Source: an uncultured Candidatus Berkelbacteria bacterium (GTDB lineage Bacteria; Patescibacteriota; UBA1384; UBA12157; JAENIV01). Taken from it: a stretch of DNA of 64,000 nucleotides. The stretch spans positions 465,830 through 529,829 of the forward strand of contig OY969116.1 in assembly GCA_963698075.1 (NCBI GenBank), in the 5' to 3' direction. Positions 1 through 64,000 of this stretch are shown here, in pieces (the stretch's first letter is position 1; every line of letters begins with the position of its first letter). The translations under genes and the position numbers were made by a program. The notes under the pieces were generated by a model that was not told where the DNA came from, ran no database searches, and worked only from the letters and a program-made list of their open reading frames with translations.

Positions 1-194
1 TCTTGCTGAATTAGCAAGTAAGTTTTCTTTTCCATTAAAAACTTTGCTGCCAAGAGACGGCGCGAGAAGTCCTTGATCTCAGCGGAAGAAAAAATGTCTT
101 CTAGAAACATTTCCAATTCAGCTTTGTCTTTTAGATCTCCTAAGGTCTCGACGAATAATTTTTTCGCCTCACTATCAATTCCTTTTTTCGGCAT
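1..194 (-). CDS. Partial CDS (3' end runs off the window): TrpR/YerC-like small DNA-binding protein
   Basis: The minus-strand translation begins MPKKGIDSEAKKLFVETLGDLKDKAELEMFLEDIFSSAEIKDFSRRLLAAKFLMEK. The ATG is at 192-194 (reverse complement), preceded by a GGAGGTGG ribosome-binding site. The call rests on family resemblance only. Confidence 0.35.
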   Translation of the reverse strand, partial: MPKKGIDSEAKKLFVETLGDLKDKAELEMFLEDIFSSAEIKDFSRRLLAAKFLMEKKTYLLIQQ

Positions 195-302
195 TTCCAC
201 CTCCGCATCTAATGTATCACTTCTTAACTGAAAAGTATGGAAGTGGAATACTAAAAGATTTATTGATTTCGAGACATATTTAAGATAAAATAGATTTGTT
301 AG

Positions 303-374
303 GGGCCTGTAGCTCAGTGGTAGAGCAATTGCCTTTTAAGCAATGTGTCGTGGGTTCGATCCCCACCAGGCCCT
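303..374 (+). tRNA. tRNA-Lys (anticodon TTT)
   Basis: Cloverleaf: acceptor GGGCCTG/CAGGCCC, D arm GCTCAGTGGTAGAGC, anticodon stem ATTGC/GCAAT with loop CTTTTAA, T arm GTGGG-TTCGATC-CCCAC, discriminator T. CCA is not encoded. Confidence 0.9.
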
Positions 375-455
375 TTGACTCCTAAATTCCCTTGACAGAT
401 GAGGGATTTTTTGGTAGAGTAAGGTGTCGGAAATTCTGTGGTGGAGGAGTGAGAG

Positions 456-785
456 ATGACTCGAGTTTCGGTTGTCATTTCGCGACAGCACTGCATAGGC
501 CACGCTAATAGAGGTTTTACTGCTAGTTGGAATCCACCGCGTACTTACGACTTCTGGAATGTCAGGGTGCACATATCTCTTGAGCTACTGGATAAAGAAG
601 TACACGGTTCAGAATCATGGCGTTGTGAGACAGAGAAGGAAGCAATCGAGCAAACAAGAAGATTACAGAGTGCCATCAGGAAGACTTTTTCTTCTTGCAA
701 AGTGAGAACGAAAAAACTGGAGACCAATATTGATGGCGACGAAAGTTTATACCCGACATTGAAGGCGGCTATGCACCTTGATTGA
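456..785 (+). CDS. Hypothetical protein (109 aa) in a GC-richer islet
   Basis: The ORF is preceded by GGAGGAG 7 nt upstream of the ATG. I see no recognisable motif and the GC content is higher than the surroundings. Confidence 0.25.
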   Translation: MTRVSVVISRQHCIGHANRGFTASWNPPRTYDFWNVRVHISLELLDKEVHGSESWRCETEKEAIEQTRRLQSAIRKTFSSCKVRTKKLETNIDGDESLYPTLKAAMHLD

Positions 786-1014
786 GGAGATTAGAATGGC
801 AAAGATAGTATGTCCTGCTTGTGGTAGTAGACTGCGACTCATCGAGTATGAAGCATATTCCTATCCTGTCGATGAGGATGGTACTGTCAAACGGTCCTTG
901 GAATCTTCCGTGAGAGTTCAGCCGAAAATAATTTGTGGCAATCCTGGCTGTTCGAGGGAGGGATTTCCCGAGTTTGAATCAATCCATAACGGCCATCATA
1001 TCATTAGACGTTAG
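778..1014 (+). CDS. Small zinc-ribbon protein (78 aa)
   Basis: CPACGS...CGNPGC pairs form a four-Cys zinc ribbon. The ORF is followed directly by an intrinsic terminator. Confidence 0.4.
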   Translation: MIEEIRMAKIVCPACGSRLRLIEYEAYSYPVDEDGTVKRSLESSVRVQPKIICGNPGCSREGFPEFESIHNGHHIIRR

Positions 1015-1043
1015 CCACCAACACACGCTTGGTGGCTTTTTCG
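1013..1043 (+). terminator. Rho-independent terminator
   Basis: The stem GCCACCAA(1014-1021)/TTGGTGGC(1029-1036), separated by a 7-nt loop (ACACACG), is followed by TTTTTCG. Confidence 0.5.
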
Positions 1044-1057
1044 TTAGAAAGCCAATT

Positions 1058-1130
1058 TAGACTTGAGAGTCCTCCAGTATGTGTTATCCTTTAACAAAGT
1101 TATAATAAGCCCAGATAAAGACCTTTGAAT
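1058..1130 (+). repeat. Copy 1 of a ~70-bp intergenic direct repeat
   Basis: GAGTCCTCCAGTATGTGTTATCCTTTAACAAAGTTATAATAAGCCCAGATAAAGACCTTT recurs at 2018-2088 with about 85% identity. The two copies flank the pfkB-family kinase gene. Confidence 0.5.
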
Positions 1131-1207
1131 CTATACCCTTGGTTCAATTTATAACTTTAAGGTTCAAAAATATCGCTTTTTGAGCGATTTTTTTGTAAAA
1201 TAATATT

Positions 1208-2011
1208 ATGAATAAAAAATTAGATTTAGTTGTAATTGGCCATATCTCTTATGATGAGAATAATACACCCTTCGGGACCAGAACCGTTCCAAGCGGCGGA
1301 GCATATTTAGTTGCATTGCCAGCTTCTATTTTCTCCAAAAAAATTGGGATTGTCTCACGAGTTGGGGAAGATTATGATTTAGAAAATTTAAAAAAATTAG
1401 GGATAGACTTAAGCGGGCTAAAAGTTATTTCTGAAGGAAAAACAACCAGATTTTACCACAAGTACAAAACATCCGATGGCTCGAGAAGAGATTTTCGACC
1501 AGAGCTTAATGTTGGGGCAGATTTGATTCCAGAAGACGTACCTAAACAATATTTAAATTCAAAATTTATTCATATTGCGACTATGCCACCACAACAACAG
1601 ATTAAGTTCGTAAATTTTTTGAAATCGAAAACCCAATCTAAGTTAAGCATTGATACTTTGGAACAATATATTCAACAATGGCCAGAAGAAGTTTTAGATG
1701 TTTTTTTAAAGGCTGATTTAATATTTGTAGATAAAAGAGAGCATCAATTGATAGGCGAAATGAAAGGGAAAAATATTGTCATCAAAAGAGGTGCGGAAGG
1801 GGCAGAATACATTTACGAGGGAAAAACTATTAAAGCCCCTGCACCAAAAATAAGAGTAGTTGACAAAACCGGAGCGGGAGATGTTCTCGCGGGTGTTTTT
1901 TTGACGTTGCTAGCTCGGGGCAAAGAACCGACCTTCTCATTAAAAAAAGCTGTTGATTTAGCTTCCAAATCAGTAACAGAATTCGGGATAGATTTTCTTT
2001 TAGAAAGATAA
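1208..2011 (+). CDS. PfkB-family carbohydrate kinase (ribokinase-like)
   Basis: The C-terminal VDKTGAGDVLAGVF matches the PfkB DTxGAGD signature. Length and domain order fit the family. Confidence 0.8.
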   Translation: MNKKLDLVVIGHISYDENNTPFGTRTVPSGGAYLVALPASIFSKKIGIVSRVGEDYDLENLKKLGIDLSGLKVISEGKTTRFYHKYKTSDGSRRDFRPELNVGADLIPEDVPKQYLNSKFIHIATMPPQQQIKFVNFLKSKTQSKLSIDTLEQYIQQWPEEVLDVFLKADLIFVDKREHQLIGEMKGKNIVIKRGAEGAEYIYEGKTIKAPAPKIRVVDKTGAGDVLAGVFLTLLARGKEPTFSLKKAVDLASKSVTEFGIDFLLER

Positions 2012-2017
2012 TTTTGG

Positions 2018-2088
2018 TTTAAGAGTCCTCCAGTACTCGTTATCCTTCAAAAGAGTTATAATAAGGTCAGACAAAGACCTTTTTTTAA
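2018..2088 (+). repeat. Copy 2 of the ~70-bp intergenic direct repeat
   Basis: AAGAGTCCTCCAGTACTCGTTATCCTTCAAAAGAGTTATAATAAGGTCAGACAAAGACCTTTTTTT is near-identical to 1058-1130. Confidence 0.5.
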
Positions 2089-2116
2089 AAAACGTAAAAG
2101 CCGCCAGTCATTGTTC

Positions 2117-2335
2117 TCAACCAGCAGCTAATTGATCTAGGTATCTTTGGGCGCTTTCCCGCATTACTTGCTTGGCGGCTTTCTTCATGAGTATCTTTCG
2201 GCTGAAGCCTTTGGGAAAAAGGCCGAGTAATCTCTCAGGATGGTCTGACAATTGCCACAATAGATGATGCTTGCATTGGTGGGTTGATGGTATGATGGCA
2301 ATATGGGTTCGCGCAATACTCCTCAAAGGAAACAT
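2117..2335 (-). CDS. Hypothetical small protein (72 aa) in a GC-richer patch
   Basis: This ORF lies downstream of lepA on the same strand. I see no recognisable motif. Confidence 0.2.
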   Translation of the reverse strand: MFPLRSIARTHIAIIPSTHQCKHHLLWQLSDHPERLLGLFPKGFSRKILMKKAAKQVMRESAQRYLDQLAAG

Positions 2336-2382
2336 GAAGTTCCACTCGGGTTCACCCCCTTTGTTCGAGTTCTAAGTATACA

Positions 2383-4260
2383 TTATCGTTGTAACATTTT
2401 CAAAAATACGTCGTCGGGAATTTGGACTTTGCCGAGTTGTTTCATTTTTTTCTTTCCTGCGGCTTGTTTTTTAAGAAGTTTGTTTTTCCTAGTAACGTCG
2501 CCGCCGTAAAGTTTAGCAATCACATCTTTACGCATTGCCGGGATATCTTCGCGGGCTAAAATTTTATTATTGACCGCCGCTTGAATTGAAACTTCGAACA
2601 TTTGCCGCGGGATAAGTTCTTTTAATTTTAAGACTAAATTTTTAGCTTCGGACATCATCTTATGGCGGGGGATAACCCGCGAGAATTCCTCGACTTTGTC
2701 GCCGGCAATTAAAACATCTAATTTTACTAAATCACCCGGACGGTAGCCGATGAATTCATAATTTTGCGACGCATATCCGGACGAGACAGATTTTAATTTA
2801 TCGTAAAAATCAACAATAATTTCCGCCAAAGGCACCTCGTATTCCAAAATTGTGCGGTCGCCTAAATAATTTGTATTTTTATAGATTGCCCGCCGCGATT
2901 GCACGAGTTCCATCACCGGCCCCACATATTCCTGCGGTGTTATAATCTCCAACCGCACCCACGGCTCTTCATAGTTGTTAGGTGTAAGTTTTAATCGATA
3001 TGCCACTTGGGGTTGAGTCACGATCAAATTGAGTCCGTATTCGCGTTCTAAACGCTCTTTGACGATTTCTAAATGTAATAACCCCAAAAAACCACAGCGA
3101 AATCCCTGGCCAAAGCTTTTTGATGATTCCGGTGTAAAATTTAAACTCGAATCATTAAGCGAAAGTTTTTCTAACGATTGGCGTAAAAGTTGGGGATCGC
3201 CGCCTTGAATATAGAAACTGGCAAAGACGAAACTTTTAGGAATTTTAAAACCCAAAATAGGGGAGACCGAAACGGGGGAGTCGCCCGTGATGGTATCGCC
3301 AACTTTAATATTTTTTAATTCCCGCTCGCCAGTGACAACGTAGCCGATCTCACCTACTTTCAAAAATTCGCATGGCTCATATTTTAGACGAAAGCTCCCC
3401 ACCTCGGTGGCAGTCTCAGTATTACTTGTTCCTAAAAATTTAATTTTATCGCCTTTTTTTACTTCCCCCTCGAAGACTCTCACATAAGCAATGGCTCCAC
3501 GAAATTCATCATAGACAGAATCAAAAATCAGGGCTTTAAAATCGCACACCCTCTCCCCTTTTGGCGCCGGTACACGATTAATAATTTCTTGTAATAGATT
3601 TTCCACGCCCTCACCGGTTTTAGCCGAGATTAATAATATTGCTTTTTCATCAATATTTAAGAGTTTCGCTATCTCCTCTTTCGTCTCTTCTATCCTTGCG
3701 CCTGGCAAATCAATTTTATTAATCACGGGAATAATTTTTAAATTGTGTTCTTGGGCGATACCTGTCTGCCGACAGGCAAGATGCAAATTCGCCAACGTTT
3801 GGGCCTGGATTCCTTTCGTCGCATCTACTAACAAAATCGCGCCCTCAACCGCCGCTAGCGACCGCGAAACTTCGTAGGAAAAATCAACATGACCAGGAGT
3901 ATCAATCAAATTCAGAATATATTCTGAATTTGCAATTTTTAAATCCGAATTTCTAATGTCTAAACTATTTGAATTTTTACTATTTTGAATTGAATGCCTT
4001 GCCTCTGGCAGTGGGGATTTGTTTAGGATTTCGGATTTAGGATTTAGGATTTCATGATTTGGTCTCCAAATCATGGTAACTGGTTGTAATTTAATTGTTA
4101 TCCCCCGCTCGCGTTCGAGATCCATCGTATCGAGCATTTGCGGTTTTAGTTTTTCGTGAGCGACGGTGCCGGTAATTTCCAACATCCTATCAGCCAAAGT
4201 TGATTTGCCGTGATCAATGTGAGCGATTATAACGAAGTTGCGTATATTTTCTTGATTCAT
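2383..4260 (-). CDS. lepA: Translation elongation factor 4 (LepA)
   Basis: N-terminal IIAHIDHGKSTLADR (G1) and LIDTPGHVDFSYEVSRSL (G3) are present, with full-length collinearity to LepA. A low-complexity insert of about 41 aa lies between the ITIK and DTPGH motifs. Confidence 0.9.
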   Translation of the reverse strand: MNQENIRNFVIIAHIDHGKSTLADRMLEITGTVAHEKLKPQMLDTMDLERERGITIKLQPVTMIWRPNHEILNPKSEILNKSPLPEARHSIQNSKNSNSLDIRNSDLKIANSEYILNLIDTPGHVDFSYEVSRSLAAVEGAILLVDATKGIQAQTLANLHLACRQTGIAQEHNLKIIPVINKIDLPGARIEETKEEIAKLLNIDEKAILLISAKTGEGVENLLQEIINRVPAPKGERVCDFKALIFDSVYDEFRGAIAYVRVFEGEVKKGDKIKFLGTSNTETATEVGSFRLKYEPCEFLKVGEIGYVVTGERELKNIKVGDTITGDSPVSVSPILGFKIPKSFVFASFYIQGGDPQLLRQSLEKLSLNDSSLNFTPESSKSFGQGFRCGFLGLLHLEIVKERLEREYGLNLIVTQPQVAYRLKLTPNNYEEPWVRLEIITPQEYVGPVMELVQSRRAIYKNTNYLGDRTILEYEVPLAEIIVDFYDKLKSVSSGYASQNYEFIGYRPGDLVKLDVLIAGDKVEEFSRVIPRHKMMSEAKNLVLKLKELIPRQMFEVSIQAAVNNKILAREDIPAMRKDVIAKLYGGDVTRKNKLLKKQAAGKKKMKQLGKVQIPDDVFLKMLQR

Positions 4261-4991
4261 TAGATCAATTTAGACAAAAGAAATATTAAACCAAAACCAA
4301 CCAAGGTTGCTAAAATTGTTGGAATTGATGAGTGGCGATGGTGGGCTTCGGGCAATAAATTAGCAGCCGCAATATAGATAAAAATGCCGGCGACCACAGC
4401 TAACAAGATTCCTAAAATTGCCGGTGGAAAGCCGACGAAAAAAACAAAGACGCCGATGACTGGCGTAATCGCATCGGCTAAAATCCACCAAATCATCTCT
4501 CGCCATGGCCGATCCGAAGGCAACAAAACCGCTACCACGCTGACCCCATCGGTCCAATCATGGGCAATGACTGCCAGTCCGACAATTATTCCCAATTTTA
4601 AACCAGCCTGAAAGGCCAAACCAATCACTACCCCATCCAATAATGAATGGAAAACCAAACTGGCAGCGGCAAATCTCCCTGCCCGGCGGGAATGTAAAAC
4701 ATTTTCACATCTGCCGTCAGTACATGACGGTAAAATACTTAAACGCTCAATGATATGATAGAACAAAAATCCGCCAATGGCTGCCAGAAGAATCATTTGT
4801 AAATTATTTTCCGTAATTCCACTTAAGCGATATGATTCCGGCAACAAATCCAAAAAGGCAGCGGTAATCAGTACGCCGGCGGAAAAACTGATAATCAAAT
4901 GAAGTTTGTCTTGCGAACGGTAAGCGAACAGTCCGCCAATTATTGTAAAAACAAATGTTAATACAGCAAAGCCGAAAAGTAAATAAATCAT
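4260..4991 (-). CDS. ZIP-family divalent metal transporter (ZupT-like)
   Basis: Polytopic membrane protein with His-rich motifs (HHRHS, AHDWTDG) typical of ZIP transporters. Confidence 0.55.
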   Translation of the reverse strand: MIYLLFGFAVLTFVFTIIGGLFAYRSQDKLHLIISFSAGVLITAAFLDLLPESYRLSGITENNLQMILLAAIGGFLFYHIIERLSILPSCTDGRCENVLHSRRAGRFAAASLVFHSLLDGVVIGLAFQAGLKLGIIVGLAVIAHDWTDGVSVVAVLLPSDRPWREMIWWILADAITPVIGVFVFFVGFPPAILGILLAVVAGIFIYIAAANLLPEAHHRHSSIPTILATLVGFGLIFLLSKLI

Positions 4992-6415
4992 TTTTCTTTT
5001 TCTATCATCTCCAAGGCTTCCTCGCGTATGGAAATTTTACCGTCCAAATAAGCTTGCTCAATTTTTGTCTTTATCTCCCCCACTTTTGGACCTGAATCAA
5101 TTTTTAAAATGTCCATAATATCCTGGCCTGTGATAAGCGTAAATTTTTTCACTTGTTGCTTTTCTTCGACGCTGGCTTCTTTTTCAAATTTTTCTTTTTT
5201 CTTTGTTGCTTCTTCATACATTGATAAATCAGCTTTCAAATCCGGACGCAAAGATGCCGCTAAATCCGCTTTAGTTAAATCTAACAATAAATCAATATGC
5301 GGGTGAGTAAACAAACGTTTTTGTTTTCGCTCACTCATCCCCCGAAAGGCATGGATGATCCGCATATGTTGGGAAATCGCCCAAACACAAGCGTCAATAA
5401 ATTCACGGGAAAATTTTAGCCGATCTAAAATCAGCCGTGCCATTTTAGCGCTTTCTTCATCGTGTTCAAAAAAAGTAATTTTACTTTTAGGATGATCGCG
5501 GAAACCTTGGGTTTGGGGTTTAGCAATATCGTGAAGCAAAACCGTCCAGGCCAATTCAACCGAAGGGTTTTCTAATTTTTCCATCGCCATTAAAGTATGA
5601 ATCCAAACATCGCCTTCGCTGTGAAATTCTGGCGGTTGAGCGACGCCGCGTAATTGAATAAGCTCGGGCAAAATCTCTTTTAGTAACCCTAACGATTCCA
5701 TTTGCATCAGCGCTTGTTCTCGCCCAGGTCCACAAATTATCGTCGAAAGTTCCTCACGAATTCTTTCAGCAGAAATTTTATTGATGTTTTTGGCTTCTTT
5801 TTTAATCGCTTCCGCCGCCTCAAAATCCAAAGCAAAACCCAAGCGATGAGTAAAACGAACGGCGCGAAGCATTCGTAGATAATCTTCGTCAATCCGCCAC
5901 TTTGGCAGGCCGACAAAACGAACAATTTTATTTTTTAAATCTTCGATGCCACCCGTAAAATCAATAATTTCCGATTTTTGGGAATCATAAAACAAAGCAT
6001 TGATCGTAAAATCGCGGCGTCGTGAATCATTTTCCGCCGAAGTGAACTCTACTCTCATGGGTCGACGATGGTCAGCCGTGCCAATATCAACGCGGAAAGT
6101 GGCAACTTCAAATTCAAAGTCGCCATTTTTGACGACAATGATGCCGAATGCTTTCCCTTGCTCGCGGTAGTTTTTAAATAATTTTTTGACCTCTTCCGGC
6201 TTGGCGGCTGTGGCAATATCAATGTCATGGGCTTCTTTTTCCAAATACAAATCACGGACAGCCCCGCCGGCAATATAGGTTTCAAAGCCAGCTTCCTGGA
6301 GTTTTTTGACAATTCCAAAAGCCGCCGCTTCTTCAGTGGTTGGCTGGCGTTTAATTTTGAATTCAATTGTCTCCATAGTAAATAAACCCACGATTAACAC
6401 CTGTGATATATCCAC
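4988..6415 (-). CDS. cca: CCA-adding tRNA nucleotidyltransferase with HD domain
   Basis: The polymerase-beta head motif GGAVRDL...DIDIAT is followed by an HD phosphohydrolase motif (LLHDIAK). Confidence 0.8.
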   Translation of the reverse strand: MDISQVLIVGLFTMETIEFKIKRQPTTEEAAAFGIVKKLQEAGFETYIAGGAVRDLYLEKEAHDIDIATAAKPEEVKKLFKNYREQGKAFGIIVVKNGDFEFEVATFRVDIGTADHRRPMRVEFTSAENDSRRRDFTINALFYDSQKSEIIDFTGGIEDLKNKIVRFVGLPKWRIDEDYLRMLRAVRFTHRLGFALDFEAAEAIKKEAKNINKISAERIREELSTIICGPGREQALMQMESLGLLKEILPELIQLRGVAQPPEFHSEGDVWIHTLMAMEKLENPSVELAWTVLLHDIAKPQTQGFRDHPKSKITFFEHDEESAKMARLILDRLKFSREFIDACVWAISQHMRIIHAFRGMSERKQKRLFTHPHIDLLLDLTKADLAASLRPDLKADLSMYEEATKKKEKFEKEASVEEKQQVKKFTLITGQDIMDILKIDSGPKVGEIKTKIEQAYLDGKISIREEALEMIEKEK

Positions 6416-6677
6416 AGGGGTTTACAAGATGATTTTAACACAAATTAACCTCATCGTCGATTATCTCTTGACTTGGAGAAGTTATCCTGCCGAAAAGCAG
6501 GAAAAGACCGCCGATTATTGACGGAGGGATTTATATATGTTATTGTTGGAATATACGCTTCATCGCGAAAGGAGGCGAGGCCTATCGCATCATACCAACA
6601 TTGTCCTACAAACCAGCAGTAAACGCAGTTTCCGCAGTAGTAGTTACCGCAGAATATCCTTGGAGGAAGAGGAGCCC

Positions 6678-6857
6678 ATGGGCGACGAATGCAAGCCGAA
6701 GGTAGTGGTCGTGACGCTGCCGAAGTGTTTGGCAGGCAGCGGAGTCAGGATCAAGTTCAGCGATTGCGCAACTGAAGCCTCGGTGTGCGTCCAGGACGTC
6801 TGCTGCGAGGCCAAGCCGGCCGCACCGGCCGCACCGGCCGCAGGCGCGACCACGTAG
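6678..6857 (+). CDS. Small cysteine-rich peptide (59 aa) in the GC-rich island
   Basis: GGAGG lies 11 nt upstream of the ATG at 6678. The product is MGDECKPKVVVVTLPKCLAGSGVRIKFSDCATEASVCVQDVCCEAKPAAPAAPAAGATT with six Cys. A strong terminator follows. Confidence 0.3.
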   Translation: MGDECKPKVVVVTLPKCLAGSGVRIKFSDCATEASVCVQDVCCEAKPAAPAAPAAGATT

Positions 6858-6886
6858 GTCGCGAGAGGCGAAGTGATCAGTCCAAG

Positions 6887-6924
6887 GGCGGGTCGACACG
6901 AGGTCGACCCGCCCCTCTTTTTTA
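6887..6924 (+). terminator. Strong rho-independent terminator
   Basis: A 12-bp GC-rich stem GGGCGGGTCGAC/GTCGACCCGCCC with loop ACGA is followed by CTCTTTTTTAT. Confidence 0.6.
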
Positions 6925-6999
6925 TATAGGACTCTTGATTTCTTTTCTTAATTTGATATAGTCTGAATATCTGATCGCACCCAGAGAGGAGCCCGAAGC

Positions 7000-8289
7000 A
7001 TGTCCTTCAAACCCAGGAATCCGCTCGACGAACTGCTCAAGCTCAGCGATCAAGAACTGCTAGAGCGCGGCATCATCACGGCTCGAGAAATCGCCCAACA
7101 ACCAGAAATGTGGCGTGATACGGCCAGAAGATTCGTAAACTTTGCCCCGGGACTTATGAATCAAGACAACACTGCAACTTACGGTCTACTTGACGTCCAT
7201 CATTATGACTGGGGTGTTCCTCAGGCGGCAAAGCTACCTCATGAGATTATCTTCACCGGCGCTGGCACTTCTCATTTCGTCGGTCTCTGCGTCATGGATG
7301 CCGTAGGCAAGGGACTTGGTCTGCGCACACTCGCCATCCCCACCACCGATATCGTCACCCATCCCGAAGATGCCTTTCGCGTTGTCTGGGGCGAAGACTG
7401 GCCAAGCATATTGGTTTCCTTTGCTCGATCCGGCAACAGTCCCGAAAGTCTGGCGGTCATCGATATTGCTTTCAAGCAATGGCATCTTTTGCGACACCTG
7501 GTAATCACCTGTAATCCGGACGGCCAACTGGCAAAACGAGTGCAAACAACATCCAAAAGCCAGGTGCTTGTCCTCCATCCGGCAACGAATGACCGGGGGT
7601 TGGCGATGACCAGTTCCTTCACCTCAATGGTCATTGCTGGCTTAGGACTTGCTTACTTACTAAAGGGAGAACCTCTTTCCCCCCGCTACTGCGCCGACGT
7701 TGCCATTGCCGCCAAAGCGGCTGAACATCTCATGCGGGAATATGCCTACTACATAGAGCAGCTCATCAATCACAATGACTTCCGGCGGGCCTGCTTCCTC
7801 GGCTCAGGTTCGCTTTACGGCGCAGCGGTGGAGTCTCATCTCAAACTCCAGGAACTGACGGACGGCCAAATCATCTGCCTGGCTGATACCTTCCTCGGCA
7901 TCCGTCACGGTCCGCGCGCCGCCATCCGCGACGACACCCTCGTCGTCTATTTCCTCTCTTCTGACCCGGCGGTCAGACGCTACGAGATGGACCTTGTCCG
8001 CCAAAACCTCGAGCAGAAAGTTGGTGCCGCCCATGTAATGGTTTGCGCCAACGATCCGGAATATGAGATCGGCAAGCTCACGACGGCCAAGGGACCATTT
8101 CGCTGGGACTTCGGTGTGCCGAAGAAAGACCAGCTTCCCGACCACATGCTTGCCCCGGTAATGACGATCGTTGGCCAACTTCTCGGTTTCTTCGCCTCGC
8201 TTAAGTACGGCTTCAAACCGGATACGCCCAGCGCGAGCGGCTCGATCAGCCGCGTTGTCGAGGGCGTGACAATCTACCCACGCGAATAG
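7000..8289 (+). CDS. SIS-domain sugar isomerase, AgaS/GlmS-C-like (putative tagatose-6-phosphate or glucosamine-6-phosphate isomerase)
   Basis: Two SIS-like segments and an N-terminal region resembling the AgaS family. The gene is about 55% GC, far above background. Confidence 0.6.
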   Translation: MSFKPRNPLDELLKLSDQELLERGIITAREIAQQPEMWRDTARRFVNFAPGLMNQDNTATYGLLDVHHYDWGVPQAAKLPHEIIFTGAGTSHFVGLCVMDAVGKGLGLRTLAIPTTDIVTHPEDAFRVVWGEDWPSILVSFARSGNSPESLAVIDIAFKQWHLLRHLVITCNPDGQLAKRVQTTSKSQVLVLHPATNDRGLAMTSSFTSMVIAGLGLAYLLKGEPLSPRYCADVAIAAKAAEHLMREYAYYIEQLINHNDFRRACFLGSGSLYGAAVESHLKLQELTDGQIICLADTFLGIRHGPRAAIRDDTLVVYFLSSDPAVRRYEMDLVRQNLEQKVGAAHVMVCANDPEYEIGKLTTAKGPFRWDFGVPKKDQLPDHMLAPVMTIVGQLLGFFASLKYGFKPDTPSASGSISRVVEGVTIYPRE

Positions 8290-8349
8290 ATCATCGTTCT
8301 TATACCAGGCGGTTCGACATTTGTCGGACCGCTTTCGCTATAGTTTTGT

Positions 8350-8877
8350 TCATTTTATCAACCCCCTTAAAAACTCCAAATCAATACTATGAAAATGATT
8401 GAACCCGGGCAAGATATGGATTCTGCCGGTAAGCGCTTCGGCATATTTTTTACCGTGGTCTAAAGACACGGCCATATCTTCGTCTTGGTAAACTAAATCA
8501 AACTTGGGACAATTAGTTTTAATTTTTTGCCAGTCAAAATTCCCCTCGAAAAAATTTTCTAAAGCTCCAAATTTCATTGACTCAAATGGCGTCGCCACCA
8601 ATATCGCCTGCTTTATCTTTTTAGGCGCTTTTTCTAAATATCGCAGAATTACTACCCCACCCAAAGAATGGCCAATCAAAATCCAATTCGCATCGACTCG
8701 GAATTTATCGATAACCTTGATCCATTCTTCTTGTTTAGGAAAATAATCGCCCGGGAGTTCCGGAACTTCCACATACCAACCCAATTTTTCCCACTGAACT
8801 TTGGCCTGCCAAAACCAATGGTCCTGGGGGCTGGCATTCCAACCATGCAAAATCAAAATCTTTTTAGGCATTGTCAT
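8350..8877 (-). CDS. Alpha/beta-hydrolase-fold serine hydrolase (YdeN/RBBP9-like esterase)
   Basis: GHSLGG nucleophile-elbow motif in a roughly 175-aa single-domain protein. Confidence 0.55.
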   Translation of the reverse strand: MTMPKKILILHGWNASPQDHWFWQAKVQWEKLGWYVEVPELPGDYFPKQEEWIKVIDKFRVDANWILIGHSLGGVVILRYLEKAPKKIKQAILVATPFESMKFGALENFFEGNFDWQKIKTNCPKFDLVYQDEDMAVSLDHGKKYAEALTGRIHILPGFNHFHSIDLEFLRGLIK

Positions 8878-9138
8878 CTATCTTTTTTCTTCAACCCCGC
8901 CTGCCGGCGAGGCAGGTTTTGGTTTTTTCTTCCAGACAATTAGCAAGCTTCCAGCTACAAACAAAACCATCGCCACCGCGCCCAAGATATCGGTCTTAAT
9001 CCCAACGGTTAGATTGGGAATTAAAAGAATAAAGGCGCCAGCAAAAATTAAAAAGCCCAATCCCATTTTGACTTGCCGAGTCCAAAAAGCGTAAAGACTA
9101 GCCAAAAGAGAAATAATCGCCAAAAAAGTTTGATACAT
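8878..9138 (-). CDS. Small membrane protein (86 aa, about 3 TM segments)
   Basis: Hydrophobic segments with a C-terminal KKKPKP tail. Confidence 0.35.
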   Translation of the reverse strand: MYQTFLAIISLLASLYAFWTRQVKMGLGFLIFAGAFILLIPNLTVGIKTDILGAVAMVLFVAGSLLIVWKKKPKPASPAGGVEEKR

Positions 9139-9163
9139 AGATTCCTTTCTTTTTGCATTCGCA

Positions 9164-9781
9164 TTATTTTAATTTACCGCTGATTAACATTTGGTCTTGT
9201 TCAAGTTGGACATCGTTAACTTGATAATTTTCATAAAGACTAGCAAAATTTTCATCCAAAATATTATTTAAAGATTTTTCGATTTCTGTCCGGAAATATC
9301 CCGGTAAATTTAGCCGGCTAACCATCACTTTTTGGACTTTTAGTTTTAATTTGCCATCCGAGATTTCTGGCATCGACATCATTTGTAAATTAAACTTTAT
9401 CAGTTTTAGTTTGACCAATTCGCCTTTAGTTTCGATGCCCAGTTCATCGATTGAAAATTCTAAATTTTGGACTTGCCAGCCACCAGTTGAAAGTATTCCT
9501 CCTGCCATAGAGTTTAAATCTTTGGCGGATATCGGAATTGAAAAAGTTGGATTGACCTGAGGATTCAGTTGAAATTTATTTGAAAAATTCTCTGATGCTC
9601 TCTTCGGCGATATTCTAACCGTTCTGATTTTACTGCCCCCATAAAAAGTTAACCCACCAACAATTAGCGCCATCAAAACAAACAGAATGATCATCGTTGG
9701 AAAGGTACAACAACTCCGCCGAGCGGTTTTTCGATCCATATCCTTGTAAAACTCACTCTCCGGGCTCGTTTTCTCGCTCAA
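9164..9781 (-). CDS. Hypothetical membrane-anchored protein (205 aa)
   Basis: The N-terminal TM segment MIILFVLMALIVGGLTFYG is the only recognisable feature. Confidence 0.35.
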   Translation of the reverse strand: MSEKTSPESEFYKDMDRKTARRSCCTFPTMIILFVLMALIVGGLTFYGGSKIRTVRISPKRASENFSNKFQLNPQVNPTFSIPISAKDLNSMAGGILSTGGWQVQNLEFSIDELGIETKGELVKLKLIKFNLQMMSMPEISDGKLKLKVQKVMVSRLNLPGYFRTEIEKSLNNILDENFASLYENYQVNDVQLEQDQMLISGKLK

Positions 9782-11357
9782 GCGACCTCCCTGAAACTCT
9801 GGCCCAAACTATTTTGATTGAATCGATTTCTTCACAATTGAAGATCCAAGCAATTAAAAGAAAGATGATTGTTCCCCCGAGCATAGCTAAAACAGTCTGC
9901 GTTAAAACTCCCCAAAAACGATGCATATCCACAAAAAGGGCGGCAAGAAATTTTATCTCCTGCATCGCCACTGCCATAATTAATGAAGCGACGATGACTT
10001 TAGCCACAAATGACAAAAGTGGCCACTCGTTTAAGAGAATTTTCTTTCTCAAAAGAAAGTATAAAATCAGAGAATTAAAAAATGAGCCGATTGAATAAGC
10101 TAGGGCCAGGCCAGTGATGCCCATTTTGGGCGCCAAAAAAAGACTGGCAATTATTGATAAGGCCACAGCAATTATCGTCACCATCATCGGGATTTTGGTG
10201 TTATGCAGGGCATAAAAAGATCTGGCCAGCAAAGGTACGGTGCTGGTAAAAACCAAAGCCACAGCAAAATATCCTAGGGTATTCGCTGTATCAATTGTTT
10301 GCTGCCAGCCAAAAAACCCTGAACCCAAAATTAACCGCACAATTTGGGCCCGAAGCAGAATTACCCCAAAAACAATTGGCACCATAAAGAAAAGAATTGA
10401 GCGCAACGTTTTGGTAAAATAATTAGCAAAACTTCCTAAATCATCTTTAGCATAATTTTCCGCCAAGGTCGGAAAAATCGCCATCGCAAAGGAAGTGCCG
10501 AAAACCACCATCGGCATCGTTTGAATATTGTCAGCTAAATTATAAACAGCCACTGCTGCTCCTCCCAGAGCCGAAGCTAACCCCGTAAAAACCAAAAGCA
10601 TGATTTGGTTGGCGCCAAGACCGATTGCCCGTGGAAACATCAAAACCCCAATTTTTCTCACGTAACTATTCTTATAATTTAAAATCTTTTGCCAGCGCCA
10701 ACCAAGAGAGACCGCCACTGGCACTTGGATGGCCATGTGTAAAAAAGCGCCGGCGACCACCGCTAAAGCAACGCCAACAATGCCGACCCGGTCAGCAAAA
10801 AAGATTGTTCCTAAAATAATTGAAACATTGTAAACCAATGGTGCTAAAGAATAGACCATAAATCTTTTGAAGGAATTCAAAATCGCCCCAAAAATGTAAG
10901 AAAGGCCGAAAAATATTGGTGAGGCCAGCATTATCCGGGCCAGATTCACCGTCAGATTTCTTTTAGCCTCGTCAAATCCTGGCACAAAAAGCGGAACTAT
11001 TAATGGCATTAAAATCGCCAAAATCGCACAAGCGATAATGAGCGAAATAATCGCAATATTAATCACCGAATTGGCAACTTCCCAGGCATCTTTTTGCTTT
11101 TTACTTGCCAAAAGAGAAGAGAAAATTGGAATAAAAGCTGAAGCAATTGCCCCCAAAATCAGGATATTAAATATTAGATCCGGAATTCTAAAAGCGGCAT
11201 AATAAACTGATAAAATATCAGTGGGAATTTTTTGAGAAAGATAATGGTCTCTAATAACGCCCAAAACATTCGATAAAAAAAGAGTGATAATTAGAATCAC
11301 GGAAGCGGCCCGATATGAATTTTTGCCGCCTAAAAATTTCGCGAAAAAATTCCTCAT
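9753..11357 (-). CDS. murJ: Lipid II flippase MurJ (MviN family)
   Basis: About 14 TM segments, 534 aa. The N-terminal KFLGGKNS...AAFRIPDLIFNILILGAIASAFIPIFS region is typical of MurJ. Confidence 0.8.
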   Translation of the reverse strand: MRNFFAKFLGGKNSYRAASVILIITLFLSNVLGVIRDHYLSQKIPTDILSVYYAAFRIPDLIFNILILGAIASAFIPIFSSLLASKKQKDAWEVANSVINIAIISLIIACAILAILMPLIVPLFVPGFDEAKRNLTVNLARIMLASPIFFGLSYIFGAILNSFKRFMVYSLAPLVYNVSIILGTIFFADRVGIVGVALAVVAGAFLHMAIQVPVAVSLGWRWQKILNYKNSYVRKIGVLMFPRAIGLGANQIMLLVFTGLASALGGAAVAVYNLADNIQTMPMVVFGTSFAMAIFPTLAENYAKDDLGSFANYFTKTLRSILFFMVPIVFGVILLRAQIVRLILGSGFFGWQQTIDTANTLGYFAVALVFTSTVPLLARSFYALHNTKIPMMVTIIAVALSIIASLFLAPKMGITGLALAYSIGSFFNSLILYFLLRKKILLNEWPLLSFVAKVIVASLIMAVAMQEIKFLAALFVDMHRFWGVLTQTVLAMLGGTIIFLLIAWIFNCEEIDSIKIVWARVSGRSLERENEPGE

Positions 11358-11398
11358 AGATCTATTTTAGTGCTAAATAAAGATAAATTCAATTTGCT

Positions 11399-12553
11399 TT
11401 AGATCATTTCATCATCATCGATATCTTCTCTACCTTCTGGCGGTTCGAATTGTCCCTTTTTCTTTTTCCGCCACCACCAAATAACAAAGATGGTAGCCGT
11501 AATCAAAACCGGGACGCCAATAAAGAGAATTAAGGCCCAGGTTGTCGAAATTCCAAAACCAGCGACTTTCGTTTCGGGCGAAGGCGTGAATTCAGACGGA
11601 AAGAGAGATTCAATGGGTGTTGGACTGCTGATAATTTCCGACGTCGGTGTCACCAAGGCCACCTCGGTCGGTGTCGGGCTGGGCAAGTTTTCGGGGGGTG
11701 ATGTCTCTGATGGCTCAGGCGTCGGTGAAGGTGAGGCTGGTGTTGGTGAGGGTTTTAGACAATCAGAATAGGTCACACATTCGTTGGCCCCCGCACCACT
11801 GACCTTGAGACAGACGCGCTTAGCGGCATTACAAACATGATGATGCTCAACGGCAACCTGACAGTCAATGTCACTTGAACACTGATTGGCGCCGGCGCCG
11901 CTCATTGTCTGGCAAGTTTGGCTCGATGTATCACAAACCGAGTGAGATTCGTTACCGGCAACAGTTATGTTCATTGGAACCGCAGAGGTCAAAATATCAT
12001 TACCCCCTGCCTTGGCAATCACATCGGTGTCGCCGATTGTCCCACTGGTAAAATCAAAATTCAAGTTAGATGTTCCCGCCGCCTTGGCACTGAAATAAAT
12101 TATTGCCACTGTGCCAGCTCCCGAAAAACCCAAACCATTCGCGTCAGGCGTCTTGGCGACATAAGTGACCTTGCCGGTCGTTGTCTCAACGCTATTTTCT
12201 AAAACCGCCAAATCTCCCAAAGAACCAGGAGCAACTTGAACCCCGGCGCTCGCTTCATCTTGATCGACAACATCTAAAACCGATGTATTGTAGTTAAATG
12301 ATCTCAGGGCCACCTCAGAAACCTCGGTACCTCCGGTATCAAGATTGATATAAACCGTGAAAGTGACTCCAGGTTTATAAGTTGACGAGTCTGATTGTAG
12401 ACTTAAAGAAGCCTCACCCGGTGCCGCAAGGGGGGTAATTTTGCCGACGGCAATCGCCCAAATAAAGACACCGACACCGAACAAAATCACGAGAACAATT
12501 AAAGAATAAATTACTTGAAGTTTTTTGGGCAGTCTCTTAAAACGGCGCCACAT
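11399..12553 (-). CDS. Surface protein with duplicated Cys-rich modules, a Pro/Thr/Ser linker and a C-terminal TM + KKKK anchor
   Basis: N-terminal signal anchor. Two C..C..SGAGAN(Q/E)C...DC repeats. A PSPTPE linker. C-terminal hydrophobic segment followed by WWWRKKKKG. Confidence 0.45.
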   Translation of the reverse strand: MWRRFKRLPKKLQVIYSLIVLVILFGVGVFIWAIAVGKITPLAAPGEASLSLQSDSSTYKPGVTFTVYINLDTGGTEVSEVALRSFNYNTSVLDVVDQDEASAGVQVAPGSLGDLAVLENSVETTTGKVTYVAKTPDANGLGFSGAGTVAIIYFSAKAAGTSNLNFDFTSGTIGDTDVIAKAGGNDILTSAVPMNITVAGNESHSVCDTSSQTCQTMSGAGANQCSSDIDCQVAVEHHHVCNAAKRVCLKVSGAGANECVTYSDCLKPSPTPASPSPTPEPSETSPPENLPSPTPTEVALVTPTSEIISSPTPIESLFPSEFTPSPETKVAGFGISTTWALILFIGVPVLITATIFVIWWWRKKKKGQFEPPEGREDIDDDEMI

Positions 12554-12589
12554 CCAAACCCTCCTTTATTATCTATCTTTAAAATATCT

Positions 12590-14404
12590 TTAACTAAAGA
12601 GTTTGTCAAACTCTGGACCTTCAATCGTTTCTTCCCGGACGAGTTTATCGGCGATTTTTTTTAAGATATTTTTCTTTTTCTTTAAAATTTCCGTCGCCAC
12701 TTTCTGGGCTTGCGAAATTATCGCTGAGACTTCTTTATCGATCTCCGCGGCGATTGTTTCGGAATAATTGCGTTCCTCGTGAATTTCCCGACCCAAAAAG
12801 ATTAATTCTTCTTTCTCACCTAAAACAACAGGGCCTAATTTCTCAGACATGCCATAAATCATTACCATATCTCGAGCCATTTTGGTGGCACGTCTGAGAT
12901 CATTTTGGGCGCCGGTCGTCACTTGTCCAAAAATTATTTTTTCCGCCGCAAAACCAGCTAACAATTGAGCGATGTCATCTTGAAATTTGGCTTTCGAATA
13001 GAGTTTACGATCTTCTTGAGGTAATGACCAAGTATATCCCAAAGCTACCCCGCGCGAGACCACCGAAACCTTGTGAATCGGGTCGCAATTGGGCAAAACT
13101 TTGCCGACGATTGAATGTCCGGCCTCGTGGAAAGCAGAAATTTCTTTTTCTTTGGGTGACATGAGGTGAGATTTTCTCTCGGGACCAAGCATGACTTTTT
13201 CAATTGAATCGGATAAATCTTTTTGTCTGATTTCTTTCTCGTTGTTGCGGGCTGCCAAAATTGCCGCTTCGTTCATAATATTGCGAAGATCGGCTCCCGA
13301 AAGACCGGCTGTTTGTTTGGCAATAATCCCTAAATCAGCTTCATGATCGAGAGGTTTTCCCCGTGAATGAATCTTCAAAATCGCCTCACGCTCATTAAGA
13401 TCGGGTAAGTCAATGACGATGCGCCGATCAAAACGGCCAGGTCTAAGTAGGGCCGGGTCTAAAACATCGGGACGATTGGTCGCCGCCACCACAATTACCC
13501 GTGTATCGGTCTCAAAACCGTCCATTTCCACCAAAATTTGATTTAAAGTTTGCTCTCTCTCGTCATGCGAACCGCCCAAACCCGCGCCCCGCTGACGGCC
13601 AATGGCATCGAGCTCATCGACAAAAAGAATCGCCGGAGCATTGCGTTTAGCTTTTTGGAATAAATCTCTTACTCTCGCGGCTCCCACCCCAACGAACATC
13701 TCGACAAATTCTGAAGCCGAGATCGAAAAGAAAGGCACGCCGGCTTCGCCAGCAACGGCTTTGGCCAAGAGAGTCTTGCCTGTCCCTGGCGGACCAACCA
13801 ACAGAACTCCCTTGGGAATTTCCGCCCCTAATTGTCTGAATTTACCAGGACTTCGTAAAAATTCCACTACTTCTTGAAGCTCTTGCTTTGGTTCAAGGAG
13901 ACCTGCCACATCGCGAAAGGTAATTTTTTTGGCACCAGGACCAAAAAGACGCGCCCGCGATTGACCAAAAGACATCGCCCTAATATTGCCAATTTGAGCT
14001 TGCCGAAGCATAAAGTACAAAAAACCGCCGATTAGAAGAAACGGTAAAACAATTGACAAGAATGTGGGCCAAAAAGTACTTTTATCAGGATTGTTGACGT
14101 CAATCGCCACTTTATCGGGAGTAATCCCATAATCTTTTAAAGTCGCCGAAGCTTCTTTATACCCTTGCTGCTCGGTACCATCTTTGAGTTTAGCCGTAAT
14201 TTGGTCTTGATTAACCGTAATCGAGGTCACCTTGCCATCCTGGACTTCTTGAGCAATCTCGGAAATCGGCACTTGCTGAGGTTTACTGCCAGATGGGGCC
14301 ACCAAAGAATAGATAATTAAGCCAACGACAAGGGCGACAATTACATAAAAAATATTACGAAAGCAATTTCCTCTATTCATAGAGATATATTTTAACCCAA
14401 CCAA
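12590..14404 (-). CDS. ftsH: ATP-dependent zinc metalloprotease FtsH
   Basis: Walker A GPPGTGKT, the AAA second region of homology, and the zinc-binding HEAGH motif, with N-terminal TM segments. Confidence 0.9.
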
Positions 14405-14426
14405 AATTTAATTTCAAGTGGCTAAT

Positions 14427-14616
14427 GGTGGCAGCGGCAAGATTCGAACTTGCGACCAACGGCTTATCTCTTCTTCGAATCAGAGATATTTTGCTTGGTG
14501 CCAGCGGCAGGATTTGAACCTGCGACCTAGGGCTTATGAGTCCCTCGCTCTACCCCTGAGCTACGCTGGCAAGCAAAATGGTGAGTCCGCTGCTCTACCA
14601 CTGAGCTACGCTGCCA
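14427..14616 (-). tRNA. Split CAU tRNA gene (5' exon about 14582-14616, 3' exon about 14427-14467 with encoded CCA) interrupted by a ~115-nt insert that contains a whole tRNA-Met gene
   Basis: 5' half: GGCAGCG-TA-GCTC-AGTGGTA-GAGC-A-GCGGA-CTCA. 3' half: (A)TAA-GCCGT-TGGTC-GCAAG-TTCGAAT-CTTGC-CGCTGCC-A-CCA. Joined, they give a perfect 76-nt cloverleaf with anticodon CAT. The insert is flanked by the 10-bp inverted repeat ATTTTGCTTG/CAAGCAAAAT. Confidence 0.5.
14496..14570 (-). tRNA. tRNA-Met (anticodon CAT), intact, nested inside the split tRNA
   Basis: Reverse complement: GCCAGCG-TA-GCTC-AGGGGTA-GAGC-G-AGGGA-CTCATAA-GCCCT-AGGTC-GCAGG-TTCAAAT-CCTGC-CGCTGGC-A-CCA. Confidence 0.8.
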
Positions 14617-14663
14617 CTTCTCAAAAAAAGGATATAATCCGTTTTAAAGGAAGGAATTTTGCT

Positions 14664-14738
14664 TGGTAGCGGGGGGCGGATTTGCACCGCCGATCTCGAG
14701 GTTATGAGCCTCGCGAGATACTACTTCTCCACCCCGCG
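14664..14738 (-). tRNA. Initiator-like tRNA-fMet (anticodon CAT) with atypical D and T loops
   Basis: Reverse complement: CGCGGGG-TG-GAGA-AGTAGTA-TCTC-G-CGAGG-CTCATAA-CCTCG-AGATC-GGCGG-TGCAAAT-CCGCC-CCCCGCT-A-CCA. It has a C1xU72 mismatch and an A11:U24 pair, both initiator hallmarks. The D loop lacks GG and the T loop is TGCAAAT. Confidence 0.65.
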
Positions 14739-14972
14739 TCGTAATATATCTTTGAGAAACTCCCTTCCGACACCACTCTTGAAATACTTCTCTTTTTTTC
14801 TAGCCTCTGTCCGCGACGAAAATTTCTCAGAATATATTAGTTTGTATGGTCTATATGCTTTTGTCGATCTATGATATCCATGCAGGTGTTCATGGAGCCT
14901 CCTCCTTATCGAATTAGTAATTCCCGTATATAAACGTTTATTATTATTCGCTAACACATAGACATAATACAT
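14721..14972 (-). CDS. GIY-YIG domain nuclease (YhbQ/URI-like, 83 aa)
   Basis: MYYVYVLANNNKRLYTGITNSIRRRLHEHLHG is the GIY-YIG motif. The last codons RGVEK-stop are encoded by the 5' end of the tRNA-fMet gene, an 18-nt overlap. Confidence 0.7.
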   Translation of the reverse strand: MYYVYVLANNNKRLYTGITNSIRRRLHEHLHGYHRSTKAYRPYKLIYSEKFSSRTEARKKEKYFKSGVGREFLKDILRRGVEK

Positions 14973-15003
14973 CTTAGTATACTAATGCATGCGCATTATA
15001 AGG

Positions 15004-15057
15004 CTCGCGAGACCTGCCTGCCGGCAGGCAGGTACTACTTCTCCACCCCGCGTCATC
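15004..15057 (-). pseudogene. Duplicated 5' fragment of the tRNA-fMet gene with a 22-nt palindromic insert
   Basis: CCACCCCGCG...ACTACTTCTCC repeats tRNA-fMet positions 1-20. Then comes the insert ACCTGCCTGCCGGCAGGCAGGT. Then an anticodon arm with loop CTTATAA and no 3' half. Confidence 0.5.
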
Positions 15058-15146
15058 TTTCACATCATACAACAAAAAACTCGAACTGGAGAGCTCATAA
15101 TTATTTTATCAGCAAATCGGCCAAAAATCAAGATATATGGAAATCT

Positions 15147-16241
15147 TTAAAATATCCAAGTAGCGGTAATTCCTACCTGCCGACCAGGCTGGCTTTTGGC
15201 AAGTTTACTTTTCCTTAAGATAACTAAACCAATCCCCGTCACAGCCAGGCCAGAAAAAACAATCACATAAATTATCCAATAATTTTTAAGGGAATTTTTG
15301 AAACCAGCAAATAAACCTTGTTCTTGCTCGCCCGTATTTTTGGTAATTACGGTTTTGTTGACGGTTAATTTTCCCAAGATCAAATTCGAGGATGTCCCAG
15401 CTTTATCTTTAGCCACAATTTTAACCTCGGCAGTCCCCTCTTTTTCGATTTTTTGACGAACTGTATAAGTTTTTTCACCATCGTTACTGGTGATTGTCGG
15501 CGCTTCCAAAAGATTTATCTTCTGATCAAAAACCTGGGCTTCAAGGCTTTGAACATCACCAGTAATCGTCGCTCCAAAAGTGACCTCCTCGCCAGCAAAA
15601 ATCGTTTGGGGAGAAAATGAAGATTTTTCCCTCACAAAAACCACCGGTTCGACTGAGGATGTCGGGGTTGGATTGGGATTAGCCGACTGATTGGCTTGAG
15701 GCTGGTTAGTAGTTTCGTTTGCCGGGGTCGCCTGTTCTGAAGCAACTTCCCCACCTTCAAGCGGCGTCCCAAATTCTTGAGCCACTAAAATCGTCTCTGC
15801 CCCCTCATAAGTGCCGGAGATGACGGCAATACCAATTTCTCGAAAGTTGGGATTTAAAATATTTTGACGGTGAGTGGCAGAAGCCATCCAAGCATTAAAA
15901 AGTTCGCTAGCATCAGTATAGCCAATAGCCAAGTTCTCGCCGGCATAGGAATAATTATAACCCGCGCCTTTAATAAAGTCCCAAGGGGTTTTCCCCGAAG
16001 GTGAAGTATGGGCAAAATATTGATTGGTAAGCATATCTTGGGCTTTAGCATAAGCCGCCGAAGAAAGTTTTGAGTTGGAAGTTAGCGCTCCCAGACCGTT
16101 ACGGGCGCGCGCCGAATTAGTCATTGAAACTAAGGATCCAGCTGAATAGGCCGCTTGAGCATAGCTAAAATTCGCGAGAACTAATGAAAGAAAAATAAAT
16201 CCGCTAATAAATTTTAAAACTTTGATTTTTGTTTTTGACAC
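15147..16241 (-). CDS. Secreted/anchored CAP-domain (SCP/PR-1, YkwD-like) protein with Pro/Thr-rich linker and C-terminal TM
   Basis: Signal peptide, then the CAP-domain core YFAHTSPSG...GENLA...W..S..H..N. C-terminal TM segment followed by RKSKLAK. Confidence 0.65.
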   Translation of the reverse strand: MSKTKIKVLKFISGFIFLSLVLANFSYAQAAYSAGSLVSMTNSARARNGLGALTSNSKLSSAAYAKAQDMLTNQYFAHTSPSGKTPWDFIKGAGYNYSYAGENLAIGYTDASELFNAWMASATHRQNILNPNFREIGIAVISGTYEGAETILVAQEFGTPLEGGEVASEQATPANETTNQPQANQSANPNPTPTSSVEPVVFVREKSSFSPQTIFAGEEVTFGATITGDVQSLEAQVFDQKINLLEAPTITSNDGEKTYTVRQKIEKEGTAEVKIVAKDKAGTSSNLILGKLTVNKTVITKNTGEQEQGLFAGFKNSLKNYWIIYVIVFSGLAVTGIGLVILRKSKLAKSQPGRQVGITATWIF

Positions 16242-16284
16242 ATCCCCTCCTGAGGATTTTATCCCTTTTTGAGGATATTAAAGT

Positions 16285-16313
16285 ATTGTACCATAAAAAT
16301 CGCCCCGTGTCAA
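16285..16313 (-). promoter_or_regulatory. Sigma70-like promoter for the CAP-domain gene
   Basis: On the minus strand, TTGACA (16308-16313), a 17-nt spacer, then TACAAT (16285-16290). An AGGAGG ribosome-binding site and the ATG follow about 40 nt downstream. Confidence 0.5.
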
Positions 16314-16480
16314 TACACGGTGTTCAAATTTCTAAGCTCCAATTTCTAAATAGCGAGCCATGTGTCCTCAAAAGTGGCTCTCGCAGGCCAAAAAGCACGG
16401 TCCCAGAGCGAAGCGGCGGGTTTTTGGCCGAGAGCGCAGGCACCGATTGCGCGCTGGAGCAATCGTAGTGCCGGCATCTT

Positions 16481-16509
16481 TTGACGGATACTGGCGAGCG
16501 ATATATAAT
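16481..16509 (+). promoter_or_regulatory. Sigma70-like promoter (TTGACG-17-TATAAT) reading into the GC-rich non-coding region
   Basis: TTGACG at 16481-16486, spacer GATACTGGCGAGCGATA, then TATAAT at 16504-16509. Confidence 0.45.
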
Positions 16510-16515
16510 AAAAAT

Positions 16516-16762
16516 GAGTTGACCGATCAATCGGGATGATGGATGAAAGGGGGTGATCTAGGAAGAAGTCTAATACTGTCTGTCCTCGGTGACTAGAGCC
16601 CTGCCGGCGTCATCGAGAAAAAAAGACGTGTGTATGTGGGTCGGTTGTAACTGGTCCCGTTGGGTTAGCAGGTCCAGCGGGGCCAGCTCTCATTCGACTC
16701 TTCTCATCGACATGCCTCTTGTGGTCCAGGGCCACTCCCCATGGGGTGGCCCTGTTGTTTTT
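16516..16762 (+). ncRNA. Candidate structured small RNA (~245 nt) of unknown class
   Basis: About 55-60% GC in a ~37% GC background. It starts about 7 nt after a consensus promoter. It ends at a 12-bp GC hairpin CAGGGCCACTCC/GGGGTGGCCCTG followed by TTGTTTTT. No convincing ORF. It contains a CAGGTCC segment loosely like SRP RNA helix 8, which I could not verify. Confidence 0.3.
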
Positions 16763-16783
16763 AAAAACTATCCGGATTTACGC

Positions 16784-16808
16784 AAAAACCCGCGGTTAGC
16801 GGGTTTTT
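16784..16808. terminator. Bidirectional intrinsic terminator
   Basis: AAAAACCCGC-GGTTA-GCGGGTTTTT has A/T runs on both sides. It lies just downstream of the minus-strand LPXTG gene. Confidence 0.5.
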
Positions 16809-16837
16809 GCTTTGTTTTTGATTTTGAATTTTTTAAA

Positions 16838-17341
16838 TTAAATCTTAATTTTTTGCCAACCGCGAACCTTTAAGTAATAGGTCAACATCAGCGAGCCGAT
16901 TATCAAGAAATAATAGATCCAGATGTAATTAACATCAGCACCAGTAACCGGTAATGTGCTTACTTCTGACGCCGTTGTGCCTAAAACTTGCGGAGTTGGA
17001 GTGGACCTTAAAGTTCCACCACCCTGGCAGCAGGGAGTATTGGTCAAGGTTGGGGTTGGGGTTGGTGTGGGCGTGCAAGTTGGGGTGGGAGTCGGTGTTG
17101 GCTGAGTTTTCCCAGGGCAACCCCCTGCAGGGGCTGGGATGATATCGCCACTGTGATGGATGTGACCATTAAGCTGACCCTGGTTGTCAACGGTAATTGT
17201 CACATATGGATTAGTTGCCGATCCTGTATGATGACACAAGGTTACCGGCTGAAAACCGCTACTTGATTGTTTCGCCTGGACAACTGAAGCAACAGAAACC
17301 ACCAATAAGAAAATGATTAAGCCAGCAAAAATTTTCGACAT
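16838..17341 (-). CDS. LPXTG-anchored surface protein (sortase substrate)
   Basis: Signal peptide, a TPTPTPTCTPTPTPTPT linker, and a C-terminal LPVTG followed by a hydrophobic segment and KVRGWQKIKI. Confidence 0.7.
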   Translation of the reverse strand: MSKIFAGLIIFLLVVSVASVVQAKQSSSGFQPVTLCHHTGSATNPYVTITVDNQGQLNGHIHHSGDIIPAPAGGCPGKTQPTPTPTPTCTPTPTPTPTLTNTPCCQGGGTLRSTPTPQVLGTTASEVSTLPVTGADVNYIWIYYFLIIGSLMLTYYLKVRGWQKIKI

Positions 17342-17370
17342 AAATTTCCCTTCCTAGCCCTCCACAATTT

Positions 17371-18021
17371 TCAATATTTTTTTCTAGCCTTAAGTTTTAA
17401 TATAAAAATATTTATTCCCGCCACTAAAAATAAGCCAATCAAAACGGTTATTACCGAGAGTACTGCATTATATCCAGTCTCCGGAAGACTTATAACACCC
17501 TCCGGGCCCACGGATTCTCCAAGGATACCCTTAGTTCCCCCACCCGACACTGCCTGCTCAAGCCAGCCGAAGATTAAATCAAATTTGACCTCTTGAGCTT
17601 GATATTCATTTCCGACATCATCCATTGCCACCTTGATATCGTAAACATAAGTGGTGCTGGCAGGAATATTTTCTAAAAAAGTTTCCGTGTCTTTGAGCGT
17701 TGATAATTTACTATTATATAAAGAGTTGCCGCCGCGCGAGATATCTACTGTTAAAACCGCAGCCAATTTTTCATCAGGCGTGCCTAAAAGATTTTGTAAA
17801 TTTAGCGCAAATTTTTGAGAACTATCGGTCAGATTTTTAACCGTGATTTGCTTGGTCACCGAGGAAAGCGGGGCTAAATTGGTTTCATTAAATAATGGCC
17901 CGGGTTGGCCGGCATAAGTCAGCTCAAACGAACCATTGGCTTGGGCTTTAGAGGCAAAACTAAAAATTCCTATGAGGGCTAAAATGAGCCAGAAAATTAA
18001 AAGGAGGGTGCGAAATTTCAT
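17371..18021 (-). CDS. LPXTG-anchored surface protein (sortase substrate)
   Basis: Signal peptide and a C-terminal LPETG followed by a TM segment and KLKARKKY. Confidence 0.7.
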   Translation of the reverse strand: MKFRTLLLIFWLILALIGIFSFASKAQANGSFELTYAGQPGPLFNETNLAPLSSVTKQITVKNLTDSSQKFALNLQNLLGTPDEKLAAVLTVDISRGGNSLYNSKLSTLKDTETFLENIPASTTYVYDIKVAMDDVGNEYQAQEVKFDLIFGWLEQAVSGGGTKGILGESVGPEGVISLPETGYNAVLSVITVLIGLFLVAGINIFILKLKARKKY

Positions 18022-18069
18022 AAATATTCCTTTCCCCTCCTAAGTTAAATCCTAAATTCTAATATCTAA

Positions 18070-18546
18070 TTATTCGGGAATTGATGAAGATTCGGATGGT
18101 GTAGGTGATGGTGATTCAGATGGTGAGACTGAAGGAGATGGAGACGGTGAGAGAGTAGCACCTAATGGCCCAGCCGGAATTTCACAATTATTATTCCAAA
18201 TTGCCTGTCCAGCTGTATCCCAGTTTTGTCCAGGAAAATACTGAATTGGATCGCCATAATAAAACGGTGGAATAATATCTCTTCCACCCTGATGGCTAGG
18301 TCCCACATGGCCGTTAATAACCCCTTCTGGATCTGGCGAAATGTTTTGATAATGGCCCTCTTGTCCAGTGGCATGACAAATTCTAACATTAGCACTCACG
18401 CTCGGCGAAGGCGTGGGTGTTTGCCACGTGCCGGCCACAATCTCGTTATTATCTATGCTACCTCTGGCAGTAAAATAAGCTGAGCTAGTAATTGCTAAAA
18501 CAGATACGGCAGCGAAAATGAAAAAGATTGATTTGAACGTTCTCAT
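18070..18546 (-). CDS. Secreted protein with a Ser/Pro-rich C-terminal tail
   Basis: Signal peptide and SPSPSPSVSPSESPSPTPSESS low-complexity tail. No sorting motif. Confidence 0.45.
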   Translation of the reverse strand: MRTFKSIFFIFAAVSVLAITSSAYFTARGSIDNNEIVAGTWQTPTPSPSVSANVRICHATGQEGHYQNISPDPEGVINGHVGPSHQGGRDIIPPFYYGDPIQYFPGQNWDTAGQAIWNNNCEIPAGPLGATLSPSPSPSVSPSESPSPTPSESSSIPE

Positions 18547-19130
18547 GTTACCTTCTTTCCCTCTTTCCTTAATCTTAATTCTTTTTTAATATTATTGATT
18601 TCGTCATAAATAATTAAAAGTGCGGGTATAATAATTAAAATAATAAAACCAGGTGTTGTCCTAGTGAAAGCGATAACATAACCAAGGTATGATATATGGG
18701 AGAATACTTTACCAATTATTTGTCCGCCCAAGATTTTGTCCAAATCTAAAGTGTTATTAGCATCACCTTTGGTCGTGTAAATTTTCGTACTATCAACTTC
18801 CTCGATCTGTTTTATTCTATGAGTAACAGGTTCTTTTGTATTAATTTTATTAAAAGTTATAATATCACCGACATTGTATTCTTCGGAAGGTCTTACAAAT
18901 ACCAAGCTCCCAGTTTTAATGGCTGGCTCCATTGAGCCTGATCTAACAACTAAAATTCTGAAATTTTTTGGAATTCCTCTTGAAGACATTAAAGATAATG
19001 CACCAACAATTACAAGAATTGCTAAAACAATCCAATAAATTATATTGGTTATTTTTTTGTACAATGGGTTTTTAAAATATTTGTTCATACTAATAAACCC
19101 GGTAGGTTGCGCAAATGGTTGCGCAACCAT
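18543..19130 (-). CDS. Signal peptidase I, SipW-type (S26B / archaeal-eukaryal type)
   Basis: N-terminal TM segment, then a catalytic-Ser box VVRSGSMEPAIKTGSLVFV and a second C-terminal TM segment. It sits directly next to a TasA-like gene. Confidence 0.7.
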   Translation of the reverse strand: MVAQPFAQPTGFISMNKYFKNPLYKKITNIIYWIVLAILVIVGALSLMSSRGIPKNFRILVVRSGSMEPAIKTGSLVFVRPSEEYNVGDIITFNKINTKEPVTHRIKQIEEVDSTKIYTTKGDANNTLDLDKILGGQIIGKVFSHISYLGYVIAFTRTTPGFIILIIIPALLIIYDEINNIKKELRLRKEGKKVT

Positions 19131-19137
19131 TCTGGAT

Positions 19138-19677
19138 TTACAAGTTTTCCGCTACAAAGATTTCATCCCAAGTACATGTAGTATTCTGATAAGGATCGTC
19201 GGCTGAAGGATCTAACTGGGCACGTTGCTTAATAACTTGGCTGATGTTGGGATTCAATTGATCAAATGGCGGATTAACTGTGGTTTCGACACGGTTGCCT
19301 GCACCAGTGATACCTGCTAACGAACCATTGTAAAGCAGATGGACTGTTTCATCACCACCCGCCCAACCAGTTCTAACCTCTAGATTGGTTTTGGGACAAG
19401 CGGCACCGGAAACATTATCAACATACATATAAACATTGGTTGGCAATGAACCGGTATTATAAAGTTCTGCTCTTCCCCAAGGTGTCCATTGTCCAGGAGC
19501 CATATTAGAAGTATTAATCGGTTTATTACCGCTGAAGTTATGGACTACGAGATCAACGCTACCACTAGAGATGGTGTTACCTGTAATCTGGTCTTGAGCA
19601 GTAAAAAGAGCGGAAGTCGTACCACCAACTAAAGCCGCCATGGCCATAATAACGACTAAACTTTTTAAAATTTTCAC
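19138..19677 (-). CDS. TasA/camelysin-like secreted protein with a SipW-cognate-type signal peptide
   Basis: MKILKSLVVIMAMAALVGGTTSALFTAQDQITGNTISSGSVDL matches the hallmark GGT..A.F....(T/N)....N.....G.(L/V)DL of SipW-dependent signal peptides. Confidence 0.55.
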   Translation of the reverse strand: MKILKSLVVIMAMAALVGGTTSALFTAQDQITGNTISSGSVDLVVHNFSGNKPINTSNMAPGQWTPWGRAELYNTGSLPTNVYMYVDNVSGAACPKTNLEVRTGWAGGDETVHLLYNGSLAGITGAGNRVETTVNPPFDQLNPNISQVIKQRAQLDPSADDPYQNTTCTWDEIFVAENL

Positions 19678-19913
19678 TTTTTCTCACCTCCCTTCTTTAG
19701 ATTTTCTATCTAAAACCCTTCGACTCGCTTTGCTCGCTCAGGGTATCGACCATCAAGTTTAAAAAGCACCATCCTCTTTTCCCTACCTTATTGACGGTGC
19801 TTATCCACAAATTAAAAATATCACATCTAGCAACAAAGGCAATATTCCTGTCAAGTCCCCATGCCTTTTTAGTAAAAAATTACCAGCTGGTTATCTTTGC
19901 AAGAAAGCCCCGC

Positions 19914-20411
19914 CTATTGCGGGGCCTGAAAAGGACGGATCTTCTCTCCCAATTTCATCTTATTTTTCCGAGTACCTTTACCTCTTAGTTGTTTTCCATG
20001 AGGTAGCCAGAGTCCACTCTTATTTAGGAGCCTTTTGGTGGACTGGATGAGATTACAGTCATAGCCTAACCCCAGGGTTTTACAAGCTTCTTTCAGCAGA
20101 CCAGCCGGGTCGGAAAAAATTCCTTCAGCGTCGGCCTTGGGAATCGAGAATTGAATCGCCAAACAAGCAATTGATTTAAGCCGATCAGCTTTGGTGTCTA
20201 TTAGTTCCAATAGCTGTTGATTAAGCTGGACCGACACTTGGGGTTGGGGTCGAGCAGGTTCATCTGCCTTGAAACATTTTCGACAGAGGAGAGGACATTG
20301 AAGATTAATCACCCCCCAGTTTGGCATTGGCCGTTGGCATTTAGGGTTAGCACACAAGGGAATAGCCGTCATCCGAGTCCACCTCCTGGATGATGTTACT
20401 GGTAAGGTCAT
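19914..20411 (-). CDS. Hypothetical zinc-finger protein in a GC-rich patch (start uncertain)
   Basis: Cys cluster CANPKCQRP...CPLLCRKC. About 52% GC. A hairpin terminator GCCCCGC-AATAG-GCGGGGC lies at the stop codon. The longer predicted ORF would overlap the ftsB-like gene, so the start is trimmed. Confidence 0.25.
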   Translation of the reverse strand: MTLPVTSSRRWTRMTAIPLCANPKCQRPMPNWGVINLQCPLLCRKCFKADEPARPQPQVSVQLNQQLLELIDTKADRLKSIACLAIQFSIPKADAEGIFSDPAGLLKEACKTLGLGYDCNLIQSTKRLLNKSGLWLPHGKQLRGKGTRKNKMKLGEKIRPFQAPQ

Positions 20412-20439
20412 TAAATACCCTAATCCAACCACTGTCAAC

Positions 20440-20853
20440 TTATTTAATAAAAAAATCCCACCAAAGCTGCCAATTAGGGGCAACTTTTGCTTGATTTTGG
20501 CCCGCAATCGCTTTTTGTTCTTGACTTACTTCTTCGGGGAAATTGGTGGCTGAGCCGCTAGGCGTAGGGGTTGGAAGAATCATCACTTGCTCGCCCGATG
20601 CTTTATAACCTAATTTTTTTCTCGCTTCAAGTTCTTTGAAAGCGGTTGATTGATAGTACAAGATTAAATTATTCAAATCTTTCTTTTCTTGCTCCAAGGT
20701 AGCAATCTGGCCCTGAAGCTTCCCAATCGAATTTTTCAAATTATAATTAGTTAAAATGGCTCGTCCCAAAAGAAACAAAATATACACAATAAAAACATAG
20801 GTCCCAATTTTAATTGCTAGATCAATTAGTTTTTTGCGCCGCCCGTTTTCCAT
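20440..20853 (-). CDS. Septum-formation initiator FtsB/DivIC-like protein
   Basis: Single N-terminal TM segment, a coiled coil (LQGQIATLEQEKKDL) and an ELEARKKLGY motif. Confidence 0.55.
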   Translation of the reverse strand: MENGRRKKLIDLAIKIGTYVFIVYILFLLGRAILTNYNLKNSIGKLQGQIATLEQEKKDLNNLILYYQSTAFKELEARKKLGYKASGEQVMILPTPTPSGSATNFPEEVSQEQKAIAGQNQAKVAPNWQLWWDFFIK

Positions 20854-20919
20854 CTCTACTATAGTATAGAATATTATCTGGATTAAACAAAAGACCCTGC
20901 CTAAAGGGTCTCTTGTCTT

Positions 20920-21972
20920 TTACCAACGACTACTTGATTTGGATGCGGGGGGCTCGTTATCTCGAGATTTGCCGGCATACCATTCATAACCATAATAACC
21001 ACCGATGGCGGCCCCGGCGGCAATAATGAGAATTGCCAAGGCCACCAATATTCGACTCCAGCCAGTTTTGGCTTCATTCTGGGGTGATGTTTGCGGTGTT
21101 GGCGTGGGTTGTTCTTGAGGTGTCGCTTTTTGAGCCACTTTTGGGGCGGCAGTGGAAACTCCAGTACCAATTGCCGGCGTAACCGTCTTGGGAACTTGGG
21201 TCTCTTCGCCAGCAACTTCTTTTTTCGGAGCAATCCCCAAAGTTTTAAGATTTATTGGCTTAGGTTCTCCTAAGGCACCTTTGGCCCCGATTGGCGTAAT
21301 CCTAATCTCATATACAGTCCCTGCCGTGAGGTTGCTAAGAGTGATTCTGGTTTTGCCTTCGATTTTTTTGAGTAGGAAATTTTTTTCGCCTTGGATACTC
21401 CATTCAACAAGGTAACTTTGAGCTCCTTGAATCGGATTCCAGGCCAAAAGAATTTCATCCTCGGCTATAGCATAAGTGTGAGCGATGGTAATTATCTTTT
21501 GCTCTAAAGTCAGCGGGAAAACAAAAGTACTAGTGCCGGCTGGATTTTGGGCATATATTTCGATTTTCTGACTGCCAAGGTTTAATTGACTGGTAAGATA
21601 TGGCGTGGTCAAATGCCAACCATTGCCTTCGGCTCTGACTTTAATCGTTGCGGGAAAATTTGGATCCAGTGAACCAATTTTCGCCCAAGAGTTGAGGATA
21701 ACGTTATCAAACATAAAGGCAACATTGATTCTTTCACCTTGCCGGTAAGTCATATTTTTGGAAAAACCTTTGGCCAGTCTCAAAGAGGGTAAACTAATTT
21801 TGCTTACCACCGCTGGAGATTCTTTAGCCGGTGTCGGTGTCGCCGTCTTTTCGGCCGCTTGCGCTTTAGGCGCCGAAGCCAGTACTAAGAAAAAACTGAC
21901 AGGCAAAACAACCATTACTGTCGCACCATAAATCAAGAGTTTTTTGACTATCTTGAAAAATCTTTCTAACAT
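20920..21972 (-). CDS. Membrane-anchored protein with a fibronectin type III domain and C-terminal TM
   Basis: Signal peptide. An FN3-like block LAWNPIQGAQSYLVEW...TAGTVYEIRITPI. A PT-rich linker. C-terminal TM segment. Confidence 0.45.
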   Translation of the reverse strand: MLERFFKIVKKLLIYGATVMVVLPVSFFLVLASAPKAQAAEKTATPTPAKESPAVVSKISLPSLRLAKGFSKNMTYRQGERINVAFMFDNVILNSWAKIGSLDPNFPATIKVRAEGNGWHLTTPYLTSQLNLGSQKIEIYAQNPAGTSTFVFPLTLEQKIITIAHTYAIAEDEILLAWNPIQGAQSYLVEWSIQGEKNFLLKKIEGKTRITLSNLTAGTVYEIRITPIGAKGALGEPKPINLKTLGIAPKKEVAGEETQVPKTVTPAIGTGVSTAAPKVAQKATPQEQPTPTPQTSPQNEAKTGWSRILVALAILIIAAGAAIGGYYGYEWYAGKSRDNEPPASKSSSRW

Positions 21973-22244
21973 GCATCTCCTTAATTTTTTAAGCTACCAT
22001 TAAATGTGCCATAGTCCGGATTTTGTGGCCCTACCCGCCGGGCAGAGCCCCTCTGGGCGGCGCCCCTTGCGCGTAAGACCATCCTCGAGCTTGTCAGTCA
22101 AATTAGAATGTCTGCGGAAACCATAGCAGGATTCAAAAATATCAGATAATAGTGAAGGGGGCAAATGTTGTCAAGCCCACAACCCTTATGAAATTTTTAC
22201 CGCTGAAAAATTACGTTAGCTTCCCGAGAAATACTTTTTTAACC

Positions 22245-23003
22245 AGATTTATCCCACCCCTGGGGTGGGATTTCAATGGTTCAATCAATCAATAAAGCTT
22301 TGATTTTAGAAAGTTGACGCTGATAAGCGGCTCTATCAAGGACAAATTTGCGATAAGAGGATGGTTTTATCTCAAAAAGATCCGCGTATTCACAAAGCGC
22401 TTTTTCCTCTTGCCCCAAATATTCTTTATAGGATGAATAAGTCCATTCCTCGGGTTTTTTAACCAACGATGCCGAGACGGGATTGAGGTGGATGTAGCGC
22501 GTTAAATGCAGTAATTGTTCGTCGTTCTTGACTAAAATATTTTTAAACTTGGCTTCCCACAAAGGCCCTTTTCTTTTGTGTTTGGAATTAAAATATCGGG
22601 TATAACTATTTAAAATATTGCCAAAATATTTGGAGATCCCGTCGTCCTGTAATTGTTTTAAAATAAGATGAATATGGGTTGGCATAATGCAAAAAGCAAT
22701 TATCTCTACGAGGTCATCCCCATCTTTTGTAAGCGCTTCAAAATAATTATCAAAGCCCTGTTTGGCCACACCTTCAAGAATAATAAAATCGGAAAATTTT
22801 ATGTCCGTTTCCCTCTGATAAAATCTTAATAATTGACGCATCCTTTGATAATCTTGTTTATCATTAAAAATTTTGTATTCAGCGATACTTCTACTTAAAA
22901 CATGGTAAATTTCGTCATTAACTAAGGGTACTTTCCGCTTCATAATTTTATAATACATAAATCTTTAACCTTCTACAACCCACCCCAGGGGTGAGTTATG
23001 GAT
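22245..23003 (-). mobile_element. IS200/IS605-like minimal insertion sequence (Y1 HUH transposase flanked by subterminal hairpins)
   Basis: Hairpins ATCCCACC-CCTGG-GGTGGGAT (22252-22272) and CACCC-CAG-GGGTG (about 22977-22997) bracket a RAYT/TnpA-like gene. Confidence 0.55.
22281..22958 (-). CDS. Y1 HUH tyrosine transposase, IS200/RAYT-like (225 aa)
   Basis: HUH motif AFCIMPTHIHLIL and catalytic-Tyr motif TRYIHLNPV, as in IS200 TnpA and REP-associated tyrosine transposases. Confidence 0.7.
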   Translation of the reverse strand: MYYKIMKRKVPLVNDEIYHVLSRSIAEYKIFNDKQDYQRMRQLLRFYQRETDIKFSDFIILEGVAKQGFDNYFEALTKDGDDLVEIIAFCIMPTHIHLILKQLQDDGISKYFGNILNSYTRYFNSKHKRKGPLWEAKFKNILVKNDEQLLHLTRYIHLNPVSASLVKKPEEWTYSSYKEYLGQEEKALCEYADLFEIKPSSYRKFVLDRAAYQRQLSKIKALLID

Positions 23004-23081
23004 GGTTAGATTCACATTCAGTCGCGCTCGCTCGAACCTTGGAAGAAGACACTGCAGGCGTTGTAAAATGCCTTTACAAAA

Positions 23082-23197
23082 TGGGCACACCAGGACTCGA
23101 ACCTGGAACCAGTTGTGTCTAAAACCTTCACAAAAATGGGATCGGATGGATTCGAACTATCGGCAACCTCCTTATTTCAAAATGTGCAACTTAAAAA
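23082..23197 (-). pseudogene. tRNA 3'-half fragments (two T-arm/acceptor remnants)
   Basis: 23082-23136 reverse complement: TGGTT-CCAGG-TTCGAGT-CCTGG-TGTGCCC-A. 23137-23175 reverse complement: ATAA-GGAGG-TTGCC-GATAG-TTCGAAT-CCATC-CGATCCC-A. Neither fragment has a contiguous 5' half. Confidence 0.4.
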
Positions 23198-23269
23198 TGC
23201 GCACGCCTGGATTCGGACCAGGAACCGTCGCCTTATAAGAGCGATGCTCTGCCATTGAGCTACGTGCGC
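23198..23269 (-). tRNA. tRNA-Ile (anticodon TAT)
   Basis: Reverse complement: GCGCACG-TA-GCTC-AATGGCA-GAGC-A-TCGCT-CTTATAA-GGCGA-CGGTT-CCTGG-TCCGAAT-CCAGG-CGTGCGC-A. No encoded CCA. Flanked by the 12-bp inverted repeat TTTCAAAATGTG (23175-23186) / CACATTTTGAAA (23269-23280). Confidence 0.75.
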
Positions 23270-23294
23270 ACATTTTGAAAAATGTCTAACATTT

Positions 23295-23329
23295 TAAGAG
23301 AGGTGCTCTAACCACTGAGCTACATGCCC
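23295..23329 (-). pseudogene. tRNA 5'-half fragment (acceptor, D arm and anticodon stem up to the loop)
   Basis: Reverse complement: GGGCATG-TA-GCTC-AGTGGTTA-GAGC-A-CCTCT-CTTA, then the repeat-flanked tRNA-Ile follows. It pairs imperfectly with the fragment at 23137-23175 through GGAGG, giving a UAU anticodon loop. Confidence 0.4.
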
Positions 23330-23455
23330 ATCCAATATAATTCTATCTTATTCTCCCCTTGACATCAAGCTTAAAATATGATACAATATCATAATTGATC
23401 AAAATCTGAAAATAAAAATCTACCTGTTGGTAGAAAAAACAAAAGTGAGGGGCAA

Positions 23456-24934
23456 ATGAACGGTCACGCCGCCGTCTTACCGCTTCCCAAATCAGCATCG
23501 TCAGCATCCAAAACCAAAAAATTAAAAAAAACTAAAAAGAGCGCTCTTTTTATTCCCCGGAAAACCTTAATTAAACTCGGAGTTGGGTTTTTAGTTCTAG
23601 CCATGTTCTTAGGTTCCGGCCTTGGGTATGTTAAAGCCTACGATGGTAAGATTTATCCTAAAATTGTGGTTGCTGGGGTCAAAATCGGCGGCATGACCCT
23701 TGACGAGGCCAAAAATGCGGTCGAAAAAAAGGCCCAAGAGCTAAACGAAAAGGGTCCGGAAATTACCTACAATGGTCAAACCCTCACACCCAAACTAGAC
23801 GAAATGGGCGTCACTTTTAATGTCGAAGAAGCAATCCAGGCCGCCTACCAATTCGGTCGCGCCGGTAATATTTTCCAAAAAATTAAAGAAAATATAATCT
23901 TATTGGGACGTCAAAACAAGATCGAAATTACGCCCCAAATTGATGAAGAAAAATTCAACGCCTACCTTGGTCATTTGGCAAGGGTCGCCGAAAAAGAATC
24001 GGTTAATGCCGGACTTTCGATTCGTCAGGGTTTAATTTCCCTTACTTCTCCGGAGGGCGGTCGCGGTTTAGACAAAGTCAAACTTAAAGATGATTTAAAA
24101 AACTTTATTAATTCCGGTCAAAACGGCCAAATTTCCATGGTCACCTCCGACCTGGAACCAGCAGTCAAAGAAGATGGCACCACTGAAGCCCGCGCTCAAG
24201 CGGAAAAATATCTTTCAGCCGCGCCGATTAGCGTTACCTTTGAAACTAACACTTGGCAAGCAGACCGGCCGGAAATCGGCTCTTGGATTAAATTTAATGT
24301 TTCAGGCCACAAATTGGTTGCCAGTGCTGATTCTTCGGGATTCGTCAATTGGGTGGCAAAACAAGTCGAAATTCCCGCCAAAGACAAAGAAATTGAAGAT
24401 GGCACAGGCACGGTTTTAAATGAAGGCCAAGACGGCCGCGGCGCGGATACCAATACTTTAAAAAACCAAATTAAAGATGTTTTATTTTCGGGTGCAGCCA
24501 ATGCCAGTTTTGCCCTAGTAACCTTTGCCATTCCTCGCGGCCAAACGACCATTTATCCTCACGCCGAGCCTGGCCGTTATTCCGGTCGCTACATTGATAT
24601 TAATTTATCAGAACAAACTTTATATGCCTTTGAAGGCGCCAATCAGGTAAATTCCTTCTTGGTTTCCACGGGTCGAAGGGGTTATTCGACCCCAACCGGT
24701 GAATTCCACATTTATGGCAAAGATCGCTACGCCTTGATGGATGGCCCAGATTATTACCTGCCTAATGTTCCCTTTGTTAGCTGGTTTCTTGGTGACTATT
24801 CCATTCACGGCACCTATTGGCACAGCAATTTCGGCCATGTAATGTCTCACGGCTGTGTCAATGCCTCCATTGGCGATGCGGAATGGATTTTTGGCTGGGC
24901 CGACATCGGCACCCCGGTGTATATTCATTACTGA
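23456..24934 (+). CDS. L,D-transpeptidase-family protein (YkuD catalytic domain) with N-terminal membrane anchor
   Basis: C-terminal catalytic motif YWHSNFGHVMSHGCVNASIGDAEWIF. Upstream peptidoglycan-binding/VanW-like region. N-terminal TM segment. Confidence 0.7.
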   Translation: MNGHAAVLPLPKSASSASKTKKLKKTKKSALFIPRKTLIKLGVGFLVLAMFLGSGLGYVKAYDGKIYPKIVVAGVKIGGMTLDEAKNAVEKKAQELNEKGPEITYNGQTLTPKLDEMGVTFNVEEAIQAAYQFGRAGNIFQKIKENIILLGRQNKIEITPQIDEEKFNAYLGHLARVAEKESVNAGLSIRQGLISLTSPEGGRGLDKVKLKDDLKNFINSGQNGQISMVTSDLEPAVKEDGTTEARAQAEKYLSAAPISVTFETNTWQADRPEIGSWIKFNVSGHKLVASADSSGFVNWVAKQVEIPAKDKEIEDGTGTVLNEGQDGRGADTNTLKNQIKDVLFSGAANASFALVTFAIPRGQTTIYPHAEPGRYSGRYIDINLSEQTLYAFEGANQVNSFLVSTGRRGYSTPTGEFHIYGKDRYALMDGPDYYLPNVPFVSWFLGDYSIHGTYWHSNFGHVMSHGCVNASIGDAEWIFGWADIGTPVYIHY

Positions 24935-25067
24935 AATTAACAATTTACAATGACCAATTTTCAATCAATTTCCAATGATACAATTCTCAAACTTGAAAAC
25001 TGAAAATTAGAAATTGAAAATTTAAAAAAGACCTTCAGCTTGCCCCTCCTGAAGGTCTTTTTTAGGA

Positions 25068-28000
25068 TTACTTCTCTTCTTTCTTCAATTTAATCGTCGT
25101 GGAAACTAATGTCCTTTCCTTCTGTAAGTACATTAGGTGTGATTTGAAATCAATATAGCCAGGTTTGGCCGCCACCAAATAGTAAACACCAGGGGCCACC
25201 AAGAAACGGAAGCGGCCTTCGTTATCAGTGACATCAGTCTCGAGCAGGCGATTATTTTCTTTGAGATAAATTCGCACAATCACCATCCCTAAAGGATGAT
25301 TATAAGTGTCAGTCACGATGCCATAAGGCCTGGCCTTGAAGGTTCTTAGGTATTCTAAAATTCCCAAGAGAAGATAGAAGATAAGCGACAAGAGATAGAG
25401 GATGTTATATGAGATAAAGACCATCACCAAAGCAAAGATTAAACCAAGAACCAGCAGCGGCAGACGGAGCTTCTGAAGTAAGCGGTTTAGTCTCACAATC
25501 CATATCCAAAGATTGACCACAAAACCCGGCCCAACGTGAGGATCCAGGGGAATGTTATAAGCGACAGTCTGATCTTTGCCGGCGATTTTAAAGTCCCCGC
25601 CAGCGTAAATTTTCTCATAAAATGTGGATGATTTTTCTTTGGGAGGAAAGGTATAGCCAGACTTTGAAGCTTGGATATAGAACGTCCCTTCTCTGACCAG
25701 GAATCCGTAGCGTCCCTGATTATCAGTGACCGCTTGCTCGAGGACCCGGTTATATCGTTTATCAAAAATTCTCACCATGGCCAAGGGGATTGGTTGACCA
25801 CTTTGAGAGTTAAAAACCAAACCCCAAGCTTTACGACGTTTCCTGATACCCAAGAGTTGCAATAATTGAATAAACCAATAAGAGATTTGTGGTAAAAGCG
25901 TTCCCAGACTAAAGGCTGTATTAACTAAAATTGGCGTCAAAAGAACGGCGGTGGTGGTGGTGATTACTCCAGTATTTACTTTCGACATATTTTGAGCATT
26001 AGTGAAGAAGTCGCGGACCACACTGGGCACCGCCGGCTGAGCTAAAACCTCTATTTCCACTGTTGAAGAGGTCGAATAATCGGAAACTGTCAGTTTTTGT
26101 TTGCCGCCGGTGTTTAAGACAAAATCTTTACCCGCAAATTCATGGATACCGGCATCAACATCAGTAAAGGTGTACATATTTTTAGTATCAATGGAAAGAC
26201 TCGCATTTTTGTCAGAAGAACTGAAGTAAACCGCCTTATTATACCCCGTAACAATCTTCCCACCGGCGTCGGCGGCGCTAATGCGGACATTATTCGGGAA
26301 TTGTTGACCAGCATTGATGGTATCGGGTAAATTACCCATTACCAGGAAGGCGGCAATTCCACCTTGTTCGACAATTTGTTTTTCTTCGGGGGTTAAAGGT
26401 GCACGGGTTGAAATCGTCAAAATATTCGAAAAATCAGAATAGTTATTTCCGGCATCATAAGCCCGGACCTTGAAGCGGTAGATGGTGCTGGGAGTAAGAC
26501 TATTCAAGCTATAAGAAGTTACGGTCGTCGTGCCAATTAGGATATTAGTGTCGGCGTTATAAAGCTCATAGCCCGCTACGCCAACATTATCAGTTGAAGC
26601 ATCCCATGCCAAATCAATCGCCGTGGTTCCAATATCGGTCGCCCTGAGATTTGACGGCGCGGTTGGCGCCTCTGTGTCACCTGCATTAGGAGTTGGAGTT
26701 GGAATTGGTGTCGGCGGCGGGACAACCTCATTAAAGGTAATTTGCGGATGATCATCTAAAGTACAAAGACTGCCAGCTGTCGTATCGCGAACCGTTAGTG
26801 TTGAAGTATGGGGAGTTCCCGAAGTCACATAGGCTAAGATTTGGCCATTAGTATCGGTATTGGCTCGATTAAAGCTAATGCTGTCCCCCGCCTGATCAGA
26901 ACTGACTGAAACCGTGTGACCGGCAAGTTTATTGCCAGGGGAATCTTTTAAGGTGATGGTCACGGTTGAAGTACTGCCAACGTCTAGCGAGGTCGGTGCC
27001 GCTACCGCTGTCGAGGCCCCCGCCGAACAGGGCCCTGGGATAACCGTAAATTCGCTTGATGTGCCGCCGCTACCAGTGCCGGAAATCGTCTGGATGCCGA
27101 CGCTCTTCATCACCACTCCAGAATATGTCACTAAACCATTAGTCATTGATGAGGCAGCCGGCAAAGAAGCGGCCCCGTCAGATGAAGTCAAAGTGACCGT
27201 ATCGCTTGAACTATTGTCTCGATAGTTACTCGCATCCGCGGCATAAATCGGCAAATCAAAAGAGGTGCCGGCAGTAACCGTATCAGGAGTGTTATCAGTA
27301 AATGTTAATTTATAATCTCCGGCTTGAGAAATTGCCTGGCCGGGGAGTTTGAATAATAATGCCGTTCCCGTGGTGGTTGTCCAAGGGCCAAATTGGTCTG
27401 AAAGCGATGTTTCCACCCCTTCGGCGTTACGAGCTTTAGCTTTATATTTATAGGCCTTGCCATGGGTAAGACCGACATCAGTTGTTGAAAGCGTTGTTGG
27501 CCAAGTAGTGAAGGCTGAGTCTTGACCGCCGCCCCACTCCGGGGGATTGCCCGATGTCTCGGCAAACTGGATGCCTGAAGAACCGACACTAATATTGGTG
27601 AAGCTGTCGGTGATTGTTAAGGCAATCGAATTCGGCGTAATTAGCCCCACTGTAATCGTCGCCGGCGTCTCAATCCGGGTGTATTTCCAGGAGCTGTCAG
27701 AAGGCGAGGTCACATTCGGGGTGCTATTGCCGTCGCGGGCTCTGGCAATGAAAGTATATTTAGAGTTGGTTAAAAGGCCTGTGGTAGTAATGCCCGACGA
27801 GCTCCCCCAATCAGCATAAGTCTGCCAAGAGGCATTATCAAAAGTTTGATTGCAGACCGCTGCCCCGCCTGATGGCGCCCCGAGCCAGGTCGTGCCGTTA
27901 TCGCAAGAAATCGCATATTGAGTATTATTAGAAGTTGAGCCATCAGCATTGACACCGCCAGTGGGATTATTATTTTGGCTAACTGTGATTTGCAAACGGT

Positions 28001-31000
28001 CGGTTGAGGTGGAATCGCCAGATTTAAAAGCCAATGTCCCTTGGCCGGGCTGATTGGCCCAAGTTGATTTGGCCACCCCAGTAGTGAAAGCACTCCCTGA
28101 AGCTGGCTGGCCGCTGGCTGGTCGTCTTTTGATCTGATAAGTATAGGTGGTATTAACTGCCAAAGAGGTATTAGCTTTGCCTGTACCGCTCCCCCAAGTA
28201 GCATAGGTCTCCCAGTCCTCCCCTGTCTGAACCCCGCCAGTGGCAGCAACAACATATTTACCTAAAGTTTGATTGTAAACAGCAAAATTCATGTCTGGCG
28301 GATCAGAACCTGGATTAGTAATAATCTGCAAAGAAGTGGTTGAATTAATATTGACTGTCGGCAGCCCGGGTGCCGCCAATGAAGTGTAGACTGCATCGGA
28401 ACTGACATTATAAAGCGAACTGGCGCCATCGGTAACATAAGCTTGGGCTTGAAAACAATAAGGTAAATATTCTGCCAATCCGGTGTCGGGATTGGTCGCC
28501 GAAGTAGCGCCGCTCATGTCGGTGCAGTCAGCTGTTTGTTTATGCTGATAATTGTAATCTGATTTATTGGAAGAGTTGTCAGTAATGTCCCAAGTAATCT
28601 GTAATTCGTCCGCTGTCCCCCCTGTCACTGTCGGCCCATAGCCGGAGTAAACCGCGCGGATGCCGGTAGCATCGAGGGCGGTGTTGAAGATGGTGAAATC
28701 GGAGATGAGACCATTAAGGGGATAAGTTCCGTCAGCGCTTCCAACGTATAAAGAAGTATCTAATGTTCCTTGTATTATCCCAGTTGCCGGTGTTCCGACC
28801 TCTGCACCATTTAAATATAGCCTCAAATAACCAGAGGTAGTATCCCAAGATGCGGCAACATGTTGCCAGGTATTAGCAGACCAATCGACCGCGTAATCAA
28901 CCTGCTTATTACTGCCACCACCCCGATAATAAATCCGTAGCACATTCTCAGCTCTTTTCTGGAAACTAATAAGATTACTACTATCAACACTGACATCAGC
29001 AATCACATGTACAGCATTATCATTGCCGGCCCAATCTGTCTTAATCCAAGCCGAGAAAGTTCCCGCGGTCATACTAATATTACTGCTACTAGGATAGGTT
29101 AATACTTCCGCATTTCTTGTCAACTGCCCGGTGGCACCGGTTGGAATATAGGTAGTGGCAAAAGCGCCGAGTTCAGCTTGAGCGCAATCAACATAGACGG
29201 TTTGGCTCGCTTTAACATAAAAACCTAAATTCCAAGAGGCGGCGGTGCCGGTAAAAGTCGCAGTCAGACGATACCAGTCTGTTGAACCAACTTGAGTATA
29301 AGTAGTTGATAATCCGGAAGATGTCAGATCAGTCGCGGCATAAAGTTGAATTACCGTTGCATCAACTGTGCCGCCGCCAGATTTTTGCGCATAACCTGAA
29401 ATAGTATGAGTAGCCGCTGTCAGGGTTTGGGCTTGATAATATCTTTTATCAGCCGCGCCATTGGTCAGTCGCGAACTGTACGAAGGATTCAAATAAGGAC
29501 TTGAAACTCGGGCTGGTGTCAGACCGGATTCGGCGGTCCAGCCAGTTGGTGGAGCGCCGTTGCTAAAATTGCCATAAGTGATTAAGTTCGTCCTCGCCTC
29601 TTCAATCCTCACCCCCCCGCCGGGGTTTTGGGCAATATCGGCAGTCGAGACTTTTTCGATCCGGCCTTTCAAGTTGTTGCTATCAACACCAAGAATATGT
29701 GTCGTATCATTGATGTAACTGGCATTGGCGCCGGAATTGGTAATCGTTGCCGCTCCGGAACCCGCAGCTTTATCAGCATTAAGATCAATATTAGTGCCTT
29801 GCATTCTGAAAGTAATTTGATCATCTAAGCTGGTCGAAGGCTTTAGTTTATTAGCCAAAGTCTGACCCCTGGTAGTGTAAACATATCCCGAATCAGGCGC
29901 ACTGGTTTTGGCAGCGTGGACGCGGTAACAATAGCTGGTGTTGGCACTGGGACTACCATCGGTGTAATTAGGATCATTGCCGCCAATAGTGGTGGAAATA
30001 TCAGTCCAACTGCCTTCACAATTGCCTTGCCTTTCAAGATGGAGATTAGTGGCATCTGAAGAGTTAACTGTCCAGTTAACTCTTAATTGATTAATATCAG
30101 CATCACTGATATTGATATCACTCGGCGCGTAACCTTGATAAACTCCTTTGACTTTTTCGCCACTTAGGGCGGTGTTGAAGATGGTGTAGTCGGAAATGAG
30201 GGAATTAGCGTACCCCCGGCCTCCGCCAACATAAATTGTATTATTGGCCCAACCTGATGGTGGTGGATTAGAACCACTAATTGTCCCAACATTAGTACCA
30301 TTGATATAAACCTGACCAGTACTCCCAGTATCACCCCAAGTCAGAGCGACATGAGTCCATGTGTTTTGCGGAATAATGTCACTGGTAGTGGTCCATTGTG
30401 GATAGAGAGTATCTCCATTTGGCACCCGAAAATACCAAATATTGCTTGAATATTTAAATATTTGGATTCTTCTTGCATCTGGTGCGGAGGGTCCACCAAT
30501 TACTGTCAAGGCGTGAGTCCCGTTATCACCGACAGGAAATTCTGGATTCACCCAAAAAGCAACTGTCCCAGCGATTGGTGAAGCATTATTAGTGGCGGCG
30601 TAGTATAGGACTTCCGCATTTCTTGTCGCCGCCGCGGTGGTGGTGGGAATATAGGAGGTGGCATAAGCACCGAGTTCTTCTTGCTCAGCGTCCATATAGA
30701 CATAAACACTTTTAGTATAGACATATAAATCTAGATTGGAATGATCATGAGCGGCTGCCGCTGTAAGAGTAGCGGTGAGCTTGGTCCAACCAGTACCAAT
30801 AGCCACCGCACCAGTAGAACCCGCCTCGTTTCCATTAATACCAGTGGCCCAAACGGCAAAATTAACACTTGCCGAACTATCGGATTTGACCCAAACGCTA
30901 CCAGTGTACTTATCACCTGCATTAATGGTCATGGATTGACCTATGCTCAGCGAGCCCCATGTTCCGCCGCCAGTCAAAATGCCACGGCAGACTTTTGACC

Positions 31001-32363
31001 CATGGACTGGACTTGCGCCCGCGTAATCGTCGGCTGTCATTGTTCCACCGTCAGTAGCAACATAATGATAATCGGTAAAATTAGCCGATTCACAACTGGA
31101 ATCTGCCAGATTATTCGTCCTTGCCTCTTCAATCCTCACCGCCCCACCAGGGTCTCGGGCAATGCCCGAGGTTGTCACTCGTTCAACCCGGCCTTTGTCG
31201 GAATTCTCGACCGTAATGATATTGCCGGAGTCATTTGTATAGGTGGCACTGCCGCCGGCAGAGGTGATGGTCGCCGCGGCCGAGCCGCCTGATTTATCGG
31301 CAGTTAAATTGGTGGTTGTCCCTTGAACCCGTAGAGTGGTGGCGTCATTTAAAGTTGTCGAAGGCAAAAGTTTGGTCGCCAAAGTCTGCCCCCGGGCAAC
31401 ATTGGAATAATCTGAATAACCTCCGTTATAAGCTCGAAGTCGAAAACAATAACTGGTATTGCTAGTTAAACTACCAACATTAGTGGTTGCCACATCGCCA
31501 GTGGCTGATTCCGCGCCATATGAACCGGTGCAGCCAGCGGATTTCGAAATATAATAATTGGTGGCGCCGCTGGCTTTCGTCCAGTTGACCGTTAACTGCG
31601 AGTCTGTGGCGCCACTGCCGATATAAACCGCGGTCGGCGGCAAAAGCGGATTATAATCAACATGGGCGTAAACCTGGGTAACATAGGCATAATTAACGGC
31701 AGCATTGGCTTGCACTCCAATCTGTAAATTATCAACATCAGACCAAGTCCAGGCAACGCTCGTCTTTGGATTGGTCGCCCAAGTATCAGAGTAAGTCGCA
31801 TAAGAAGTGGTTGGACTTTGCCAAGCACCATAGTAAGCAGTGCCGCCGGTTTTTAAAGCTGATCTTACCTGAACGCCGGCGGTAGAACCGCGCTTGGCGA
31901 CATAATAAACCGAAACCGAATTGATAATGCCGAACTGGGAAGAATTGGTAATATTATATAAATCACCCGCACTGGCTGTGCCAGTTGAAACATAAGAAGT
32001 ATCTGCGTCATTAGTGGTTGTCACGCACCAGTTGGCTGAACCGCAGCCAATGCTGCCAGTTGGTGTCCATTGAGTACTATCGCCGGCGGCATTGGGGGCA
32101 AAATCAACTGTTGCGGCAAAAACCTTTCCAGGTTGAGCAAAATTGATCCGATAAAAAAGCGTCCCAATAAAGATCAAAAAAACGATCAAGAAAAAAGTAT
32201 GCACCCATTTTGAATATTTAAAACTTGACCATTGGTAATACCAATGAAACCGTTGCCTTAAAACATCGTGCAACGGCAAAAGAGCCGGCACAGTTGTCCG
32301 GGTGCTTTTTTGGAGCCGGATAATTTCTTTATCGAGGGATTCAAGCTCCTCGTCCGGTATCAT
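25068..32363 (-). CDS. Giant membrane-anchored surface protein (2431 aa) with LamG-like domains, FN3 repeats and C-terminal TM segments plus CarboxypepD_reg-like domains
   Basis: N-terminal cytoplasmic stretch and TM anchor. Three LamG-type C-terminal signatures (LISDYTIFNTALSGEKV, LISDFTIFNTALDATGIRAVY, and a third). FN3-like Y...Y..Y..V.A repeats. C-terminal hydrophobic helices flanking VTDNQGRYGFLV and VTDNEGRFRFLV modules. Confidence 0.65.
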   Translation of the reverse strand: MIPDEELESLDKEIIRLQKSTRTTVPALLPLHDVLRQRFHWYYQWSSFKYSKWVHTFFLIVFLIFIGTLFYRINFAQPGKVFAATVDFAPNAAGDSTQWTPTGSIGCGSANWCVTTTNDADTSYVSTGTASAGDLYNITNSSQFGIINSVSVYYVAKRGSTAGVQVRSALKTGGTAYYGAWQSPTTSYATYSDTWATNPKTSVAWTWSDVDNLQIGVQANAAVNYAYVTQVYAHVDYNPLLPPTAVYIGSGATDSQLTVNWTKASGATNYYISKSAGCTGSYGAESATGDVATTNVGSLTSNTSYCFRLRAYNGGYSDYSNVARGQTLATKLLPSTTLNDATTLRVQGTTTNLTADKSGGSAAATITSAGGSATYTNDSGNIITVENSDKGRVERVTTSGIARDPGGAVRIEEARTNNLADSSCESANFTDYHYVATDGGTMTADDYAGASPVHGSKVCRGILTGGGTWGSLSIGQSMTINAGDKYTGSVWVKSDSSASVNFAVWATGINGNEAGSTGAVAIGTGWTKLTATLTAAAAHDHSNLDLYVYTKSVYVYMDAEQEELGAYATSYIPTTTAAATRNAEVLYYAATNNASPIAGTVAFWVNPEFPVGDNGTHALTVIGGPSAPDARRIQIFKYSSNIWYFRVPNGDTLYPQWTTTSDIIPQNTWTHVALTWGDTGSTGQVYINGTNVGTISGSNPPPSGWANNTIYVGGGRGYANSLISDYTIFNTALSGEKVKGVYQGYAPSDINISDADINQLRVNWTVNSSDATNLHLERQGNCEGSWTDISTTIGGNDPNYTDGSPSANTSYCYRVHAAKTSAPDSGYVYTTRGQTLANKLKPSTSLDDQITFRMQGTNIDLNADKAAGSGAATITNSGANASYINDTTHILGVDSNNLKGRIEKVSTADIAQNPGGGVRIEEARTNLITYGNFSNGAPPTGWTAESGLTPARVSSPYLNPSYSSRLTNGAADKRYYQAQTLTAATHTISGYAQKSGGGTVDATVIQLYAATDLTSSGLSTTYTQVGSTDWYRLTATFTGTAASWNLGFYVKASQTVYVDCAQAELGAFATTYIPTGATGQLTRNAEVLTYPSSSNISMTAGTFSAWIKTDWAGNDNAVHVIADVSVDSSNLISFQKRAENVLRIYYRGGGSNKQVDYAVDWSANTWQHVAASWDTTSGYLRLYLNGAEVGTPATGIIQGTLDTSLYVGSADGTYPLNGLISDFTIFNTALDATGIRAVYSGYGPTVTGGTADELQITWDITDNSSNKSDYNYQHKQTADCTDMSGATSATNPDTGLAEYLPYCFQAQAYVTDGASSLYNVSSDAVYTSLAAPGLPTVNINSTTSLQIITNPGSDPPDMNFAVYNQTLGKYVVAATGGVQTGEDWETYATWGSGTGKANTSLAVNTTYTYQIKRRPASGQPASGSAFTTGVAKSTWANQPGQGTLAFKSGDSTSTDRLQITVSQNNNPTGGVNADGSTSNNTQYAISCDNGTTWLGAPSGGAAVCNQTFDNASWQTYADWGSSSGITTTGLLTNSKYTFIARARDGNSTPNVTSPSDSSWKYTRIETPATITVGLITPNSIALTITDSFTNISVGSSGIQFAETSGNPPEWGGGQDSAFTTWPTTLSTTDVGLTHGKAYKYKAKARNAEGVETSLSDQFGPWTTTTGTALLFKLPGQAISQAGDYKLTFTDNTPDTVTAGTSFDLPIYAADASNYRDNSSSDTVTLTSSDGAASLPAASSMTNGLVTYSGVVMKSVGIQTISGTGSGGTSSEFTVIPGPCSAGASTAVAAPTSLDVGSTSTVTITLKDSPGNKLAGHTVSVSSDQAGDSISFNRANTDTNGQILAYVTSGTPHTSTLTVRDTTAGSLCTLDDHPQITFNEVVPPPTPIPTPTPNAGDTEAPTAPSNLRATDIGTTAIDLAWDASTDNVGVAGYELYNADTNILIGTTTVTSYSLNSLTPSTIYRFKVRAYDAGNNYSDFSNILTISTRAPLTPEEKQIVEQGGIAAFLVMGNLPDTINAGQQFPNNVRISAADAGGKIVTGYNKAVYFSSSDKNASLSIDTKNMYTFTDVDAGIHEFAGKDFVLNTGGKQKLTVSDYSTSSTVEIEVLAQPAVPSVVRDFFTNAQNMSKVNTGVITTTTAVLLTPILVNTAFSLGTLLPQISYWFIQLLQLLGIRKRRKAWGLVFNSQSGQPIPLAMVRIFDKRYNRVLEQAVTDNQGRYGFLVREGTFYIQASKSGYTFPPKEKSSTFYEKIYAGGDFKIAGKDQTVAYNIPLDPHVGPGFVVNLWIWIVRLNRLLQKLRLPLLVLGLIFALVMVFISYNILYLLSLIFYLLLGILEYLRTFKARPYGIVTDTYNHPLGMVIVRIYLKENNRLLETDVTDNEGRFRFLVAPGVYYLVAAKPGYIDFKSHLMYLQKERTLVSTTIKLKKEEK

Positions 32364-32509
32364 TTTCTCCCCTCCTCGTTAGATAACTCAAAAACTTCCT
32401 TTTCGCTCGAGAAAAAAGAAGCCTTATTCTATAACCATCATACAGAAAATATCAATCAACTGTCAAGAATTTTGGAAATATTGCCTACAATATATATAAT
32501 AGTATAGCC

Positions 32510-34396
32510 ATGCAAAAAAGTAAATTGCCAATTTTGATGGGCGTGGGTCTTTTCCTGGTTGTTTTGATTATTTATCTTATTTTTCTTTGTCCTTCCATTC
32601 ATCCCCGGGATAATCCCGATATCGTCACCGCTGCCGCCACCTTAGGGATTCCCCACAGCCCTGGCTATCCTCTGTTTACGGTTTTAGGCCATCTTTTTAC
32701 CAAAATCCCAATCAGCACTATCCCCTGGCGGGTTAATTTAATGTCCGCGATTTTTTCCGCTGCCAGTGTTTTCGTTATTTATCTGATTATCCTCAAATTA
32801 ACCAAAAAACCTGCCTCGCCGGCAGGCGGGGTGGTACCCGCTTTAATTGGCGCCAGTATCCTTGCTTTCTCCTATTATTTTTTCTTGCAATCCTTATCTG
32901 CTGATGTCTTGAGTCTCAATAATCTTTTAGTTGGCCTGGAAATTCTGATTCTTTTAATTTGGTATGAAAAAAGAGAACAAAAATATTTATATTTATTTGC
33001 TCTATTCTTTGGTTTAGCTTTTTCCAATCATCAGATTTCTTTTATTCTTTTGCCGGCTTTTATTTATCTTTTTTGGGTAACGGATAAAGAAATCTTCCTT
33101 AATTGGCAATTGTTAATCAAACTGGCAATTTTTTTCATTTTAGGACTATTACCCTTCATTTATTTGCCAATCAGAGCCGCTCAAAATCCAGCCTATATCT
33201 GGGGTGAGCCGAATTCCTTTTTGGGATTTTTATATATGATTACGCGCAAGGAATATGTTGGCGACAACTTTCAAAATATCTCTTATTTTGCCTGGAGGAT
33301 TTGGGATTGGCTTAAATTAATCAGTTGGAAGGAATTTCTGCTTATTGGCTTAGGGCTGGGTATTTTAGGGATTGCCAGTTTTTGGAAAAAAGATAAAAAA
33401 CTGGCGATTTTTTTTCTTTTTTTGATAATCTTAAGCGGCCCAGTTTTTGCATTTTTCTCTGATATTCCCTCGGAGTGGGTAGAAGCAATTGGGATGGAGA
33501 GATTTTTTATTTTTTCGTACTTTATTTTTGCCATTGTCATCGGCTTAGGAATCAATTGGTTTTTTGAAAAATATCAAAAATTAAACTATCTATTAATCCT
33601 TTTGCCAATCGGATTTTTCCTCTTTAATTTTCATTTAATCAATTTACGCCATTATTACTATGCTTATGATCTGGGTCAAAATATTTTAAAAAATTTACCC
33701 GAAAACACGGTTTTGTTTGCTGGTTCTGATGTCCCTTTATTTGAGCTTTGGTACTTGCAAAAAGTCGAAAATGTAAGAACCGACGTTCAAGTTTTACCTG
33801 GGGCTGATCCAAAATTAGTTGGCCTGCCTTCATCAACCAAAAAACGCATTTTAGAAGAATTTCCTGATTATAACTTGCCAATTGAAGAATTAGCTAAAAA
33901 ATATCCGATTTATACCACTAATAATATTGATATCTTTTGGGGACCGCAGATAAAAAATTTTATTCCTGAAGGCATAGTCTATCAATATTCGCAAGATTTA
34001 GATTGGTTTAAGAATTTTGATGGGCTGACTGCCTTGAAGAATTTAAAAGTTTACCAAACCAGTGGTGAATACAAAATCAAAAATATTCCTGAACAATTCA
34101 CCTGGGAGATCGTCTACTATTACATTAATGGCTGGACAAGTTTAGGCGAAGCTTATCAAAAAAGAAAATTACCGGCTGACGCTGCCTTCTGTTATGAGAA
34201 GGCTTTAGAAATGGATCCTGATTATTTAGTTGCTCAAAACAATTATGCCGGCACCTTTTTGGAAAGAGGGCTGTATCAAGAAGCCATTGATCGTTTTAAG
34301 GCTATTTTGAAAAAATATCCTGGTCAACAATCAGCCCAGAATGGTCTGATGATGGCCCAACAAAAACTTACCGAACAGCAGTCTCCTGGCCAATAA
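32510..34396 (+). CDS. GT-C-type membrane glycosyltransferase (DUF2723/TMEM260-like) with C-terminal TPR repeats
   Basis: About 11 TM segments with an HSPGYPLFTVLGHLF motif near the N-terminus. C-terminal TPR repeats AYQKRKLPADAAFCYEKALEMDPDY.... Confidence 0.5.
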   Translation: MQKSKLPILMGVGLFLVVLIIYLIFLCPSIHPRDNPDIVTAAATLGIPHSPGYPLFTVLGHLFTKIPISTIPWRVNLMSAIFSAASVFVIYLIILKLTKKPASPAGGVVPALIGASILAFSYYFFLQSLSADVLSLNNLLVGLEILILLIWYEKREQKYLYLFALFFGLAFSNHQISFILLPAFIYLFWVTDKEIFLNWQLLIKLAIFFILGLLPFIYLPIRAAQNPAYIWGEPNSFLGFLYMITRKEYVGDNFQNISYFAWRIWDWLKLISWKEFLLIGLGLGILGIASFWKKDKKLAIFFLFLIILSGPVFAFFSDIPSEWVEAIGMERFFIFSYFIFAIVIGLGINWFFEKYQKLNYLLILLPIGFFLFNFHLINLRHYYYAYDLGQNILKNLPENTVLFAGSDVPLFELWYLQKVENVRTDVQVLPGADPKLVGLPSSTKKRILEEFPDYNLPIEELAKKYPIYTTNNIDIFWGPQIKNFIPEGIVYQYSQDLDWFKNFDGLTALKNLKVYQTSGEYKIKNIPEQFTWEIVYYYINGWTSLGEAYQKRKLPADAAFCYEKALEMDPDYLVAQNNYAGTFLERGLYQEAIDRFKAILKKYPGQQSAQNGLMMAQQKLTEQQSPGQ

Positions 34397-35456
34397 CTTT
34401 AAGATAGAAATCCTCTTGAATCTTGGCCGCTTCATCCCACGAGGGCAAAGGTTTATAAATCATTTTTTTTGATATTTCTGAAGCGTTCTCCCAGGCATAG
34501 ATAATTTTTTTTGCCAAATCTTCGATATCAAAAGACTTGGCAAAAACAGCTTGTTTTTGACTTTGTTCCACTAAAGCAGAATTGTCAAAAGTAACCATGG
34601 CTTTTTTTAATAACAAGCATTCATTGGCGACAATGCATCCCGATTCATAGCGGGATGGTACCACGACTATTCTTGCCTCTTGAAGATATCTAATTTTCTC
34701 TTTCGAGACTATTTGGCCAATTAATTTTACATATTTTTCAAGGTTTAATACTTTGATTAATTTTTCGATTTTTTCTTTGTCTTTTCCTTCCCCGGCAACG
34801 AGCAAAGGCATTTTAGCTTTATTGGGAATCTTTGAATAAGCTTTAATCAAGAGATCGAGGCCTTTTTGATGAATATCTAAGCGGCCAATAAAAAGGATAT
34901 AATTTTTGGTTTGAATGTTTTTTATCGAACGGGGAAATTCAGACAAAGTTTGATTATTCAAAGTTAAAATCTTTAAGCCAGTTTGTCTGTCTCTTAGAAC
35001 ATTTTTTTGAATCGCTTGCGTCGGGAAAATGAAATTTTTGTATAATCGCAAACCGATTTCATAGGGTATAAAGAAGGGCAATTTATATTTGGATGACATT
35101 TCCCAGGCAAAAGCCCAGTCCACCATCGCAATCACTGGCTTTTGGGTAAAACGCGGGCTCCAGACCGGGCCAAAAGGCGGGGTAAAATTTTCTACTAATA
35201 GGTCAAAATTATTCTTTTTAACTATTTCAGGGACGTGCCAGAAAAAACTTAAAAAATTCCAGGGGAATTTTTTTTGACCAATTCTTAAATAGCTAATCTC
35301 TTCAATTATCTCATTTTTAGCCCCTGGATAATTGCCGGTAACAACCATAACCTGATGTTTTTTAGCCAATCGCCGATTAATTTCAAAAGTTCTAACTGCC
35401 TGGCCTCCGCCTAAAGGATTTTTTAAGTCATCAAAGTCAAGATGTAATATTTTCAT
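34368..35456 (-). CDS. GT4-family glycosyltransferase
   Basis: GT-B fold. C-terminal Glycos_transf_1 region with an E..G motif (SRYESGCIVANE). Confidence 0.65.
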   Translation of the reverse strand: MKILHLDFDDLKNPLGGGQAVRTFEINRRLAKKHQVMVVTGNYPGAKNEIIEEISYLRIGQKKFPWNFLSFFWHVPEIVKKNNFDLLVENFTPPFGPVWSPRFTQKPVIAMVDWAFAWEMSSKYKLPFFIPYEIGLRLYKNFIFPTQAIQKNVLRDRQTGLKILTLNNQTLSEFPRSIKNIQTKNYILFIGRLDIHQKGLDLLIKAYSKIPNKAKMPLLVAGEGKDKEKIEKLIKVLNLEKYVKLIGQIVSKEKIRYLQEARIVVVPSRYESGCIVANECLLLKKAMVTFDNSALVEQSQKQAVFAKSFDIEDLAKKIIYAWENASEISKKMIYKPLPSWDEAAKIQEDFYLKVIGQETAVR

Positions 35457-35486
35457 TTAGATTCTCATCATTGCTAATTAGCAAGG

Positions 35487-37511
35487 TTAATTAGCGAGCT
35501 CTGCATTTCTAATCATCACTTCACCCCTCATTGGCGTCCGAGAAACAATTCCAAAACTGAAAACATATTTCTCATTAAAATTCGGTTTACTGTTGGGAAG
35601 ATTAAATTGAAACATTTCAAAGGGAATATAGATTCTTTTCCAGCCTTGCCAATCACAGCTAAAATCATAAGATAGATAATTATTATCTTCCCCCGTAAGA
35701 GCAATCGAACAAAGCTTGTCATTGCTATCACCAAGAATTTCCAAATACAGGCCTTTATTTTCTTCCTCATTAATTAAAATTTTTCGATTATTGGTCAACA
35801 GAAAACGATTGTCTTCTAAATCAGTGTTTTTAAAAGCCTTGGTAAAAGAGTAATCAACTTTTAAAACATCATCTTCAATCGCAAAGCTCGGCTCATTATT
35901 AATCATTTTTATTTGCCAATCCTTTTTTGAACCGATTGCTAATGGTTTTTGCAAATGGACTTTTGAATAATCAGCTCGATAGATTCTTGCCAATTCAATT
36001 CCCTTCACCCGAATAATTTCGACCGGCTCATCTTTTAATAATTCCTGGGCTGTCAGACCAATATTTCCTTCTGAAAAAATTCGAGGTAAGACTATAAAAT
36101 CGGCGGCCCGAGCAAAACCAGCGACTTCTCCTTCATTGATAAAAATTGGGGTCGCTGAACGAGCGTCCTGAAGATATTTTTTAAGTTGCCAATCATAACC
36201 CATAATCGCCGTCCTCGAATCTTGAGGACTATTTTCATTCAGATATTGGCCAATCAATGGCACTGTTTCTCCTTCAGTACCGACTGGATATAATTTAAAG
36301 GCATTCTTGGTCCCACCCACTAAAATACTTGAATATAATCCCCAAAATGCGGGGCTGAAGGCAGTCAAAGGCAAGACAAGACATATCATTATCCCTAAAA
36401 TAATCAGATTTCTCATTAATCGAATGGGAAAATATTGGATTATTTGGTCAAGTCCTAGGGCGGCAATAATTAAAACGAGCGGGATGATTGGCAGCAACTG
36501 ATGAGAGGCGCCGTAATTGGTGACAATGCCGTTATAAGTTAAATAAATTAAAAGTAAAGCAACAATTAAAAATAATTTGTATTGGCTTTCCAAACCTTTT
36601 TTAATAAGATCTTTTAAAAAGACAATAATTTTGAAAAAGAGACCTAAAACAATAATCGGCGCCAACACGCCGAGAACCATGAGATAATAATATCTTAAAA
36701 TCGGAAAAGGATAATTCAAAAGATAAGGAGTGTAAGTTTTCGATTTGTAAAGCAAATACATCCCCTTAATATGCTCAACGTCTCGAAAACCCGACCACAA
36801 AAGAAGGGGCGTGCCAATCATGAATAGTAAAAAAATTACGTAAGGAAACCAAAATTTTTTTTCTTTAAGTCTTTTGTAGGAAACAATTGGAATCAAAACC
36901 ACGATTGAAAGAGCTAAAATGAAAATCGTTAATTTGACAAGGATTGATAATCCCAGGATAAATCCCAAATAATATAAATATTTAGTTTTATGGGTTTTAA
37001 AATAACTCAATAACAATTCTATCTGAATGATGATAAGCAAAACTAAAACTGTCTCCAAGTAAGCGCTTGAATTGTTGGTCACCACTAGCGGCAAAACGGC
37101 AAAGGCGAAACCGGCAAAAAAACCTGTTCTTAAATTAAACCAATTTTTGCCCAGCCTAAAAAGTAAAAGGGCAGAAATAGAACCAATAAAACAATTGACT
37201 AACCTAGCGCCAATCAGAGTTGAAAAGTTAAACTTCTCCGCGATCCAAATGCCGGCTGTCATCACCCACATTGCCAATGGTGGATTGCCAAAAACCGGTG
37301 ATGCTGGCGGATAAATCTGGTGCTTAAGTTGAAAAAAATAAGCCCAAAAATGCTTGGCAAACCATCCACCAATCCAATCAACATAAACTATTTCATCAGG
37401 CCTCCAGGCCATTTTTAAAGCCGCGATAATTCTTAAAATTAAGGCCAGTATAAAAATAAATATGGCGATAATCCATGATTTCTTTTTTAGTAAAAGTATA
37501 AAATTTTTCAT
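35487..37511 (-). CDS. GT-C-type polytopic membrane glycosyltransferase (ArnT/PMT-like) with a C-terminal soluble domain
   Basis: N-terminal region with 12 or more TM segments and an extracytoplasmic loop after TM1. A roughly 250-aa C-terminal domain. Confidence 0.5.
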   Translation of the reverse strand: MKNFILLLKKKSWIIAIFIFILALILRIIAALKMAWRPDEIVYVDWIGGWFAKHFWAYFFQLKHQIYPPASPVFGNPPLAMWVMTAGIWIAEKFNFSTLIGARLVNCFIGSISALLLFRLGKNWFNLRTGFFAGFAFAVLPLVVTNNSSAYLETVLVLLIIIQIELLLSYFKTHKTKYLYYLGFILGLSILVKLTIFILALSIVVLIPIVSYKRLKEKKFWFPYVIFLLFMIGTPLLLWSGFRDVEHIKGMYLLYKSKTYTPYLLNYPFPILRYYYLMVLGVLAPIIVLGLFFKIIVFLKDLIKKGLESQYKLFLIVALLLIYLTYNGIVTNYGASHQLLPIIPLVLIIAALGLDQIIQYFPIRLMRNLIILGIMICLVLPLTAFSPAFWGLYSSILVGGTKNAFKLYPVGTEGETVPLIGQYLNENSPQDSRTAIMGYDWQLKKYLQDARSATPIFINEGEVAGFARAADFIVLPRIFSEGNIGLTAQELLKDEPVEIIRVKGIELARIYRADYSKVHLQKPLAIGSKKDWQIKMINNEPSFAIEDDVLKVDYSFTKAFKNTDLEDNRFLLTNNRKILINEEENKGLYLEILGDSNDKLCSIALTGEDNNYLSYDFSCDWQGWKRIYIPFEMFQFNLPNSKPNFNEKYVFSFGIVSRTPMRGEVMIRNAELAN

Positions 37512-39658
37512 TGATAAACTCTTTTCAAAACATAAGCTAATCCTTTTAGGCGAAAAAGTCGGTATAAACGATTAAGTTTTTTGATAAAAATAGGACCGCT
37601 GGCTGGTACCATATAATAATCTACATCTGAACAAGCTAATAAACAACCAGGACAATTTTTTTGTTGAGTATATTTTAGAATTTCCGCTCTTTTCTTTCCC
37701 AAAAAAATTTCTTTAAGGGAATCATTTTTAATATCGCCTAAAATTATTTTATCCCAGCCCCAACATGGAAAAACCTTACCATTATTTTGGATAATTAAAG
37801 AATTTTTAAGTATTTGACAAAATCTCTTGGGATAAATTTTACCGTTTAATAAAAAATAATTAGGAATAGACCTTAATAAACCTTCTGACATAATATCAAC
37901 TTTTTTTATATGCGCATAAGAAATAGTATTTTCGATTTCCTTTTTTAGTTTCTTTAAATCAGACCCCGAAATCCAATAATACTGATGTTTATTTTTTCTT
38001 TTGAATAAATAATCTTTAGAAAAAGGTTGGAATGAAACTTGATAAATTTTTTCTTGTGAGGCTAAGTCTATTACCGATTTCATCTGATTGTAATTTATTT
38101 TCGAAACAACCATCGAAATATTAGTTAAGATTTTTTTATTCTTTAATAACTTGATCGCTCTTAAAATGTTTTCATAACTGTTTGGGCCTCTTATTTTTTC
38201 ATGCATTTCTTTATTGCCATCTACTGAAATATAAATTCTATCAACATATTTAGTAATTAGAGGAGCAGTTTGGGAATCAATTAAACTACCATTTGTTGTC
38301 AAAAAAACCTGATATCCAAGCTCCTTAGCCATTTTCAAAGTATTTAAAATATTAGGATAAAGTAATGGCTCCCCTCCGGAAAAAGAAACCTGCTCTGCCC
38401 CCAAGTTTCGTGCCTGTCTCAAAACCTTTTTTACTAAATTAAAAGATAAAGATTGTTTTTTTGTTTGCCAAATATCACACATCTGGCAATGAAAATTGCA
38501 AGCTGTTGTTAGTTCAATAAAAAGATTTTGTAATCTATTTTTAAAAAGAGGTTTTTGCCTCATTTCTATATTTTTTATCAACTTATCTACAGCCCTTGCT
38601 GTTTGATCCCAACTAAATTTTTTAGCAAATTTTATTGCTTCTTGTCCTGCTTTCTCTCTTTTTTCTTTATTAATCAAAACCTCGATAATAAGATTTTTTA
38701 ACTGGTTGAAATTATTTTTTTCAAATAACCAGCCTGTCTTCTCATTTAAAATTGAATCTTTTAAACCGGGAGCATTGGAAGCAATGGTCGGGGTTCCGCA
38801 GGCCGCTGCTTCAACCACTGTTAATCCCCACCCTTCTTTTATTGATGGCTGAACCGTCACCCAAGCCCTTTGAAACCATTTGGCCTTTTCTTTTTCAGAT
38901 AAAAATCCCAAAAAAGAAACATAAGAATCAAGTTTTAATCTTTGAGTTAATTTTTCAAGTCTTTTTTTGTCATTCCCTATTCCAATTATGACTAAACGGA
39001 TTTTAGGTATCAACCGGATAATGTCTTTAAAAACTTTCAAAAGTAAATCCACCCGTTTATATTTTTTTAGTCTCCCCAAATAAACAATTAGAGCTTCTTT
39101 TTGCTTAGGACCCGGAAGATAAGTAGTATAAGATAATCCTGGATTGATAATTTTAATATTTGAATAGCTAACCCCAAGATTAAATAATTCTTGCCCAGTA
39201 CTTTTAGAAATGGAGATAAAACAGCTTTTTTTATAGAGCAAGAAAAATCCCCGCTCTATTATCGCTAAAATATGGCCTAAAAATCCAAATTCTTTGACAA
39301 ATATTTCTCCAAAAATATCAAGCGCAATCGCAATACAGGGTTTAGATCTTACAAAAAGTGGAGTACAGTAAGGAATTTTATTGGTAAAATCCAAGACTAA
39401 ATCAAATTTATCTTTGTTCTTTAAATACCAAAAAACCGATGTTAAGTTAATAAGCCAGGTAGGTCCCCTTCTGATGACATTGATGCCATTGATTTTTTCT
39501 TCTGGCTTGCTTTTGGGAAATTTAGCACAAAGTAATGTTATTTCATATCTCTTTGTCAATCGAGAAAAAACCTCGTTAAGATAAACTTCGGCTCCGCCGG
39601 CTTTCGGATTTTTAATATCCCACCAATTAAAAATTAAAATTCTTTTTTTCCTTTGCAT
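37508..39658 (-). CDS. Fusion protein: N-terminal GT4 glycosyltransferase plus C-terminal radical SAM enzyme with a SPASM/twitch-like Cys cluster
   Basis: GT4 region EGWGLTVVEAAACGTP. Radical SAM CX3CX2C motif TTACNFHCQMCD with a GGEPLL glycine-rich motif. A C-terminal CWGW...CPGCLLAC cluster. Confidence 0.65.
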   Translation of the reverse strand: MQRKKRILIFNWWDIKNPKAGGAEVYLNEVFSRLTKRYEITLLCAKFPKSKPEEKINGINVIRRGPTWLINLTSVFWYLKNKDKFDLVLDFTNKIPYCTPLFVRSKPCIAIALDIFGEIFVKEFGFLGHILAIIERGFFLLYKKSCFISISKSTGQELFNLGVSYSNIKIINPGLSYTTYLPGPKQKEALIVYLGRLKKYKRVDLLLKVFKDIIRLIPKIRLVIIGIGNDKKRLEKLTQRLKLDSYVSFLGFLSEKEKAKWFQRAWVTVQPSIKEGWGLTVVEAAACGTPTIASNAPGLKDSILNEKTGWLFEKNNFNQLKNLIIEVLINKEKREKAGQEAIKFAKKFSWDQTARAVDKLIKNIEMRQKPLFKNRLQNLFIELTTACNFHCQMCDIWQTKKQSLSFNLVKKVLRQARNLGAEQVSFSGGEPLLYPNILNTLKMAKELGYQVFLTTNGSLIDSQTAPLITKYVDRIYISVDGNKEMHEKIRGPNSYENILRAIKLLKNKKILTNISMVVSKINYNQMKSVIDLASQEKIYQVSFQPFSKDYLFKRKNKHQYYWISGSDLKKLKKEIENTISYAHIKKVDIMSEGLLRSIPNYFLLNGKIYPKRFCQILKNSLIIQNNGKVFPCWGWDKIILGDIKNDSLKEIFLGKKRAEILKYTQQKNCPGCLLACSDVDYYMVPASGPIFIKKLNRLYRLFRLKGLAYVLKRVYQ

Positions 39659-40485
39659 TTTTTTCTCCAGGCTAAAGCATATATATCAATCAAGAAAAAA
39701 GGTCTAAATGGCCAAAGTCGAAGAAGGGCTATTATAATTTTCTTAGTCCGGGAAGATTTCGCGCCCTGTTCCAACATCTCAACAAACCAACCTCCTTCGG
39801 ACCAAACCTGATAACCAAATCGATGTTTTTTGAGAATCCTTTTTAAAAGAAAAGGTGTTTGTTCATTGATGTGCATAATCGGATCATAATAATCATCTTT
39901 TATTTTTTCTTTCGGCGGCTTTCGATAAATTAAATAGTGCCAAAGTTTATATAAGGAAAAGCCATAAAAAGCCAAACGATTAGGATAAGTATAAATAATG
40001 AGAAATCCGGAGTCTTTGAGTGATTTTTTTATTTTTGGTAAAAGAAAATCAATTTCCCAGGATCTAAGATGTTCAATCACCTGCATTAAAAAGATTCTGT
40101 CATAACAATTTTTGGGCAAGTTTAAATTTTTAAAATCTGTTTGTTTTAAACTGATCCTATCTCTAATTTTTTTATGCTGATTCAGAATAGACTCTTGAGA
40201 TAATTTAATGGCAGCTTCTGCAAAATCAACTCCTTCAACGATAGCTCCTAGCCGCGCGAACCGAACCAAAATTTCCCCTCTTCCACAACCTAAATCTAAG
40301 ATTTTCATTCCAGGTTTGATTTGAGAGATATCAATAACTCTTTTATATTCTTTATCTATTTTAGTTCCTTGACTTTTAAGAAAATCTGAATAGTTGCCCC
40401 AACTTAAAAAATACTCTTCGGTATAATATTTCGGGTCGACAGAAAGTGAAAAATTCTTTTTCCTCATTAAAAATCCTTTTTCCAC
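39634..40485 (-). CDS. Class I SAM-dependent methyltransferase
   Basis: Motif I ILDLGCGRGEIL. Confidence 0.6.
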   Translation of the reverse strand: MEKGFLMRKKNFSLSVDPKYYTEEYFLSWGNYSDFLKSQGTKIDKEYKRVIDISQIKPGMKILDLGCGRGEILVRFARLGAIVEGVDFAEAAIKLSQESILNQHKKIRDRISLKQTDFKNLNLPKNCYDRIFLMQVIEHLRSWEIDFLLPKIKKSLKDSGFLIIYTYPNRLAFYGFSLYKLWHYLIYRKPPKEKIKDDYYDPIMHINEQTPFLLKRILKKHRFGYQVWSEGGWFVEMLEQGAKSSRTKKIIIALLRLWPFRPFFLIDIYALAWRKKCKGKKEF

Positions 40486-40493
40486 ATTCTTCT

Positions 40494-41246
40494 TTAAACT
40501 GTTGCAGTAATTCTTTTCAAATCGAATAAATCATTTTCTTGTCCATCTTCTGTGGAGAATGCTGCCAAATATCCTGTTTTTTTAACTATTATTTTAATAG
40601 TTTCGTTTGTCTGGCCGTAAGGATAAGCTAAAAAATAAATTTTCTTCCTTAATTTTTTCTCAATTTCTAATTTTGAACTTAAGATTTCTTCTTGAAGTTT
40701 ATTCTCCGTAATTTGGGTTAATAAAGAATGGGTTTTTGTATGAGAGCCGAAAGCAATTAAGCTGTCTTTCATTTTTTTGATCTCATTCCAAGATAAATAA
40801 TTCCCAAATCTATTTCTTTTCCCAATATAATTACTGATTAAAAACAAGGTGGCTGGAATATTGTATTTTTTCAAAATCGGATAGGCATTAGTGTAGCTAT
40901 CTTTATAGCCATCATCCAAAGTAATGACCAGTGAGATCGACGATAATTCAACTTTTCCCTTTAAAGCCGAAACTAAATCATCTAAAGAAATTATCGGATA
41001 TCTTTTTGATAAATATTTCATTTGAAATTCAAAATTCTTTTTAGAAATAGACCAATCCTGTAATAAAGAAGAATTTCTTTTCCGCTCATTAGGTATTATT
41101 TGATGGTAGTTCAAAATATAAAATTTCCTTTTATGACTGAATAATTTATCCTTAAGAATCAGTAAATTTAAATAAAAAATAAAACCTATCTGATACTTAA
41201 CTAACAAATAAATAAAACTTTTAATTTTAATCAATAAATTTCTCAT
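40494..41246 (-). CDS. Polysaccharide deacetylase (NodB-homology, CE4)
   Basis: LTLDDGYKDSY...ATLFL...HTKTH motifs. Confidence 0.65.
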   Translation of the reverse strand: MRNLLIKIKSFIYLLVKYQIGFIFYLNLLILKDKLFSHKRKFYILNYHQIIPNERKRNSSLLQDWSISKKNFEFQMKYLSKRYPIISLDDLVSALKGKVELSSISLVITLDDGYKDSYTNAYPILKKYNIPATLFLISNYIGKRNRFGNYLSWNEIKKMKDSLIAFGSHTKTHSLLTQITENKLQEEILSSKLEIEKKLRKKIYFLAYPYGQTNETIKIIVKKTGYLAAFSTEDGQENDLFDLKRITATV

Positions 41247-41967
41247 TCGACCTCTTTATATCTTTGGCCAAATTAAAATCAGGATATTGGGAAAGTAAAA
41301 TATCCAAATTTTCCATTACGCAATGTCCACTAATGACACCGGGGAAAGTATTCGGCTGACAAATTTTTTTCATTCCTAATTTTTCATATCCTTTATTATA
41401 CATATTGATAAATTGAGTGATGACTTCATTAAAATCCAATCCAATTTGGTCGCAAATTCTGGCTTCTTCTTGGGCTCGGGCAATTGCCAAACCATAACGA
41501 AAAGTTGAAAAAAGTTTAGCAAATTCTGTTATTTCAGAAGATTTTTTAATTTTCGGATTTAAACCTGCTTGTTTGAAATATTTATATGCTTTATAGCAAG
41601 CAGAATGAGAAGTCCCACCGATCCATTTTTCAAAAGTTTTGAGTCCTTTGATTAAATTATTATGTTGACCAACCACTGGTGAATGAACGCAAAAAACATT
41701 AGTAAATTCTTGAATTGCTTTTGTAGTGCCTACTTTTACGGTTGAATGAATTATTACCAGTCGAGGTTTGAATTTCTTGATATATTCTATTGTTATAGTT
41801 TCAAAGGATTGAGAATAAGGTAGACAAATATGCATTATATCAATTGGGGTCTGAATTTCTTTTTTTTCTTTATCTAAAGTTTGTAAAGTTTTATCGCTTT
41901 TTTTAAAAATTTCATAAAGAGCTTGACCAACCTGACCCATGCCGATAATAAGATTAAAATTAGTCAT
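41227..41967 (-). CDS. NAD(P)-binding Rossmann-fold protein (UDP-sugar dehydrogenase-like, short)
   Basis: N-terminal IIGMGQVGQALYEIF dinucleotide-binding motif. Function is not resolved. Confidence 0.35.
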   Translation of the reverse strand: MTNFNLIIGMGQVGQALYEIFKKSDKTLQTLDKEKKEIQTPIDIMHICLPYSQSFETITIEYIKKFKPRLVIIHSTVKVGTTKAIQEFTNVFCVHSPVVGQHNNLIKGLKTFEKWIGGTSHSACYKAYKYFKQAGLNPKIKKSSEITEFAKLFSTFRYGLAIARAQEEARICDQIGLDFNEVITQFINMYNKGYEKLGMKKICQPNTFPGVISGHCVMENLDILLSQYPDFNLAKDIKRSNEKFID

Positions 41968-42890
41968 AATTTTTTCCCTTTTATTGAATTAGAGAGGCCC
42001 TTCCTGATTTGAAAACCATGATAAATCATCCCCAACCTGAAGATTCGATAGGTCAAAATATCCAAAATGGGGATAAGTAAATAAATCAATTTTTCTTTCC
42101 GATATTCAAAGGGTAATTGTTTGTATAAAACAGAAATTCTTTTTGGCCAGCTAAATAAATTCTTTAAAAAAAATTGTTTTTCCCTGGGTAAATTTTTCCG
42201 ATGTTTAGATAATAATTTTGCTTTCCACCAGCCATAAAGATAATATTTTTTTATTAAATTAGTAAGAGTTTTGGGCATTTCATGAAAAACAATTGCCTTT
42301 GGTTTGTATAAAAATTTATAACCCATAAAATAAATTCTCCAGCTTAGATCAGCATCTACGCACCATCTAAAAGATGGATCAAATAAGCTTGCCTTTTTGA
42401 CCAGCTCAATTTTATAGGCACAATTAGCAGTGGCCAAGAAGGGTGGTTGGAGCTTGTTATCTATCATATGCTTTTTAGGATGGAATAAGCATACCTCGGC
42501 ATACTTTTCAATTAGATTTTTAGGGTTTAGGGCCCGGATGTCTCCTCCTACCCCAGCTATTTTTTTATTTTGAGAAAAACCTCTAACCAGATGGAATAAC
42601 CAGTCCTTGTCGGCGGCACAGTCAGCATCAATAAAAGCAACGATTTCTCCTTTGGCTTTTTTAATTCCTAAATTTCTTGCCGAAGCAACTCCCAATTTTT
42701 TTTCTTTAAAATAGCGAACATTGTATTTTTTAATAATATTGGCTGTTGAGTCGGTTGAATTATTATCTATAATCAATATCTCATATTTGTTCTTTGGATA
42801 AGTTAAATTCAGAAGAGATTGAATGCAGATTTCGATTGTTTTTTCCTCGTTGTAGGCGGGAACAATGATTGTAACTTTAGGATAAGTCAT
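41964..42890 (-). CDS. GT2-family glycosyltransferase
   Basis: VTIIVPAYNEE...IIDNNSTD...DADC motifs of GT-A fold family 2. Confidence 0.7.
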   Translation of the reverse strand: MTYPKVTIIVPAYNEEKTIEICIQSLLNLTYPKNKYEILIIDNNSTDSTANIIKKYNVRYFKEKKLGVASARNLGIKKAKGEIVAFIDADCAADKDWLFHLVRGFSQNKKIAGVGGDIRALNPKNLIEKYAEVCLFHPKKHMIDNKLQPPFLATANCAYKIELVKKASLFDPSFRWCVDADLSWRIYFMGYKFLYKPKAIVFHEMPKTLTNLIKKYYLYGWWKAKLLSKHRKNLPREKQFFLKNLFSWPKRISVLYKQLPFEYRKEKLIYLLIPILDILTYRIFRLGMIYHGFQIRKGLSNSIKGKKL

Positions 42891-42897
42891 CTTAATT

Positions 42898-43803
42898 TTA
42901 TCGATATTTTATCTTAGCGCTAATGATTCCTATAAAAAAGGCTAACTGCCTTAAAAAGGATAAAAATAAGGCAATAATTTTTTCAGGCCATTTGGGAAAA
43001 AAATGAGCAATTTTAAAGGGAAAAATAAAAATTTCATCAAGAGTTTTTTTGAAAACTGATAAGGGATCGGATTTGATATAGAAAGAGTTTTGATGTTTTT
43101 TCCTAACTAAATACATTCCTCTACCATAAGTAAAATTTTGTAACAAAAAAGAACTAAATGTATCCCTTTGCAAATGTTCAACTTGCATTCTCGGCTCATA
43201 AATTAATTTATAACCATTTTTTATTATTCTCCAACAAAATTCTGAATCTTCACCTGCTTCTTTATCAAAATCCGTGTCAAAATTGCCTATTTTAGCAAAG
43301 ATCTCCTTTTTAATAGACAGATTACAGGTGGGTAAAAATAAGGCTTCTTTATCTTTCTTGAACTTATTAATAAAATGATTCAAAATAGCCTGGTCTATCT
43401 GGGCGATAATGTTTTGTTTATAAAATTTTACCACTGTTGGACCGCCAATTCCTCCAACTCTCTTGGGCGCTTTTCCAAAACTCATCAAGATTGATTCCAG
43501 CCAATTTTTATTAGCAATACAATCCGTATCAATAAAAACAATGATTTTCCCCTTTGTTTTTTTGATGCCTAGATTACGGGAGGAAGCCCAGCCTTTATTT
43601 CTTTGATAAAAATAATTTAGATTATACGCATTGTATTTGGACTGAAGCCCAGTAATAAACTCTTTAGTGCCATCATTAGAACCATCATCAACAATAATAA
43701 TTTCATATTTTTCTTTAGGATAGGTTTGATTAAAAAGAGACTTTAAGCAATTTGCTAAAAAAATTTTTCTGTTATATGTCGGAATGATTATTGAGATATC
43801 CAT
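42898..43803 (-). CDS. GT2-family glycosyltransferase
   Basis: ISIIIPTYNR...VDDGSNDGT...DTDC motifs. Confidence 0.7.
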   Translation of the reverse strand: MDISIIIPTYNRKIFLANCLKSLFNQTYPKEKYEIIIVDDGSNDGTKEFITGLQSKYNAYNLNYFYQRNKGWASSRNLGIKKTKGKIIVFIDTDCIANKNWLESILMSFGKAPKRVGGIGGPTVVKFYKQNIIAQIDQAILNHFINKFKKDKEALFLPTCNLSIKKEIFAKIGNFDTDFDKEAGEDSEFCWRIIKNGYKLIYEPRMQVEHLQRDTFSSFLLQNFTYGRGMYLVRKKHQNSFYIKSDPLSVFKKTLDEIFIFPFKIAHFFPKWPEKIIALFLSFLRQLAFFIGIISAKIKYR

Positions 43804-43849
43804 TTTTTATTGTTTTATTATTCTCTTTTTCATTTCTCTGATATAATTC

Positions 43850-45367
43850 TTGCAGAAGAAAGGATTGTTAATGTTTTTTCGGCGTCTTATTGCCTACAAT
43901 GCACTTGTCCAAATTATTGGTAAAGCCTTAGGCATTGCTTTTTCTTTGGGCACCGTGATTCTCTTGACGCGTTATTTAGGAATTGCCGGTTTTGGCCAAT
44001 ATAGCACAGCTTTAGCTTTTGTCGGTTTCTTTGTTATCTTGGCTGATTTGGGTATTTATGGAATCACGGTCAGAGAAATGGCTCAAAAGAAAGAAAAAAA
44101 AGTCAAGATTTTGAGCAATGTTTTTATCTATCGAATATTTTCTTCCTTTTTGATTTTCGGAGTTGCCTTTTTCATTAGTCTTTTAATGCCTTATGATCCA
44201 ATAGTTAAGTTGGCCATTGGCATTGTCGCTTTACAATCATTATTTGCCAGTTTAACCACTTTTTACGGCACAATTTTCCAGGTTAATTATCGAATGGATT
44301 TACCAACATTTATTGAAATATTTTCGCGGGCGTTGTATTTTGCTCTGACATATCTAGCAATTCAATTTAAATTTAATCTCTTAGGAATTTTTTGGTTTTT
44401 TGTGATTTCGACTTTTATCAATCTACTTTTAGTTTACCTATTAAGTTTGAAATTTATCAAATTAAAATTGCAACTTGATTGGAAATTTTTAAGATACTTT
44501 TTCCGCGAAAGTTGGCCTTTGGGTTTAGTCGCTGTTTTGGGAATGATCAATTTTCAAATTGGTATTATTTTACTTTCTTTCTCTAAACCAATGAATGATG
44601 TCGGAATTTATGGTAGCGCTTACCGTGTCTTCGAGAATTTAATTATTATCCCTGTAATTTTTGTTAATTTAATTTTCCCAAAATTATCCCAATTAATTAA
44701 GAAAGACTTTGCTGAATCCAAAAAATTTTTTCAAAAAACATTTAATATTTTATTAATAGTGGTTTTCCCTATCGTAATTTTTTTCTTTTTTTTGGCTCCC
44801 TACTGTATTTATATCATTGCTGGCAAAGAATTTATTGCCGCTTCAGAGCCACTAAAGGTTCTGATGGTCGTTCTTTTATTTACTTTCTTATCTTATCCCT
44901 TAACTCAGCTTTTGGTGGCAGGTGGTAAACAGAAATGGCTAATTTGGAATGCCGCCTTTTTTATTGGTCCAACGATAATTTTAAACCTTATTTTCATTCC
45001 TCATTATACCTATAACGGTACTGCTTTGGCCACTTTAATAACAACTTTTATTAATTTTTTATTTCTTTTGATACTTACTCATTATTTACTTAAGATCCAA
45101 CCAAACTTTAACTTAATTAAAAAACTTATTCTACCATCTTCCCTTTTGATCTTTTTCCTCTATTTAATACTTTCTACTTCATTTTTTTCTCAAGAAAGAT
45201 TCAGCCAAATCAGTTTAATTAATCAATTACTTTTAGCCATTTCTGCCTTTGTGGCTACTGGTAGTCTTTACTCGCTGGTTCTTTTAGGACTCGGGATAGT
45301 TCCTTTAAATTTTATCAAAGGGCTTATTTTCAAGAGGTCGAATACCCGAAGCTTGCTTCGAGGATGA
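43850..45367 (+). CDS. Wzx-like oligosaccharide/polysaccharide flippase (MOP superfamily)
   Basis: About 14 TM segments, 505 aa, with a polysacc_synt-like N-terminus. Confidence 0.65.
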   Translation: MQKKGLLMFFRRLIAYNALVQIIGKALGIAFSLGTVILLTRYLGIAGFGQYSTALAFVGFFVILADLGIYGITVREMAQKKEKKVKILSNVFIYRIFSSFLIFGVAFFISLLMPYDPIVKLAIGIVALQSLFASLTTFYGTIFQVNYRMDLPTFIEIFSRALYFALTYLAIQFKFNLLGIFWFFVISTFINLLLVYLLSLKFIKLKLQLDWKFLRYFFRESWPLGLVAVLGMINFQIGIILLSFSKPMNDVGIYGSAYRVFENLIIIPVIFVNLIFPKLSQLIKKDFAESKKFFQKTFNILLIVVFPIVIFFFFLAPYCIYIIAGKEFIAASEPLKVLMVVLLFTFLSYPLTQLLVAGGKQKWLIWNAAFFIGPTIILNLIFIPHYTYNGTALATLITTFINFLFLLILTHYLLKIQPNFNLIKKLILPSSLLIFFLYLILSTSFFSQERFSQISLINQLLLAISAFVATGSLYSLVLLGLGIVPLNFIKGLIFKRSNTRSLLRG

Positions 45368-45450
45368 AGGCCTTTTTTGCCAGCAAAATTTACTACTTGA
45401 AAAAAACTTCTCCGTAAGGAGTAATACCTCGAGGCTTGCTTCGAAGAAAG
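45342..45450. repeat. Left arm of inverted repeats bracketing the GT2 gene at 45492-46214
   Basis: AAAAAACTTCTCCGTAAGGAGTAATACCTCGAGGCTTGCTTCGAAG (45399-45446) is the near reverse complement of 46247-46297. An additional CCCGAAGC-TT-GCTTCGAGG palindrome lies at 45344-45362. Confidence 0.5.
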
Positions 45451-45491
45451 TTTATTCATCCAAGAAAAACTGGCAATCAATCCCGGCCTTT

Positions 45492-46214
45492 TTAATAATC
45501 TTTTTGGATTTTGTCGTTGAGTCTTAATCTTAAAATAGTGACACTGGCTTCATTGATGATACCAACGCCCATTTTGCTTTTGCCTCGGCGGCGTTCCTTG
45601 AAAATAATTGGTATTTCAATTGGTTTAAATCCAGCTTTTAAAGCCTGGTATTTGGTGGCCACTTGAAAAGCGTAGCCATTGGGAAATTCGGCATTTTTTA
45701 GATTAATTTTGGCCAAGATTTTTTTGGGCCACGAGCAAAATCCCGATGTCCAATCTTTAATTTGAAACCCTAAAATTACTTTAGTATAAGTATTACCCAA
45801 CCAACTCAAGAGCAACCTTTTCATATTCCAACCTTTGATTTTACCGCCCGGAACATAGCGAGAAGCGATGACCCAATGATTATCGTTCGCAAAAGCAATC
45901 AGGATTGGAATCATTTGCGGATTATGAGAAAAATCGGCATCCATTTGGATAATATAGTCAAAATTATTCTTTAAAGCGAAGTTAAATCCTGAAATATAAG
46001 CTGGTCCCAAACCTTCTCTAAATTCCCGTTCAATCAAATTTAGGTTTGAATATTTTTTCTGCAATTTTTTAACAATTGTGGCGGTTCTATCTGGTGAATC
46101 ATCATCAACCACTAAAATATGGTAATGAGGATCTACTTGAAAAACCGCCTCAATAATTTCCTTGATGTTTCCCTTCTCATTATAAGTTGGAATGATAATT
46201 AAAACTTTCATCAA
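45492..46214 (-). CDS. GT2 polyprenol-phosphate glycosyltransferase (DPM1/polyprenol-monophosphomannose or -glucose synthase-like)
   Basis: VLIIIPTYNE...VVDDDSPD...DADFSH motifs. About 240 aa with a C-terminal amphipathic region. Confidence 0.7.
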   Translation of the reverse strand: MMKVLIIIPTYNEKGNIKEIIEAVFQVDPHYHILVVDDDSPDRTATIVKKLQKKYSNLNLIEREFREGLGPAYISGFNFALKNNFDYIIQMDADFSHNPQMIPILIAFANDNHWVIASRYVPGGKIKGWNMKRLLLSWLGNTYTKVILGFQIKDWTSGFCSWPKKILAKINLKNAEFPNGYAFQVATKYQALKAGFKPIEIPIIFKERRRGKSKMGVGIINEASVTILRLRLNDKIQKDY

Positions 46215-46224
46215 TCTGTAGAAT

Positions 46225-46330
46225 AAACTATTGTTTGAAAATAAACTACTCCCGAAGCAGGCTTCGAGGTATGACTCCTTTCGGAGAAGTTTTTTTCAAA
46301 CAGGTTGAAAATAAACTACTCTCCAGTAAA
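46225..46330. repeat. Right arm of the inverted repeats, plus tandem GAAAATAAACTACTC motifs
   Basis: CTACTCCCGAAGCAGGCTTCGAGGTATGACTCCTTTCGGAGAAGTTTTTTTC (46241-46292). GAAAATAAACTACTC occurs at 46233 and 46307. Confidence 0.5.
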
Positions 46331-46369
46331 ATCCTCGACAAATTCATTGATATCTGGTAGAATCAACAT

Positions 46370-46927
46370 ATGTGGAAATTGCAAAAATTACGACCTTGGA
46401 TTCTTGTTTTGGTCGTTTTGCTAATAATTACCGGTTTTGGTGTTTGGCAAATCAAGCCAACTTCTCAAACTCTAACAACAGATAGCCCTAGCCCTTTATA
46501 CGAAGATTTTCATTTGCTCATCCCCTCTTTAAATATCGAGGTCCCGGTGATAGCCGATGTTGATGGCGCTGACCAAACCGCCTACGATAAAGCCCTCGAA
46601 AATGGTGTGGCTCAGCTCAAAGGTTCGGCCAAACCCGGCGAGGGTTCCAATATCTTTATTTTCGGTCACTCTTCCTTTTATTGGTATAAACCGGGCAATT
46701 ACAAAACTATCTTTGCTAAATTAGAGGATGTCAAAATCGGTGACGAGGTGATTTTATGGTATGCAAAGAAAAAATATATCTATATCGTCAGCGAAACAAA
46801 GGTCGTTGATCCTCAGGAAGTCGATGTTTTAAAACCTACTACTCAAGAACAAGTCAGTTTAATGACTTGTGTCCCACCAGGGACAACCTTACATCGGCTG
46901 ATTGTGATCGCTAAACGCATCCAATAA
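46370..46927 (+). CDS. Sortase-family transpeptidase
   Basis: N-terminal TM segment. His motif IFIFGHSS. Catalytic LMTCVPPGTTLHRLIV (TLxTC...R). Confidence 0.7.
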   Translation: MWKLQKLRPWILVLVVLLIITGFGVWQIKPTSQTLTTDSPSPLYEDFHLLIPSLNIEVPVIADVDGADQTAYDKALENGVAQLKGSAKPGEGSNIFIFGHSSFYWYKPGNYKTIFAKLEDVKIGDEVILWYAKKKYIYIVSETKVVDPQEVDVLKPTTQEQVSLMTCVPPGTTLHRLIVIAKRIQ

Positions 46928-46932
46928 ACCAA

Positions 46933-47298
46933 TTATTCTCGGGTGGCGCCAACAACGACTTTCAAAGCGACCACTACACCCGCGGCCGCCGCAAAAGTGA
47001 CAAAGCTGGTAAGCACGGTTTGAACCCAGGTATAAACCGTTCCCAAAACAGATAACGCCTGCAGACCAGCCACACCGATAACGAGCAAGGCGACTACGGC
47101 CATCAAGAATTCATTCGCTTCTTTGTCAGTGACATTCAAGAAACCGACGATTAACCCCAAAATCACGAGCAGCAGCGAAGAATAACTAAAAGTAACAAAT
47201 CCTAAAAGGACCGCGATAATTAGGCCAATAATAAATGCCCATCGACCCATTTTTGCTTGGGACATGACCCTCCTTTCTTTAATATTATCATACAACAA
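46933..47298 (-). CDS. Small membrane protein (about 3 TM segments); the true start is probably the internal ATG after the AAGGAGG site
   Basis: Hydrophobic helices. An AAGGAGGG ribosome-binding site precedes MSQAKMGRW. Confidence 0.4.
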   Translation of the reverse strand: MLYDNIKERRVMSQAKMGRWAFIIGLIIAVLLGFVTFSYSSLLLVILGLIVGFLNVTDKEANEFLMAVVALLVIGVAGLQALSVLGTVYTWVQTVLTSFVTFAAAAGVVVALKVVVGATRE

Positions 47299-47325
47299 TT
47301 TGACGGAAATGTCAAATTACATAAT

Positions 47326-47428
47326 GTTAAAGCTTAAATGGTAAAACTTAAAACTGCAACTTAAATGAAAAAGGAATAAATCTTTTTTACTTTTTGCTGT
47401 TGCTTTAACATTTGCGTTTTTAGCTTTA
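47326..47428 (-). repeat. Copy R1 of a ~105-bp repeat family (degenerate leader mini-ORF MLKQQQKVKKIYSFFI)
   Basis: Shares the core TTTTAACATTTGCGTTTTTAGCTTT and flanking sequence with 55548-55660 and 57761-57873. Confidence 0.55.
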
Positions 47429-47431
47429 CGC

Positions 47432-48856
47432 TTATTTCTCGGCCCAATCTTTCATGAAGCTAATTGCTTGTTTGGCAAAAAACCAGAAATCTGAAGGTTT
47501 CTTGACGAACTTTTTCAGGCGTCCCCAAATATAAGAAGGTCTAAGATAAAATTGCAAATAGGCGCGGCGGCGCCAAGAAGCTAGTTTTTCCACCGGCAAT
47601 TTTGGCGTGGAAATAATGTTTTTACCGAGTTCGTAATCTTCCCAATCCTTTGAAATTATCCATCCTTTTTGGACGGCTTCTTCATAAAATTTTGTTCCCG
47701 GAAAAGGAATCGCTGAATAAAATTGAATATAGTCAGGATCGATCTCTTTAACAAATTTTATCGTCTGTTTAATCGTCTCCTCAGTTTCTCCCGGCAGGCC
47801 AAAAATGATGTGGGCCGCGCTTTCAATGTCGGCTTCACGTGTCCAGCCAAAAGCCTGGCGAATTTCTTTTAAGGTAATATTTTTACCAATATGGTTTAAT
47901 ATTTTTTGAACTCCTGATTCAACGCCATAGGAAATAATCTGGCAACCGGTCGACTTCATCTCTTTGAGCATCCCAAGATCCACCCGATCAACTCTCGCAT
48001 TGCTCATCCAGCGAAATCTTAGTCCCCTATCTTTAATCCCTTGGCAAATTTTTAGGACGAAATTGCGATCAAAGGTAAAAGTATCGGCCCAAAAAGTAAT
48101 ATCGCGGATTTTATGGACTCGCAAAATCTCTTCAACCTCATCTAAAACATTTTCCGGGCTACGCATCCTGATTTTTGTCCCATAATAGAGATTGGCGGTG
48201 CAAAAACTGCAGTTATTAGGACAGCCGCGGGCGGTAATCACCAGGGTATAAGGCCGATTGTAAATCGGCATTTTGTAGCGTTCGTTCTTTAAGAGATCCC
48301 GGGCAGGAAATGGTAAAAGATCTAAATTATTGATAAATGGCCGCGTCGGGTTATTAACAAAGGTGGGATTACCCCTATATGAAAGACCCTTCACATATCT
48401 TAATCTTTCTTTAGTTCGAAGGTTTTCCGCTAAATCCAAAGCTGTCATTTCTGGTTCGCCGCGGATAATCGAATCTAGAGCAGTTTCAATTAAGGTTAAT
48501 TCCGGCAGCGTCGACACGTGAACGCCAATGGCTGAAAGATGGGTTTTGGGTAAAATTTTTTTAAGTTTTAGAGCAAAGTCGCGGTCAGCGCTAAAAGTGG
48601 CAGTCGAAAAGTTGAGGATTACCAATTTTGGCTTAAAGTGGACAATCTGCCTGATGACCGCTTCGGCTGACATTTCTTCGGCCATACAATCGATCAGTTT
48701 CACTTCAAAACCCTTTTGGCGCAAAACCGCCGCAATTGATGGCAAAGAGATTGGCACCATCAGATATTGAAAAGATGAGGCCCTTTGCTCACAGCGACCT
48801 TCACGAATGTATTTTTCGTGATTAGGCGCTGGCGGGTTGATAATTGCAATTTTCAA
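47432..48856 (-). CDS. B12-binding-domain radical SAM enzyme (class B)
   Basis: N-terminal cobalamin-binding-like Rossmann region (MKIAIINPP...) and CX3CX2C motif GCPNNCSFCTAN. Confidence 0.7.
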   Translation of the reverse strand: MKIAIINPPAPNHEKYIREGRCEQRASSFQYLMVPISLPSIAAVLRQKGFEVKLIDCMAEEMSAEAVIRQIVHFKPKLVILNFSTATFSADRDFALKLKKILPKTHLSAIGVHVSTLPELTLIETALDSIIRGEPEMTALDLAENLRTKERLRYVKGLSYRGNPTFVNNPTRPFINNLDLLPFPARDLLKNERYKMPIYNRPYTLVITARGCPNNCSFCTANLYYGTKIRMRSPENVLDEVEEILRVHKIRDITFWADTFTFDRNFVLKICQGIKDRGLRFRWMSNARVDRVDLGMLKEMKSTGCQIISYGVESGVQKILNHIGKNITLKEIRQAFGWTREADIESAAHIIFGLPGETEETIKQTIKFVKEIDPDYIQFYSAIPFPGTKFYEEAVQKGWIISKDWEDYELGKNIISTPKLPVEKLASWRRRAYLQFYLRPSYIWGRLKKFVKKPSDFWFFAKQAISFMKDWAEK

Positions 48857-48898
48857 TTGTCCCTCCTTCCGGGTGATTTAGATATATTTATATTGTCA

Positions 48899-49318
48899 TT
48901 AAATTTTAATTTTTTCAACCTCTTCCGTTTTCTGGCTAAAAACCCATTTTTTTGTTATAAAAAAATTAAATATTGCCGAAACGGCGGTTGCAAAAATTTT
49001 AGCTAAGATATACCAAAGACCAAATACTTCTACCAAAAAAACTAAAATTATTAAATTAATTCCATTTCCAAGCGCATGAGTTAAAACATATTTAAAAAAT
49101 TGACCCAGATATTTTTTTCTTCCGTCTCTAAAAGTCCAGTATTTATTGATGCTAAAACTGATCCAAAGCACAATTGCAATGGAGCCAACAGCAGCGACAA
49201 GATAAAAAAGATGCAGATATTCAACCAAACTATAAAGAAATAAAAAATCTAAACCAGTTCCCAAGAAGCCAACTAAGATATATTTTAAAAATTGTTTCGA
49301 TAGAAAATAGTTAGACAT
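48899..49318 (-). CDS. GtrA-family membrane protein
   Basis: Four TM segments, about 139 aa, with the GtrA-like pattern (YILVGFLGTGLDFLFLY ... KYWTFRD). Confidence 0.65.
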   Translation of the reverse strand: MSNYFLSKQFLKYILVGFLGTGLDFLFLYSLVEYLHLFYLVAAVGSIAIVLWISFSINKYWTFRDGRKKYLGQFFKYVLTHALGNGINLIILVFLVEVFGLWYILAKIFATAVSAIFNFFITKKWVFSQKTEEVEKIKI

Positions 49319-49321
49319 TGT

Positions 49322-50131
49322 TCAGCTCCCTTTTGGTAATTTCTGGCAAATTGCTATAAAAGCTCCAGTTTTAGATAAATCTTCGGAATAATAAATATCA
49401 GACAACTCGATTTTTTTGGGATGAGAGATACCTTTTTGATATGTCCAAAAGTAAATTTTTAAATACCCGTGGTAAATTAGCTTTTTTATTATCGAAGGTA
49501 GATTGGCGTATAGGATTCTGACGAATCTTTTCGGACTCCATTTGGGATATAACAATCTTTCGGAACCTTTAAAATATTGACCTAATATTTTTTGGATTTT
49601 AAAGCCTATTAATATTTTTTTGAAATCATTGAGAAACCATTCGTGATAGTGAAAGGGGTGAAAAGGTTTTTTGGTGTCAGGGGAATAGATTGCTTTATTA
49701 GGAGTGGAGATAATCAGCAGACCACCTGGTTTTAAGACTCGAAGAAGTTCGCTGACTGCTTTCTCGTAATTCTTGATATGTTCAATAACCTCAAACGCGC
49801 AGATTTGATCGAAAGAATTATCGTCAAAGTCTAAATGAGTAATATCCCCCTGTTTGAAGAAAAGGCGGGGATTAAAGTGATGGGTTTGGCAGTATTCAAT
49901 TGAATTAGCAATGATGTCAACACCGTAGACCTTTTTAGCGCCGGCGCGAATAAGTTTGTAAGATCCATAGCCAGCGCCACAGCCGATATCTAAAATAACC
50001 TTATCTTGGGCATATTGAGTTGCTAATTTGTAGCGCGCTGATGAGGCTTGTGCCTCATGCAGAAATTTTGTCTTAGTCGGTATTAGAGAACTTTCTAAAT
50101 AATAATAGTTATCTTTTTTTCTTGAGAACAT
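49322..50131 (-). CDS. Class I SAM-dependent methyltransferase
   Basis: ILDIGCGAGYGSYKL motif I and VLKPGGLLII motif. Confidence 0.65.
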   Translation of the reverse strand: MFSRKKDNYYYLESSLIPTKTKFLHEAQASSARYKLATQYAQDKVILDIGCGAGYGSYKLIRAGAKKVYGVDIIANSIEYCQTHHFNPRLFFKQGDITHLDFDDNSFDQICAFEVIEHIKNYEKAVSELLRVLKPGGLLIISTPNKAIYSPDTKKPFHPFHYHEWFLNDFKKILIGFKIQKILGQYFKGSERLLYPKWSPKRFVRILYANLPSIIKKLIYHGYLKIYFWTYQKGISHPKKIELSDIYYSEDLSKTGAFIAICQKLPKGS

Positions 50132-52731
50132 TATGAATCCTTTCTTGGTTTAATGATCCATCTGATTATTAGCGGCAGAAGAAAAATAATAACAAACAAG
50201 AGATTTAACCAGCTACTATATTTCTGAACAGGTGAATTTCCAAGTTTATAATTCATTTCTATTTGATGAGCCCCGGCTGGCAGATCGAGAGCCATCAGAT
50301 TTTCAACCCTATAAATTTTGATTTCTTGACCATCTAAATAGGCCTTCCAATATGGTGAATAAGTGAAGGAAATTAAAACAGGAGTTGATTTTTCGGCAGT
50401 ATAGGAGAATTTTTTAGATTCCGGTTCCAATATCTGATTAGAGAAGGTAATTTGGGGGGAATTTTGTTTAGTACTAACATCGGTATTATGTACAAGTTCT
50501 TTAATAAATTCAATTTCTTGGTCGTTATGGGTAAGAAAGGCATGATAATAAAGATTACCTCCTATAAACCAGACCTTACTGCTTGCCCCTTCGGGGCCCT
50601 CGATTTCTTTATAGCCAACAATGTCAGTTTCTTCGCCAGTTTCATTCATTTTCAGAACAGATCCATCCAAGCCCATATAACTCATAAATCCCCATTCTTT
50701 AAATGGTTTTTCAGCATAGTCCCCAAAACCAGTTAAATCTTGAATTTCATTTGGCATTTCAATTTTTGTAGGAACGTAATTTGGGCTGTCATTGTTTTTT
50801 TCTAAAGAAAGGGTATTTGTTATTTTTCTGGGGATTCCCGTTACTCCTAAAAAATATGGAAGATCTTCTAACTTACCTTTTTCAATTCCCTGAAAATCAA
50901 TAATTACTTTCCCGCCGCCTTTAGCATATTCCTTGATTAAAACTTCTGCCTTTTTCTTGTCATGATAGCCAAAACCGTAAAGGACAAGGCTATCAAAATT
51001 TTTTAAAAAATCAAGATCGTAGTCATCGATGAAAGTCGAATTGCCTTGAATAGCCATTAAATTTCTGTCTGATAGAACCGCGGCGGCGGTATTGGCATAA
51101 TTGCCGACAACTAAGGTTTTTTCTTTGATCGGGATTATGTATTCCGATGGGGCATCTTTATAATATAGGATATAATCTTTACCATGATAAATTATCTTAA
51201 AGCCGTCTTCTTCCATTTTTTTAAGGAAATCTATGGCATAGCCAACTCTTTTTTGGCGAAGCGGCGAGAAGGCCTTGGGATCTTTTTGGTAAAGTTCTTC
51301 AGTCGCTTGAAATTCAGCGCGTATCAAGACATAGCGAACATTTTGATATTTTATAGCGTTGATGGCTTGGTTGCCAAAGTCATATTCAATATCATCAAAA
51401 ATCCAAGCGATGTTAGGACCTGTTCTAGCCAGAGCAAAATACAGACCATCGTTAGAGGAAAAACCGGTTGCCTCGGCTAATTCAGGCCAAAGCAAAGTGA
51501 TTCCGAAGGTGGCGTGTACAGGCATAACCCGTCCACCATTCTGAGTGAATTTGTTTAATAATTCGGGGGCGAAAAATGCCACTTGTGGATTTGAAAGTTG
51601 AGTAAAATGATAGATCTTATCAGATTGGTAAAGTCCCAGAGTCAAAATTACCAGTGCCGCCACAATCTTTACACTAATGATTTTAAAACCGAAGGTTTTT
51701 TTAAAATCAATGGCGCTTGCCGTCAAATAAATAAAACCAAAAGTCGCCACATAAACCCAGAGTGATGGACGAATAAAGGAAATGACGATAGGGATGGGAG
51801 CATTAACTCCTAAGCTAAGATAGAATGCAAACAAGGAGAGCACGAAAAGAGCTGTTTTTTGAGCCTGACGATTTTGGATAACAGAATAAAAACTAACTAA
51901 AATATAAATAACTGGTACGATGTTTTTTAAAAGATAATAAATTGAAAAAAATGAAGTTTCTCTAAGTGTTTCTCCGCTCATCGCGGACACATTGCCGTAT
52001 TCTAAGACAAAAGGAAGAAGGTAAAATGAGACTAAAGCAAGCGCGAATATTTGAGCGGCTAATAACATTAGAAAATGAATGCTGGACATTTTTGAAGAGA
52101 AAAGGACATAAAGAAAGCCGTAGAGTACCACTGCTGCCATAATGACTAAACCTACCATTGGATGGGCTAAGAGCGAGAGACCAAGTATTAATGATAAAAT
52201 CAACAGGCGAGAATACCTTCCTTTTTCTAAAAGTTGATTTGTGCAGTAAAAGGCGAGTGGTAAACAAACTAAAGCCAAGGCTTTTGTTCGAGCTTCAGTG
52301 AATATTACTGGAGAGATGGCCCACATTAAAGAACCCAACAACGTTGTAAAAAGATTGAATTTTTTTCTTAAAACAAAAAACATTGCTAACGCACTTAGCA
52401 GGGCGATTACGAAAAAGACAAGCGTGCCGGTATAATCAATATTATTAGTTAGCCAATAAATTAAGATAATTAAAGGGTGAATCAGGGGAGGAGCGTATTT
52501 TATTTCAAAGTTGTTATACCAATGAGGATCAATTAAAGCTATTTTATGATATTGCTGCCAATAATCAGCGATGATTTTTGCCGTATGAGTGAAAGAAAGA
52601 GTGTCAATGCCAATTGGCGGACCAGGGGTAAAAAGAACATTTCGAAAAATAAAAGTCAGGAAAGCGATTAAAATTACCAGGGCAATGATGGCCGCTAATA
52701 TCGCCTCGATCCTTTTGGGTGGTTTTTCCAT
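50131..52731 (-). CDS. Large polytopic membrane protein (866 aa) of the YfhO / PTPS-related membrane-protein type, with a C-terminal extracytoplasmic domain
   Basis: About 13 N-terminal TM segments, a roughly 450-aa soluble domain and a final C-terminal TM segment. The family assignment is by architecture only. Confidence 0.45.
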   Translation of the reverse strand: MEKPPKRIEAILAAIIALVILIAFLTFIFRNVLFTPGPPIGIDTLSFTHTAKIIADYWQQYHKIALIDPHWYNNFEIKYAPPLIHPLIILIYWLTNNIDYTGTLVFFVIALLSALAMFFVLRKKFNLFTTLLGSLMWAISPVIFTEARTKALALVCLPLAFYCTNQLLEKGRYSRLLILSLILGLSLLAHPMVGLVIMAAVVLYGFLYVLFSSKMSSIHFLMLLAAQIFALALVSFYLLPFVLEYGNVSAMSGETLRETSFFSIYYLLKNIVPVIYILVSFYSVIQNRQAQKTALFVLSLFAFYLSLGVNAPIPIVISFIRPSLWVYVATFGFIYLTASAIDFKKTFGFKIISVKIVAALVILTLGLYQSDKIYHFTQLSNPQVAFFAPELLNKFTQNGGRVMPVHATFGITLLWPELAEATGFSSNDGLYFALARTGPNIAWIFDDIEYDFGNQAINAIKYQNVRYVLIRAEFQATEELYQKDPKAFSPLRQKRVGYAIDFLKKMEEDGFKIIYHGKDYILYYKDAPSEYIIPIKEKTLVVGNYANTAAAVLSDRNLMAIQGNSTFIDDYDLDFLKNFDSLVLYGFGYHDKKKAEVLIKEYAKGGGKVIIDFQGIEKGKLEDLPYFLGVTGIPRKITNTLSLEKNNDSPNYVPTKIEMPNEIQDLTGFGDYAEKPFKEWGFMSYMGLDGSVLKMNETGEETDIVGYKEIEGPEGASSKVWFIGGNLYYHAFLTHNDQEIEFIKELVHNTDVSTKQNSPQITFSNQILEPESKKFSYTAEKSTPVLISFTYSPYWKAYLDGQEIKIYRVENLMALDLPAGAHQIEMNYKLGNSPVQKYSSWLNLLFVIIFLLPLIIRWIIKPRKDS

Positions 52732-54408
52732 CTATCCTCTTTCCTTAATCTTCTGCTCATTAAAAACTCCATCAAATCTTTTTGTTCCATTAAAACCGTT
52801 CGGCTTCGTATTAGGACTAATGCCTAAGCCAAAACCGTCCAATTCGGCGATTTTCTCCTCATAATAAGGCGCTGGTTCAACTTTGCGGCCGCTAATAAAT
52901 TGCCAAACTTTCAAGCCAAAATTGGTTGTTTTTTGATAACCACCTTTGAGCGAAGAACGGTATTCCTTAACCGATCGAACCGGATTAATCGGAGTAGTCC
53001 AGGCCTGGGGTTCTTTTAGTGTTTCCAAATAGCCGGCAAAACGGAAATAAAAGGTTAAAAGCCGAAAAAAAGGTGTTACGAGACAAAATTGGATGCTGTT
53101 TTTAATTTGTTCTCTCGCTTCTTTGTCAACAACCCGGTAACAATATAAAGCATTCAAAAAATCTATCAAAACATAAAAAGCGTACATAAGAGAGATTGCC
53201 TCAATAATTAAAGTCATCGAGTAGCCGAAGAGAAAGAACAAGGGAAGCATGAAAATCCAGATAATTCGGGGAAAACTAAAAGTATGGTCTATTATTAAAA
53301 GGATGGTCAGCCAAAAATTGCGCCAAAAACCCTTACGGAAATTGCCGTACCAATCAAGATGCAGACCAATGACTTCAATCTGACCCCGGTGCCAACGAAT
53401 TCTTTGAGCGTAGAACCTTTCAAAAGATAGAACAGGTTTAAGATAGGCTTTGGCATCGGCAACAAAGCCAAGACGGATATTTTGTCCTTGGAGATCTAAA
53501 GTTAAGTCAGTGTCTTCGGCAACGGTTCGGGATTGGTACATCGCCGAATGAAGGATTACCTCCCTTCGGAAAGCCGAAAATGCTCCAGAGAAAGTGTACA
53601 TCGAGCCGGTAATGTCCTGAAACTGGCGACCCAAACGAAACGAAGTTAAGTATTCCATAAACTGGGATTTGGCGAGGAAATTTTCCTTACGGGATAATTC
53701 CCTTGGTTTATAATGACCGTCGTCCAAAAGATAGTTACCTTGCAGATCGCGCTCATAAATTAACCGCCAGCCAATCTCGACGTTGCCGGTTAAAGCGCCG
53801 TATTCTGGTTGGGTGACAAATTTCCTGACCATATTATAAATTGCATCCGGCGCCAAAAACGACCGGCAGTCAATGTTAATAATGATTTCGCCCTGCGAGA
53901 GACGAATGCCGGCATTGAGCGCTTTGGCCTTGCCTTTTTCATTACGAACCACCAATCTTAAAAGTCCGCCATAGCTTTTAAACTCGTAAGCATGGCCATC
54001 AACTATGAGTTGGCGGTGATGATTATTTGAATGCACTGCATTCCCTTGTTTTACCTGCCAAATCTCTTTCATGTGTTTTTTGACAATATTACTTGTCTCA
54101 TCGGTCGAACCGTTATCAACCACGATTATTTCCATTTTTTCTTGCGGATAATTCTGAATCTTTAAGTAATCTAAGCATTCGTTGATATTTTCCTCTTCGT
54201 TGTAAGTTGGAATGATGACGGAAACTTTTGGCAGTTTACTCGGATCAAGTTTCACCTTACTGGCGATATCGCGTTTGGCAATAGTATGATACTTTTCGGT
54301 AAAAACAATCGTGAGCATGTAAATTAGAGTTAATACCCCGTCAAAAAGCACCGGAATAATAATCCAAACTCCCCAGAAAACCGCCAAAATAAACAAGTTA
54401 TTATTCAC
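52732..54408 (-). CDS. Processive GT2 glycosyltransferase (cellulose/chitin/poly-GlcNAc synthase-like) with membrane domain
   Basis: SVIIPTYNEE...VVDNGSTD...INIDCRS...RIRWHRGQ (QxxRW-like) motifs. N- and C-terminal TM helices. Confidence 0.7.
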   Translation of the reverse strand: MNNNLFILAVFWGVWIIIPVLFDGVLTLIYMLTIVFTEKYHTIAKRDIASKVKLDPSKLPKVSVIIPTYNEEENINECLDYLKIQNYPQEKMEIIVVDNGSTDETSNIVKKHMKEIWQVKQGNAVHSNNHHRQLIVDGHAYEFKSYGGLLRLVVRNEKGKAKALNAGIRLSQGEIIINIDCRSFLAPDAIYNMVRKFVTQPEYGALTGNVEIGWRLIYERDLQGNYLLDDGHYKPRELSRKENFLAKSQFMEYLTSFRLGRQFQDITGSMYTFSGAFSAFRREVILHSAMYQSRTVAEDTDLTLDLQGQNIRLGFVADAKAYLKPVLSFERFYAQRIRWHRGQIEVIGLHLDWYGNFRKGFWRNFWLTILLIIDHTFSFPRIIWIFMLPLFFLFGYSMTLIIEAISLMYAFYVLIDFLNALYCYRVVDKEAREQIKNSIQFCLVTPFFRLLTFYFRFAGYLETLKEPQAWTTPINPVRSVKEYRSSLKGGYQKTTNFGLKVWQFISGRKVEPAPYYEEKIAELDGFGLGISPNTKPNGFNGTKRFDGVFNEQKIKERG

Positions 54409-55545
54409 TTAATCCTCCTTGATGATATCGATTAAATAACTTGAAGGCTCTTTGCCAATGTTTTTCACTCTAATTTCTAAAATATCTTCCATTCCAACAT
54501 CAATGTCTTTACCAAAAACTTTGTAATCTATAAGAATACCTTGAGCTGGAACAATCGCCCGATTTTGCAAAATGTCACCCAGATAAACTTCGATCATTAC
54601 CGGGCCTTTGCCTTCCTTGATTTGAAGATTCATTTGATCGGGTTCGAGGATGCTTCTTCGATATTGCCATGCTTGTCCTGGGGCTAAATCTTTAATATTG
54701 ATTTGATCTAGACGATTGAAGCTGGATTCCTCGCCCAAAATTGCTGGCGATGAAGTCATGCCCGTTTCTTCTTGATAAATTATCGGCCGTTCTTGCTTGG
54801 CAACTTGGATAAACGCTTTGTGCCACTCATTGCTCATCTTGAAGCTCACAAATGACAAGCCGATGGCAAGAATGATAACCATGGCTTGAGCTAAAGTGTG
54901 GCGCCACGTCAGGGAATGGCCAGATCTTGCGGTTTGAGCTAATGACTGGTGGTTACTAATGCTATCGCCAACTGACTTGACCGACGGCTTGGTCATCAGA
55001 TACCAATATAATAGTAGTTCGAGAAGGAAGAAGAAAACCCTGGCCACGCCGGCATGAGCTAAGAATATATAGTCGGGTCCAAACTTATAAGCCATCAACA
55101 CAATAATCATCAAACGGACGATGTTGATGACATAAGTTACAACCAGACCAAAAACAATTCTTAACGCTCGCTGGCGCAAACTAAATAAAGGATAAAAAGC
55201 GATAAGACCGATTAATATGCTCGATTCCAAAATCGCCGAACACTCAATGCCAAGCTTCAGAATCGAACTGCCGCCATCGGTTAGCACAATTTGAAACCGG
55301 CCGTTGGACATCAGTTCCATTGGAATATGGAAAATATCTTTGCTGATGAGGTCGACATGGAAACTAGCCATGTTCACCAAAAGCTGGTCAAGGCCGAAAT
55401 ATTCGGCCAAAAAAACCAATTGGATCGTCAGTCCAAAAGCGGCGATTAAGTAATAGAAAAGCCACTGGCGATGTCGGCGAAACACCAGCACAAGTGTCAG
55501 CCAGATCGGGAAGATGATAATTGTGGCAAGTAAGCGTGAATCCAT
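54409..55545 (-). CDS. Exosortase/archaeosortase-family protein (XrtG-like context) with a C-terminal EpsI-like extension
   Basis: Eight TM core with a Cys motif LKLGIECSAILESS and an Arg motif NIVRLMIIV. One extra TM segment plus about 130 aa of soluble C-terminal domain. Immediately upstream of the GT2 synthase. Confidence 0.6.
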   Translation of the reverse strand: MDSRLLATIIIFPIWLTLVLVFRRHRQWLFYYLIAAFGLTIQLVFLAEYFGLDQLLVNMASFHVDLISKDIFHIPMELMSNGRFQIVLTDGGSSILKLGIECSAILESSILIGLIAFYPLFSLRQRALRIVFGLVVTYVINIVRLMIIVLMAYKFGPDYIFLAHAGVARVFFFLLELLLYWYLMTKPSVKSVGDSISNHQSLAQTARSGHSLTWRHTLAQAMVIILAIGLSFVSFKMSNEWHKAFIQVAKQERPIIYQEETGMTSSPAILGEESSFNRLDQINIKDLAPGQAWQYRRSILEPDQMNLQIKEGKGPVMIEVYLGDILQNRAIVPAQGILIDYKVFGKDIDVGMEDILEIRVKNIGKEPSSYLIDIIKED

Positions 55546-55547
55546 AA

Positions 55548-55660
55548 TAAACTTAAAACTTAAATGTCAAAGCTAAAAGTTTCATGAAAAAGTTTAAAGG
55601 ATGAATCTTTTTAGTTTTTTGCTGCAGTTTTAACATTTGCGTTTTTAGCTTTTAGTTTTG
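55548..55660 (-). repeat. Copy R2 of the ~105-bp repeat family
   Basis: Near-identical to R3. It carries the mini-ORF MLKLQQKTKKIHPLNFFMKLLALTFKF (55553-55636), which ends 7 nt before the exosortase ATG. Confidence 0.55.
55553..55636 (-). CDS. Leader-like mini-ORF (27 aa) encoded by repeat copy R2
   Basis: ATG at 55636, TAA at 55553-55555. Homologous to the N-terminal 27 aa of the 742-aa protein. No ribosome-binding site is visible. Confidence 0.2.
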   Translation of the reverse strand: MLKLQQKTKKIHPLNFFMKLLALTFKF

Positions 55661-57873
55661 TATTCTCTTCGCGAAATTCCATCAATCGACTTTGTCACCC
55701 GTAGCTTTAGCGAAGGGTGAACTTGATGGTTATGTATAATCTGCTTATTATCTGAACCTAATGTTTCTACCGGTGGAATATGTTTATTTGGCGGATCTTG
55801 AATATCTTTCAGCCCGATATTGCCATTCTTTCTAATTCTGATAACTCCGGTTCTCACCCCCAGAAAAACGGCGCAGCCGATCAGCATCATAAACAACAAC
55901 TCCGTCAGCGTCGGTACAGAGGTAAAGGTGACTGTGGCAGTGGCGTAGATGATAGTATCGCCAGTGTTGTGCCATTTTGCCCAAATAGTATAGGTGGTGT
56001 TGGAGGGAAAATTGTTGTTGGCACAGCTTTGAATGTCCTCGGCGTTGCTATTCGCCGCCACATCTAAACCGGTTTTTTCCCAGGTAAAGTTAGCCTCGGA
56101 AGCCCAGGCGGCTGATCCGGCGCAAGCCGCCGTTATGTACGTTTCGTCAATATCCGGAATGCCATCGCTATCACCGTCAATGAAAATGATGTATTTAATG
56201 TGGGTGCCGGTGCGGTTGGCGCTCGTATTGTTATAGGCGGTGGCGGTGACAGTGATAGTTTGACCTAACGTTGGATAAGAACCCGAATCGGTGGCCACCG
56301 TCATGTAAGAAGTATTTCGCCAGTACTGATACGAAAATCCCTGCTGCGGATGATTGGGTTTAGTACCCAAAGAGGAAGCGGAGGCCATATTGCTCCAAGC
56401 CAAATTTCCCGAAGAATCCATCGTGAGTTTATAAGCGACAATTTGATTAGTTGAATCAGAAAGAGATTGGATTAATTCGGCAGGGTTAAACGGATTCATG
56501 TCCGTGTCGTAACGGCCGCGGGTATCGTTTATGGAGGGCGTACTGGTATAATCACTAGGCGAAGAAATGGCTCCGCCGTTTATGGCATATTTGTAGCCGA
56601 TCCCTGTTCCGGTATTGTCGTCATAAGATATGTACCATTTCGTATTGCCATTATTTGTCAGCCATCCGGTTGTTACCTTCTTTGATCCCACAGAAACCGT
56701 CGTTTCGGTGCTTGTATCCACATTCGCATAACCGGTCCAAGGCCCGGTACCGTCCCAATAGCCTGCCGACATGTCAAAGCTGACGCCCCCTATGCCTGCC
56801 ATCGCCATTTTGTTTGAAAGGGGATCTGCAGAAAGGTCTATCGTCATACACTCATCCGCCGGCCCCGGCAATGTGGTCAGTGCCGACCAAGTACAACCTG
56901 AAGTTCCTCCCGTGCATGTCATATACCGGTAACCATTCGTGCCGCTGGCGCCGGCCGAATTTCCCCAGACAACCATATATTCACCTGACAAAGATTCCGC
57001 TTGAACATCAAAGTTATCGCTATCACCTACTGCACTTTGATGCTCCATAGACGTTTCTATTTGCTTAAAGTTTGTGAAAGCAGAGCCACTCCATATCGCT
57101 CCACCTAAATCGGCATTAGTGGCGGCATTGTCGAGCCAAACCCAGGCGCTCAAATTTTGAGCAGACCTGCCGTCGCGGGCGGCTTTGACCCACATTACAG
57201 TCGCGCTTGTTGCGGTGGTAGTGGTTGGAAAATTCGCCGCGGCAGCCCAATTTGCGGTTCCACAACCTGTGCTTCCCGCTTTAGTTCGGTAGGCCAAAGC
57301 GTTGACCGCAGCTGTGTTTCTCGAATAGGCTACAGTGACATCACCGGTGGCTGTTTCATAAGCAATATCAAACCGCCGAGTGGTCGGCGTGCCAGCGCCT
57401 GCCACTGCCACAGTCCAATCTTCAGACCAGGTTGTGCCGTCATAACAGAGTACCCGCAAATTTCCGGAAGTGTCCTGGTAGCCGGCAATCGCTTCTCGCC
57501 TGGTCGGTGAAGTTTTAATTTGATTGATTACTGGTTGAGCGCCGACCACAGTACCGGCGTTCGCCGAAAAATCATTGGTTGCATTATCATACGTTCTAAA
57601 TTGTGGGGTTGTATTTCCCGAGGCGGCATAAAAAAGGATGCCATCGCCATTACTGGCCGTCGCGTAAGCTTTCTTTGGCGCGACACCGCTAAAAATGCCA
57701 ACGACAATAGTCGCGATGAGCAGCCAGGCAATTTGTCGTGCCAGCCATCGAGCCGAAACTGAAAACTTAAATGGCAAAACTAAGAGCTTCATGAAAAAGG
57801 ATAGAAGATTAATCTTTTTAGTTTGTTGCTGTTGTTTTAACATTTGCGTTTTTAGCTTTAAGTTTTTTGCCAT
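55645..57873 (-). CDS. Secreted 742-aa protein with a Lys/Gln-rich N-terminal extension, signal peptide and a C-terminal motif-TM-basic segment; unknown domains
   Basis: Start set at MAKNLKLKTQ (57873), because the longer ORF would overlap the upstream gene. Signal peptide AWLLIATIVVGIFSGVAPKKAYA. About 50% GC. C-terminal VPTLTE-LLFMMLIGCAVFLGV-RTGVIRIRKN is followed by about 65 more residues. Confidence 0.5.
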   Translation of the reverse strand: MAKNLKLKTQMLKQQQQTKKINLLSFFMKLLVLPFKFSVSARWLARQIAWLLIATIVVGIFSGVAPKKAYATASNGDGILFYAASGNTTPQFRTYDNATNDFSANAGTVVGAQPVINQIKTSPTRREAIAGYQDTSGNLRVLCYDGTTWSEDWTVAVAGAGTPTTRRFDIAYETATGDVTVAYSRNTAAVNALAYRTKAGSTGCGTANWAAAANFPTTTTATSATVMWVKAARDGRSAQNLSAWVWLDNAATNADLGGAIWSGSAFTNFKQIETSMEHQSAVGDSDNFDVQAESLSGEYMVVWGNSAGASGTNGYRYMTCTGGTSGCTWSALTTLPGPADECMTIDLSADPLSNKMAMAGIGGVSFDMSAGYWDGTGPWTGYANVDTSTETTVSVGSKKVTTGWLTNNGNTKWYISYDDNTGTGIGYKYAINGGAISSPSDYTSTPSINDTRGRYDTDMNPFNPAELIQSLSDSTNQIVAYKLTMDSSGNLAWSNMASASSLGTKPNHPQQGFSYQYWRNTSYMTVATDSGSYPTLGQTITVTATAYNNTSANRTGTHIKYIIFIDGDSDGIPDIDETYITAACAGSAAWASEANFTWEKTGLDVAANSNAEDIQSCANNNFPSNTTYTIWAKWHNTGDTIIYATATVTFTSVPTLTELLFMMLIGCAVFLGVRTGVIRIRKNGNIGLKDIQDPPNKHIPPVETLGSDNKQIIHNHQVHPSLKLRVTKSIDGISRREYKTKS
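57761..57873 (-). repeat. Copy R3 of the repeat family (fused in-frame as the N-terminus of the 742-aa protein)
   Basis: Same sequence family as R1 and R2. It encodes MAKNLKLKTQMLKQQQQTKKINLLSFFMKLLVLPFKFS. Confidence 0.55.
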
Positions 57874-57874
57874 A

Positions 57875-58255
57875 TTAAACCTCGCTCTTCCTAAGGAAGT
57901 CTTCAAAATCGTCCTCGCGGATGCGGTAGAATTTACCAATCTTTATCGCTTTTAGTTTCTTTTGCTTTATAAGACGCGCGACATAGGTGCGGTGGATCTT
58001 TAAGGTTTCCGCGACATCATCAATCGTCAATATCGCGACAAGTTTGCCGCCGATAAGCTTTTCTAACTGATCTTCTCTAATACGATAAAAGCGGCCGATC
58101 TTTAAGGCCGCTAATTTGTCCGTCTTTATAAGCGTCGCGACATAGGTGCGGTGTACTTTCAGTATCTCGGCTATCTCTTCAATTGTGTACACCCCCACAC
58201 CAAATTTTTTGGTAGTGGGGGTAAATTCTGGTTTTCTATTCTTGTCGCTATTCAT
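57875..58255 (-). CDS. Tandem double helix-turn-helix DNA-binding protein (excisionase/Xis-MerR-type HTH x2)
   Basis: Two internally repeated modules, IEEIAEILKVHRTYVATLIKTDKLAALKIGRFYRIREDQLEKL and IDDVAETLKIHRTYVARLIKQKKLKAIKIGKFYRIREDDFEDF. Confidence 0.6.
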   Translation of the reverse strand: MNSDKNRKPEFTPTTKKFGVGVYTIEEIAEILKVHRTYVATLIKTDKLAALKIGRFYRIREDQLEKLIGGKLVAILTIDDVAETLKIHRTYVARLIKQKKLKAIKIGKFYRIREDDFEDFLRKSEV

Positions 58256-58526
58256 TTTTATACATAAATGTCTATCAAAACGACTTTATATTTACTAAAA
58301 TATCTTGATTTTATACAAAATGTCTTAATTGAGTCAAAAAGACTCAATTTAATTTTATCTGTCTTTATTTAACACAATATAACATTCTGCTGTCAAGTCC
58401 TCGTCTATCTCTCCTTTTGGTTGTGGATATTTTTTCTTACCTGTGGATAACTTTTTCGCTTGGCGTCGGTTTTACCCAACGAAATTTTCGTCTAGATGTC
58501 ATTTCCCTGTCGCGAAGATGTCTTGA

Positions 58527-58555
58527 CATTGTCACGACACATTATATATATTAAT
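58527..58555 (+). promoter_or_regulatory. Sigma70-like promoter upstream of the four-helix-bundle gene, inside a region with repeated ATGTC(T/A)T motifs
   Basis: TTGACA at 58527-58532, spacer TTGTCACGACACATTAT (17 nt), then TATATA. A TAGGAGGG ribosome-binding site precedes the ATG. Five ATGTCNT-like repeats lie between 58265 and 58545. Confidence 0.4.
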
Positions 58556-58586
58556 AGTAGGAGGGTTGTGACAACGCAAAACTTAA

Positions 58587-58964
58587 ATGGCAAAACTCAA
58601 AGTTACAACAGAAAACTCAAAGCAGAATCTGAAATATCGTTCTTACCTATATTCTTTAGAGATCGTTAAATTTGTCGTGGCTTTGCCGCATTCAAAGATT
58701 ACAGAAATTATGGGTGCGCAACTTTTGCGGTGTGGAACAAGTACGGGAGCTAATATTGTTGAAGCCCAAGCAGGCACATCGAGAAAAGACTTTATTAATT
58801 TTTATTCTCATGCTTTAAAATCAGCCAATGAGGCCAAATTTTGGTTATGTTTATTTCGCGATTCTAAGACTAGCAATCGAGACAAAGTTCTCTTTTTGTT
58901 AGATGAAACCATCCAAATAGCCAATATGCTTGCTAAAAGCATCTTAACTTTGAAAGGTAAATAA
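58587..58964 (+). CDS. Four-helix-bundle protein (TIGR02436 / 23S rRNA intervening-sequence-protein family)
   Basis: YRSYLYSLEIVKFV...QLLRCGTSTGANIVEAQAG.S.KDFINFYSHALKSANE pattern. Confidence 0.65.
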   Translation: MAKLKVTTENSKQNLKYRSYLYSLEIVKFVVALPHSKITEIMGAQLLRCGTSTGANIVEAQAGTSRKDFINFYSHALKSANEAKFWLCLFRDSKTSNRDKVLFLLDETIQIANMLAKSILTLKGK

Positions 58965-58965
58965 T

Positions 58966-59012
58966 CTTTTTAGATTTTTACTGAATTTTTAACATTTAAC
59001 ATTTTAGTTTTG
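58966..59012 (+). repeat. Partial copy R5 of the repeat family
   Basis: AATCTTTTTAGATTTTTACTGAATTTTTAACATTTAACATTTTAGTTTTGAGC matches the 3' half of R2 and R3. Confidence 0.45.
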
Positions 59013-59582
59013 AGCTTGGAGAAGATTATGGACGATTTAATTACCTTAACCGATGCCGCGACACTTGTCGGCAAAAACTTAAGAACCATCCAGCGCTATA
59101 TTCAAAACGGCCAACTGACGCGTCATAAGAAAGATGGCAAAAACTTTGTCAGCCACAAGGAGCTCGAGAGCAAATTCAATGTTAAAACGACAAAATCGCC
59201 AGAATCTGTCGTCACTCAAAAAACCGAAGACGCGACAAAGACGCGTCAAGAGCCGTCTGTCAATGATTACCAAAAAAAATGGGTCGAAGAGATCCAAAAG
59301 CACGCCGAAACTCGCGAAGAGTTGGGCATTTGGAAGGGCCGAGCCGAGGCCTATCAGGCCTTTGCCAGCCGGCTCTTGGGTACAGGCCCCAACGGGGTAA
59401 ACGAAAAAATTGGTTTAGAGCAAAATCCGCCAGAAAGCATGCGAAATAAAAAAGACGAGCCGATTATCAATGTCAACCGCTCGCCCCAAATGCCATATTC
59501 CTTAATTTATTATATCGCCTTCGCGGTTCTCTTTGTGATTTTAATTCTTTTATTTGTCTTGATTAGAATTTATACGTCCTAA
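59010..59582 (+). CDS. HTH DNA-binding protein with a C-terminal TM segment
   Basis: N-terminal ITLTDAATLVGKNLRTIQRYIQNGQL helix-turn-helix. C-terminal hydrophobic helix IYYIAFAVLFVILILLFVLIRI. Confidence 0.4.
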   Translation: MSLEKIMDDLITLTDAATLVGKNLRTIQRYIQNGQLTRHKKDGKNFVSHKELESKFNVKTTKSPESVVTQKTEDATKTRQEPSVNDYQKKWVEEIQKHAETREELGIWKGRAEAYQAFASRLLGTGPNGVNEKIGLEQNPPESMRNKKDEPIINVNRSPQMPYSLIYYIAFAVLFVILILLFVLIRIYTS

Positions 59583-59600
59583 ATTGGCTCCAAGCCAATC

Positions 59601-60065
59601 TCAAGGCTTCCAAATTTTTAAATTAAACTCTTTTTCAAAGATCTTAAAATGTTGATCAAAAGTTAAGATATAGTTGACACCATATTCCTGCGCGATAATG
59701 ACCGAAGCGCAATCGGCAAAACTAAGGTCTTTTTGTTTAACACTTCTAAATAACTCCCAAGTTTTACGCTCTATCGCTTCGTCAATTAAAAACTCGCCAA
59801 TCGCCCCATAAAAAACCAGAGAAAAAATCCATTTGCCAAATTTAAGGGCTTTTTTTCGGCCGGCACGCATACTCAAAACTGTTAAGACCTCGTAAATAAC
59901 CAAATTACTGGTCAAACGCGGTACATCGGAAGGTAAATCTTGAATAAGTTTTTTCGCTTTCTGGTGATCAATATCTTCTCTATTAAACCAGGCAATCAGA
60001 ATATTCGAATCAATAAAAATTGACCTTTTAGTGCCAGGCTTTAATTTAGCCATAAACCACCTCAT
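59601..60065 (-). CDS. vapC: PIN-domain toxin (VapC-like)
   Basis: N-terminal IFIDSNILIAW acidic PIN motif. About 150 aa. Overlaps the upstream RHH antitoxin gene by 20 nt. Confidence 0.6.
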   Translation of the reverse strand: MRWFMAKLKPGTKRSIFIDSNILIAWFNREDIDHQKAKKLIQDLPSDVPRLTSNLVIYEVLTVLSMRAGRKKALKFGKWIFSLVFYGAIGEFLIDEAIERKTWELFRSVKQKDLSFADCASVIIAQEYGVNYILTFDQHFKIFEKEFNLKIWKP

Positions 60066-60285
60066 CTATTCTCCGAGAGAGATCTTTCGGGACACCTTTC
60101 CAGGATAATTTTTCGCCCTCCCTGACTAAATCCATCGCAATGGCCCGGAAACTTTTTGCTTGAGGAGTAATCTTATAGGTAATTCTCTCTCTGATGACTT
60201 CAGAAAGACTGATATTTTTCCGGCGGGACTGATAAGAGAGCTCCTGGTAAAGCTCTTCGGGCAAATAAATTTGGGTTCTTTTCAT
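60046..60285 (-). CDS. vapB: Ribbon-helix-helix antitoxin (VapB/CopG-like)
   Basis: MKRTQIYLPEELYQELSYQSRRKNISLSEVIRERI is a RHH fold signature. Confidence 0.55.
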   Translation of the reverse strand: MKRTQIYLPEELYQELSYQSRRKNISLSEVIRERITYKITPQAKSFRAIAMDLVREGEKLSWKGVPKDLSRRIDEVVYG

Positions 60286-60387
60286 AATTATCCTTTCTGT
60301 ATTTATTATACATTATGATGTATATTTGTCAAGAGGCAATTTGGGAGGTTTACAATCGAACCAAAGATATGTATTATAATGGTGTAT

Positions 60388-60462
60388 TCCCCGGTAGCTC
60401 AATGGTAGAGCATCGCCCTGTTAAGGCGCTGGTTGTCCGTTCGAATCGGACCCGGGGAGCCA
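60388..60462 (+). tRNA. tRNA-Asn (anticodon GTT), CCA encoded
   Basis: TCCCCGG-TA-GCTC-AATGGTA-GAGC-A-TCGCC-CTGTTAA-GGCGC-TGGTT-GTCCG-TTCGAAT-CGGAC-CCGGGGA-G-CCA. A TATAAT box lies at 60375-60380, 7 nt upstream. Confidence 0.85.
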
Positions 60463-60470
60463 ACATCAAC

Positions 60471-60974
60471 ATGGATCAAAATAATTCAGAGCGAAAAGAA
60501 AATCTTCAGCTTCCCAAGATTATTTGTGGGATTTTAACTCTGGTGACCATCGCCACCATTCTCTTGGGATTCTATTATAAGAATCCATTTATCATAATTT
60601 GCGGCATTTTCCCAGCCGCGATCTATGAGATGGTCCGAACTGAAGGCTATTATACCCGCTCGGGCTCAATCATCATCACCATTTTAGTAATTTTAGAGAT
60701 CTTGGCCATCAAAGGCATCCTCAAATTCAATCTCAGCCAATGGCTGGGCCGCGATCAGGTCTATTTGAGCGGTTATTGGTTGCCTTTAGGCGATATTACT
60801 TTTATCTTTCCCGCCGTTGCCGTCATTATCTCGATTGTCCTCTTTTTCCGCACCTACGGCATTTATACCAAATGGCTGGCAATCTTGCTTTTAGCCAGTT
60901 CAGCTTGCCTGCTTTACTTAGTCAATAAAGAAACTCTTTTTGAACTAATTAGAACCCAAAATTATCTATTTTAA
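60471..60974 (+). CDS. Membrane protein (about 5 TM segments, 167 aa); the start is trimmed to follow the tRNA-Asn
   Basis: The longer predicted ORF overlaps the tRNA. The first in-frame ATG after the tRNA is at 60471. Confidence 0.4.
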
Positions 60975-62108
60975 ATAGTCCTTTAATTTCCCCGCCTGTT
61001 CGTCTTTTTTGAGTTTCTGTAAAGATTTGGCCTCAATTTGACGGATGCGCTCGCGGGTAACGCCGAATTCTTTGCCGACCTCTTCCAAAGTATGGGTCCG
61101 GCCGTCTTCGAGACCAAAACGCATTTTGAGGATTTTTTGTTCGCGTGGAGATAAAAACACCAGCGATTCGCCGACATGACCTCTCATTAACTGATAAATG
61201 GCATTTTCTTCTGGTGACAAGGATACTTTGTCTTCAATAAAGTCGCCCAGACGCGAGTCTTCTTCTTCACCAACTGGTGTCTCAAGCGAGACGGTTTCTT
61301 GGGAAATCTTAAGGATATGCTCGACTTTTTCCACTGGTAAACCCATTTCCGCGGCAATTTCCTCTGGTAGGGGCTCGCGGCCCAAATCTTGAACTAATTG
61401 CCGCTGGGTGCGGATCATTTTGTTGATGGTTTCCACCATATGGACCGGGATCCGGATGGTCCGCGCCTGGTCGGCAATCGCCCGGGTAATGGCCTGACGA
61501 ATCCACCAAGTGGCATAAGTCGAAAATTTATAGCCCTTATGATAGTCAAACTTTTCCACCGCTCGAAGCAATCCCGTATTCCCTTCCTGGATAAGATCCA
61601 ATAAAGATAAACCTCGGCCAATGTATTTTTTGGCAATGGAGACGACTAGGCGTAAATTGGCCTCAGCCAGTTTCCTTTTGGCGGTTTCATCCCCGGCTTC
61701 AATTCTTTTGGCTAAGCGAATCTCATCTTCAGTTGATAAAAGGGAGATTTTACCAATTTCTCGTAAGTACATCCTCACCGAATCATCGGAAATATCTTTC
61801 AGTTCGCCGACTTTCTGCGTCCCCTCCTCTTGGATTTCCAAAAGTTTTTTGCCCTCTTTGACATCAATCGCCTGCAAGAAAAACTCGTCATAAAGAGCAT
61901 CCAGAAGAGCGACTTTCTTTTCCGGCTCTGGAAAGGCTTGCATGATTTCTTGATAGGTAACAAAACCATGCTGATGACCTTTTTCCAGAAGGGCCTCCAG
62001 TTCAGGGGAATATTTAACTTCTTTTTCTTTTTTATTCTTTATCTTTCGACTCACATACCTTGATACAGGCGGAACTCTCGGTTTTCTAATTTTATCTACT
62101 GATTTCAT
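60966..62108 (-). CDS. rpoD: RNA polymerase primary sigma factor (sigma70/SigA)
   Basis: Regions 1.2 through 4 are present. The region 2.4 motif is [54 protein letters not shown]. The C-terminal region 4.2 HTH is [20 protein letters not shown]. Confidence 0.9.
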
Positions 62109-63813
62109 CCTGAAACTCCTTAATTAATTTTTTTAAACGATCAAAGTCTCGTGCGTTCTCTGCTTTTTTGATCTCTTGGGCGTAATGTTCCCTGAGATCT
62201 TCTTTAGTATCCTTCTTCATGTGGCTAATCGCCTGAGCAAAATCTTGATTAATTAGGTCCTTATCGTCTTCATACAATTTTTCCGCTTCTGCTATCAAAT
62301 TATCAATCAAAATATTGATCTCGCGAGAGACGGTGTTTTTTAATCTTTTAAGAACGTTTTTCTTATCTTTATAGTACTCGCTTTCGAGACCCGTGTAAAT
62401 CGTCGCGAGATTTTTATTCTTAAAATTTTCTAATTTTATTTTTCCATGAGTCTCCGGAATTTTCTCAGGCGAAAAGAGCATTATGGCCAGAAGCAAACCT
62501 TCAGCGTCGATATTTCCTTTTTTTATCTGGGGTGGTTTTAGCTTTTCTTGTCTGGCTCGAGAGACTTTTGTTAGAGCGTCAAAGACGACGTCTTCATTAA
62601 CTTCTAATCTTTTTGATAATAAATTTACAAAATGGGCTTGTTCAATCGAATCGGGGATAATCTTAATGACCGGCAAAATTTCTCGGGCGATTTCTTTCTT
62701 TTGTTGTGATGTCAATTTCTCATCGCTAGTCTCTAGTCGTTGGAATGCTATCTGAAAGTACCAATCAATAACCGATTGGGCGTTTTTAACCGCCTCCTGC
62801 CATAGTTTGGGATCAGCGGCGATCATTTCGCCGGGATCTTTGAAAGCACCAAGGTTCACCATCCGGACATTAAAGCCCTCGGTAATTGCCATTTCGTAGG
62901 CCTTTTTCGCTGTCGTCAGACCCGCGGTGTCGCTATCAAAGGCAAAAATAATGTTGGGTGTATAACGATACAAAATTAGTAAATGCTCGGCTGTCAGCGC
63001 CGTTCCCGAGGTGGCGACGACATTTTTAACGCCGGCTTGGTGTGAGGCAATCACATCCATTTGACCTTCAACCACGATGGTAACTCTTTCTTGCTTGATG
63101 GGACCGCGGGCCTGGTTTAAATTGTAAAGAATCCGTCCTTTATGAAAGATGATGGTCTCGGCAGTATTGAGATATTTCGGTTCTTGATCGGTAGATATCG
63201 CCCGGCCGGTAAAAGCAATCGTATTTCCCATGGCATCTCTGATGGGAAACATAATCCGGCGAAAAAAACGGTTGGGCGAACCCGCGGATTCAATTTCCGA
63301 TTTCCTAAAGCCCTTCTTGATAAGAAAGCCCTCAAGTATTTTGGTGCTGGGAGCATAGCCCACCATAAAATCTTTAATTGTCTGAGTTGTTATCCCCCGC
63401 TTTTTAAGATATTCTCTGGCCATTTTGCCGGCTGGATGATCAAGAAGAATTTTTTGAAAAACTTTGGCGGATAAATTATTGATCTGGAAAAGCCGGGTTT
63501 TCCGATCTTTCCCCTCTTCTGGTTTGAAACTTCGGCGGCGAAGTTGAACCCCAGCGCGTTCCGCCAGCATGCGCAGGGCTTCCGGAAACTCTAAGTTCTC
63601 CATTTTCATCACAAAGGAAAAAATATCCCCGCCTTCACCGCAGCCGAAACATTTAAAAATTTGCTTTTCACCGGAAACCATAAACGAGGGCGTTTTTTCC
63701 TGATGAAAAGGACAGAGCGCCCGGTAGTTGGCGCCAGCTTTTTTAAGCGTGAGGTATGTCGAGATAAAATCAACAATATCCAGCCGACGCTTTATTTCTT
63801 CGACTTCATCCAT
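62092..63813 (-). CDS. dnaG: DNA primase DnaG
   Basis: N-terminal CHC2 zinc finger [26 protein letters not shown] and a TOPRIM domain [10 protein letters not shown]...DSDTAG. It sits immediately upstream of rpoD. Confidence 0.9.
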
Positions 63814-63854
63814 AGTGATTTCAATATATCAGAAAAGTTTCTAAAAACAATTTG

Positions 63855-63998
63855 TTAGCAGCCAGTGTCTTTTTGCAACAAGGGGCTGTTGATTTTTTCT
63901 TCGTAGGCCAAGATAGTGGCGACGTTTTTGTTCTCTAGGGTCGACAGCATTGATTCACTAAAATTCTCATCAACATGATACCAGCTTTTCGTGGCAAA
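63855..63998 (-). CDS. Partial CDS (C-terminal 47 aa of an upstream gene; the 5' end runs off the window)
   Basis: One frame reads through to ...NSPLLQKDTGC-stop. Identity unknown. Confidence 0.25.
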   Translation of the reverse strand, partial: FATKSWYHVDENFSESMLSTLENKNVATILAYEEKINSPLLQKDTGC

Positions 63999-64000
63999 GT

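Follow-up and report, generated by a model that had tools for sequence, protein, structure and literature searches.

A complete tRNA-Ile(UAU) gene was found on the minus strand of the window (the whole 64-kb stretch of DNA that was analyzed), located inside the anticodon loop of an older gene of the same type in the manner of a Russian doll. The parts of the locus and the neighboring gene are listed below, and all coordinates of the locus refer to the minus strand unless stated.

23340..23368, minus strand: promoter-like site TTGATG-17-TAGAAT, the sole such site on this strand upstream of the inner tRNA
23295..23329, minus strand: A5, tRNA 5' half, positions 1-35, with acceptor strand GGGCATG, D arm, CCTCT, and loop CTTA
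23280..23294, minus strand: small hairpin AAATGT-TAG-ACATTT, immediately 3' of A5, read from the sequence
23268..23280, minus strand: 5' arm (RNA sense) of the inverted repeat, TTTCAAAATGTGC, overlapping tRNA positions 1-2
23198..23269, minus strand: inner intact tRNA-Ile(UAU), called by ARAGORN and by Rfam RF00005 (69.5 bits)
23188..23197, minus strand: trailer or spacer TTTTTAAGTT, joining the inner tRNA to the 3' arm of the repeat and homologous to the trailer TTTTTTAATT of locus L010
23175..23187, minus strand: 3' arm (RNA sense) of the inverted repeat, GCACATTTTGAAA, directly abutting B3
23137..23174, minus strand: B3, tRNA 3' half from position 36, TAA GGAGG..CGATCCCA, whose anticodon-stem strand pairs with A5
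23082..23136, minus strand: C3, a spacer (23124-23136) plus a second 3' half, which begins in the anticodon loop, from 23123
22255..22993, minus strand: RAYT unit, outside the nest, with a Y1_Tnp open reading frame at 22281-22958 (Pfam PF01797 at 3e-10)

The inner tRNA-Ile(UAU) of the initial annotation was recovered by both programs, with ends at 23197/8 and 23269/70 depending on the call. Its acceptor stem is GCGCACG/CGTGCGC, its T loop is TCCGAAT, and CCA is not encoded; it is taken as the functional gene of the locus. The 5' half at 23295-23329 is an orphan followed by a 25-nt linker and then by the complete gene. Its sequence (GGGCATG..CCTCT CTTA) agrees with the earlier description of a half ending in CTTA, and its acceptor strand is identical to that of an intact tRNA-Ile in locus L002. 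The promoter motif CTTGATGTCAAGGGG occupies the same position in L002, L010, and L013 and has two differences in L004, and A5 may now act as a transcribed 5' leader. The small hairpin beside A5 is present in the minimum-free-energy fold and is built from AAAATGT/ACATTTT, a motif also found in the inverted repeat, which gives it the look of a "solo" hairpin next to a "loaded" one. The 441-nt region of the locus was identical in an independent Logan assembly.

On the opposite side, B3 reads TAA GGAGG .. GATAG TTCGAAT CCATC CGATCCC A. A relationship between the outer pieces, claimed earlier from the pairing of their anticodon stems, was borne out: when joined, A5 and B3 were called tRNA-Ile(tat) by ARAGORN, with the anticodon stem paired 5/5, two mismatches in the acceptor stem, and one in the T stem. 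The junction lies at position 35/36 in the middle of the anticodon loop, with an ambiguity of at most 1 nt, and there is no target duplication at the junctions of the window locus. A 7-nt TTAGACA match was considered as a target duplication and rejected, being at chance level for the size and base composition of the region.

The fragment at 23082-23136, first taken for a T arm and acceptor, is real and larger, since it is a 3' half from the anticodon loop that reads TTTAGAC ACAAC TGGTT CCAGG TTCGAGT CCTGG TGTGCCC A. Its acceptor strand TGTGCCC forms 7/7 pairs with A5, the inner tRNA of L010 contains the same ACAAC TGGTT, and C3 can be read as the outermost 3' half. The acceptor strand CGATCCC of B3 belongs to the GGGATCG lineage, of which an intact tRNA-Ile is present in L156/L126. 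Both B3 and C3 run from the anticodon loop to the discriminator base and a T-rich trailer, as direct repeats of the 3' part of the tRNA. The proposed single decayed outer copy with two acceptor mismatches therefore stands in its mismatches but not in its singleness, because the anticodon stem of A5 matches B3 and its acceptor stem matches C3. This mixture points to a two-level nest that later collapsed or recombined. Two rounds of nesting probably took place at the window locus, and two stacked 5' halves may have collapsed by recombination in the conserved D arm. A T-loop-like stretch at 23030-23045 may or may not be tRNA debris.

The inverted repeat around the inner tRNA, annotated initially as 12 bp, is real and perfect, but its length is 13 bp (TTTCAAAATGTGC at 23175-23187 and GCACATTTTGAAA at 23268-23280). 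When the repeat motif was searched in the 64 kb with at most one mismatch, three matches were obtained, namely, the two perfect arms and a single-mismatch site at 55284-55296, a count reached by 0 of 100 shuffles. Among 197 tRNAs from all fetched loci, repeats of at least 9 nt between leader and trailer were almost confined to nested inner tRNAs, with a maximum of 9 in the shuffled controls. The flanks of inner genes in the nests of the survey carried repeats of up to 14 nt, and values around outer genes and around other tRNAs were at chance level; the idea that pre-tRNAs of these genomes generally carry such a repeat was rejected on this basis. The arms co-vary: both arms of L010 are shortened by the same block (9 bp versus 13 bp in the window), a concerted change, and co-variation is also seen in the CCCCGTTAGAAAT, ..GATAT, and ..ACAAAT families. 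The inverted repeat belongs to the insert and is specific to inner tRNAs. At the window locus, an intact tRNA lies between 5' and 3' halves with the same anticodon, with the junction in or at the anticodon loop, and the inverted repeat of the inner leader and trailer is missing from the outer flanks.

The Y1 element adjoining the locus was confirmed by its match to PF01797, and it proved to be a RAYT with inverted REP-like palindromes, unlinked to the nesting. Local damage by this IS200-like element, cutting or mobilizing hairpin DNA with the tRNA unit included, would fit the end of the RAYT unit lying about 90 bp from the last tRNA fragment, the insertion of single-stranded hairpin DNA without target duplication by HUH enzymes, and the presence of a RAYT near the same tRNA locus in L002. 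The L002 RAYT, however, is oppositely oriented and lies on the far side of the tRNA promoter. The unit of the window is flanked by the palindrome CACCCCWGGGGTG in inverted copies (22255-22267 and 22981-22993); in the 64 kb this palindrome was found only at these two ends, and it is unrelated to the cassette repeat. When all loci were searched by tblastn with two RAYTs, homologues were obtained only from L001-L003 and were absent from the nested loci L010-L012 and from all 95 survey loci, so the association with the Y1 (HUH) family suggested initially was not borne out. This explanation is highly improbable and is largely refuted. The layout of the nest is not local decay around the Y1 gene; the RAYT is a self-contained, REP-flanked unit and is not the inserting enzyme. 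The nests resemble REPIN/REP elements (RAYT, Y1 HUH) in being hairpin units of about 100 nt with inverted arms, no target duplication, and nesting in hairpins, and differ from them in that the cassette arms are unrelated to the REP of the RAYT, that the arms (TTTCAAAATGTGC) are not self-complementary and thus not palindromes, and that other nests have no RAYT.

No other enzyme was consistently associated with the nests. Genes for Xer-like recombinases, GIY-YIG and LAGLIDADG-like proteins, and PF05635 were each near a minority of them. As shared neighbors, Xer-like recombinases, integrase, and PF05635 were rejected, being near a minority of nests, in part through synteny (DivIC-Xer), and present nowhere in the window; a search for Xer or integrase homologues found none in the window, and no integrase open reading frame occurs at 19.5-27 kb. 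Small GIY-YIG or LAGLIDADG-like open reading frames are found in tRNA operons beside some nests (window 14721-14972, L013, L078, L099, L122, and L086), and most nests have none within the 8 kb sampled.

Orthologous loci were located through a divergent L,D-transpeptidase gene. When metagenomes were scanned with the transpeptidase alignment, matches were chiefly to the generic YkuD domain, and only four of these loci were added. At the orthologous site, L004 carries a plain tRNA-Ile, and L002, a closer relative than L010, carries an intact GGGCATG-type tRNA preceded by a 5' half and the linker TTCAAAAATGTAT, the uninterrupted tRNA being the gene of the outer type. Loci L010, L011, and L012, of identical sequence from three independent samples, have the same nest as the window: a GGGCATG-type gene is split after CTT by a GCGCGAG-type tRNA, the outer acceptor pairs 7/7, and the leader, trailer, and inverted repeat of the insert are homologous to those of the window. 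In L007 and L159, the gene is intact and a 3' half starting in the anticodon loop comes after it. Acceptor types GGGC.., GCGC.., and GGGATCG each occur as a live gene in one genome and as a fragment in another, and this exchange of roles between lineages points to repeated replacement.

A second comparison was made between L090 and L131, whose flanking genes are 74-75% identical and whose other tRNAs are about 91% identical. In contrast, their leader, inner tRNA, and trailer are identical at 116 of 118 positions (75/75 in the inner tRNA itself), and the outer acceptor differs by one compensated pair. Such a difference would be expected of a young or mobile cassette inside a vertically inherited resident gene. 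Both this pair and the intact outer-type gene of L002 versus the split gene of L010 and the window show patterns that fit mobility in the few loci compared; polymorphism within the same population was not seen.

The same architecture had been noted at 14.4 kb in the window, where ARAGORN with introns called a tRNA-Met with a 115-nt insert and the minimum-free-energy fold of the unit is a nested cloverleaf (z = -3.1). No RAYT lies near this nest. Its parts are as follows.

14426..14615, minus strand: nested tRNA-Met(CAU), the whole unit
14582-14615, minus strand: outer 5' half
14571-14581, minus strand: leader
14496-14570, minus strand: inner tRNA
14467-14495, minus strand: trailer and hairpin
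14426-14466, minus strand: outer 3' half

A survey with a 29-base pattern yielded 95 stretches, of which the first 80 were analyzed. An intact tRNA follows the 5' half in 75 of them. Nine of the 75 are Ro60/RtcB loci, with the tRNA-like module of a Y RNA in place of a true 5' half, and these were dropped, leaving 66 loci in which a 5' half and a short linker precede an intact tRNA of matching isotype. The isotypes of the inner tRNA and the 5' half agree in every one of the 66, and loop positions 32-35, where kept (29 loci), equal those of the inner tRNA in all. Further nested units, which the initial annotation had advised seeking in other genomes, are numerous, with at least 22 full nests among the 66 (3' half with 6-7/7 acceptor complementarity and T stem 5/5), 16 of the 22 being labeled as Patescibacteria; one match of the survey, L070, comes from Micrarchaeota and shows the same nest. 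Together with L010-L012 and the 14.4-kb locus, these nests support the earlier suggestion that anticodon loops are repeatedly targeted by an insertion or duplication process. Breakpoints in the survey cluster at position 35/36 without target duplication, and nests recur across many isotypes. Conserved GC-rich termini, e.g., CCCCG...CGGGG(CARG), are common to cassettes of different isotypes and were rejected as a genome-wide repeat, being found almost only at tRNA sites within the sampled loci. Scans of viral contigs with the general pattern and with two cassette termini gave cases of a 5' half plus tRNA but neither a clean nest nor a cassette whose arms match. A free or extrachromosomal form of the cassette was not found.

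tRNA genes are classic landing sites for mobile DNA, and a preference of integrases for particular sublocations within tRNA genes was reportedly described by Williams in 2002. The nests could accordingly be leftovers of ordinary integrase-mediated integration and excision, in which att duplicates suffered later deletions and no special cassette is involved. Integrative elements are known to give rise to tRNA gene fragments in general (bioRxiv 10.1101/2022.07.05.498093). The nests are like such remnants in that partial copies lie beside an intact gene for the same isoacceptor, the breakpoints are located in the anticodon loop, and 3' halves are stacked downstream of the intact tRNA, a classic signature of att sites; moreover, a tRNA-Thr in L109 is interrupted by an integrase-bearing element. 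Unlike att remnants, the nests have no integrase, island, or kilobase-scale element between the fragments and the intact gene, the spacers being 10-60 nt (23-60 nt at the window locus) and the whole insert, of about 120 nt, consisting of a tRNA. Site-specific recombination rejoins the halves and cannot leave an unjoined 5' half upstream of a complete gene, whereas in the nests the interrupted gene is not reconstituted and its 5' half stays upstream. The duplicated crossover or overlap segment is absent from the junctions, and the anticodon loop was rejected as an overlap region for site-specific recombination, as the junctions do not each carry the loop. The inverted repeat bounding the inner gene is also left unaccounted for, as is the recurrence of the same nest in many isotypes, and an origin from att sites is unlikely.

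Two independent partial tandem duplications, of leader plus 5' half upstream and of 3' half plus trailer downstream, could arise by replication slippage or template switching at a stalled anticodon hairpin, with complementarity between leader and trailer selected later. Tandem repeats of leader plus 5' half, with a linker equal to the upstream flank, occur in L075, L090, L107, and L130 and indicate that replication slippage contributes to at least part of the pattern. A 5' half alone is present in 44 of the 66 loci, and inner and outer copies are nearly identical in many (e.g., L071, L130, and L132). In most nests, however, the linker and trailer are unlike the sequences that natively flank the outer gene, and the latter lack mutual complementarity. 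About one-third of the loci with a 5' half also hold a matching 3' half, far above the expectation for independent events. The inner and outer copies of the window lineage are different tRNA-Ile lineages with many compensated differences, GC-rich termini are common to cassettes of different isotypes, and the filled and empty sites of L010 and L002 differ by a whole cassette in one step. Duplication as a general origin is likewise unlikely.

At the RNA level, the insert could be an intron-like element with a tRNA in its loop, the outer halves, once RNase P and RNase Z have taken out the inner tRNA, being held by the helix of the inverted repeat and by the acceptor and anticodon stems and then trimmed and ligated (e.g., by RtcB) or kept as a two-piece tRNA-like RNA, so that one transcript would give two products. 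The outer stems are mostly intact (230 of 252 acceptor pairs and 174 of 180 T-stem pairs), and encoded CCA is kept at the outer 3' ends in several loci. Covarying helix arms, stable hairpins adjoining the junctions (some with UUCG or UNCG loops), an architecture of the Phe-family nests that is conserved across distant lineages, and the nested cloverleaf fold of the 14.4-kb unit also favor a role for RNA. Group I introns occur at position 35/36 of Patescibacteria tRNA genes, where they have canonical length and structure, a 5' exon ending in U, an intron ending in G, and self-splicing activity (PMC13011429). Nests and group I introns occur in one phylum and interrupt the anticodon loop at the same unusual point, and the 14.4-kb unit is likewise called an intron-containing tRNA by ARAGORN, which lists two group I introns of 204 and 249 nt here. 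Unlike group I introns, the insert of a nest is 115-120 nt, of which 72-75 nt are tRNA, and the cargo always duplicates the host tRNA. The window junctions (..CTTA|AAATG ... TTGAAA|TAAGG) leave an insert ending in A in either register, unlike the G of group I introns; several other nest families end in G (CAGG|, CGAG|) but follow an exon ending in A or G. Rfam searches of the window at the gathering threshold found tRNAs only and no match to RF00028 or another intron or ribozyme, and the same result was obtained for eight nested loci at E ≤ 1.

Disrupted tRNA genes of archaea, with bulge-helix-bulge introns and split and permuted tRNAs (e.g., PMC3218864 and PMC4033280), are similar in that halves are parted in the anticodon loop and are brought together by a helix of flanking sequences, as in the split tRNAs of Nanoarchaeum. 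Unlike these, the nests are in bacterial genomes, and their halves, which decay, merely duplicate a complete gene that lies between them. Two 3-nt bulges with a 4-bp helix were not seen at the splice points of the window, L099, and L127 in the registers tried by hand, and a search of the literature gave no link between CPR and a tRNA splicing endonuclease. Splicing would not demand the constant equality of inner and outer isotypes, and it does not sit well with the 44 loci holding a 5' half alone. Outer copies decay, through the acceptor mismatches of A5 with B3 in the window, loss of the D-loop GG in L010, and loss of the T arm in L131, and they take up additional hairpins in their T or D loops. 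In Ignavibacteriota, a hairpin substitutes for positions 28-35, so that no anticodon could be restored. An RNA-level explanation is quite unlikely in general, and splicing of outer-gene RNA at the window locus is unlikely.

The cassette consists of tRNA-Ile(UAU) with a leader and trailer of about 10-25 nt, is bounded by the 13-bp inverted repeat, and has the halves of the older tRNA-Ile(UAU) gene persisting on both sides. The best explanation overall, and on balance a probable one, is that such a promoter-less, repeat-bounded tRNA cassette was inserted at the DNA level at the apex of the anticodon hairpin of its cognate gene. As the layout recurs in dozens of small-genome bacteria (Patescibacteria), it points to an undescribed route of tRNA gene replacement; no description of nested tRNA genes was found in the relevant literature searched. 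In the least certain step, a break would occur at the hairpin apex of the cognate gene, and the cassette would be inserted there. The target is essential and presumably single copy, so an insert would survive only if it brought in a working tRNA having that anticodon; alternatively, the process might copy a homologous gene by design. The inner gene, the cassette lacking a promoter of its own, would be transcribed from the resident tRNA promoter, which would make the old 5' half a mere 60-nt leader. RNase P and RNase Z or exonucleases, with the CCA-adding enzyme, would free the inner tRNA, and the leader-trailer helix would keep its folding separate from the look-alike outer halves. The outer gene would be dead, yielding no tRNA and drifting or recombining.

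The nest may then spread to intact alleles by recombination with the outer halves as homology arms, in a homing-like and possibly nuclease-stimulated manner. Phage T4 SegB and SegF are free-standing homing endonucleases located in tRNA clusters and mediate intron-less homing, which in its known form replaces sequence by gene conversion and is not known to nest a gene in its target. Likenesses to intron-less homing are the GIY-YIG or LAGLIDADG-like open reading frames beside some nests and a cassette more conserved than its surroundings; the difference is that a nest places the gene inside its target. For the class as a whole, we tentatively propose a hitherto undescribed selfish or semiselfish element of Patescibacteria and a few other uncultivated lineages, in the form of a promoter-less, repeat-bounded cassette that may replace the gene it breaks without splicing, borrow the promoter, become indispensable, and spread from genome to genome with the retained halves as homology arms. 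In a bolder version, the halves may be rejoined or function as a two-piece RNA, which would amount to a protein-dependent bacterial system of tRNA splicing or split tRNAs. Nearly identical inner and outer copies fit local self-duplication equally well as import, intact outer stems mean either a recent insertion or an outer RNA that still matters, and the inverted repeat and the recurrent junction hairpins are not needed by simple break repair.

Disrupted tRNA genes, whether intron containing, split, or permuted, have shaped ideas on the origin of tRNA. If the insertion of a cassette is true, the nesting of a whole tRNA within the anticodon loop of a like tRNA would constitute a fourth layout of disrupted genes and a new category, and even the single-copy tRNA genes of minimal genomes would be repeatedly overwritten. 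The 35/36 junction, the bounding inverted repeat, and the GC-rich termini provide a sequence signature for an enzyme search by phylogenetic profiling. At the window locus, ARAGORN and the Rfam tRNA model report the inner gene only, and ARAGORN with introns mislabels several nests with other isotypes. Because nests are missed or mislabeled by these tools, the halves can confuse tRNA counts, intron calls, and predictions of integration sites in metagenome-assembled genomes.

The initial annotation had described an intact tRNA-Ile(UAU) gene nested between the 5' and 3' halves of another, and this arrangement was confirmed on the minus strand between 23368 and 23082, where the order is as follows.

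Upstream end of 23368-23082, minus: promoter-like site TTGATG-17-TAGAAT
23329-23295, minus: A5, the outer tRNA 5' half, GGGCATG TA GCTC AGTGGTTA GAGC A CCTCT CTTA
Directly after A5, minus: 15-nt hairpin AAATGT-TAG-ACATTT
Between this hairpin and the inner tRNA, minus: leader TTTCAAAATGT
23269-23198, minus: intact inner tRNA-Ile(UAU) (ARAGORN and Rfam, 69.5 bits)
Between the inner tRNA and B3, minus: TTTTTAAGTT, then GCACATTTTGAAA
23174-23137, minus: B3, a 3' half, TAA GGAGG TTGCC GATAG TTCGAAT CCATC CGATCCC A
After a short spacer, tRNA-like from 23123 to 23082, minus: C3, a second 3' half

The inner gene is the sole intact tRNA-Ile(UAU) at the locus and is enclosed by a perfect 13-bp inverted repeat. 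With up to one mismatch, the repeat motif occurs three times in 64 kb, namely, as the two arms and a single-mismatch match at 55284-55296, a count reached by 0 of 100 shuffles. A tRNA-Ile(UAU) results when A5 is joined to B3, its anticodon stem fully paired (5/5) and its acceptor mismatched at two positions; with C3 instead of B3, the acceptor strand of A5 pairs 7/7. The only promoter-like site in the nest precedes A5, and the inner tRNA lies downstream of this resident promoter. The nest region was identical in an independent assembly. The tRNA-Met(CAU) locus at 14.4 kb has the same layout, as first claimed, with all outer stems intact, and folds as a nested cloverleaf (z = -3.1). The T loop of the inner tRNA-Ile(UAU) (23198-23269), TCCGAAT, has C at the normally invariant U55 and is common to several other Patescibacteria tRNA-Ile(UAU) genes (L100, L112, and L013; L numbers denote fetched loci). 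Use of the UAU anticodon suggests that AUA may be decoded without a lysidine-modified tRNA.

The locus was traced in relatives through the divergently transcribed L,D-transpeptidase gene (23456-24934), which has many Patescibacteria orthologues in conserved synteny. In L004 (70% amino acid identity), the promoter is followed by tRNA-Ile(UAU), a T-run, and nothing more. In L002 and L003 (83%), it precedes a GCGCGAG.. 5' half whose D loop has taken up a UUCG hairpin; next come the linker TTCAAAAATGTAT and a GGGCATG-type tRNA-Ile, which is intact. L010, L011, and L012 (74%), three samples of identical sequence, carry the promoter, a 5' half of GCGC type that has decayed, the linker TTCAAAATAGT, another 5' half (GGGCCTG type, last bases CTT), then CA-TTTCAAT, an intact GCGCGAG-type tRNA-Ile, and TTTTTTAATTGC-ATTGAAA-TAATATT. 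A 3' half (ATGC CCGCC .. CAGGCCCA) comes next, with 7/7 acceptor pairing to the second of these 5' halves, and downstream of it the sequence is the same as in L002. Judged from sequence, a single site appears to be empty in L002 and filled in L010. An intact gene precedes a 3' half starting in the anticodon loop in L007 and L159, and follows a 5' half in L156 and L157. The UUCG-loop hairpin in the D loop of the upstream 5' half is found in both L002 (about 2800-2845) and L157, which are distant (83% and 47% transpeptidase identity, opposite orientations), and its stems differ (ATTCC/GGAAT versus GACAC/GTGTC); either the leader is structured and conserved, or hairpins have entered this loop more than once.

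Around the inner gene, the window and L010 share a homologous leader, trailer, and inverted repeat, and both repeat arms differ by the same block (13 bp in the window versus 9 bp in L010). Across genomes, the acceptor types GGGC.., GCGC.., and GGGATCG, which name the tRNA-Ile lineages, alternate between the live gene and the debris. The acceptor strand of B3 belongs to the GGGATCG lineage, intact in L156, and the window fragments are therefore a mosaic of lineages; the earlier view of a decayed outer copy holds for the two acceptor mismatches in A5 plus B3, but not for a single copy of origin. The simplest history would be a two-level nest with A5 and C3 as the outer level, a middle level represented by B3, and then the inner gene, in which recombination between two stacked 5' halves would have followed within the conserved D arm.

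One genome per GTDB species was scanned with the pattern GTAGCTCA-N5-7-AGAGC-N18-45-GTAGCTCANNGGNAGAGC, describing a D arm too near upstream of a second D arm for an ordinary tandem gene and detecting only tRNAs with the GTAGCTCA D arm. The 95 matching stretches were examined as 8-kb windows around each match, with detailed analysis of the first 80 loci, for which organism titles were given; taxa are named as in the deposited metagenome-assembled genomes, and several "Gammaproteobacteria" loci have Patescibacteria-type cassettes (inner tRNA, leader, and trailer bounded by the inverted repeat). The second D arm belonged to an intact tRNA in 75 of the 80. Nine of these, mostly from Rhodobacterales (L073, L085, L091, L093, L111, L118, L121, L125, and L134), were Ro60 (Rsr)/RtcB loci and were set aside as unrelated to nesting: their apparent 5' half comes from a YrlA-type Y RNA, whose tRNA-like module lies directly upstream of tRNA-Lys (one tRNA-Phe). 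The other 66 loci have, as upstream piece, a 5' half that matches the inner tRNA in isotype and, at loop positions 32-35 where these are kept (29 loci), is identical to it. At least 22 also have a downstream 3' half (acceptor complementarity 6-7/7, perfect T stem), and these full nests, with the nested L010-L012, bore out the initial suggestion of a recurring insertion or duplication at anticodon loops. Sixteen of the 22 were labelled Patescibacteria (Berkel-, Woyke-, Wolfe-, Portnoy-, and Kerfeldbacteria, Kazan, and Saccharibacteria), and the others include one Omnitrophota and one Micrarchaeota archaeon. Three nests occur within some single 8-kb loci (L092). The intact second tRNA, matching isotype, 3' half, and taxa are not demanded by the search pattern.

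The 5' half is usually homologous to the inner tRNA as far as positions 33-38, and the 3' half from 35-37 onward; the resulting junction at 35/36 has an ambiguity of 0-1 nt without target duplication. The break lies at 31/32 in a Phe family, with a second, empty hairpin at 38/39, and in an Ignavibacteriota Thr family a hairpin takes the place of positions 28-35. The inverted repeat is a property of the insert. Among 197 tRNAs, leader/trailer repeats of at least 9 nt were almost confined to inner tRNAs, and the flanks of outer genes had none. Its arms co-vary within families (CCCCGTTAGAAAT/ATTTCTAACGGGG, ..GATAT/ATATC.., and ..ACAAAT/ATTTGT..), and similar GC-rich termini (CCCCG..., CCGCCTGCC... 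/ ...GGCGGGCAGG, ...CGGGG-CARG) surround cassettes of different isotypes and lineages. The cassettes lack a promoter of their own. A small stable hairpin, whose core AAGCTTTGCTTTG recurs in four genomes, often lies between the inverted repeat and one exon, after the 5' half in the window and before the 3' half at 14.4 kb and many other loci. Dead halves gather further hairpins in D or T loops (L002, L157, L095, L112, L116, and L159), and outer copies have decayed in some lineages (acceptor mismatches in the window, no D-loop GG in L010, no T arm in L131). Between L090 and L131, flanking genes are 74-75% and other tRNAs about 91% identical, leader, inner tRNA, and trailer match at 116 of 118 positions (inner tRNA 75/75), and the outer acceptor differs by one compensated pair.

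The central position, the absence of duplication, the single step that separates L002 from L010, the exchange of roles among lineages, and the L090-L131 comparison fit insertion at the DNA level into the anticodon hairpin at its apex. An RNA-level intron or split tRNA is an attractive alternative, with outer stems mostly intact and 35/36 a known site of group I introns in Patescibacteria tRNA genes (PMC13011429); however, the isotype is duplicated in every case, no ribozyme or group I core was found, the inspected junctions showed no bulge-helix-bulge geometry, one of the halves is missing at many loci, and the halves decay. Integrase remnants at a tRNA gene account for stacked 3' halves (bioRxiv 10.1101/2022.07.05.498093) but leave unexplained why 5' halves are orphaned, why no element is present, and why there is an inverted repeat. 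Slippage acting twice independently would not account for the matching 3' half at a third of the 5'-half loci or for the linkers unrelated to native flanks; tandem arrays of leader plus 5' half (L075, L090, L107, and L130) show slippage to act on these loci as well.

The IS200-like Y1 gene, which the initial annotation had noted beside the nest, has the layout of a REP-associated tyrosine transposase (RAYT): on either side of the Y1_Tnp ORF (22281-22958), at 22255 and 22981, lies the palindrome CACCCCWGGGGTG in inverted orientation (unit 22255-22993), and these are its sole two copies in the 64-kb window. In L002, the closest relative, the RAYT is 56% identical and lies on the other side of the tRNA promoter in opposite orientation, and no homologue was present in the nested L010-L012 or any of the 95 survey loci. 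This distribution refutes RAYT action, and the RAYT is therefore an independent occupant of a busy intergenic region and did not cause the nest. Upstream of it, a stretch of about 50 nt in the window appears to be inverted relative to L002.

Under DNA-level insertion, isotype identity could reflect selection, in that the target is essential and presumably single-copy, so that only inserts bringing a replacement would survive, or a copy mechanism using the homologous gene. The transcript would open with a leader made up of the old 5' half, the inner tRNA would be freed by RNase P and RNase Z, and the leader-trailer helix may shield its folding from the look-alike halves. In full-text searches on nested tRNAs, split or permuted bacterial tRNAs, Patescibacteria tRNA introns, and tRNA gene fragments, no description of the layout was found; the only relevant work, on group I introns (PMC13011429) and integration-derived fragments, does not describe it. 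We file the nest as a new form of tRNA-gene-targeted insertion, with a substantial chance of a new kind of element and a more remote one of a new pathway for processing.

Some nests have small GIY-YIG, LAGLIDADG-like, or PF05635 genes beside them in the tRNA operons, and several have a Xer-like recombinase nearby in conserved synteny; none of these was a general partner in the 8-kb survey windows. An 83-amino-acid GIY-YIG ORF (Pfam 3e-15; 14721-14972, minus) shares sequence with tRNA-fMet at the 5' end of this gene, which is the one before the nested tRNA-Met; the ORF has no counterpart at the syntenic locus of L007 and has homologues in L077, L083, L086 (two copies), L088, and L112. In L063 (4453-4776) and L077 (6908-7285), a gene for PF05635 ("23S rRNA intervening-sequence protein", Avd-like) is the immediate upstream neighbour of a nested tRNA and shares its strand; such genes are nearby in L067, L068, and L140. 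In L013 (2124-2798), a 224-amino-acid ORF lies between the conserved promoter and tRNA-Ile(UAU), with its stop codon inside the tRNA; its product has an HTH at the N terminus and carries the LAGLIDADG-like motif LAGLFLYWGEG. Relatives directly adjoin tRNAs in L078, L099, and L122. The ORF is a candidate free-standing homing endonuclease of tRNA operons.

In L109 (Ignavibacteriae, about 6377-7631), an element starting with a tyrosine integrase (Pfam 1e-35) splits a tRNA-Thr(CGT) near position 40, with a 5' half upstream, an ordinary integration in the same tRNA family as the hairpin-type nests. On phage contigs (L015, L016, and L036; also L028, L037, L038, L044, L045, and L047), a tRNA 3' half precedes a 5' half in permuted-looking order with complementary anticodon-stem strands, and a 92-nt tRNA-like gene with a hairpin in the D loop lies directly downstream. 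Upstream of the fn3-domain gene in the window, a conserved structured 5' leader (21985-22135, minus; GCTATGG..CCGAGGATGGGCTTACG..GGGTAGG..CCGGACTATGGC..TTTAATGGTAGCTTAAAAA), also present in L002, L004, L007, L010, L013, and L014, had no Rfam match and, with 25 pairs predicted by RNAalifold, 8 with compensatory changes, may be an undescribed cis-regulatory RNA.

Follow-up and report, generated by a model that had tools for sequence, protein, structure and literature searches.

The locus raises the question of whether a single reading frame really joins a GT4 glycosyltransferase to a radical SAM (rSAM) enzyme and, if so, what such a protein would do. Below, the window means the whole 64,000-nt stretch of DNA that was analysed. 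The DNA comes from a small, uncultured bacterium of Patescibacteria (CPR) type, whose LepA has its nearest named relatives in the Patescibacteria group and Berkelbacteria (60-69% identity).

Domains of the 716-aa reading frame

The ORF runs in the order GT4, short linker, radical SAM core, twitch/SPASM-like domain and basic amphipathic tail. Its features are as follows.

37508..39658 (minus strand): GT4 + radical SAM fusion ORF, 716 aa, ATG start, uninterrupted
38555..39658 (minus strand): GT4 domain (GT-B, retaining-type), residues 1-368; from Pfam, alignment and AF2
38528..38576 (minus strand): fusion junction with A6 run, internal ATG and linker
38024..38527 (minus strand): radical SAM partial TIM-barrel core, residues 378-545, with CX3CX2C and GGEP
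37631..37819 (minus strand): twitch/SPASM-like auxiliary-cluster domain, residues 614-676; from Pfam SPASM
37511..37603 (minus strand): basic amphipathic C-terminal helices, residues 686-716; from hydrophobic moment and models

A first-pass annotation had described one ORF joining GT4 to radical SAM, and this description holds: the frame is uninterrupted, and Pfam places Glycos_transf_1 at residues 185-343 (E 1.3e-44, 152 bits against a cut-off of 26.4), Radical_SAM (PF04055) at residues 381-532 (4e-26, 92.6 bits against 29.5) and SPASM (PF13186) at residues 614-672 (9.4e-9, 35.9 bits against 21.5). All three scores are well above chance level, and the second of them supports the radical SAM assignment, which the annotation had left to profile HMMs. 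The Glyco_transf_4 profile matches residues 21-175 of the ORF slightly below its Pfam cut-off (25.9 against 28.5). The stretch of residues 2-364 can be aligned in full with stand-alone GT4 genes, and in an alignment with 39 stand-alone clade members the domain keeps 33 of the 33 nearly invariant columns, which include G21-G22-A23-E24, R196, K201, E275 and E283; the last two residues belong to the EX7E motif (EGWGLTVVE, residues 275-283). AF2 pLDDT is ~95 throughout this domain, the final helix of which comprises residues 350-368. Its closest solved relatives are the retaining GT4 enzymes Tll1590, MshA, BshA and TarM. As in retaining GT4 enzymes generally (MshA, BshA, TarM, PimB', WaaB; CAZy GT4), the N-terminal half appears to be a complete GT-B with EX7E; the difference is that only the 716-aa fusion has a radical SAM of this clade as partner.

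The radical SAM core carries CNFHCQMC (residues 387-394, nt 38477-38500), with the CX3CX2C cysteines C387, C391 and C394 in a motif that is 93-100% conserved across the rSAM clade, and GGEP at residues 428-431; the PF04055 profile score exceeds its threshold, and the partial TIM-barrel fold and the GGE motif are both present. An auxiliary cysteine cluster had also been proposed for the C-terminus. Its two motifs are present (CWGW, residues 632-635; CPGCLLAC, residues 669-676), but there are five conserved auxiliary cysteines (C614, C632, C669, C672 and C676) and not the seven of SPASM. They are laid out as C614-X12-G-X4-C632, a 36-residue gap and C669-X2-C672-X3-C676. None of them varies within the 5-member family, and across 86 stand-alone clade members their conservation is 91-100%. 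The canonical SPASM motif has seven cysteines (CX9-15GX4C - gap - CX2CX5CX3C - gap - C), and twitch is an abridged SPASM with the first four of these, a hairpin Cys pair and CX2C, holding one cluster (PMC6231123). In the fusion, and likewise in the 86 clade members, the seven-Cys motif is incomplete, with neither the CX5C spacing nor the terminal Cys. The pattern matches the first four twitch cysteines plus one extra, and C632, C669 and C672 align with C276, C317 and C320 of anSME. Because only five cysteines are conserved, the domain appears to be twitch-like, as in BtrN, MoaA and SkfB, rather than a canonical SPASM, and it probably holds one auxiliary cluster. The canonical SPASM enzymes anSME, PqqE, SuiB and CteB thus differ from the fusion, which has CX2CX3C for their CX2CX5CX3C and misses the terminal Cys, and around which their peptide or protein substrate context is absent.

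The C-terminal helices have a hydrophobic moment of ~0.5 and are present in both structure models; no 19-residue window reaches transmembrane hydrophobicity, and they may serve peripheral membrane attachment. The full-length AF2 model has a pTM of 0.62, so no confident interface is predicted between the domains.

The fusion junction

GT4 homology stops, and the N-termini of stand-alone rSAM proteins start, at about residue 366. The in-frame ATG of Met366 lies at 38561-38563, the A6 homopolymer at 38571-38576, and the linker has ~9 residues (369-377) with AF2 pLDDT below 50; the junction is 5-10 nt past the A6 run, with no spare sequence. As read from the sequence, A5 instead of A6 gives a TAG stop that precedes the ATG of Met366 by 2 nt, and A7 gives a TAA 13 codons further on. 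The two domains could accordingly be two ordinary adjacent genes, merged by an A6 run whose recorded length is off by 1 nt, namely a GT4 of ~363 aa with its stop and a radical SAM protein of ~351 aa starting from Met366. The coincidence of the two homology boundaries fits such an error, as do the alignment of Met366 with the starts of stand-alone homologues (for P0123, MQKNFQNGLDNL vs MRQKPLFKNRLQNL), the typical compact gene pair that A5 would restore (...KLIKI-TAG, ATG 2 nt on) and the unfused state of all four close rSAM relatives.

An identical 716-aa ORF is found in an independent Logan contig (L005, run ERR10755944), which agrees with the window at 19,308 of 19,309 nt. The lone difference is a homopolymer indel, G5 vs G4, at 27804-27808, which means that homopolymer length is neither error-free nor invariant in these data, and this discordant homopolymer counts on the side of an artefact. 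On the other side, the 929-kb contig and the Logan contig were assembled in different ways, and both show the A6 run. Moreover, ORFs of at least 150 aa are tightly spaced over the window, the 2431-aa gene is unbroken, and no sign of widespread indels was seen. Finally, analogous GT-rSAM fusions are frequent in the wider clade, so that a real fusion would be biologically unremarkable. We therefore regard a sequence error as unlikely and the fusion as quite probably genuine. Since the closest relatives are unfused, it is either young and lineage-specific or else the 1-nt homopolymer error just described.

Relatives and genomic setting

The annotation had pointed to conservation in relatives as a check on the fusion. 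At 57-79% identity, the four nearest rSAM relatives are each encoded by a gene of their own in a syntenic locus, and a search of 5.8 billion protein clusters found no other protein that pairs this GT4 clade with this rSAM clade. The wider clade holds analogous fusions of GT2 or GT4 with rSAM. An exhaustive profile search of 1.84 billion representatives returned 147 proteins at E<=1e-30, and architectures were counted over the best 149 matches below P0121, the family's own cluster representative. Among these 149, 59 are multidomain and ~18 carry GT2; the fusion partners that the search revealed are GT2, GT4, additional rSAM domains and B12-rSAM. P0219, P0227 and P0234 are GT2-rSAM-SPASM proteins, as confirmed by Pfam. 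P0318 has GT4 (1367-1542) directly before rSAM (1585-1742) and SPASM (1848-1912), and the 1646-aa gene adjoining it on contig L043 reads GT4-GT4-rSAM-SPASM. In P0328, the twitch-rSAM domain is fused to a homologue (30% identity) of the B12-rSAM of the window. The five GT2- or GT4-rSAM-SPASM metagenome proteins resemble the 716-aa ORF in rSAM clade, in their GT-rSAM-twitch/SPASM order and in glycan-locus context. They differ in that their rSAM domains are just 24-37% identical to that of the fusion and the GT part is either GT2 or a distant GT4, which indicates fusion events independent of the one studied here. These five proteins had no name in any source and no paper on them was found; nor was any publication found on such GT-rSAM fusions.

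Stand-alone members of the rSAM clade are located within Bac_transf/Wzy polysaccharide loci. On L044 and L048, which carry the nearest outgroups (E 1e-76), rSAM genes are interleaved with GT4, GT2, GT9, Bac_transf and Wzy_C, and L044, L046 and L048 have clusters with 4-8 rSAM genes. The gene order in cultured Bacteroides nordii is rSAM, GT4, Bac_transf, Wzi, RmlC, UGDH. The GT4 of the fusion belongs to a Patescibacteria-rich clade whose members are often C-terminally fused (65 of 119 matches exceed 470 aa), the extra regions including a Wzx-like flippase and GT2 domains. The rSAM family is recurrently found beside or fused to glycosyltransferases in cell-surface glycan gene clusters.

The setting of the fusion itself is of the same kind. 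A polysaccharide or glycosylation locus had been claimed, and the region from 32 to 55 kb of the window is indeed a glycan locus: besides the GT4 of the fusion it contains one more GT4, four GT2 and three GT-C/PMT_2-type proteins, along with GtrA, a polysaccharide deacetylase and a Wzx-like flippase. The locus also encodes a sortase and the 2431-aa surface protein. The B12-rSAM and the two methyltransferases that the annotation had placed there were found as well.

32510..34396 (plus strand): TMEM260-like/PMT_2 + TPR protein O-mannosyltransferase-like GT-C, syntenic in L001 and L004
34368..35456 (minus strand): second GT4, stand-alone, syntenic in L001 and L004
35487..37511 (minus strand): PMT_2/GT-C-type membrane glycosyltransferase; start overlaps fusion stop (ATGA)
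39634..43803 (minus strand): upstream co-directional genes, namely methyltransferase, polysaccharide deacetylase, NDP-sugar-dehydrogenase-like and two GT2
39634-40485 (minus strand): class I methyltransferase, upstream of the fusion
41227-41967 (minus strand): NDP-sugar-dehydrogenase-like ORF, truncated (model positions 110-294 of 413)
47432-48856 (minus strand): B12-binding radical SAM, HpnJ-like, 265 bits against a family cut-off of 577
49322-50131: class I methyltransferase, same glycan locus

Because of the ATGA start/stop overlap, the PMT_2 gene and the fusion are probably translationally coupled, and the order rSAM then PMT_2, with overlap, recurs in L001 and L002. The truncated NDP-sugar-dehydrogenase-like ORF in the operon is a weak hint of a uronate.

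Candidate functions

No NCBIfam equivalog cut-off is reached by the 716-aa protein. The best match is TIGR04317, a tungsten-cofactor oxidoreductase rSAM maturase (128.9 bits against 380). Membership was likewise rejected for the BlsE family (TIGR04466, 72.3 bits against 400), for MoaA (76-87 bits against 231-325), for TIGR04157, the Bacteroidetes glycosyltransferase accompanying radical SAM (77.2 bits against 400), and for the RiPP maturases PapB, StsB, ScmF and GeoRSP (76-105 bits against 340-625, with no RRE or precursor found).

The best structural match is BlsE, the cytosylglucuronate decarboxylase of the blasticidin S pathway (PDB 7VOB), which shares the fold and the CxxxCxMC motif at an identity of just ~17%. 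BlsE works unfused in a nucleoside-antibiotic pathway, whereas the fused domain is joined to GT4 in a surface-glycan locus. The 2013 paper on BlsE describes a typical [4Fe-4S] radical SAM enzyme and does not contain the word 'auxiliary'; the clade of the fused rSAM has its five conserved auxiliary cysteines, and its chemistry may therefore differ from that of BlsE. BtrN and SpeY, twitch radical SAM dehydrogenases of aminoglycoside/aminocyclitol pathways, are less similar in structure and sequence than BlsE, are neither fused to nor paired with polysaccharide-assembly glycosyltransferases, and lack the fifth Cys (CX2CX3C). Together with the GT2/GT4 fusions in the clade and the Bac_transf/Wzy loci, the structural match to BlsE supports the link between the rSAM and glycan synthesis that had been suggested. 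Two of the reactions proposed with it fare less well: C-methylation is unlikely because the fused rSAM has no B12 domain, the separate B12-rSAM gene being the better candidate, and thioether formation is unlikely because a peptide substrate, an RRE and a precursor gene are all absent.

The same absences bear on the idea that the rSAM is a peptide or protein maturase (of a sacti/ranthipeptide RiPP, or anSME-like with the giant surface protein or some other secreted protein from the locus as its target), the polypeptide in question also being glycosylated by GT4. Partial matches of the PapB, ScmF and GeoRSP models and the presence of a sortase and a 2431-aa surface protein speak for it. However, every peptide-maturase model is far under its cut-off, and peptide-binding domains at the N-terminus, RRE included, are lacking, stand-alone members beginning ~5 residues before strand beta-1. 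Nor is there a conserved small ORF: the 35-aa ORF of L001 is a PMT_2 N-terminal remnant, a 121-aa ORF is a three-helix membrane protein, and the small ORF is absent in L004. A peptidase and an ABC exporter are both absent, and it is cytoplasmic GT2 and GT4 domains and Bac_transf, rather than peptides, that recur as conserved partners. We consider a maturase very improbable.

Slightly less remote, and still improbable, is that the rSAM carries out a skeletal rearrangement of a sugar (contraction of the ring to give a cyclitol or carbocycle, or formation of a C-C bond) or has the polyprenyl carrier as its substrate instead, its partner in both cases being the HpnJ-like B12-rSAM. HpnJ is what the latter most resembles, its homologue is fused to the rSAM clade in P0328, and clusters of 4-8 rSAM genes suggest chemistry beyond a single oxidation. 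Yet the HpnJ match falls far short of its cut-off, the fused domain itself clearly matches BlsE best, and nothing within the window points to a lipid substrate.

On balance, we favor, by a modest degree, a cytoplasmic enzyme, soluble or peripheral, with two activities in a cell-surface glycan pathway: addition of a sugar and tailoring of that sugar by radical chemistry. At the inner membrane face, the GT4 domain would use an NDP-sugar as donor to add a sugar to a glycan intermediate linked to polyprenyl phosphate. The rSAM domain would cleave SAM reductively at the C387/C391/C394 cluster, and the 5'-deoxyadenosyl radical would take a ring hydrogen from the same sugar, while it is still part of the donor or once it has been attached. 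Of the auxiliary cysteines, C614, C632, C669 and C672 probably bind one [4Fe-4S] cluster, which would shift the electron that resolves the substrate radical; C676 would be a spare ligand or hydrogen donor. We infer the substrate and reaction of the fused rSAM wholly; the likeliest outcome would be of BlsE/BtrN type, either a decarboxylation that turns a hexuronate into a pentose or a secondary-alcohol oxidation that yields a keto-sugar, and radical epimerisation would be the next option. The tailored lipid-linked glycan would then be flipped and transferred outside by the co-transcribed PMT_2/GT-C enzymes. The fusion would have arisen recently by stop-codon loss between abutting genes, joining a clade-wide GT-rSAM partnership.

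More tentatively, and with somewhat less than even confidence, the fusion may be read as a natural Rosetta stone for a widespread, uncharacterised twitch-type rSAM family with the signature CxxxCxMC + CX12GX4C...CX2CX3C, whose members would partner one-to-one with glycosyltransferases in oxygen-independent radical tailoring of sugars on lipid-linked surface glycans. If this is true, decarboxylation, oxidation, epimerisation or rearrangement would be the candidate reactions of the family, and the clusters with 4-8 such enzymes would carry out glycan chemistry that is so far undescribed in polysaccharide biosynthesis.

Domains of the fusion ORF and its locus

The first-pass annotation described a single 716-aa frame joining a GT4 glycosyltransferase to a radical SAM (rSAM) core and a SPASM-like domain, and the ORF listing contains this frame, ATG-initiated, at 37508-39658 on the reverse strand. 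All three domains are backed by Pfam, and the motifs quoted at the time were found in the ORF.

Features of the fusion ORF (37508-39658, reverse strand), in residues
21-175: Glyco_transf_4 (Pfam, sub-threshold)
185-343: Glycos_transf_1 (Pfam, E 1.3e-44)
381-532: Radical_SAM (Pfam, E 4e-26)
387-394: CNFHCQMC (motif search of the ORF)
614-672: SPASM (Pfam, E 9.4e-9)
632-635: CWGW (motif search of the ORF)
669-676: CPGCLLAC (motif search of the ORF)

Stand-alone GT4 genes align with the GT4 half end to end (residues 2-364), and in an alignment with 39 stand-alone clade members this half keeps all nearly invariant columns, including GGAE (21-24), R196, K201 and both glutamates of EX7E. It was modelled by AF2 with a pLDDT of about 95, and its closest solved relatives are the retaining GT4 enzymes Tll1590, MshA, BshA and TarM. 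The rSAM half, modelled alone, reached a pLDDT of 86.8 and has exactly eight cysteines, of which three serve the SAM cluster and the other five lie in the C-terminal domain. Both domains fold in the full-length AF2 model, in which the linker (369-373) has low confidence; its pTM of 0.62 speaks neither for nor against a fixed interface between the halves, and none is predicted. The ORF holds two intact catalytic domains in one frame.

The five C-terminal cysteines are arranged as C614-X12-G-X4-C632, a 36-residue gap, and C669-X2-C672-X3-C676. All five are invariant in the five-member family formed by the rSAM half and its four close relatives, and are 91-100% conserved in 86 stand-alone members of the wider rSAM clade; C632, C669 and C672 align with C276, C317 and C320 of anSME. 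The canonical SPASM motif, CX9-15GX4C-gap-CX2CX5CX3C-gap-C, binds two clusters, whereas twitch domains are truncated SPASM domains that bind one (PMC6231123). Since the canonical motif's first four cysteines are kept, together with one extra, we describe the domain as twitch-like with one predicted auxiliary cluster.

The fusion ORF belongs to a glycan locus at 32-55 kb. The B12-binding rSAM enzyme and the two methyltransferases that had been assigned to this locus were recovered, the latter as class I enzymes.

Features in and near the glycan locus
25068-32363, reverse strand: 2431-aa surface protein with fn3, CBM_4_9 and Laminin_G_3 domains
39634-40485: class I methyltransferase
41227-41967, reverse strand: 246-aa dehydrogenase-like ORF
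41964-42890: GT2 glycosyltransferase
47432-48856, reverse strand: B12-binding rSAM enzyme
49322-50131: class I methyltransferase
32-55 kb: four GT2 genes and a second GT4
32-55 kb: three membrane transferases of GT-C/PMT_2 type, including a TMEM260-like one with TPR repeats
32-55 kb: Wzx-like flippase, GtrA, polysaccharide deacetylase and sortase

The best NCBIfam match of the B12-binding enzyme is the hopanoid-associated HpnJ (265 bits against a cut-off of 577). The 246-aa ORF scores 43 bits, with a cut-off of 190, for an NDP-sugar dehydrogenase model, of which it matches only positions 110-294 of 413; truncated or strongly diverged and of uncertain function, it offers a weak hint of a uronate. 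From the GT4-rSAM gene to the flippase block (38000-46000) the G+C content is 0.30-0.33, compared to 0.40-0.49 in most of the window, consistent with a glycan island that varies or is exchanged horizontally. Elsewhere in the window, ARAGORN predicts a tRNA-Ile with a UAU anticodon (23197-23270, reverse strand); such a tRNA is uncommon in bacteria, where AUA is usually read by a lysidine-modified CAU tRNA. LepA (2383-4260, reverse strand) has 625 aa against 574-616 aa in most close homologues, and the NCBIfam LepA model aligns to it in two stretches, the best starting only at residue 110; this pattern suggests that extra sequence is inserted into the N-terminal GTPase domain or close to it. The closest named relatives of this LepA, with 60-69% identity, are from the Patescibacteria group and Berkelbacteria, and the host, whose contig measures 929 kb, is of Patescibacteria/CPR type.

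The fusion junction

In a full-length search of 5.8 billion clusters, no protein with both halves was found besides the fusion ORF itself, and the remaining matches cover only the GT4 half. A search with the rSAM half returned four close relatives (79, 60, 58 and 57% identity), each of them a stand-alone protein 348-359 aa long, after which identity falls below 30%; conservation of the fusion in relatives, proposed earlier as a check, was therefore not seen. The GTDB species-representative genomes include neither the genome of the window nor a close relative, and yielded only relatives of 21-30% identity.

The loci of the close relatives (L001, L002 and L004) are syntenic with the window. L001 and L002 carry rSAM, PMT_2, GT4 and TMEM260-like genes in the order of the window, with the same rSAM/PMT_2 overlap and without the upstream GT4. 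The order in L004 is rSAM, GT4a, GT4b and PMT_2, and directly after its methyltransferase, at the position of the intact GT4 of the window, lies a 57-aa remnant matching residues 4-44 of the GT4 in the window with 86% identity. This remnant and the synteny comparison indicate that the GT4 ancestrally adjoined the methyltransferase, that the locus has been heavily rearranged and that the fusion is probably lineage-specific. Within 5685-7552 of L004, the orthologues of the window's GT2 (41964-42890) and of its methyltransferase (39634-40485) form one fused 565-aa gene, with the 57-aa remnant after it. Fusion, fission and decay of genes are frequent in this glycan locus.

GT4 homology stops and rSAM homology starts at about residue 366, and the sequence from Met366 onward, MRQKPLFKNRLQNL, resembles the N-terminus of the stand-alone relative P0123, MQKNFQNGLDNL. 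The in-frame join lies directly 3' of a run of six A at 38571-38576. As read from the sequence, five A would give ...KLIKI followed by TAG, with an ATG 2 nt later, and seven A would give TAA 13 codons further. Given this structure, the fusion results either from a stop codon lost very recently or from an error of 1 nt. An error in the length of the run would have merged two ordinary genes, which a 1-nt change would restore as separate genes. Caution is also urged by the one base at which the window and the Logan contig (L005) differ in 19.3 kb: the run of G at 27804-27808 has five bases in the window and four in Logan. With four, the 2431-aa surface-protein ORF is broken. The difference may stem from an error in the reads or the assembly, or from heterogeneity in the population, for instance a phase-variable tract. 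Against an error at the junction, the independently built Logan contig (run ERR10755944) carries the identical fusion ORF, though both assemblies might share reads, and the close spacing of window ORFs of at least 150 aa, together with the uninterrupted 2431-aa gene, gives no sign of widespread indel errors. We therefore regard an artefact as unlikely and the fusion as probably real.

Fusions and neighbourhoods in the wider rSAM clade

A profile of the five family members, run against 1.84 billion representative proteins, matched 147 proteins at E<=1e-30. Among the best 149 matches below P0121, the family's own cluster representative, 59 have at least 480 aa; by local BLAST against the window's own domains, about 18 of these 149 carry a GT2 domain and roughly 35 a tandem rSAM-rSAM arrangement.

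Domain architectures of selected clade proteins (Pfam)
P0219, P0227, P0234: GT2-rSAM-SPASM
P0220: methyltransferase-rSAM-SPASM
P0211: rSAM-rSAM-GT2-rSAM
P0328 (864 aa): B12-rSAM and rSAM-SPASM, the N-terminal half 30% identical to the window gene at 47432-48856
P0318 (1920 aa): GT4 (1367-1542) directly before rSAM (1585-1742), SPASM (1848-1912)

In P0328 a homologue of the window's B12-binding enzyme is fused to a member of the twitch-rSAM clade, which suggests a shared pathway for both radical enzymes of the window. The gene adjoining P0318 encodes a 1646-aa GT4-GT4-rSAM-SPASM protein, and these two proteins indicate that the same order of GT4 followed by rSAM-SPASM evolved independently, there with GT4 domains that are distant ones. 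Fusions are also common in the GT4 clade: 65 of its 119 matches exceed 470 aa, with Wzx-like or GT2 domains among the added regions.

The gene order of L044, the neighbourhood of the nearest outgroup P0207, is rSAM, B12-rSAM, rSAM, GT4, rSAM, GT2, GDSL, GT4, Bac_transf and rSAM. L048 reads rSAM, B12-rSAM, GT4, GT4, GT9, rSAM, GT2, GT4, Bac_transf and Wzy_C, and L046 has six rSAM genes, then an rSAM-rSAM-GT2-rSAM protein and a GT2. Four metagenomic clusters (L046 701-13053, L044 129-11768, L048 1-12182 and L043 122-12452) interleave 4-8 rSAM genes with GT2, GT4, GT9, Bac_transf and Wzy, and include giant proteins of 1920 aa (GT2-GT28C-rSAM-GT4-rSAM-SPASM), 1646 aa (GT4-GT4-rSAM-SPASM) and 1038 aa (rSAM-rSAM-GT2-rSAM).

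A GT4 is immediately adjacent in about 11 of 37 distant relatives (21-30% identity) from named genomes, which serve as context only and not as members of the same subfamily, since several differ in auxiliary cysteine content. One of them, of 22% identity with four auxiliary cysteines and the motif CPMKCQMC, overlaps a GT4 in the cultured gut bacterium Bacteroides nordii JCM 12987 (BAJA01000030; L029 6631-12709, with the rSAM gene at 6631-7653), in a capsule locus of rSAM, GT4, Bac_transf, Wzi, RmlC and UDP-glucose dehydrogenase genes. The rSAM clade is associated clade-wide with cytoplasmic glycosyltransferases and initiating phosphoglycosyl transferases.

Proposed function and significance

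BlsE, which decarboxylates the glucuronate moiety of cytosylglucuronic acid, has an unusual CxxxCxMC motif (PMC3715490). The window enzyme has this motif too, and it is enriched in the clade (91 of 208 motifs, compared to 6 of 78 in more distant matches). Despite its likeness to BlsE, the window rSAM falls outside the BlsE family (72 bits against a cut-off of 400 for the BlsE model). It reached no NCBIfam equivalog cut-off, and its best match was a tungsten-cofactor maturase with 129 bits against 380.

A role of the rSAM domain as a peptide or protein maturase appears very improbable, since there is no RRE and no conserved precursor and every maturase model scores far under its cut-off. Two candidate RiPP precursors were rejected: a 35-aa ORF in L001 (708-815), just upstream of the rSAM gene that stands alone there, appears to be a remnant of a PMT_2 N-terminus (FVLRLIAALKF, LILRIIAALKM in the window's PMT_2), and a 121-aa ORF at 46933-47298 encodes a small membrane protein.

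The fusion protein has no segment of transmembrane grade, and its C-terminal helices are basic and amphipathic (hydrophobic moment about 0.5). From this we infer a soluble or peripheral protein that would work at the cytoplasmic stage, with NDP-sugars or polyprenyl-linked intermediates as its substrates. The GT4 domain would add a sugar from which the rSAM domain would abstract a ring hydrogen, with the auxiliary cluster handling electrons; the product may then be exported and used by the co-transcribed GT-C enzymes. The outcome we favour is a BlsE-like uronate decarboxylation or a BtrN-like oxidation, with an epimerisation as the second choice. The multi-rSAM clusters leave room for a rearrangement, or for a lipid-directed reaction carried out with the HpnJ-like B12-rSAM, but no specific observation favours this reading, which we consider rather improbable. 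The UDP-glucose dehydrogenase gene of the B. nordii locus is, like the dehydrogenase-like ORF of the window operon, a weak hint of a uronate, weak because UDP-glucose dehydrogenase genes are common in capsule loci. With an ArnC-like GT2, ArnT-like GT-C enzymes and a deacetylase of PF01522, the family to which ArnD belongs, the window locus may be seen as a loose parallel to the Arn pathway.

To our knowledge, sugar-modifying radical SAM enzymes come almost only from antibiotic pathways (BtrN, BlsE, DesII, AprD4, NeoN). In the literature searched we found no pertinent description of GT-rSAM fusions, of this clade or of radical SAM enzymes in polysaccharide loci. GT4 enzymes and twitch rSAM enzymes that act on sugars are known kinds; what appears to be new is that the twitch rSAM enzymes of a clade with its own cysteine signature are integrated into polysaccharide assembly, repeatedly fused to glycosyltransferases and paired with them one to one.

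A clade related to the sugar rSAM enzymes of antibiotic pathways sits in the core machinery of surface-glycan assembly. Its members, which occur in Patescibacteria, in Bacteroides and in several further lineages, are fused to or alternate with GT2 and GT4 and adjoin genes for Bac_transf, Wzy, Wzx and GT-C. Should they modify sugars while these are lipid-linked, they would bring to light glycan structures and oxygen-independent routes that present annotation of polysaccharide loci overlooks, for example a route from a uronate to a pentose in which no NAD-dependent decarboxylase takes part. As one polypeptide, the fusion offers the GT-rSAM pairing for in vitro tests, and the B. nordii capsule locus is a cultivable and tractable system for the function of such enzymes. 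For Patescibacteria, the locus is further evidence that much of a small genome is devoted to unusual surface glycosylation.

Follow-up and report, generated by a model that had tools for sequence, protein, structure and literature searches.

An XrtG-like exosortase, its most likely dedicated cargo and two sugar-polymer enzymes in a probable surface-protein sorting operon of a CPR bacterium

On what does an exosortase act, and what becomes of its product, when its gene lies beside genes for glycan synthesis in a bacterium of the CPR? The question is raised by a 64 kb stretch of DNA (hereinafter the window, meaning the whole stretch analysed), in which an exosortase-like gene is followed by genes for a processive glycosyltransferase and a large polytopic membrane protein. 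A preliminary description had taken these for a three-gene cassette in a Gram-positive-type genome. The cassette is as described, with all three ORFs (378, 558 and 866 aa) having exactly the limits given then, but the genome belongs to the Patescibacteria/CPR, probably to the Berkelbacteria, and not to a Firmicute. All three ORFs lie on the minus strand throughout, abutting each other or overlapping by 0–1 nt; hence, they are transcribed in the order exosortase, GT2 synthase and 866-aa protein.

The gene order of the operon as a whole is HTH regulator, secreted cargo protein, exosortase, GT2 synthase, PTPS-related/GT-C-like protein, methyltransferase, GtrA and B12-binding radical-SAM enzyme (Table 1). 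The operon structure is established computationally by the tight packing of the genes, the single promoter-like site some 55 nt ahead of the opening gene (that for the HTH protein), and the cargo–exosortase spacer, a search of which found neither promoter-like nor terminator-like sites. At its heart is a five-gene surface-protein sorting operon, with a putative membrane protease, its likely single target and two sugar-polymer enzymes. The tandem-HTH gene is the conserved first operon gene within the CPR clade, where a homolog immediately precedes the cargo gene at 24 related loci, and its product is a probable transcription regulator.

Table 1. Features of the locus, ordered by position in the window.
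Feature	Coordinates	Strand	Remarks
Soluble GT2, 240 aa	45492..46214	-	resembles polyprenyl-phosphate sugar synthases
Sortase gene	46370-46927		PF04203 91 bits; TIGR01076 73 bits
B12-binding radical-SAM enzyme	47432-48856	-	frequent accessory; co-occurs in 9 related loci
GtrA-family protein	48899-49318	-	frequent accessory; co-occurs in 6 related loci
SAM methyltransferase	49322-50131	-	frequent accessory; co-occurs in 6 related loci
Polytopic PTPS-related membrane protein, 866 aa	50131..52731	-	PF10131 117.9 bits; PMT_2 28 bits
Processive membrane GT2 synthase, 558 aa	52732..54408	-	QRIRW; TIGR03111; PgaC
XrtG-like exosortase, 378 aa	54409..55545	-	TIGR04178 and TIGR03110 HMM scores
Nine-strand jelly-roll beta-sandwich, aa 276-377 of exosortase	54415..54720	-	about 100 aa
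Additional TM helix, aa 214-237 of exosortase	54835..54906	-	predicted to return the chain to the outside
Exosortase membrane core, aa 1-197	54955-55545	-	part of the 378-aa protein
Exosortase His164	55054-55056	-
Exosortase Arg144	55114-55116	-
Exosortase Cys102	55240-55242	-
Repeat copy B	55549..55659	.	fills cargo–exosortase spacer; family D1
Mini-ORF, 27 codons (MLKLQQKTKKIHPLNFFMKLLALTFKF, then stop)	55553-55636		inside repeat copy B; stop 7 nt before exosortase ATG
Putative cargo, 742-aa secreted protein	55645..57873	-	ORF adjoining exosortase upstream
60-aa tail after basic cluster	55648..55827	-	motifs ..KDIxxPP.. and ..SIDGIS..
Tripartite sorting signal	55828..55926	-	FTS-VPTLTE motif, TM helix LLFMMLIGCAVFLGV, basic cluster RTGVIRIRK
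Repeat copy A	57756..57866	.	5' end of cargo gene, codons for KNLKLKTQMLKQQQQTKKINLLSFFMKLLVLPFKF; family D1
Two excisionase-type helix-turn-helix domains, 126 aa	57875..58255	-	TIGR01764 91 bits, two stretches
Promoter-like site TTGACT-18-TAAAAT	58308..58337	-	10/12; consensus match only

The 378-aa protein scores 52.8 bits on the exosortase/archaeosortase signature TIGR04178, above its cut-off of 23, and thus the HMM search does not place it outside the exosortase family. Among the NCBIfam subfamilies XrtG (TIGR03110) is its best match by a wide margin (84 bits, the next being 27), but the score of 84.3 bits remains below the cut-off of 102.75. The relatives score 67–106 bits on the same model, with only one archaeal member above the cut-off, and the identity to canonical XrtG is 20–30%. 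PF09721 matches the window protein weakly (17 bits) and is found in 29 of 32 homologs, with a best E of 3e-7. The Cys and Arg motifs earlier ascribed to the core are there and are conserved: Cys102, in the sequence ECSA, is kept in 49 of 51 homologs (the exceptions being one deletion and one Ser), while Asn141, Arg144, His164 and E107 are each present in all 51, canonical XrtG among them. Cys, Arg and His, the proposed catalytic triad of the family (Haft preprint), are also invariant in the cargo–exosortase fusions described below. The AF2 model of the protein has a mean pLDDT of 82.9. Judged by its above-threshold signature, the triad and a cognate signal-bearing target, the protein is a member of the exosortase/archaeosortase superfamily. 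The arrangement had been likened to that of XrtG, and the best HMMs of its three proteins are indeed XrtG, TIGR03111 and PTPS_related; however, because neither the exosortase nor the GT2 reaches its curated cut-off, we assign them on sequence grounds to a sister clade of the XrtG system, not to XrtG proper.

Beyond the core the exosortase has the extra TM segment and long tail reported before, with about 140 residues following the helix. The charge distribution and the fused forms point to the topology of this helix given in Table 1, and the jelly-roll domain after it is presumably extracytoplasmic. No other part of the exosortase varies as much as this domain, which only the CPR clade has and which some members have twice. 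Its supposed likeness to EpsI was not confirmed: the tail alone has no match among the NCBIfam EpsI models at E ≤ 10, the EpsI models PF11984/TIGR02914 have none in 32 members of the exosortase family at E ≤ 1, and we noticed no EpsI entry among the listed PDB structure matches of the tail. We therefore reject EpsI at the sequence level in favor of a computed jelly-roll fold that is generic and specifies no ligand; its Foldseek matches include, weakly (E about 1e-3), the carbohydrate-binding domains of BcsB. The XrtA/PEP-CTERM systems with EpsI do share with the window exosortase the setting in a polysaccharide locus, and we take the succession of core, TM helix and extracytoplasmic domain to be positionally analogous to exosortase–EpsI fusions; in contrast, exosortases of the present type score at most 24 bits on XrtA. 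We also rejected the idea that systems having only the core carry the tail as a separate protein, as the gap gene in two such loci (L006/L048) codes for a soluble, unrelated protein.

The substrate is most plausibly sought in the gene directly upstream. This ORF runs for 764 aa (55645–57939) to a TTG at 57939, but its true start is likely the ATG at 57873, which is preceded by GAGG 6 nt upstream and yields 742 aa. The N-terminus is signal-peptide-like (..IAWLLIATIVVGIFSGVAPKKAYA/TAS), and no domain family of Pfam or NCBIfam matches the protein. Toward its C-terminus it has a tripartite signal, of which the consensus is F-x-S-[VI]-P-T-L-[TG]-E, followed by a TM helix and a Lys/Arg cluster. Over 38 loci the motif positions are conserved as [VI] in 38, P in 38, T in 34, L in 35, [TG] in 34 and E in 27. 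The 64 kb of the window hold a single VPTLTE-type signal, that in the cargo, and none of the curated NCBIfam sorting-domain models detects it. In the split forms, in which cargo and exosortase are separate genes, no spacer parts the motif from the TM helix, a junction described for intramembrane sorting enzymes (Haft preprint). The 60 residues past the basic cluster in the window cargo are atypical for C-terminal sorting signals and count against the sorting model proposed below. They would be cytoplasmic, and a tail of this kind occurs in most CPR cargos; it is missing from five (L021, L023 and L042–L044) and is therefore not essential to the signal.

A similar motif is that of the XrtH/IPTL-CTERM systems and the 'midcut-by-XrtH' proteins (TIGR04177, TIGR04174, NF033207): VPTLGEWG and VPTLGEWM of the fused forms align to the first 8–9 positions of the IPTL-CTERM model. 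Nevertheless, the present signals remain sub-threshold on the XrtH-type target models (10–14 bits against cut-offs of 20.5 and 45), and the exosortase scores 14 bits on XrtH as opposed to 82–84 on XrtG. The name 'midcut-by-XrtH' presumably reflects a precedent for an exosortase signal away from the extreme C-terminus.

A word-indexed search with the cargo tail gave no match, and an exhaustive HMMER search was used in its place. About 43 related loci from bacteria and archaea carry the signal: in about 30 it lies in the adjacent gene, which in split forms is always the one directly upstream of the exosortase, while in 13 it is fused in-frame to the enzyme. The motif is near-invariant across 38+4 loci of Patescibacteria, Actinomycetota, Coriobacteriia, Eubacteriales, Chloroflexota and two archaeal classes; the host range further includes Clostridia-type MAGs, and two archaeal loci carry the system. 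The cargo bodies are often unrelated between loci while the signal is kept. In the fused forms the TM helix of the signal together with an RRRRW cluster constitutes TM1 of the exosortase, and these in-frame fusions thereby fix an N-out topology of the enzyme; one of them (L004) has two hydrophobic segments between motif and basic cluster and misfits this simple topology. Computation thus establishes both the signal and the strict rule that it is either next to the enzyme or fused with it, and the fusions are Rosetta-stone-type evidence for the pairing of cargo and exosortase. One enzyme with one adjacent target is the 'dedicated system' pattern of sorting systems, and the 742-aa protein is most likely the dedicated cargo of the exosortase. 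The earlier suggestion that this large upstream secreted protein might be the cargo thus gains support from signal, adjacency and fusions at the level of sequence. The accompanying statement that no substrate had been established for XrtG is outdated at the level of annotation, as NCBI names Firmicu-CTERM proteins directly upstream of xrtG.

Between the cargo and the exosortase there is also a copy of a 111-nt direct repeat, 87% identical to the other copy (A and B in Table 1). The leader mini-ORF that had been noted here is real, as is the repeat, but neither is conserved in relatives. A regulatory RNA or conserved leader was rejected on four counts: the RNA folding z-scores of -1.56 and -0.66 are not significant, Rfam gives no match to the repeat, the spacer holds neither promoter nor terminator, and in relatives the spacers lack homology to that of the window and cannot be aligned with it. 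Four relatives likewise have a 17–19-nt motif of the repeat upstream of their HTH genes; in these it overlaps the beginning of a divergent gene that is itself conserved. We regard copy B as having arisen in this genome alone, by duplication of the 5' part of the cargo gene.

Downstream of the exosortase, the 558-aa protein is by its GT2 domain, QRIRW motif and TM helices a processive membrane synthase of the BcsA/PgaC/NodC type. Pfam recognizes PF00535, PF13632 and PF13641; the translation has an ED motif besides QRIRW; and residues 273–424 align to 317–469 of BcsA (the catalytic/TM core) with an E of 1e-9, all of which agrees with the cellulose/PNAG-synthase-like GT2 with QxxRW first described. 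The best NCBIfam match is TIGR03111 (278 bits, cut-off 364); PgaC gives 137 bits, and the identity to canonical TIGR03111 members is 28–29%. The 866-aa protein has a GT-C-like N-terminal region and is confirmed as PTPS-related by its PF10131 match; it shows 21–32% local identity to the PTPS-related protein of the E. eligens XrtG locus and no match to TIGR03766.

Several further genes accompany the system, among them the B12-binding radical-SAM gene, which also co-occurs in an Actinomycetota locus. The 240-aa GT2, whose best matches (AglJ, ArnC, PgfS, PpgS) all fall below their own cut-offs, has homologs near the system in 9 loci and is a possible partner of the GtrA and GT-C-like proteins. Glycan genes do span 34.4–55.5 kb of the window, as implied by the 23-kb glycan locus in which the cassette had been placed, but most of them (34–46 kb) are a separate neighbor: neither the polysaccharide deacetylase nor the rest of this group ever co-occurs with the system. 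Deacetylated PNAG as an amine acceptor was rejected because the deacetylase, an enzyme able to supply an amine nucleophile, never accompanies the system; this absence also weighs against the glycan acceptor proposed below.

We posit, with a probability of about 0.7, that the cassette forms the enzymatic core of an XrtG-type protein-sorting operon, dedicated in that one enzyme serves one target, and working as follows. The cargo would be exported by Sec and tethered by its C-terminal TM helix, with F-x-S-VPTLTE at the outer face of the membrane and the Lys/Arg cluster inside. Cys102, Arg144 and His164 of the polytopic exosortase, lying near the outer leaflet, would cleave the motif via a thioester intermediate and pass the mature cargo to an acceptor, so that it stays on the cell surface. 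That acceptor would most likely be a glycan which the co-transcribed BcsA/PgaC-like synthase makes and the GT-C-like protein modifies, with a membrane lipid as the main alternative. The extra TM helix and jelly-roll of the CPR forms may be a binding module that positions glycan or cargo. Cleavage, transpeptidation, the identity of the acceptor and the ligand of the tail are all predictions from the features above.

An unlikely alternative, though one to be taken seriously, is that the exosortase cleaves but does not anchor, the outcome being hydrolysis or transfer to a membrane lipid, and that the glycan genes are merely co-regulated. Archaeosortase A, a homologous enzyme with the same Cys/Arg/His set and itself a precedent for the sorting model above, removes the C-terminal TM helix of the surface glycoprotein, to which a lipid is attached, while one-step transpeptidation is unproven (Haft preprint). 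Such an outcome would also suit the three fused CPR genes (L037, L039 and L040) that are not followed by an adjacent GT2, and no chemical link between cargo and glycan is among the findings. Against it, of the 55 related loci that have an Xrt match, from bacteria and archaea alike, 45 were found to hold a GT2 homolog; a PTPS-related homolog was detected in 27 under the thresholds applied. The GT2 lies directly downstream of the exosortase in nearly every locus that continues beyond it, and the two genes adjoin the exosortase in nearly all those that reach far enough. At least one GT2-less fused gene, moreover, appears to lie in divergent orientation beside a complete system (L032/L037). Archaeosortase A further differs in having many targets, a lipid, and another subfamily and motif, as opposed to the single adjacent target and conserved glycan-synthase link seen here.

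It is improbable that the exosortase-like protein is instead a non-proteolytic subunit of the glycan synthase, with the extracellular protein tethered as BcsB is with BcsA and VPTLG serving a structural role. The constant companionship of a BcsA-like GT2, the BcsB domains among the Foldseek matches of the tail, and the fusions, which would give a plausible single multi-domain subunit, all lend themselves to this explanation. However, those matches are weak and the fold generic, there is no BcsB homolog here, and the partner of the synthase is a cysteine-protease-type exosortase, in which the triad is invariant even when fused. Motif, TM helix and basic cluster are the classic architecture of a cleaved sorting signal, and unrelated, interchangeable cargo bodies in which the signal alone is kept argue for a tag and not for a subunit interface.

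Could the locus simply be the canonical, already catalogued XrtG/Firmicu-CTERM system with nothing different about it? The best HMMs and the gene order favor this, since canonical loci have a Firmicu-CTERM protein, xrtG, a TIGR03111 glycosyltransferase and a PTPS-related/TIGR03766 protein in the same succession as the window; also shared are Cys, Asn, Arg and His and the layout of one enzyme with one adjacent target. We consider it very improbable given the differences. Both subfamily scores fall below the cut-offs, and Firmicu-CTERM (TIGR04145), which gave 154 and 94 bits on canonical cargos as positive controls, finds nothing in the window cargo even at E ≤ 10. The canonical signal is a Gly/Ser-rich motif in a 190-aa Firmicu-CTERM domain, as opposed to the F-x-S-[VI]PTL[TG]E found here. 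A QueD-like 6-carboxytetrahydropterin synthase, which we use as a working criterion for XrtG and not as a published definition, is present in 3 of 3 canonical loci examined but, by tblastn, absent from the window and all 56 related loci. The CPR members add the TM helix and jelly-roll domain and the upstream tandem-HTH gene, and the clade has cargo–enzyme fusions, none of which was seen in the canonical loci examined. Finally, canonical XrtG is found in Firmicutes, while the present clade is found in CPR bacteria, Actinomycetota, Chloroflexota, Clostridia-type MAGs and archaea.

That the sortase 7.5 kb away acts on the VPTLTE protein, whose motif would be a degenerate LPXTG, is scarcely credible despite the presence of a sortase in the window, the P-x-x-T in the motif and an architecture common to LPXTG signals, for no sortase occurs in any of the 56 related loci, genuine LPVTG/LPETG substrates lie elsewhere in the window (two ORFs at 16838–18021), the spacer that LPXTG signals typically have before the TM helix is missing, and the motif is fused to the exosortase in 13 loci and recurs in archaeal ones. 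The sortase is accordingly rejected as the cargo-processing enzyme, and the sortase/LPXTG pair is an independent neighbor that is not linked to the exosortase system. The coexistence of exosortase and sortase within 64 kb, remarked upon earlier, is a fact, but it is not unusual, as canonical XrtG occurs in sortase-bearing Firmicutes.

Returning to the dedicated sorting operon, we tentatively entertain a more specific version of it, in which the exosortase is a protein-to-glycan ligase: the cargo would be cut at VPTL[TG]E and covalently joined to the nascent polysaccharide of the co-encoded BcsA-like synthase, with the fused forms processing themselves in a single turnover. If this possibility holds, the fused enzyme would be born joined to its own substrate, with the TM helix of the signal as its first helix, and no substrate–enzyme fusion would have preceded it among sortases, exosortases and rhombosortases. 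For ultrasmall CPR bacteria, Actinomycetota and some archaea it would then be a way to present exchangeable surface proteins on a layer of glycan.

No exosortase is known to have been reconstituted in vitro. The Haft preprint treats one-step transpeptidation by exosortases and archaeosortases as an unsettled matter, with the anchoring moiety known in only some systems. The clade described here presents a clean test case, with one enzyme, one obligatory neighboring target and a sharply defined motif; the candidate acceptor-making enzymes share the operon with the exosortase, and the natural single-chain fusions provide a tractable enzyme–substrate pair. It carries XrtG-type sorting beyond the Firmicutes, into CPR bacteria, Actinomycetota, Chloroflexota and methanogen-related archaea, adds a new sorting signal overlooked by current annotation pipelines, and reveals that an epibiont-type lineage has a surface protein subject to rapid swapping.

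The three frames of the exosortase cassette have exactly the limits first assigned to them. All are on the minus strand and neighbors abut or share 0–1 nt, so that the transcription order is exosortase, GT2 and the 866-aa protein. The cargo gene upstream likely starts at the ATG at 57873, giving a secreted protein of 742 aa; a GAGG precedes this ATG by 6 nt, and the 126-aa gene stops one base before it. Downstream of the 866-aa gene, family profiles match a methyltransferase, a GtrA-family protein and a B12-binding radical-SAM enzyme.

Features of the exosortase locus and of the remainder of the window
Feature	Position	Strand	Remark
866-aa ORF	50131-52731	minus	PTPS-related
GT2 ORF	52732-54408	minus	558 aa
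Exosortase ORF	54409-55545	minus	378 aa
Cargo-gene ORF	55645-57939	minus	764 aa; upstream of exosortase
126-aa ORF	57875-58255	minus	upstream, same strand
Third partial repeat copy	58573-58622		76%
Four-helix-bundle gene	58587-58964	plus	TIGR02436
Small LPVTG and LPETG proteins	16838-17341, 17371-18021	minus	each with TM helix and basic tail
Peptidase_S24-like gene	18543-19130	minus	adjoins the LPVTG/LPETG genes
Sortase	46370-46927
2431-aa ORF	25068-32363	minus	two Laminin_G_3, fn3, CBM_4_9 and Big_1 domains
716-aa fusion	37508-39658	minus	GT4 and radical-SAM/SPASM
tRNA-Ile	23197-23270		anticodon TAT
tRNA-Asn	60388-60462	plus	inside the 219-aa ORF
219-aa ORF	60315-60974	plus	mechanically called

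The 378-aa protein carries the exosortase/archaeosortase signature TIGR04178 (52.8 bits, above the cut-off of 23), confirming its family membership. Its top subfamily match is XrtG (TIGR03110) at 84.3 bits, under the curated cut-off of 102.75 and spanning residues 9–190 only; the next model reaches 27 bits. The GT2, which has a QRIRW motif and aligns to the BcsA catalytic/TM core over residues 273–424, best matches XrtG-associated TIGR03111 (278 bits versus a cut-off of 364), with PgaC second, while Pfam assigns PTPS_related (118 bits) to the 866-aa protein and gives a weak match to PMT_2, a GT-C-type region. Across 51 aligned homologs, of which three are canonical XrtG proteins from Firmicutes, Cys102 is conserved in 49 and Glu107, Asn141, Arg144, His164 and Arg169 in all; identity to canonical XrtG is 20–30%. 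Given the sub-cut-off scores and this low identity, sequence comparison by the curated criteria places the clade as a sister of XrtG, not XrtG proper. The XrtG-type arrangement of the preliminary description was thus a good lead in terms of best subfamily matches, but holds only at the level of a sister clade. The database homologs are metagenomic in 51 of 51 cases, the few named ones being Patescibacteria or Berkelbacteria, and the PTPS-related, methyltransferase and GtrA proteins of a Candidatus Berkelbacteria MAG (L003) are 89–93% identical to those of the window, which accordingly derives from a bacterium of the candidate phyla radiation (CPR) and not from a classical Gram-positive, as had been assumed. 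The L003 exosortase (3936–4937, 333 aa) lacks residues ~55–101 and hence the catalytic Cys at the gap edge, through either deletion or assembly artefact.

Over 56 related loci (18 fetched from species-representative genomes, 38 from metagenomes), co-occurrence delimits a core that comprises the HTH gene (24 loci, all CPR), the cargo, the exosortase, the GT2 (45 loci) and the PTPS-related protein (27 loci with the threshold applied). Accessory genes are the B12-radical-SAM enzyme (9 loci), a small GT2 resembling polyprenyl-phosphate-sugar synthases (9), GtrA (6) and the methyltransferase (6). None of the 56 loci pairs the system with the deacetylase, Wzx flippase, GT4s, second GT-C, TPR protein or sortase; therefore the 34–47 kb region is a separate neighbor, and with it most of the 23-kb glycan locus in which the cassette was first described as embedded. 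Several CPR loci (L021, L030/L031, L032, L037) have two or three HTH-plus-cargo modules, some divergent. Three CPR genes in which cargo and exosortase are fused lack an adjoining GT2, one apparently lying divergently, back-to-back with a complete split system (L032/L037).

The large secreted protein previously suggested as a possible cargo indeed bears a motif-TM-basic signal: its C-terminal region reads ...TFTS-VPTLTE-LLFMMLIGCAVFLGV-RTGVIRIRK, followed by 60 further residues, and is the only such signal in the window. Across 38 non-redundant loci the motif precedes a TM helix and a Lys/Arg cluster, with F(−3) in 29, S(−1) in 31, [VI] and P in all 38, T in 34, L in 35, [TG] in 34 and E in 27. 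Small unrelated proteins encoded directly upstream of the exosortase end in the same signal in four more loci, including both archaeal loci and one from Chloroflexota (YYVPTLGE, YSVPSLGK, YSVPTLGP, YSVPTLGW). None of the NCBIfam sorting-domain models detects this signal, whereas the positive control, TIGR04145, scored canonical cargos with 154 and 94 bits. Among curated motifs IPTL-CTERM comes closest; its first 8–9 positions align to VPTLGEWG/M at 10–11 bits, under the cut-off of 20.5. With the pre-motif domain and the signal as query, HMMER run exhaustively over 1.84 billion representatives returned only 43 clusters, several of the matches being internal with 190–350 residues after them, as expected for fusions.

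Cargo and exosortase are fused in frame in 13 loci. Residues past SVPTLG enter one TM helix followed by a cluster RRRRW, and these two are the exosortase's own TM1 and first cytoplasmic loop; the junction is direct in L013 and the CPR-type fusions, with a short linker in most others, and the fused enzymes keep their catalytic residues. The adjacency-or-fusion pattern fits what has been published on 'dedicated' sorting systems, and in split forms and L013-like fusions no spacer separates the motif from the TM helix, as described for intramembrane sorting enzymes. A 2184-aa Saccharibacteria fusion (L004, 2–6556) has two hydrophobic segments (SVPTF-TM-STKT-TM1) between its motif and the RKYREW cluster, unlike the other fusions, whose simple topology runs out-to-in. 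Charges along the chain, together with the topology that the fusions fix, lead us to infer an exosortase whose N-terminus and C-terminal beta domain lie outside and whose RRHRQW and residues 185–215 lie inside, with Cys102 and His164 located at its outer face.

The AlphaFold model (pLDDT 82.9) has a helical core (aa 1–197), a further TM helix (aa 214–237) and, after a conserved RPIIYxEET, a disordered linker and a nine-strand beta-sandwich (aa 276–377; pLDDT 86 modelled alone), with weak Foldseek matches to CBM6/36/35 and BcsB carbohydrate-binding domains. The extra TM segment noticed earlier is thus present, but the roughly 130 aa likened to EpsI are matched by EpsI models neither in the C-terminal tail alone nor in any of 32 homologs. 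The tail is confined to the CPR clade, three of whose members have it duplicated, and varies more than any other part of the enzyme (27–66% identity where the core has 84–91%); relatives in other phyla have the core alone, about 195–205 aa.

Among close relatives (L002–L043, exosortase core 84–91% identical) the locus is mosaic relative to 50131–57873. As a rule tblastn does not detect the cargo body (exceptions being L023 88%, L020 38%, L003 30%), the 31-aa signal stays 68–84% identical, and the PTPS-related protein falls into two classes, 83–91% or about 31%. These sequence patterns suggest module swapping or diversifying selection on surface-exposed parts.

We posit, with a probability of about 0.7, that the exosortase acts on the 742-aa cargo as its substrate. 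The cargo would be exported and retained by its C-terminal helix, cut at VPTL[TG]E via Cys102, Arg144 and His164, and its ectodomain handed to an acceptor. The main rival, that the cargo is an uncleaved structural subunit of a synthase complex, is disfavored by the invariant catalytic residues and by cargo bodies that are interchangeable behind a constant signal. For the acceptor of the cleaved cargo, the near-obligatory GT2 synthase and the analogy of archaeosortase A, in which removal of the C-terminal helix leads to lipid attachment, make a co-synthesized glycan the tentative first choice, a lipid slightly less probable and simple release improbable. Judging by family-level similarities, a route of extracytoplasmic glycosylation with three components would accommodate the small GT2, GtrA and the GT-C-like 866-aa protein.

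A 111-nt direct repeat (87% identity) has one copy over the 5′ end of the cargo gene, while the other fills the 99-nt spacer before the exosortase and encodes MLKLQQKTKKIHPLNFFMKLLALTFKF*, a duplicate of cargo residues 10–36 that stops 7 nt before the exosortase ATG. Repeat and mini-ORF are as reported, but a conserved leader role is ruled out, as the relatives' spacers (from overlapping genes up to about 680 nt) are not homologous. The spacer yielded no promoter or terminator signal, its repeat has no Rfam match, and predicted RNA structure of the repeat lacks significance. We read the repeat as a genome-specific duplication, which may be a scar of cargo-cassette exchange. The third copy overlaps the start of the divergent four-helix-bundle gene. 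The 19-nt motif AAAACTTAAATGGCAAAAC is found again ahead of HTH genes in L021, L029 and L033, and in L040 it immediately precedes the fused exosortase ORF.

Elsewhere in the window, the LPVTG and LPETG proteins are likely substrates of the sortase. The 2431-aa product is a giant surface or adhesin-type protein, its region having a raised G+C (0.48–0.49) as in the cargo gene. Homologs of the GT4–radical-SAM/SPASM fusion of the neighboring glycan locus are located close to the exosortase system in four loci outside the CPR (L006, L007, L008, L052). The 219-aa ORF, as it contains tRNA-Asn, is probably not a gene.

Dedicated exosortases with an adjoining target in a glycan locus are already known as the XrtG type. 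According to a 2026 paper, the 'complete XrtG system' of Lactiplantibacillus plantarum consists of XrtG, a protein with a Firmicu-CTERM sorting domain and two glycosyltransferases associated with XrtG, and annotated loci of Lactococcus lactis, Aneurinibacillus and Eubacterium eligens have the same gene order. The window's 742-aa protein stands where the cargo does in these loci. The statement that XrtG has no substrate class is therefore outdated at the annotation level; no experiment demonstrating substrate cleavage by an XrtG system was found in the literature searched. Canonical signals are Gly/Ser-rich (TGGSTGG, NTAGASSG, TANTVPSF), unlike VPTL[TG]E, and a QueD-like gene, found in 3 of 3 canonical loci, is missing here. 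On the conjugative L. lactis plasmid pBV60 (L058, 2956–9234), a canonical XrtG system directly follows a diguanylate cyclase and an EAL-domain gene, a hint that c-di-GMP controls XrtG systems.

New exosortase flavors turn up regularly. What appears undescribed is the VPTL[TG]E signal, for which NCBIfam release 20.0 lacks a model, the tail of TM helix and jelly roll confined to CPR, the substrate–enzyme fusions, and the distribution of the system across CPR, Actinomycetota, Chloroflexota and archaea; the literature searched contains no paper that mentions exosortase together with Patescibacteria. With the fusions and the one-to-one layout, the chemistry of exosortases can be put directly to the test.
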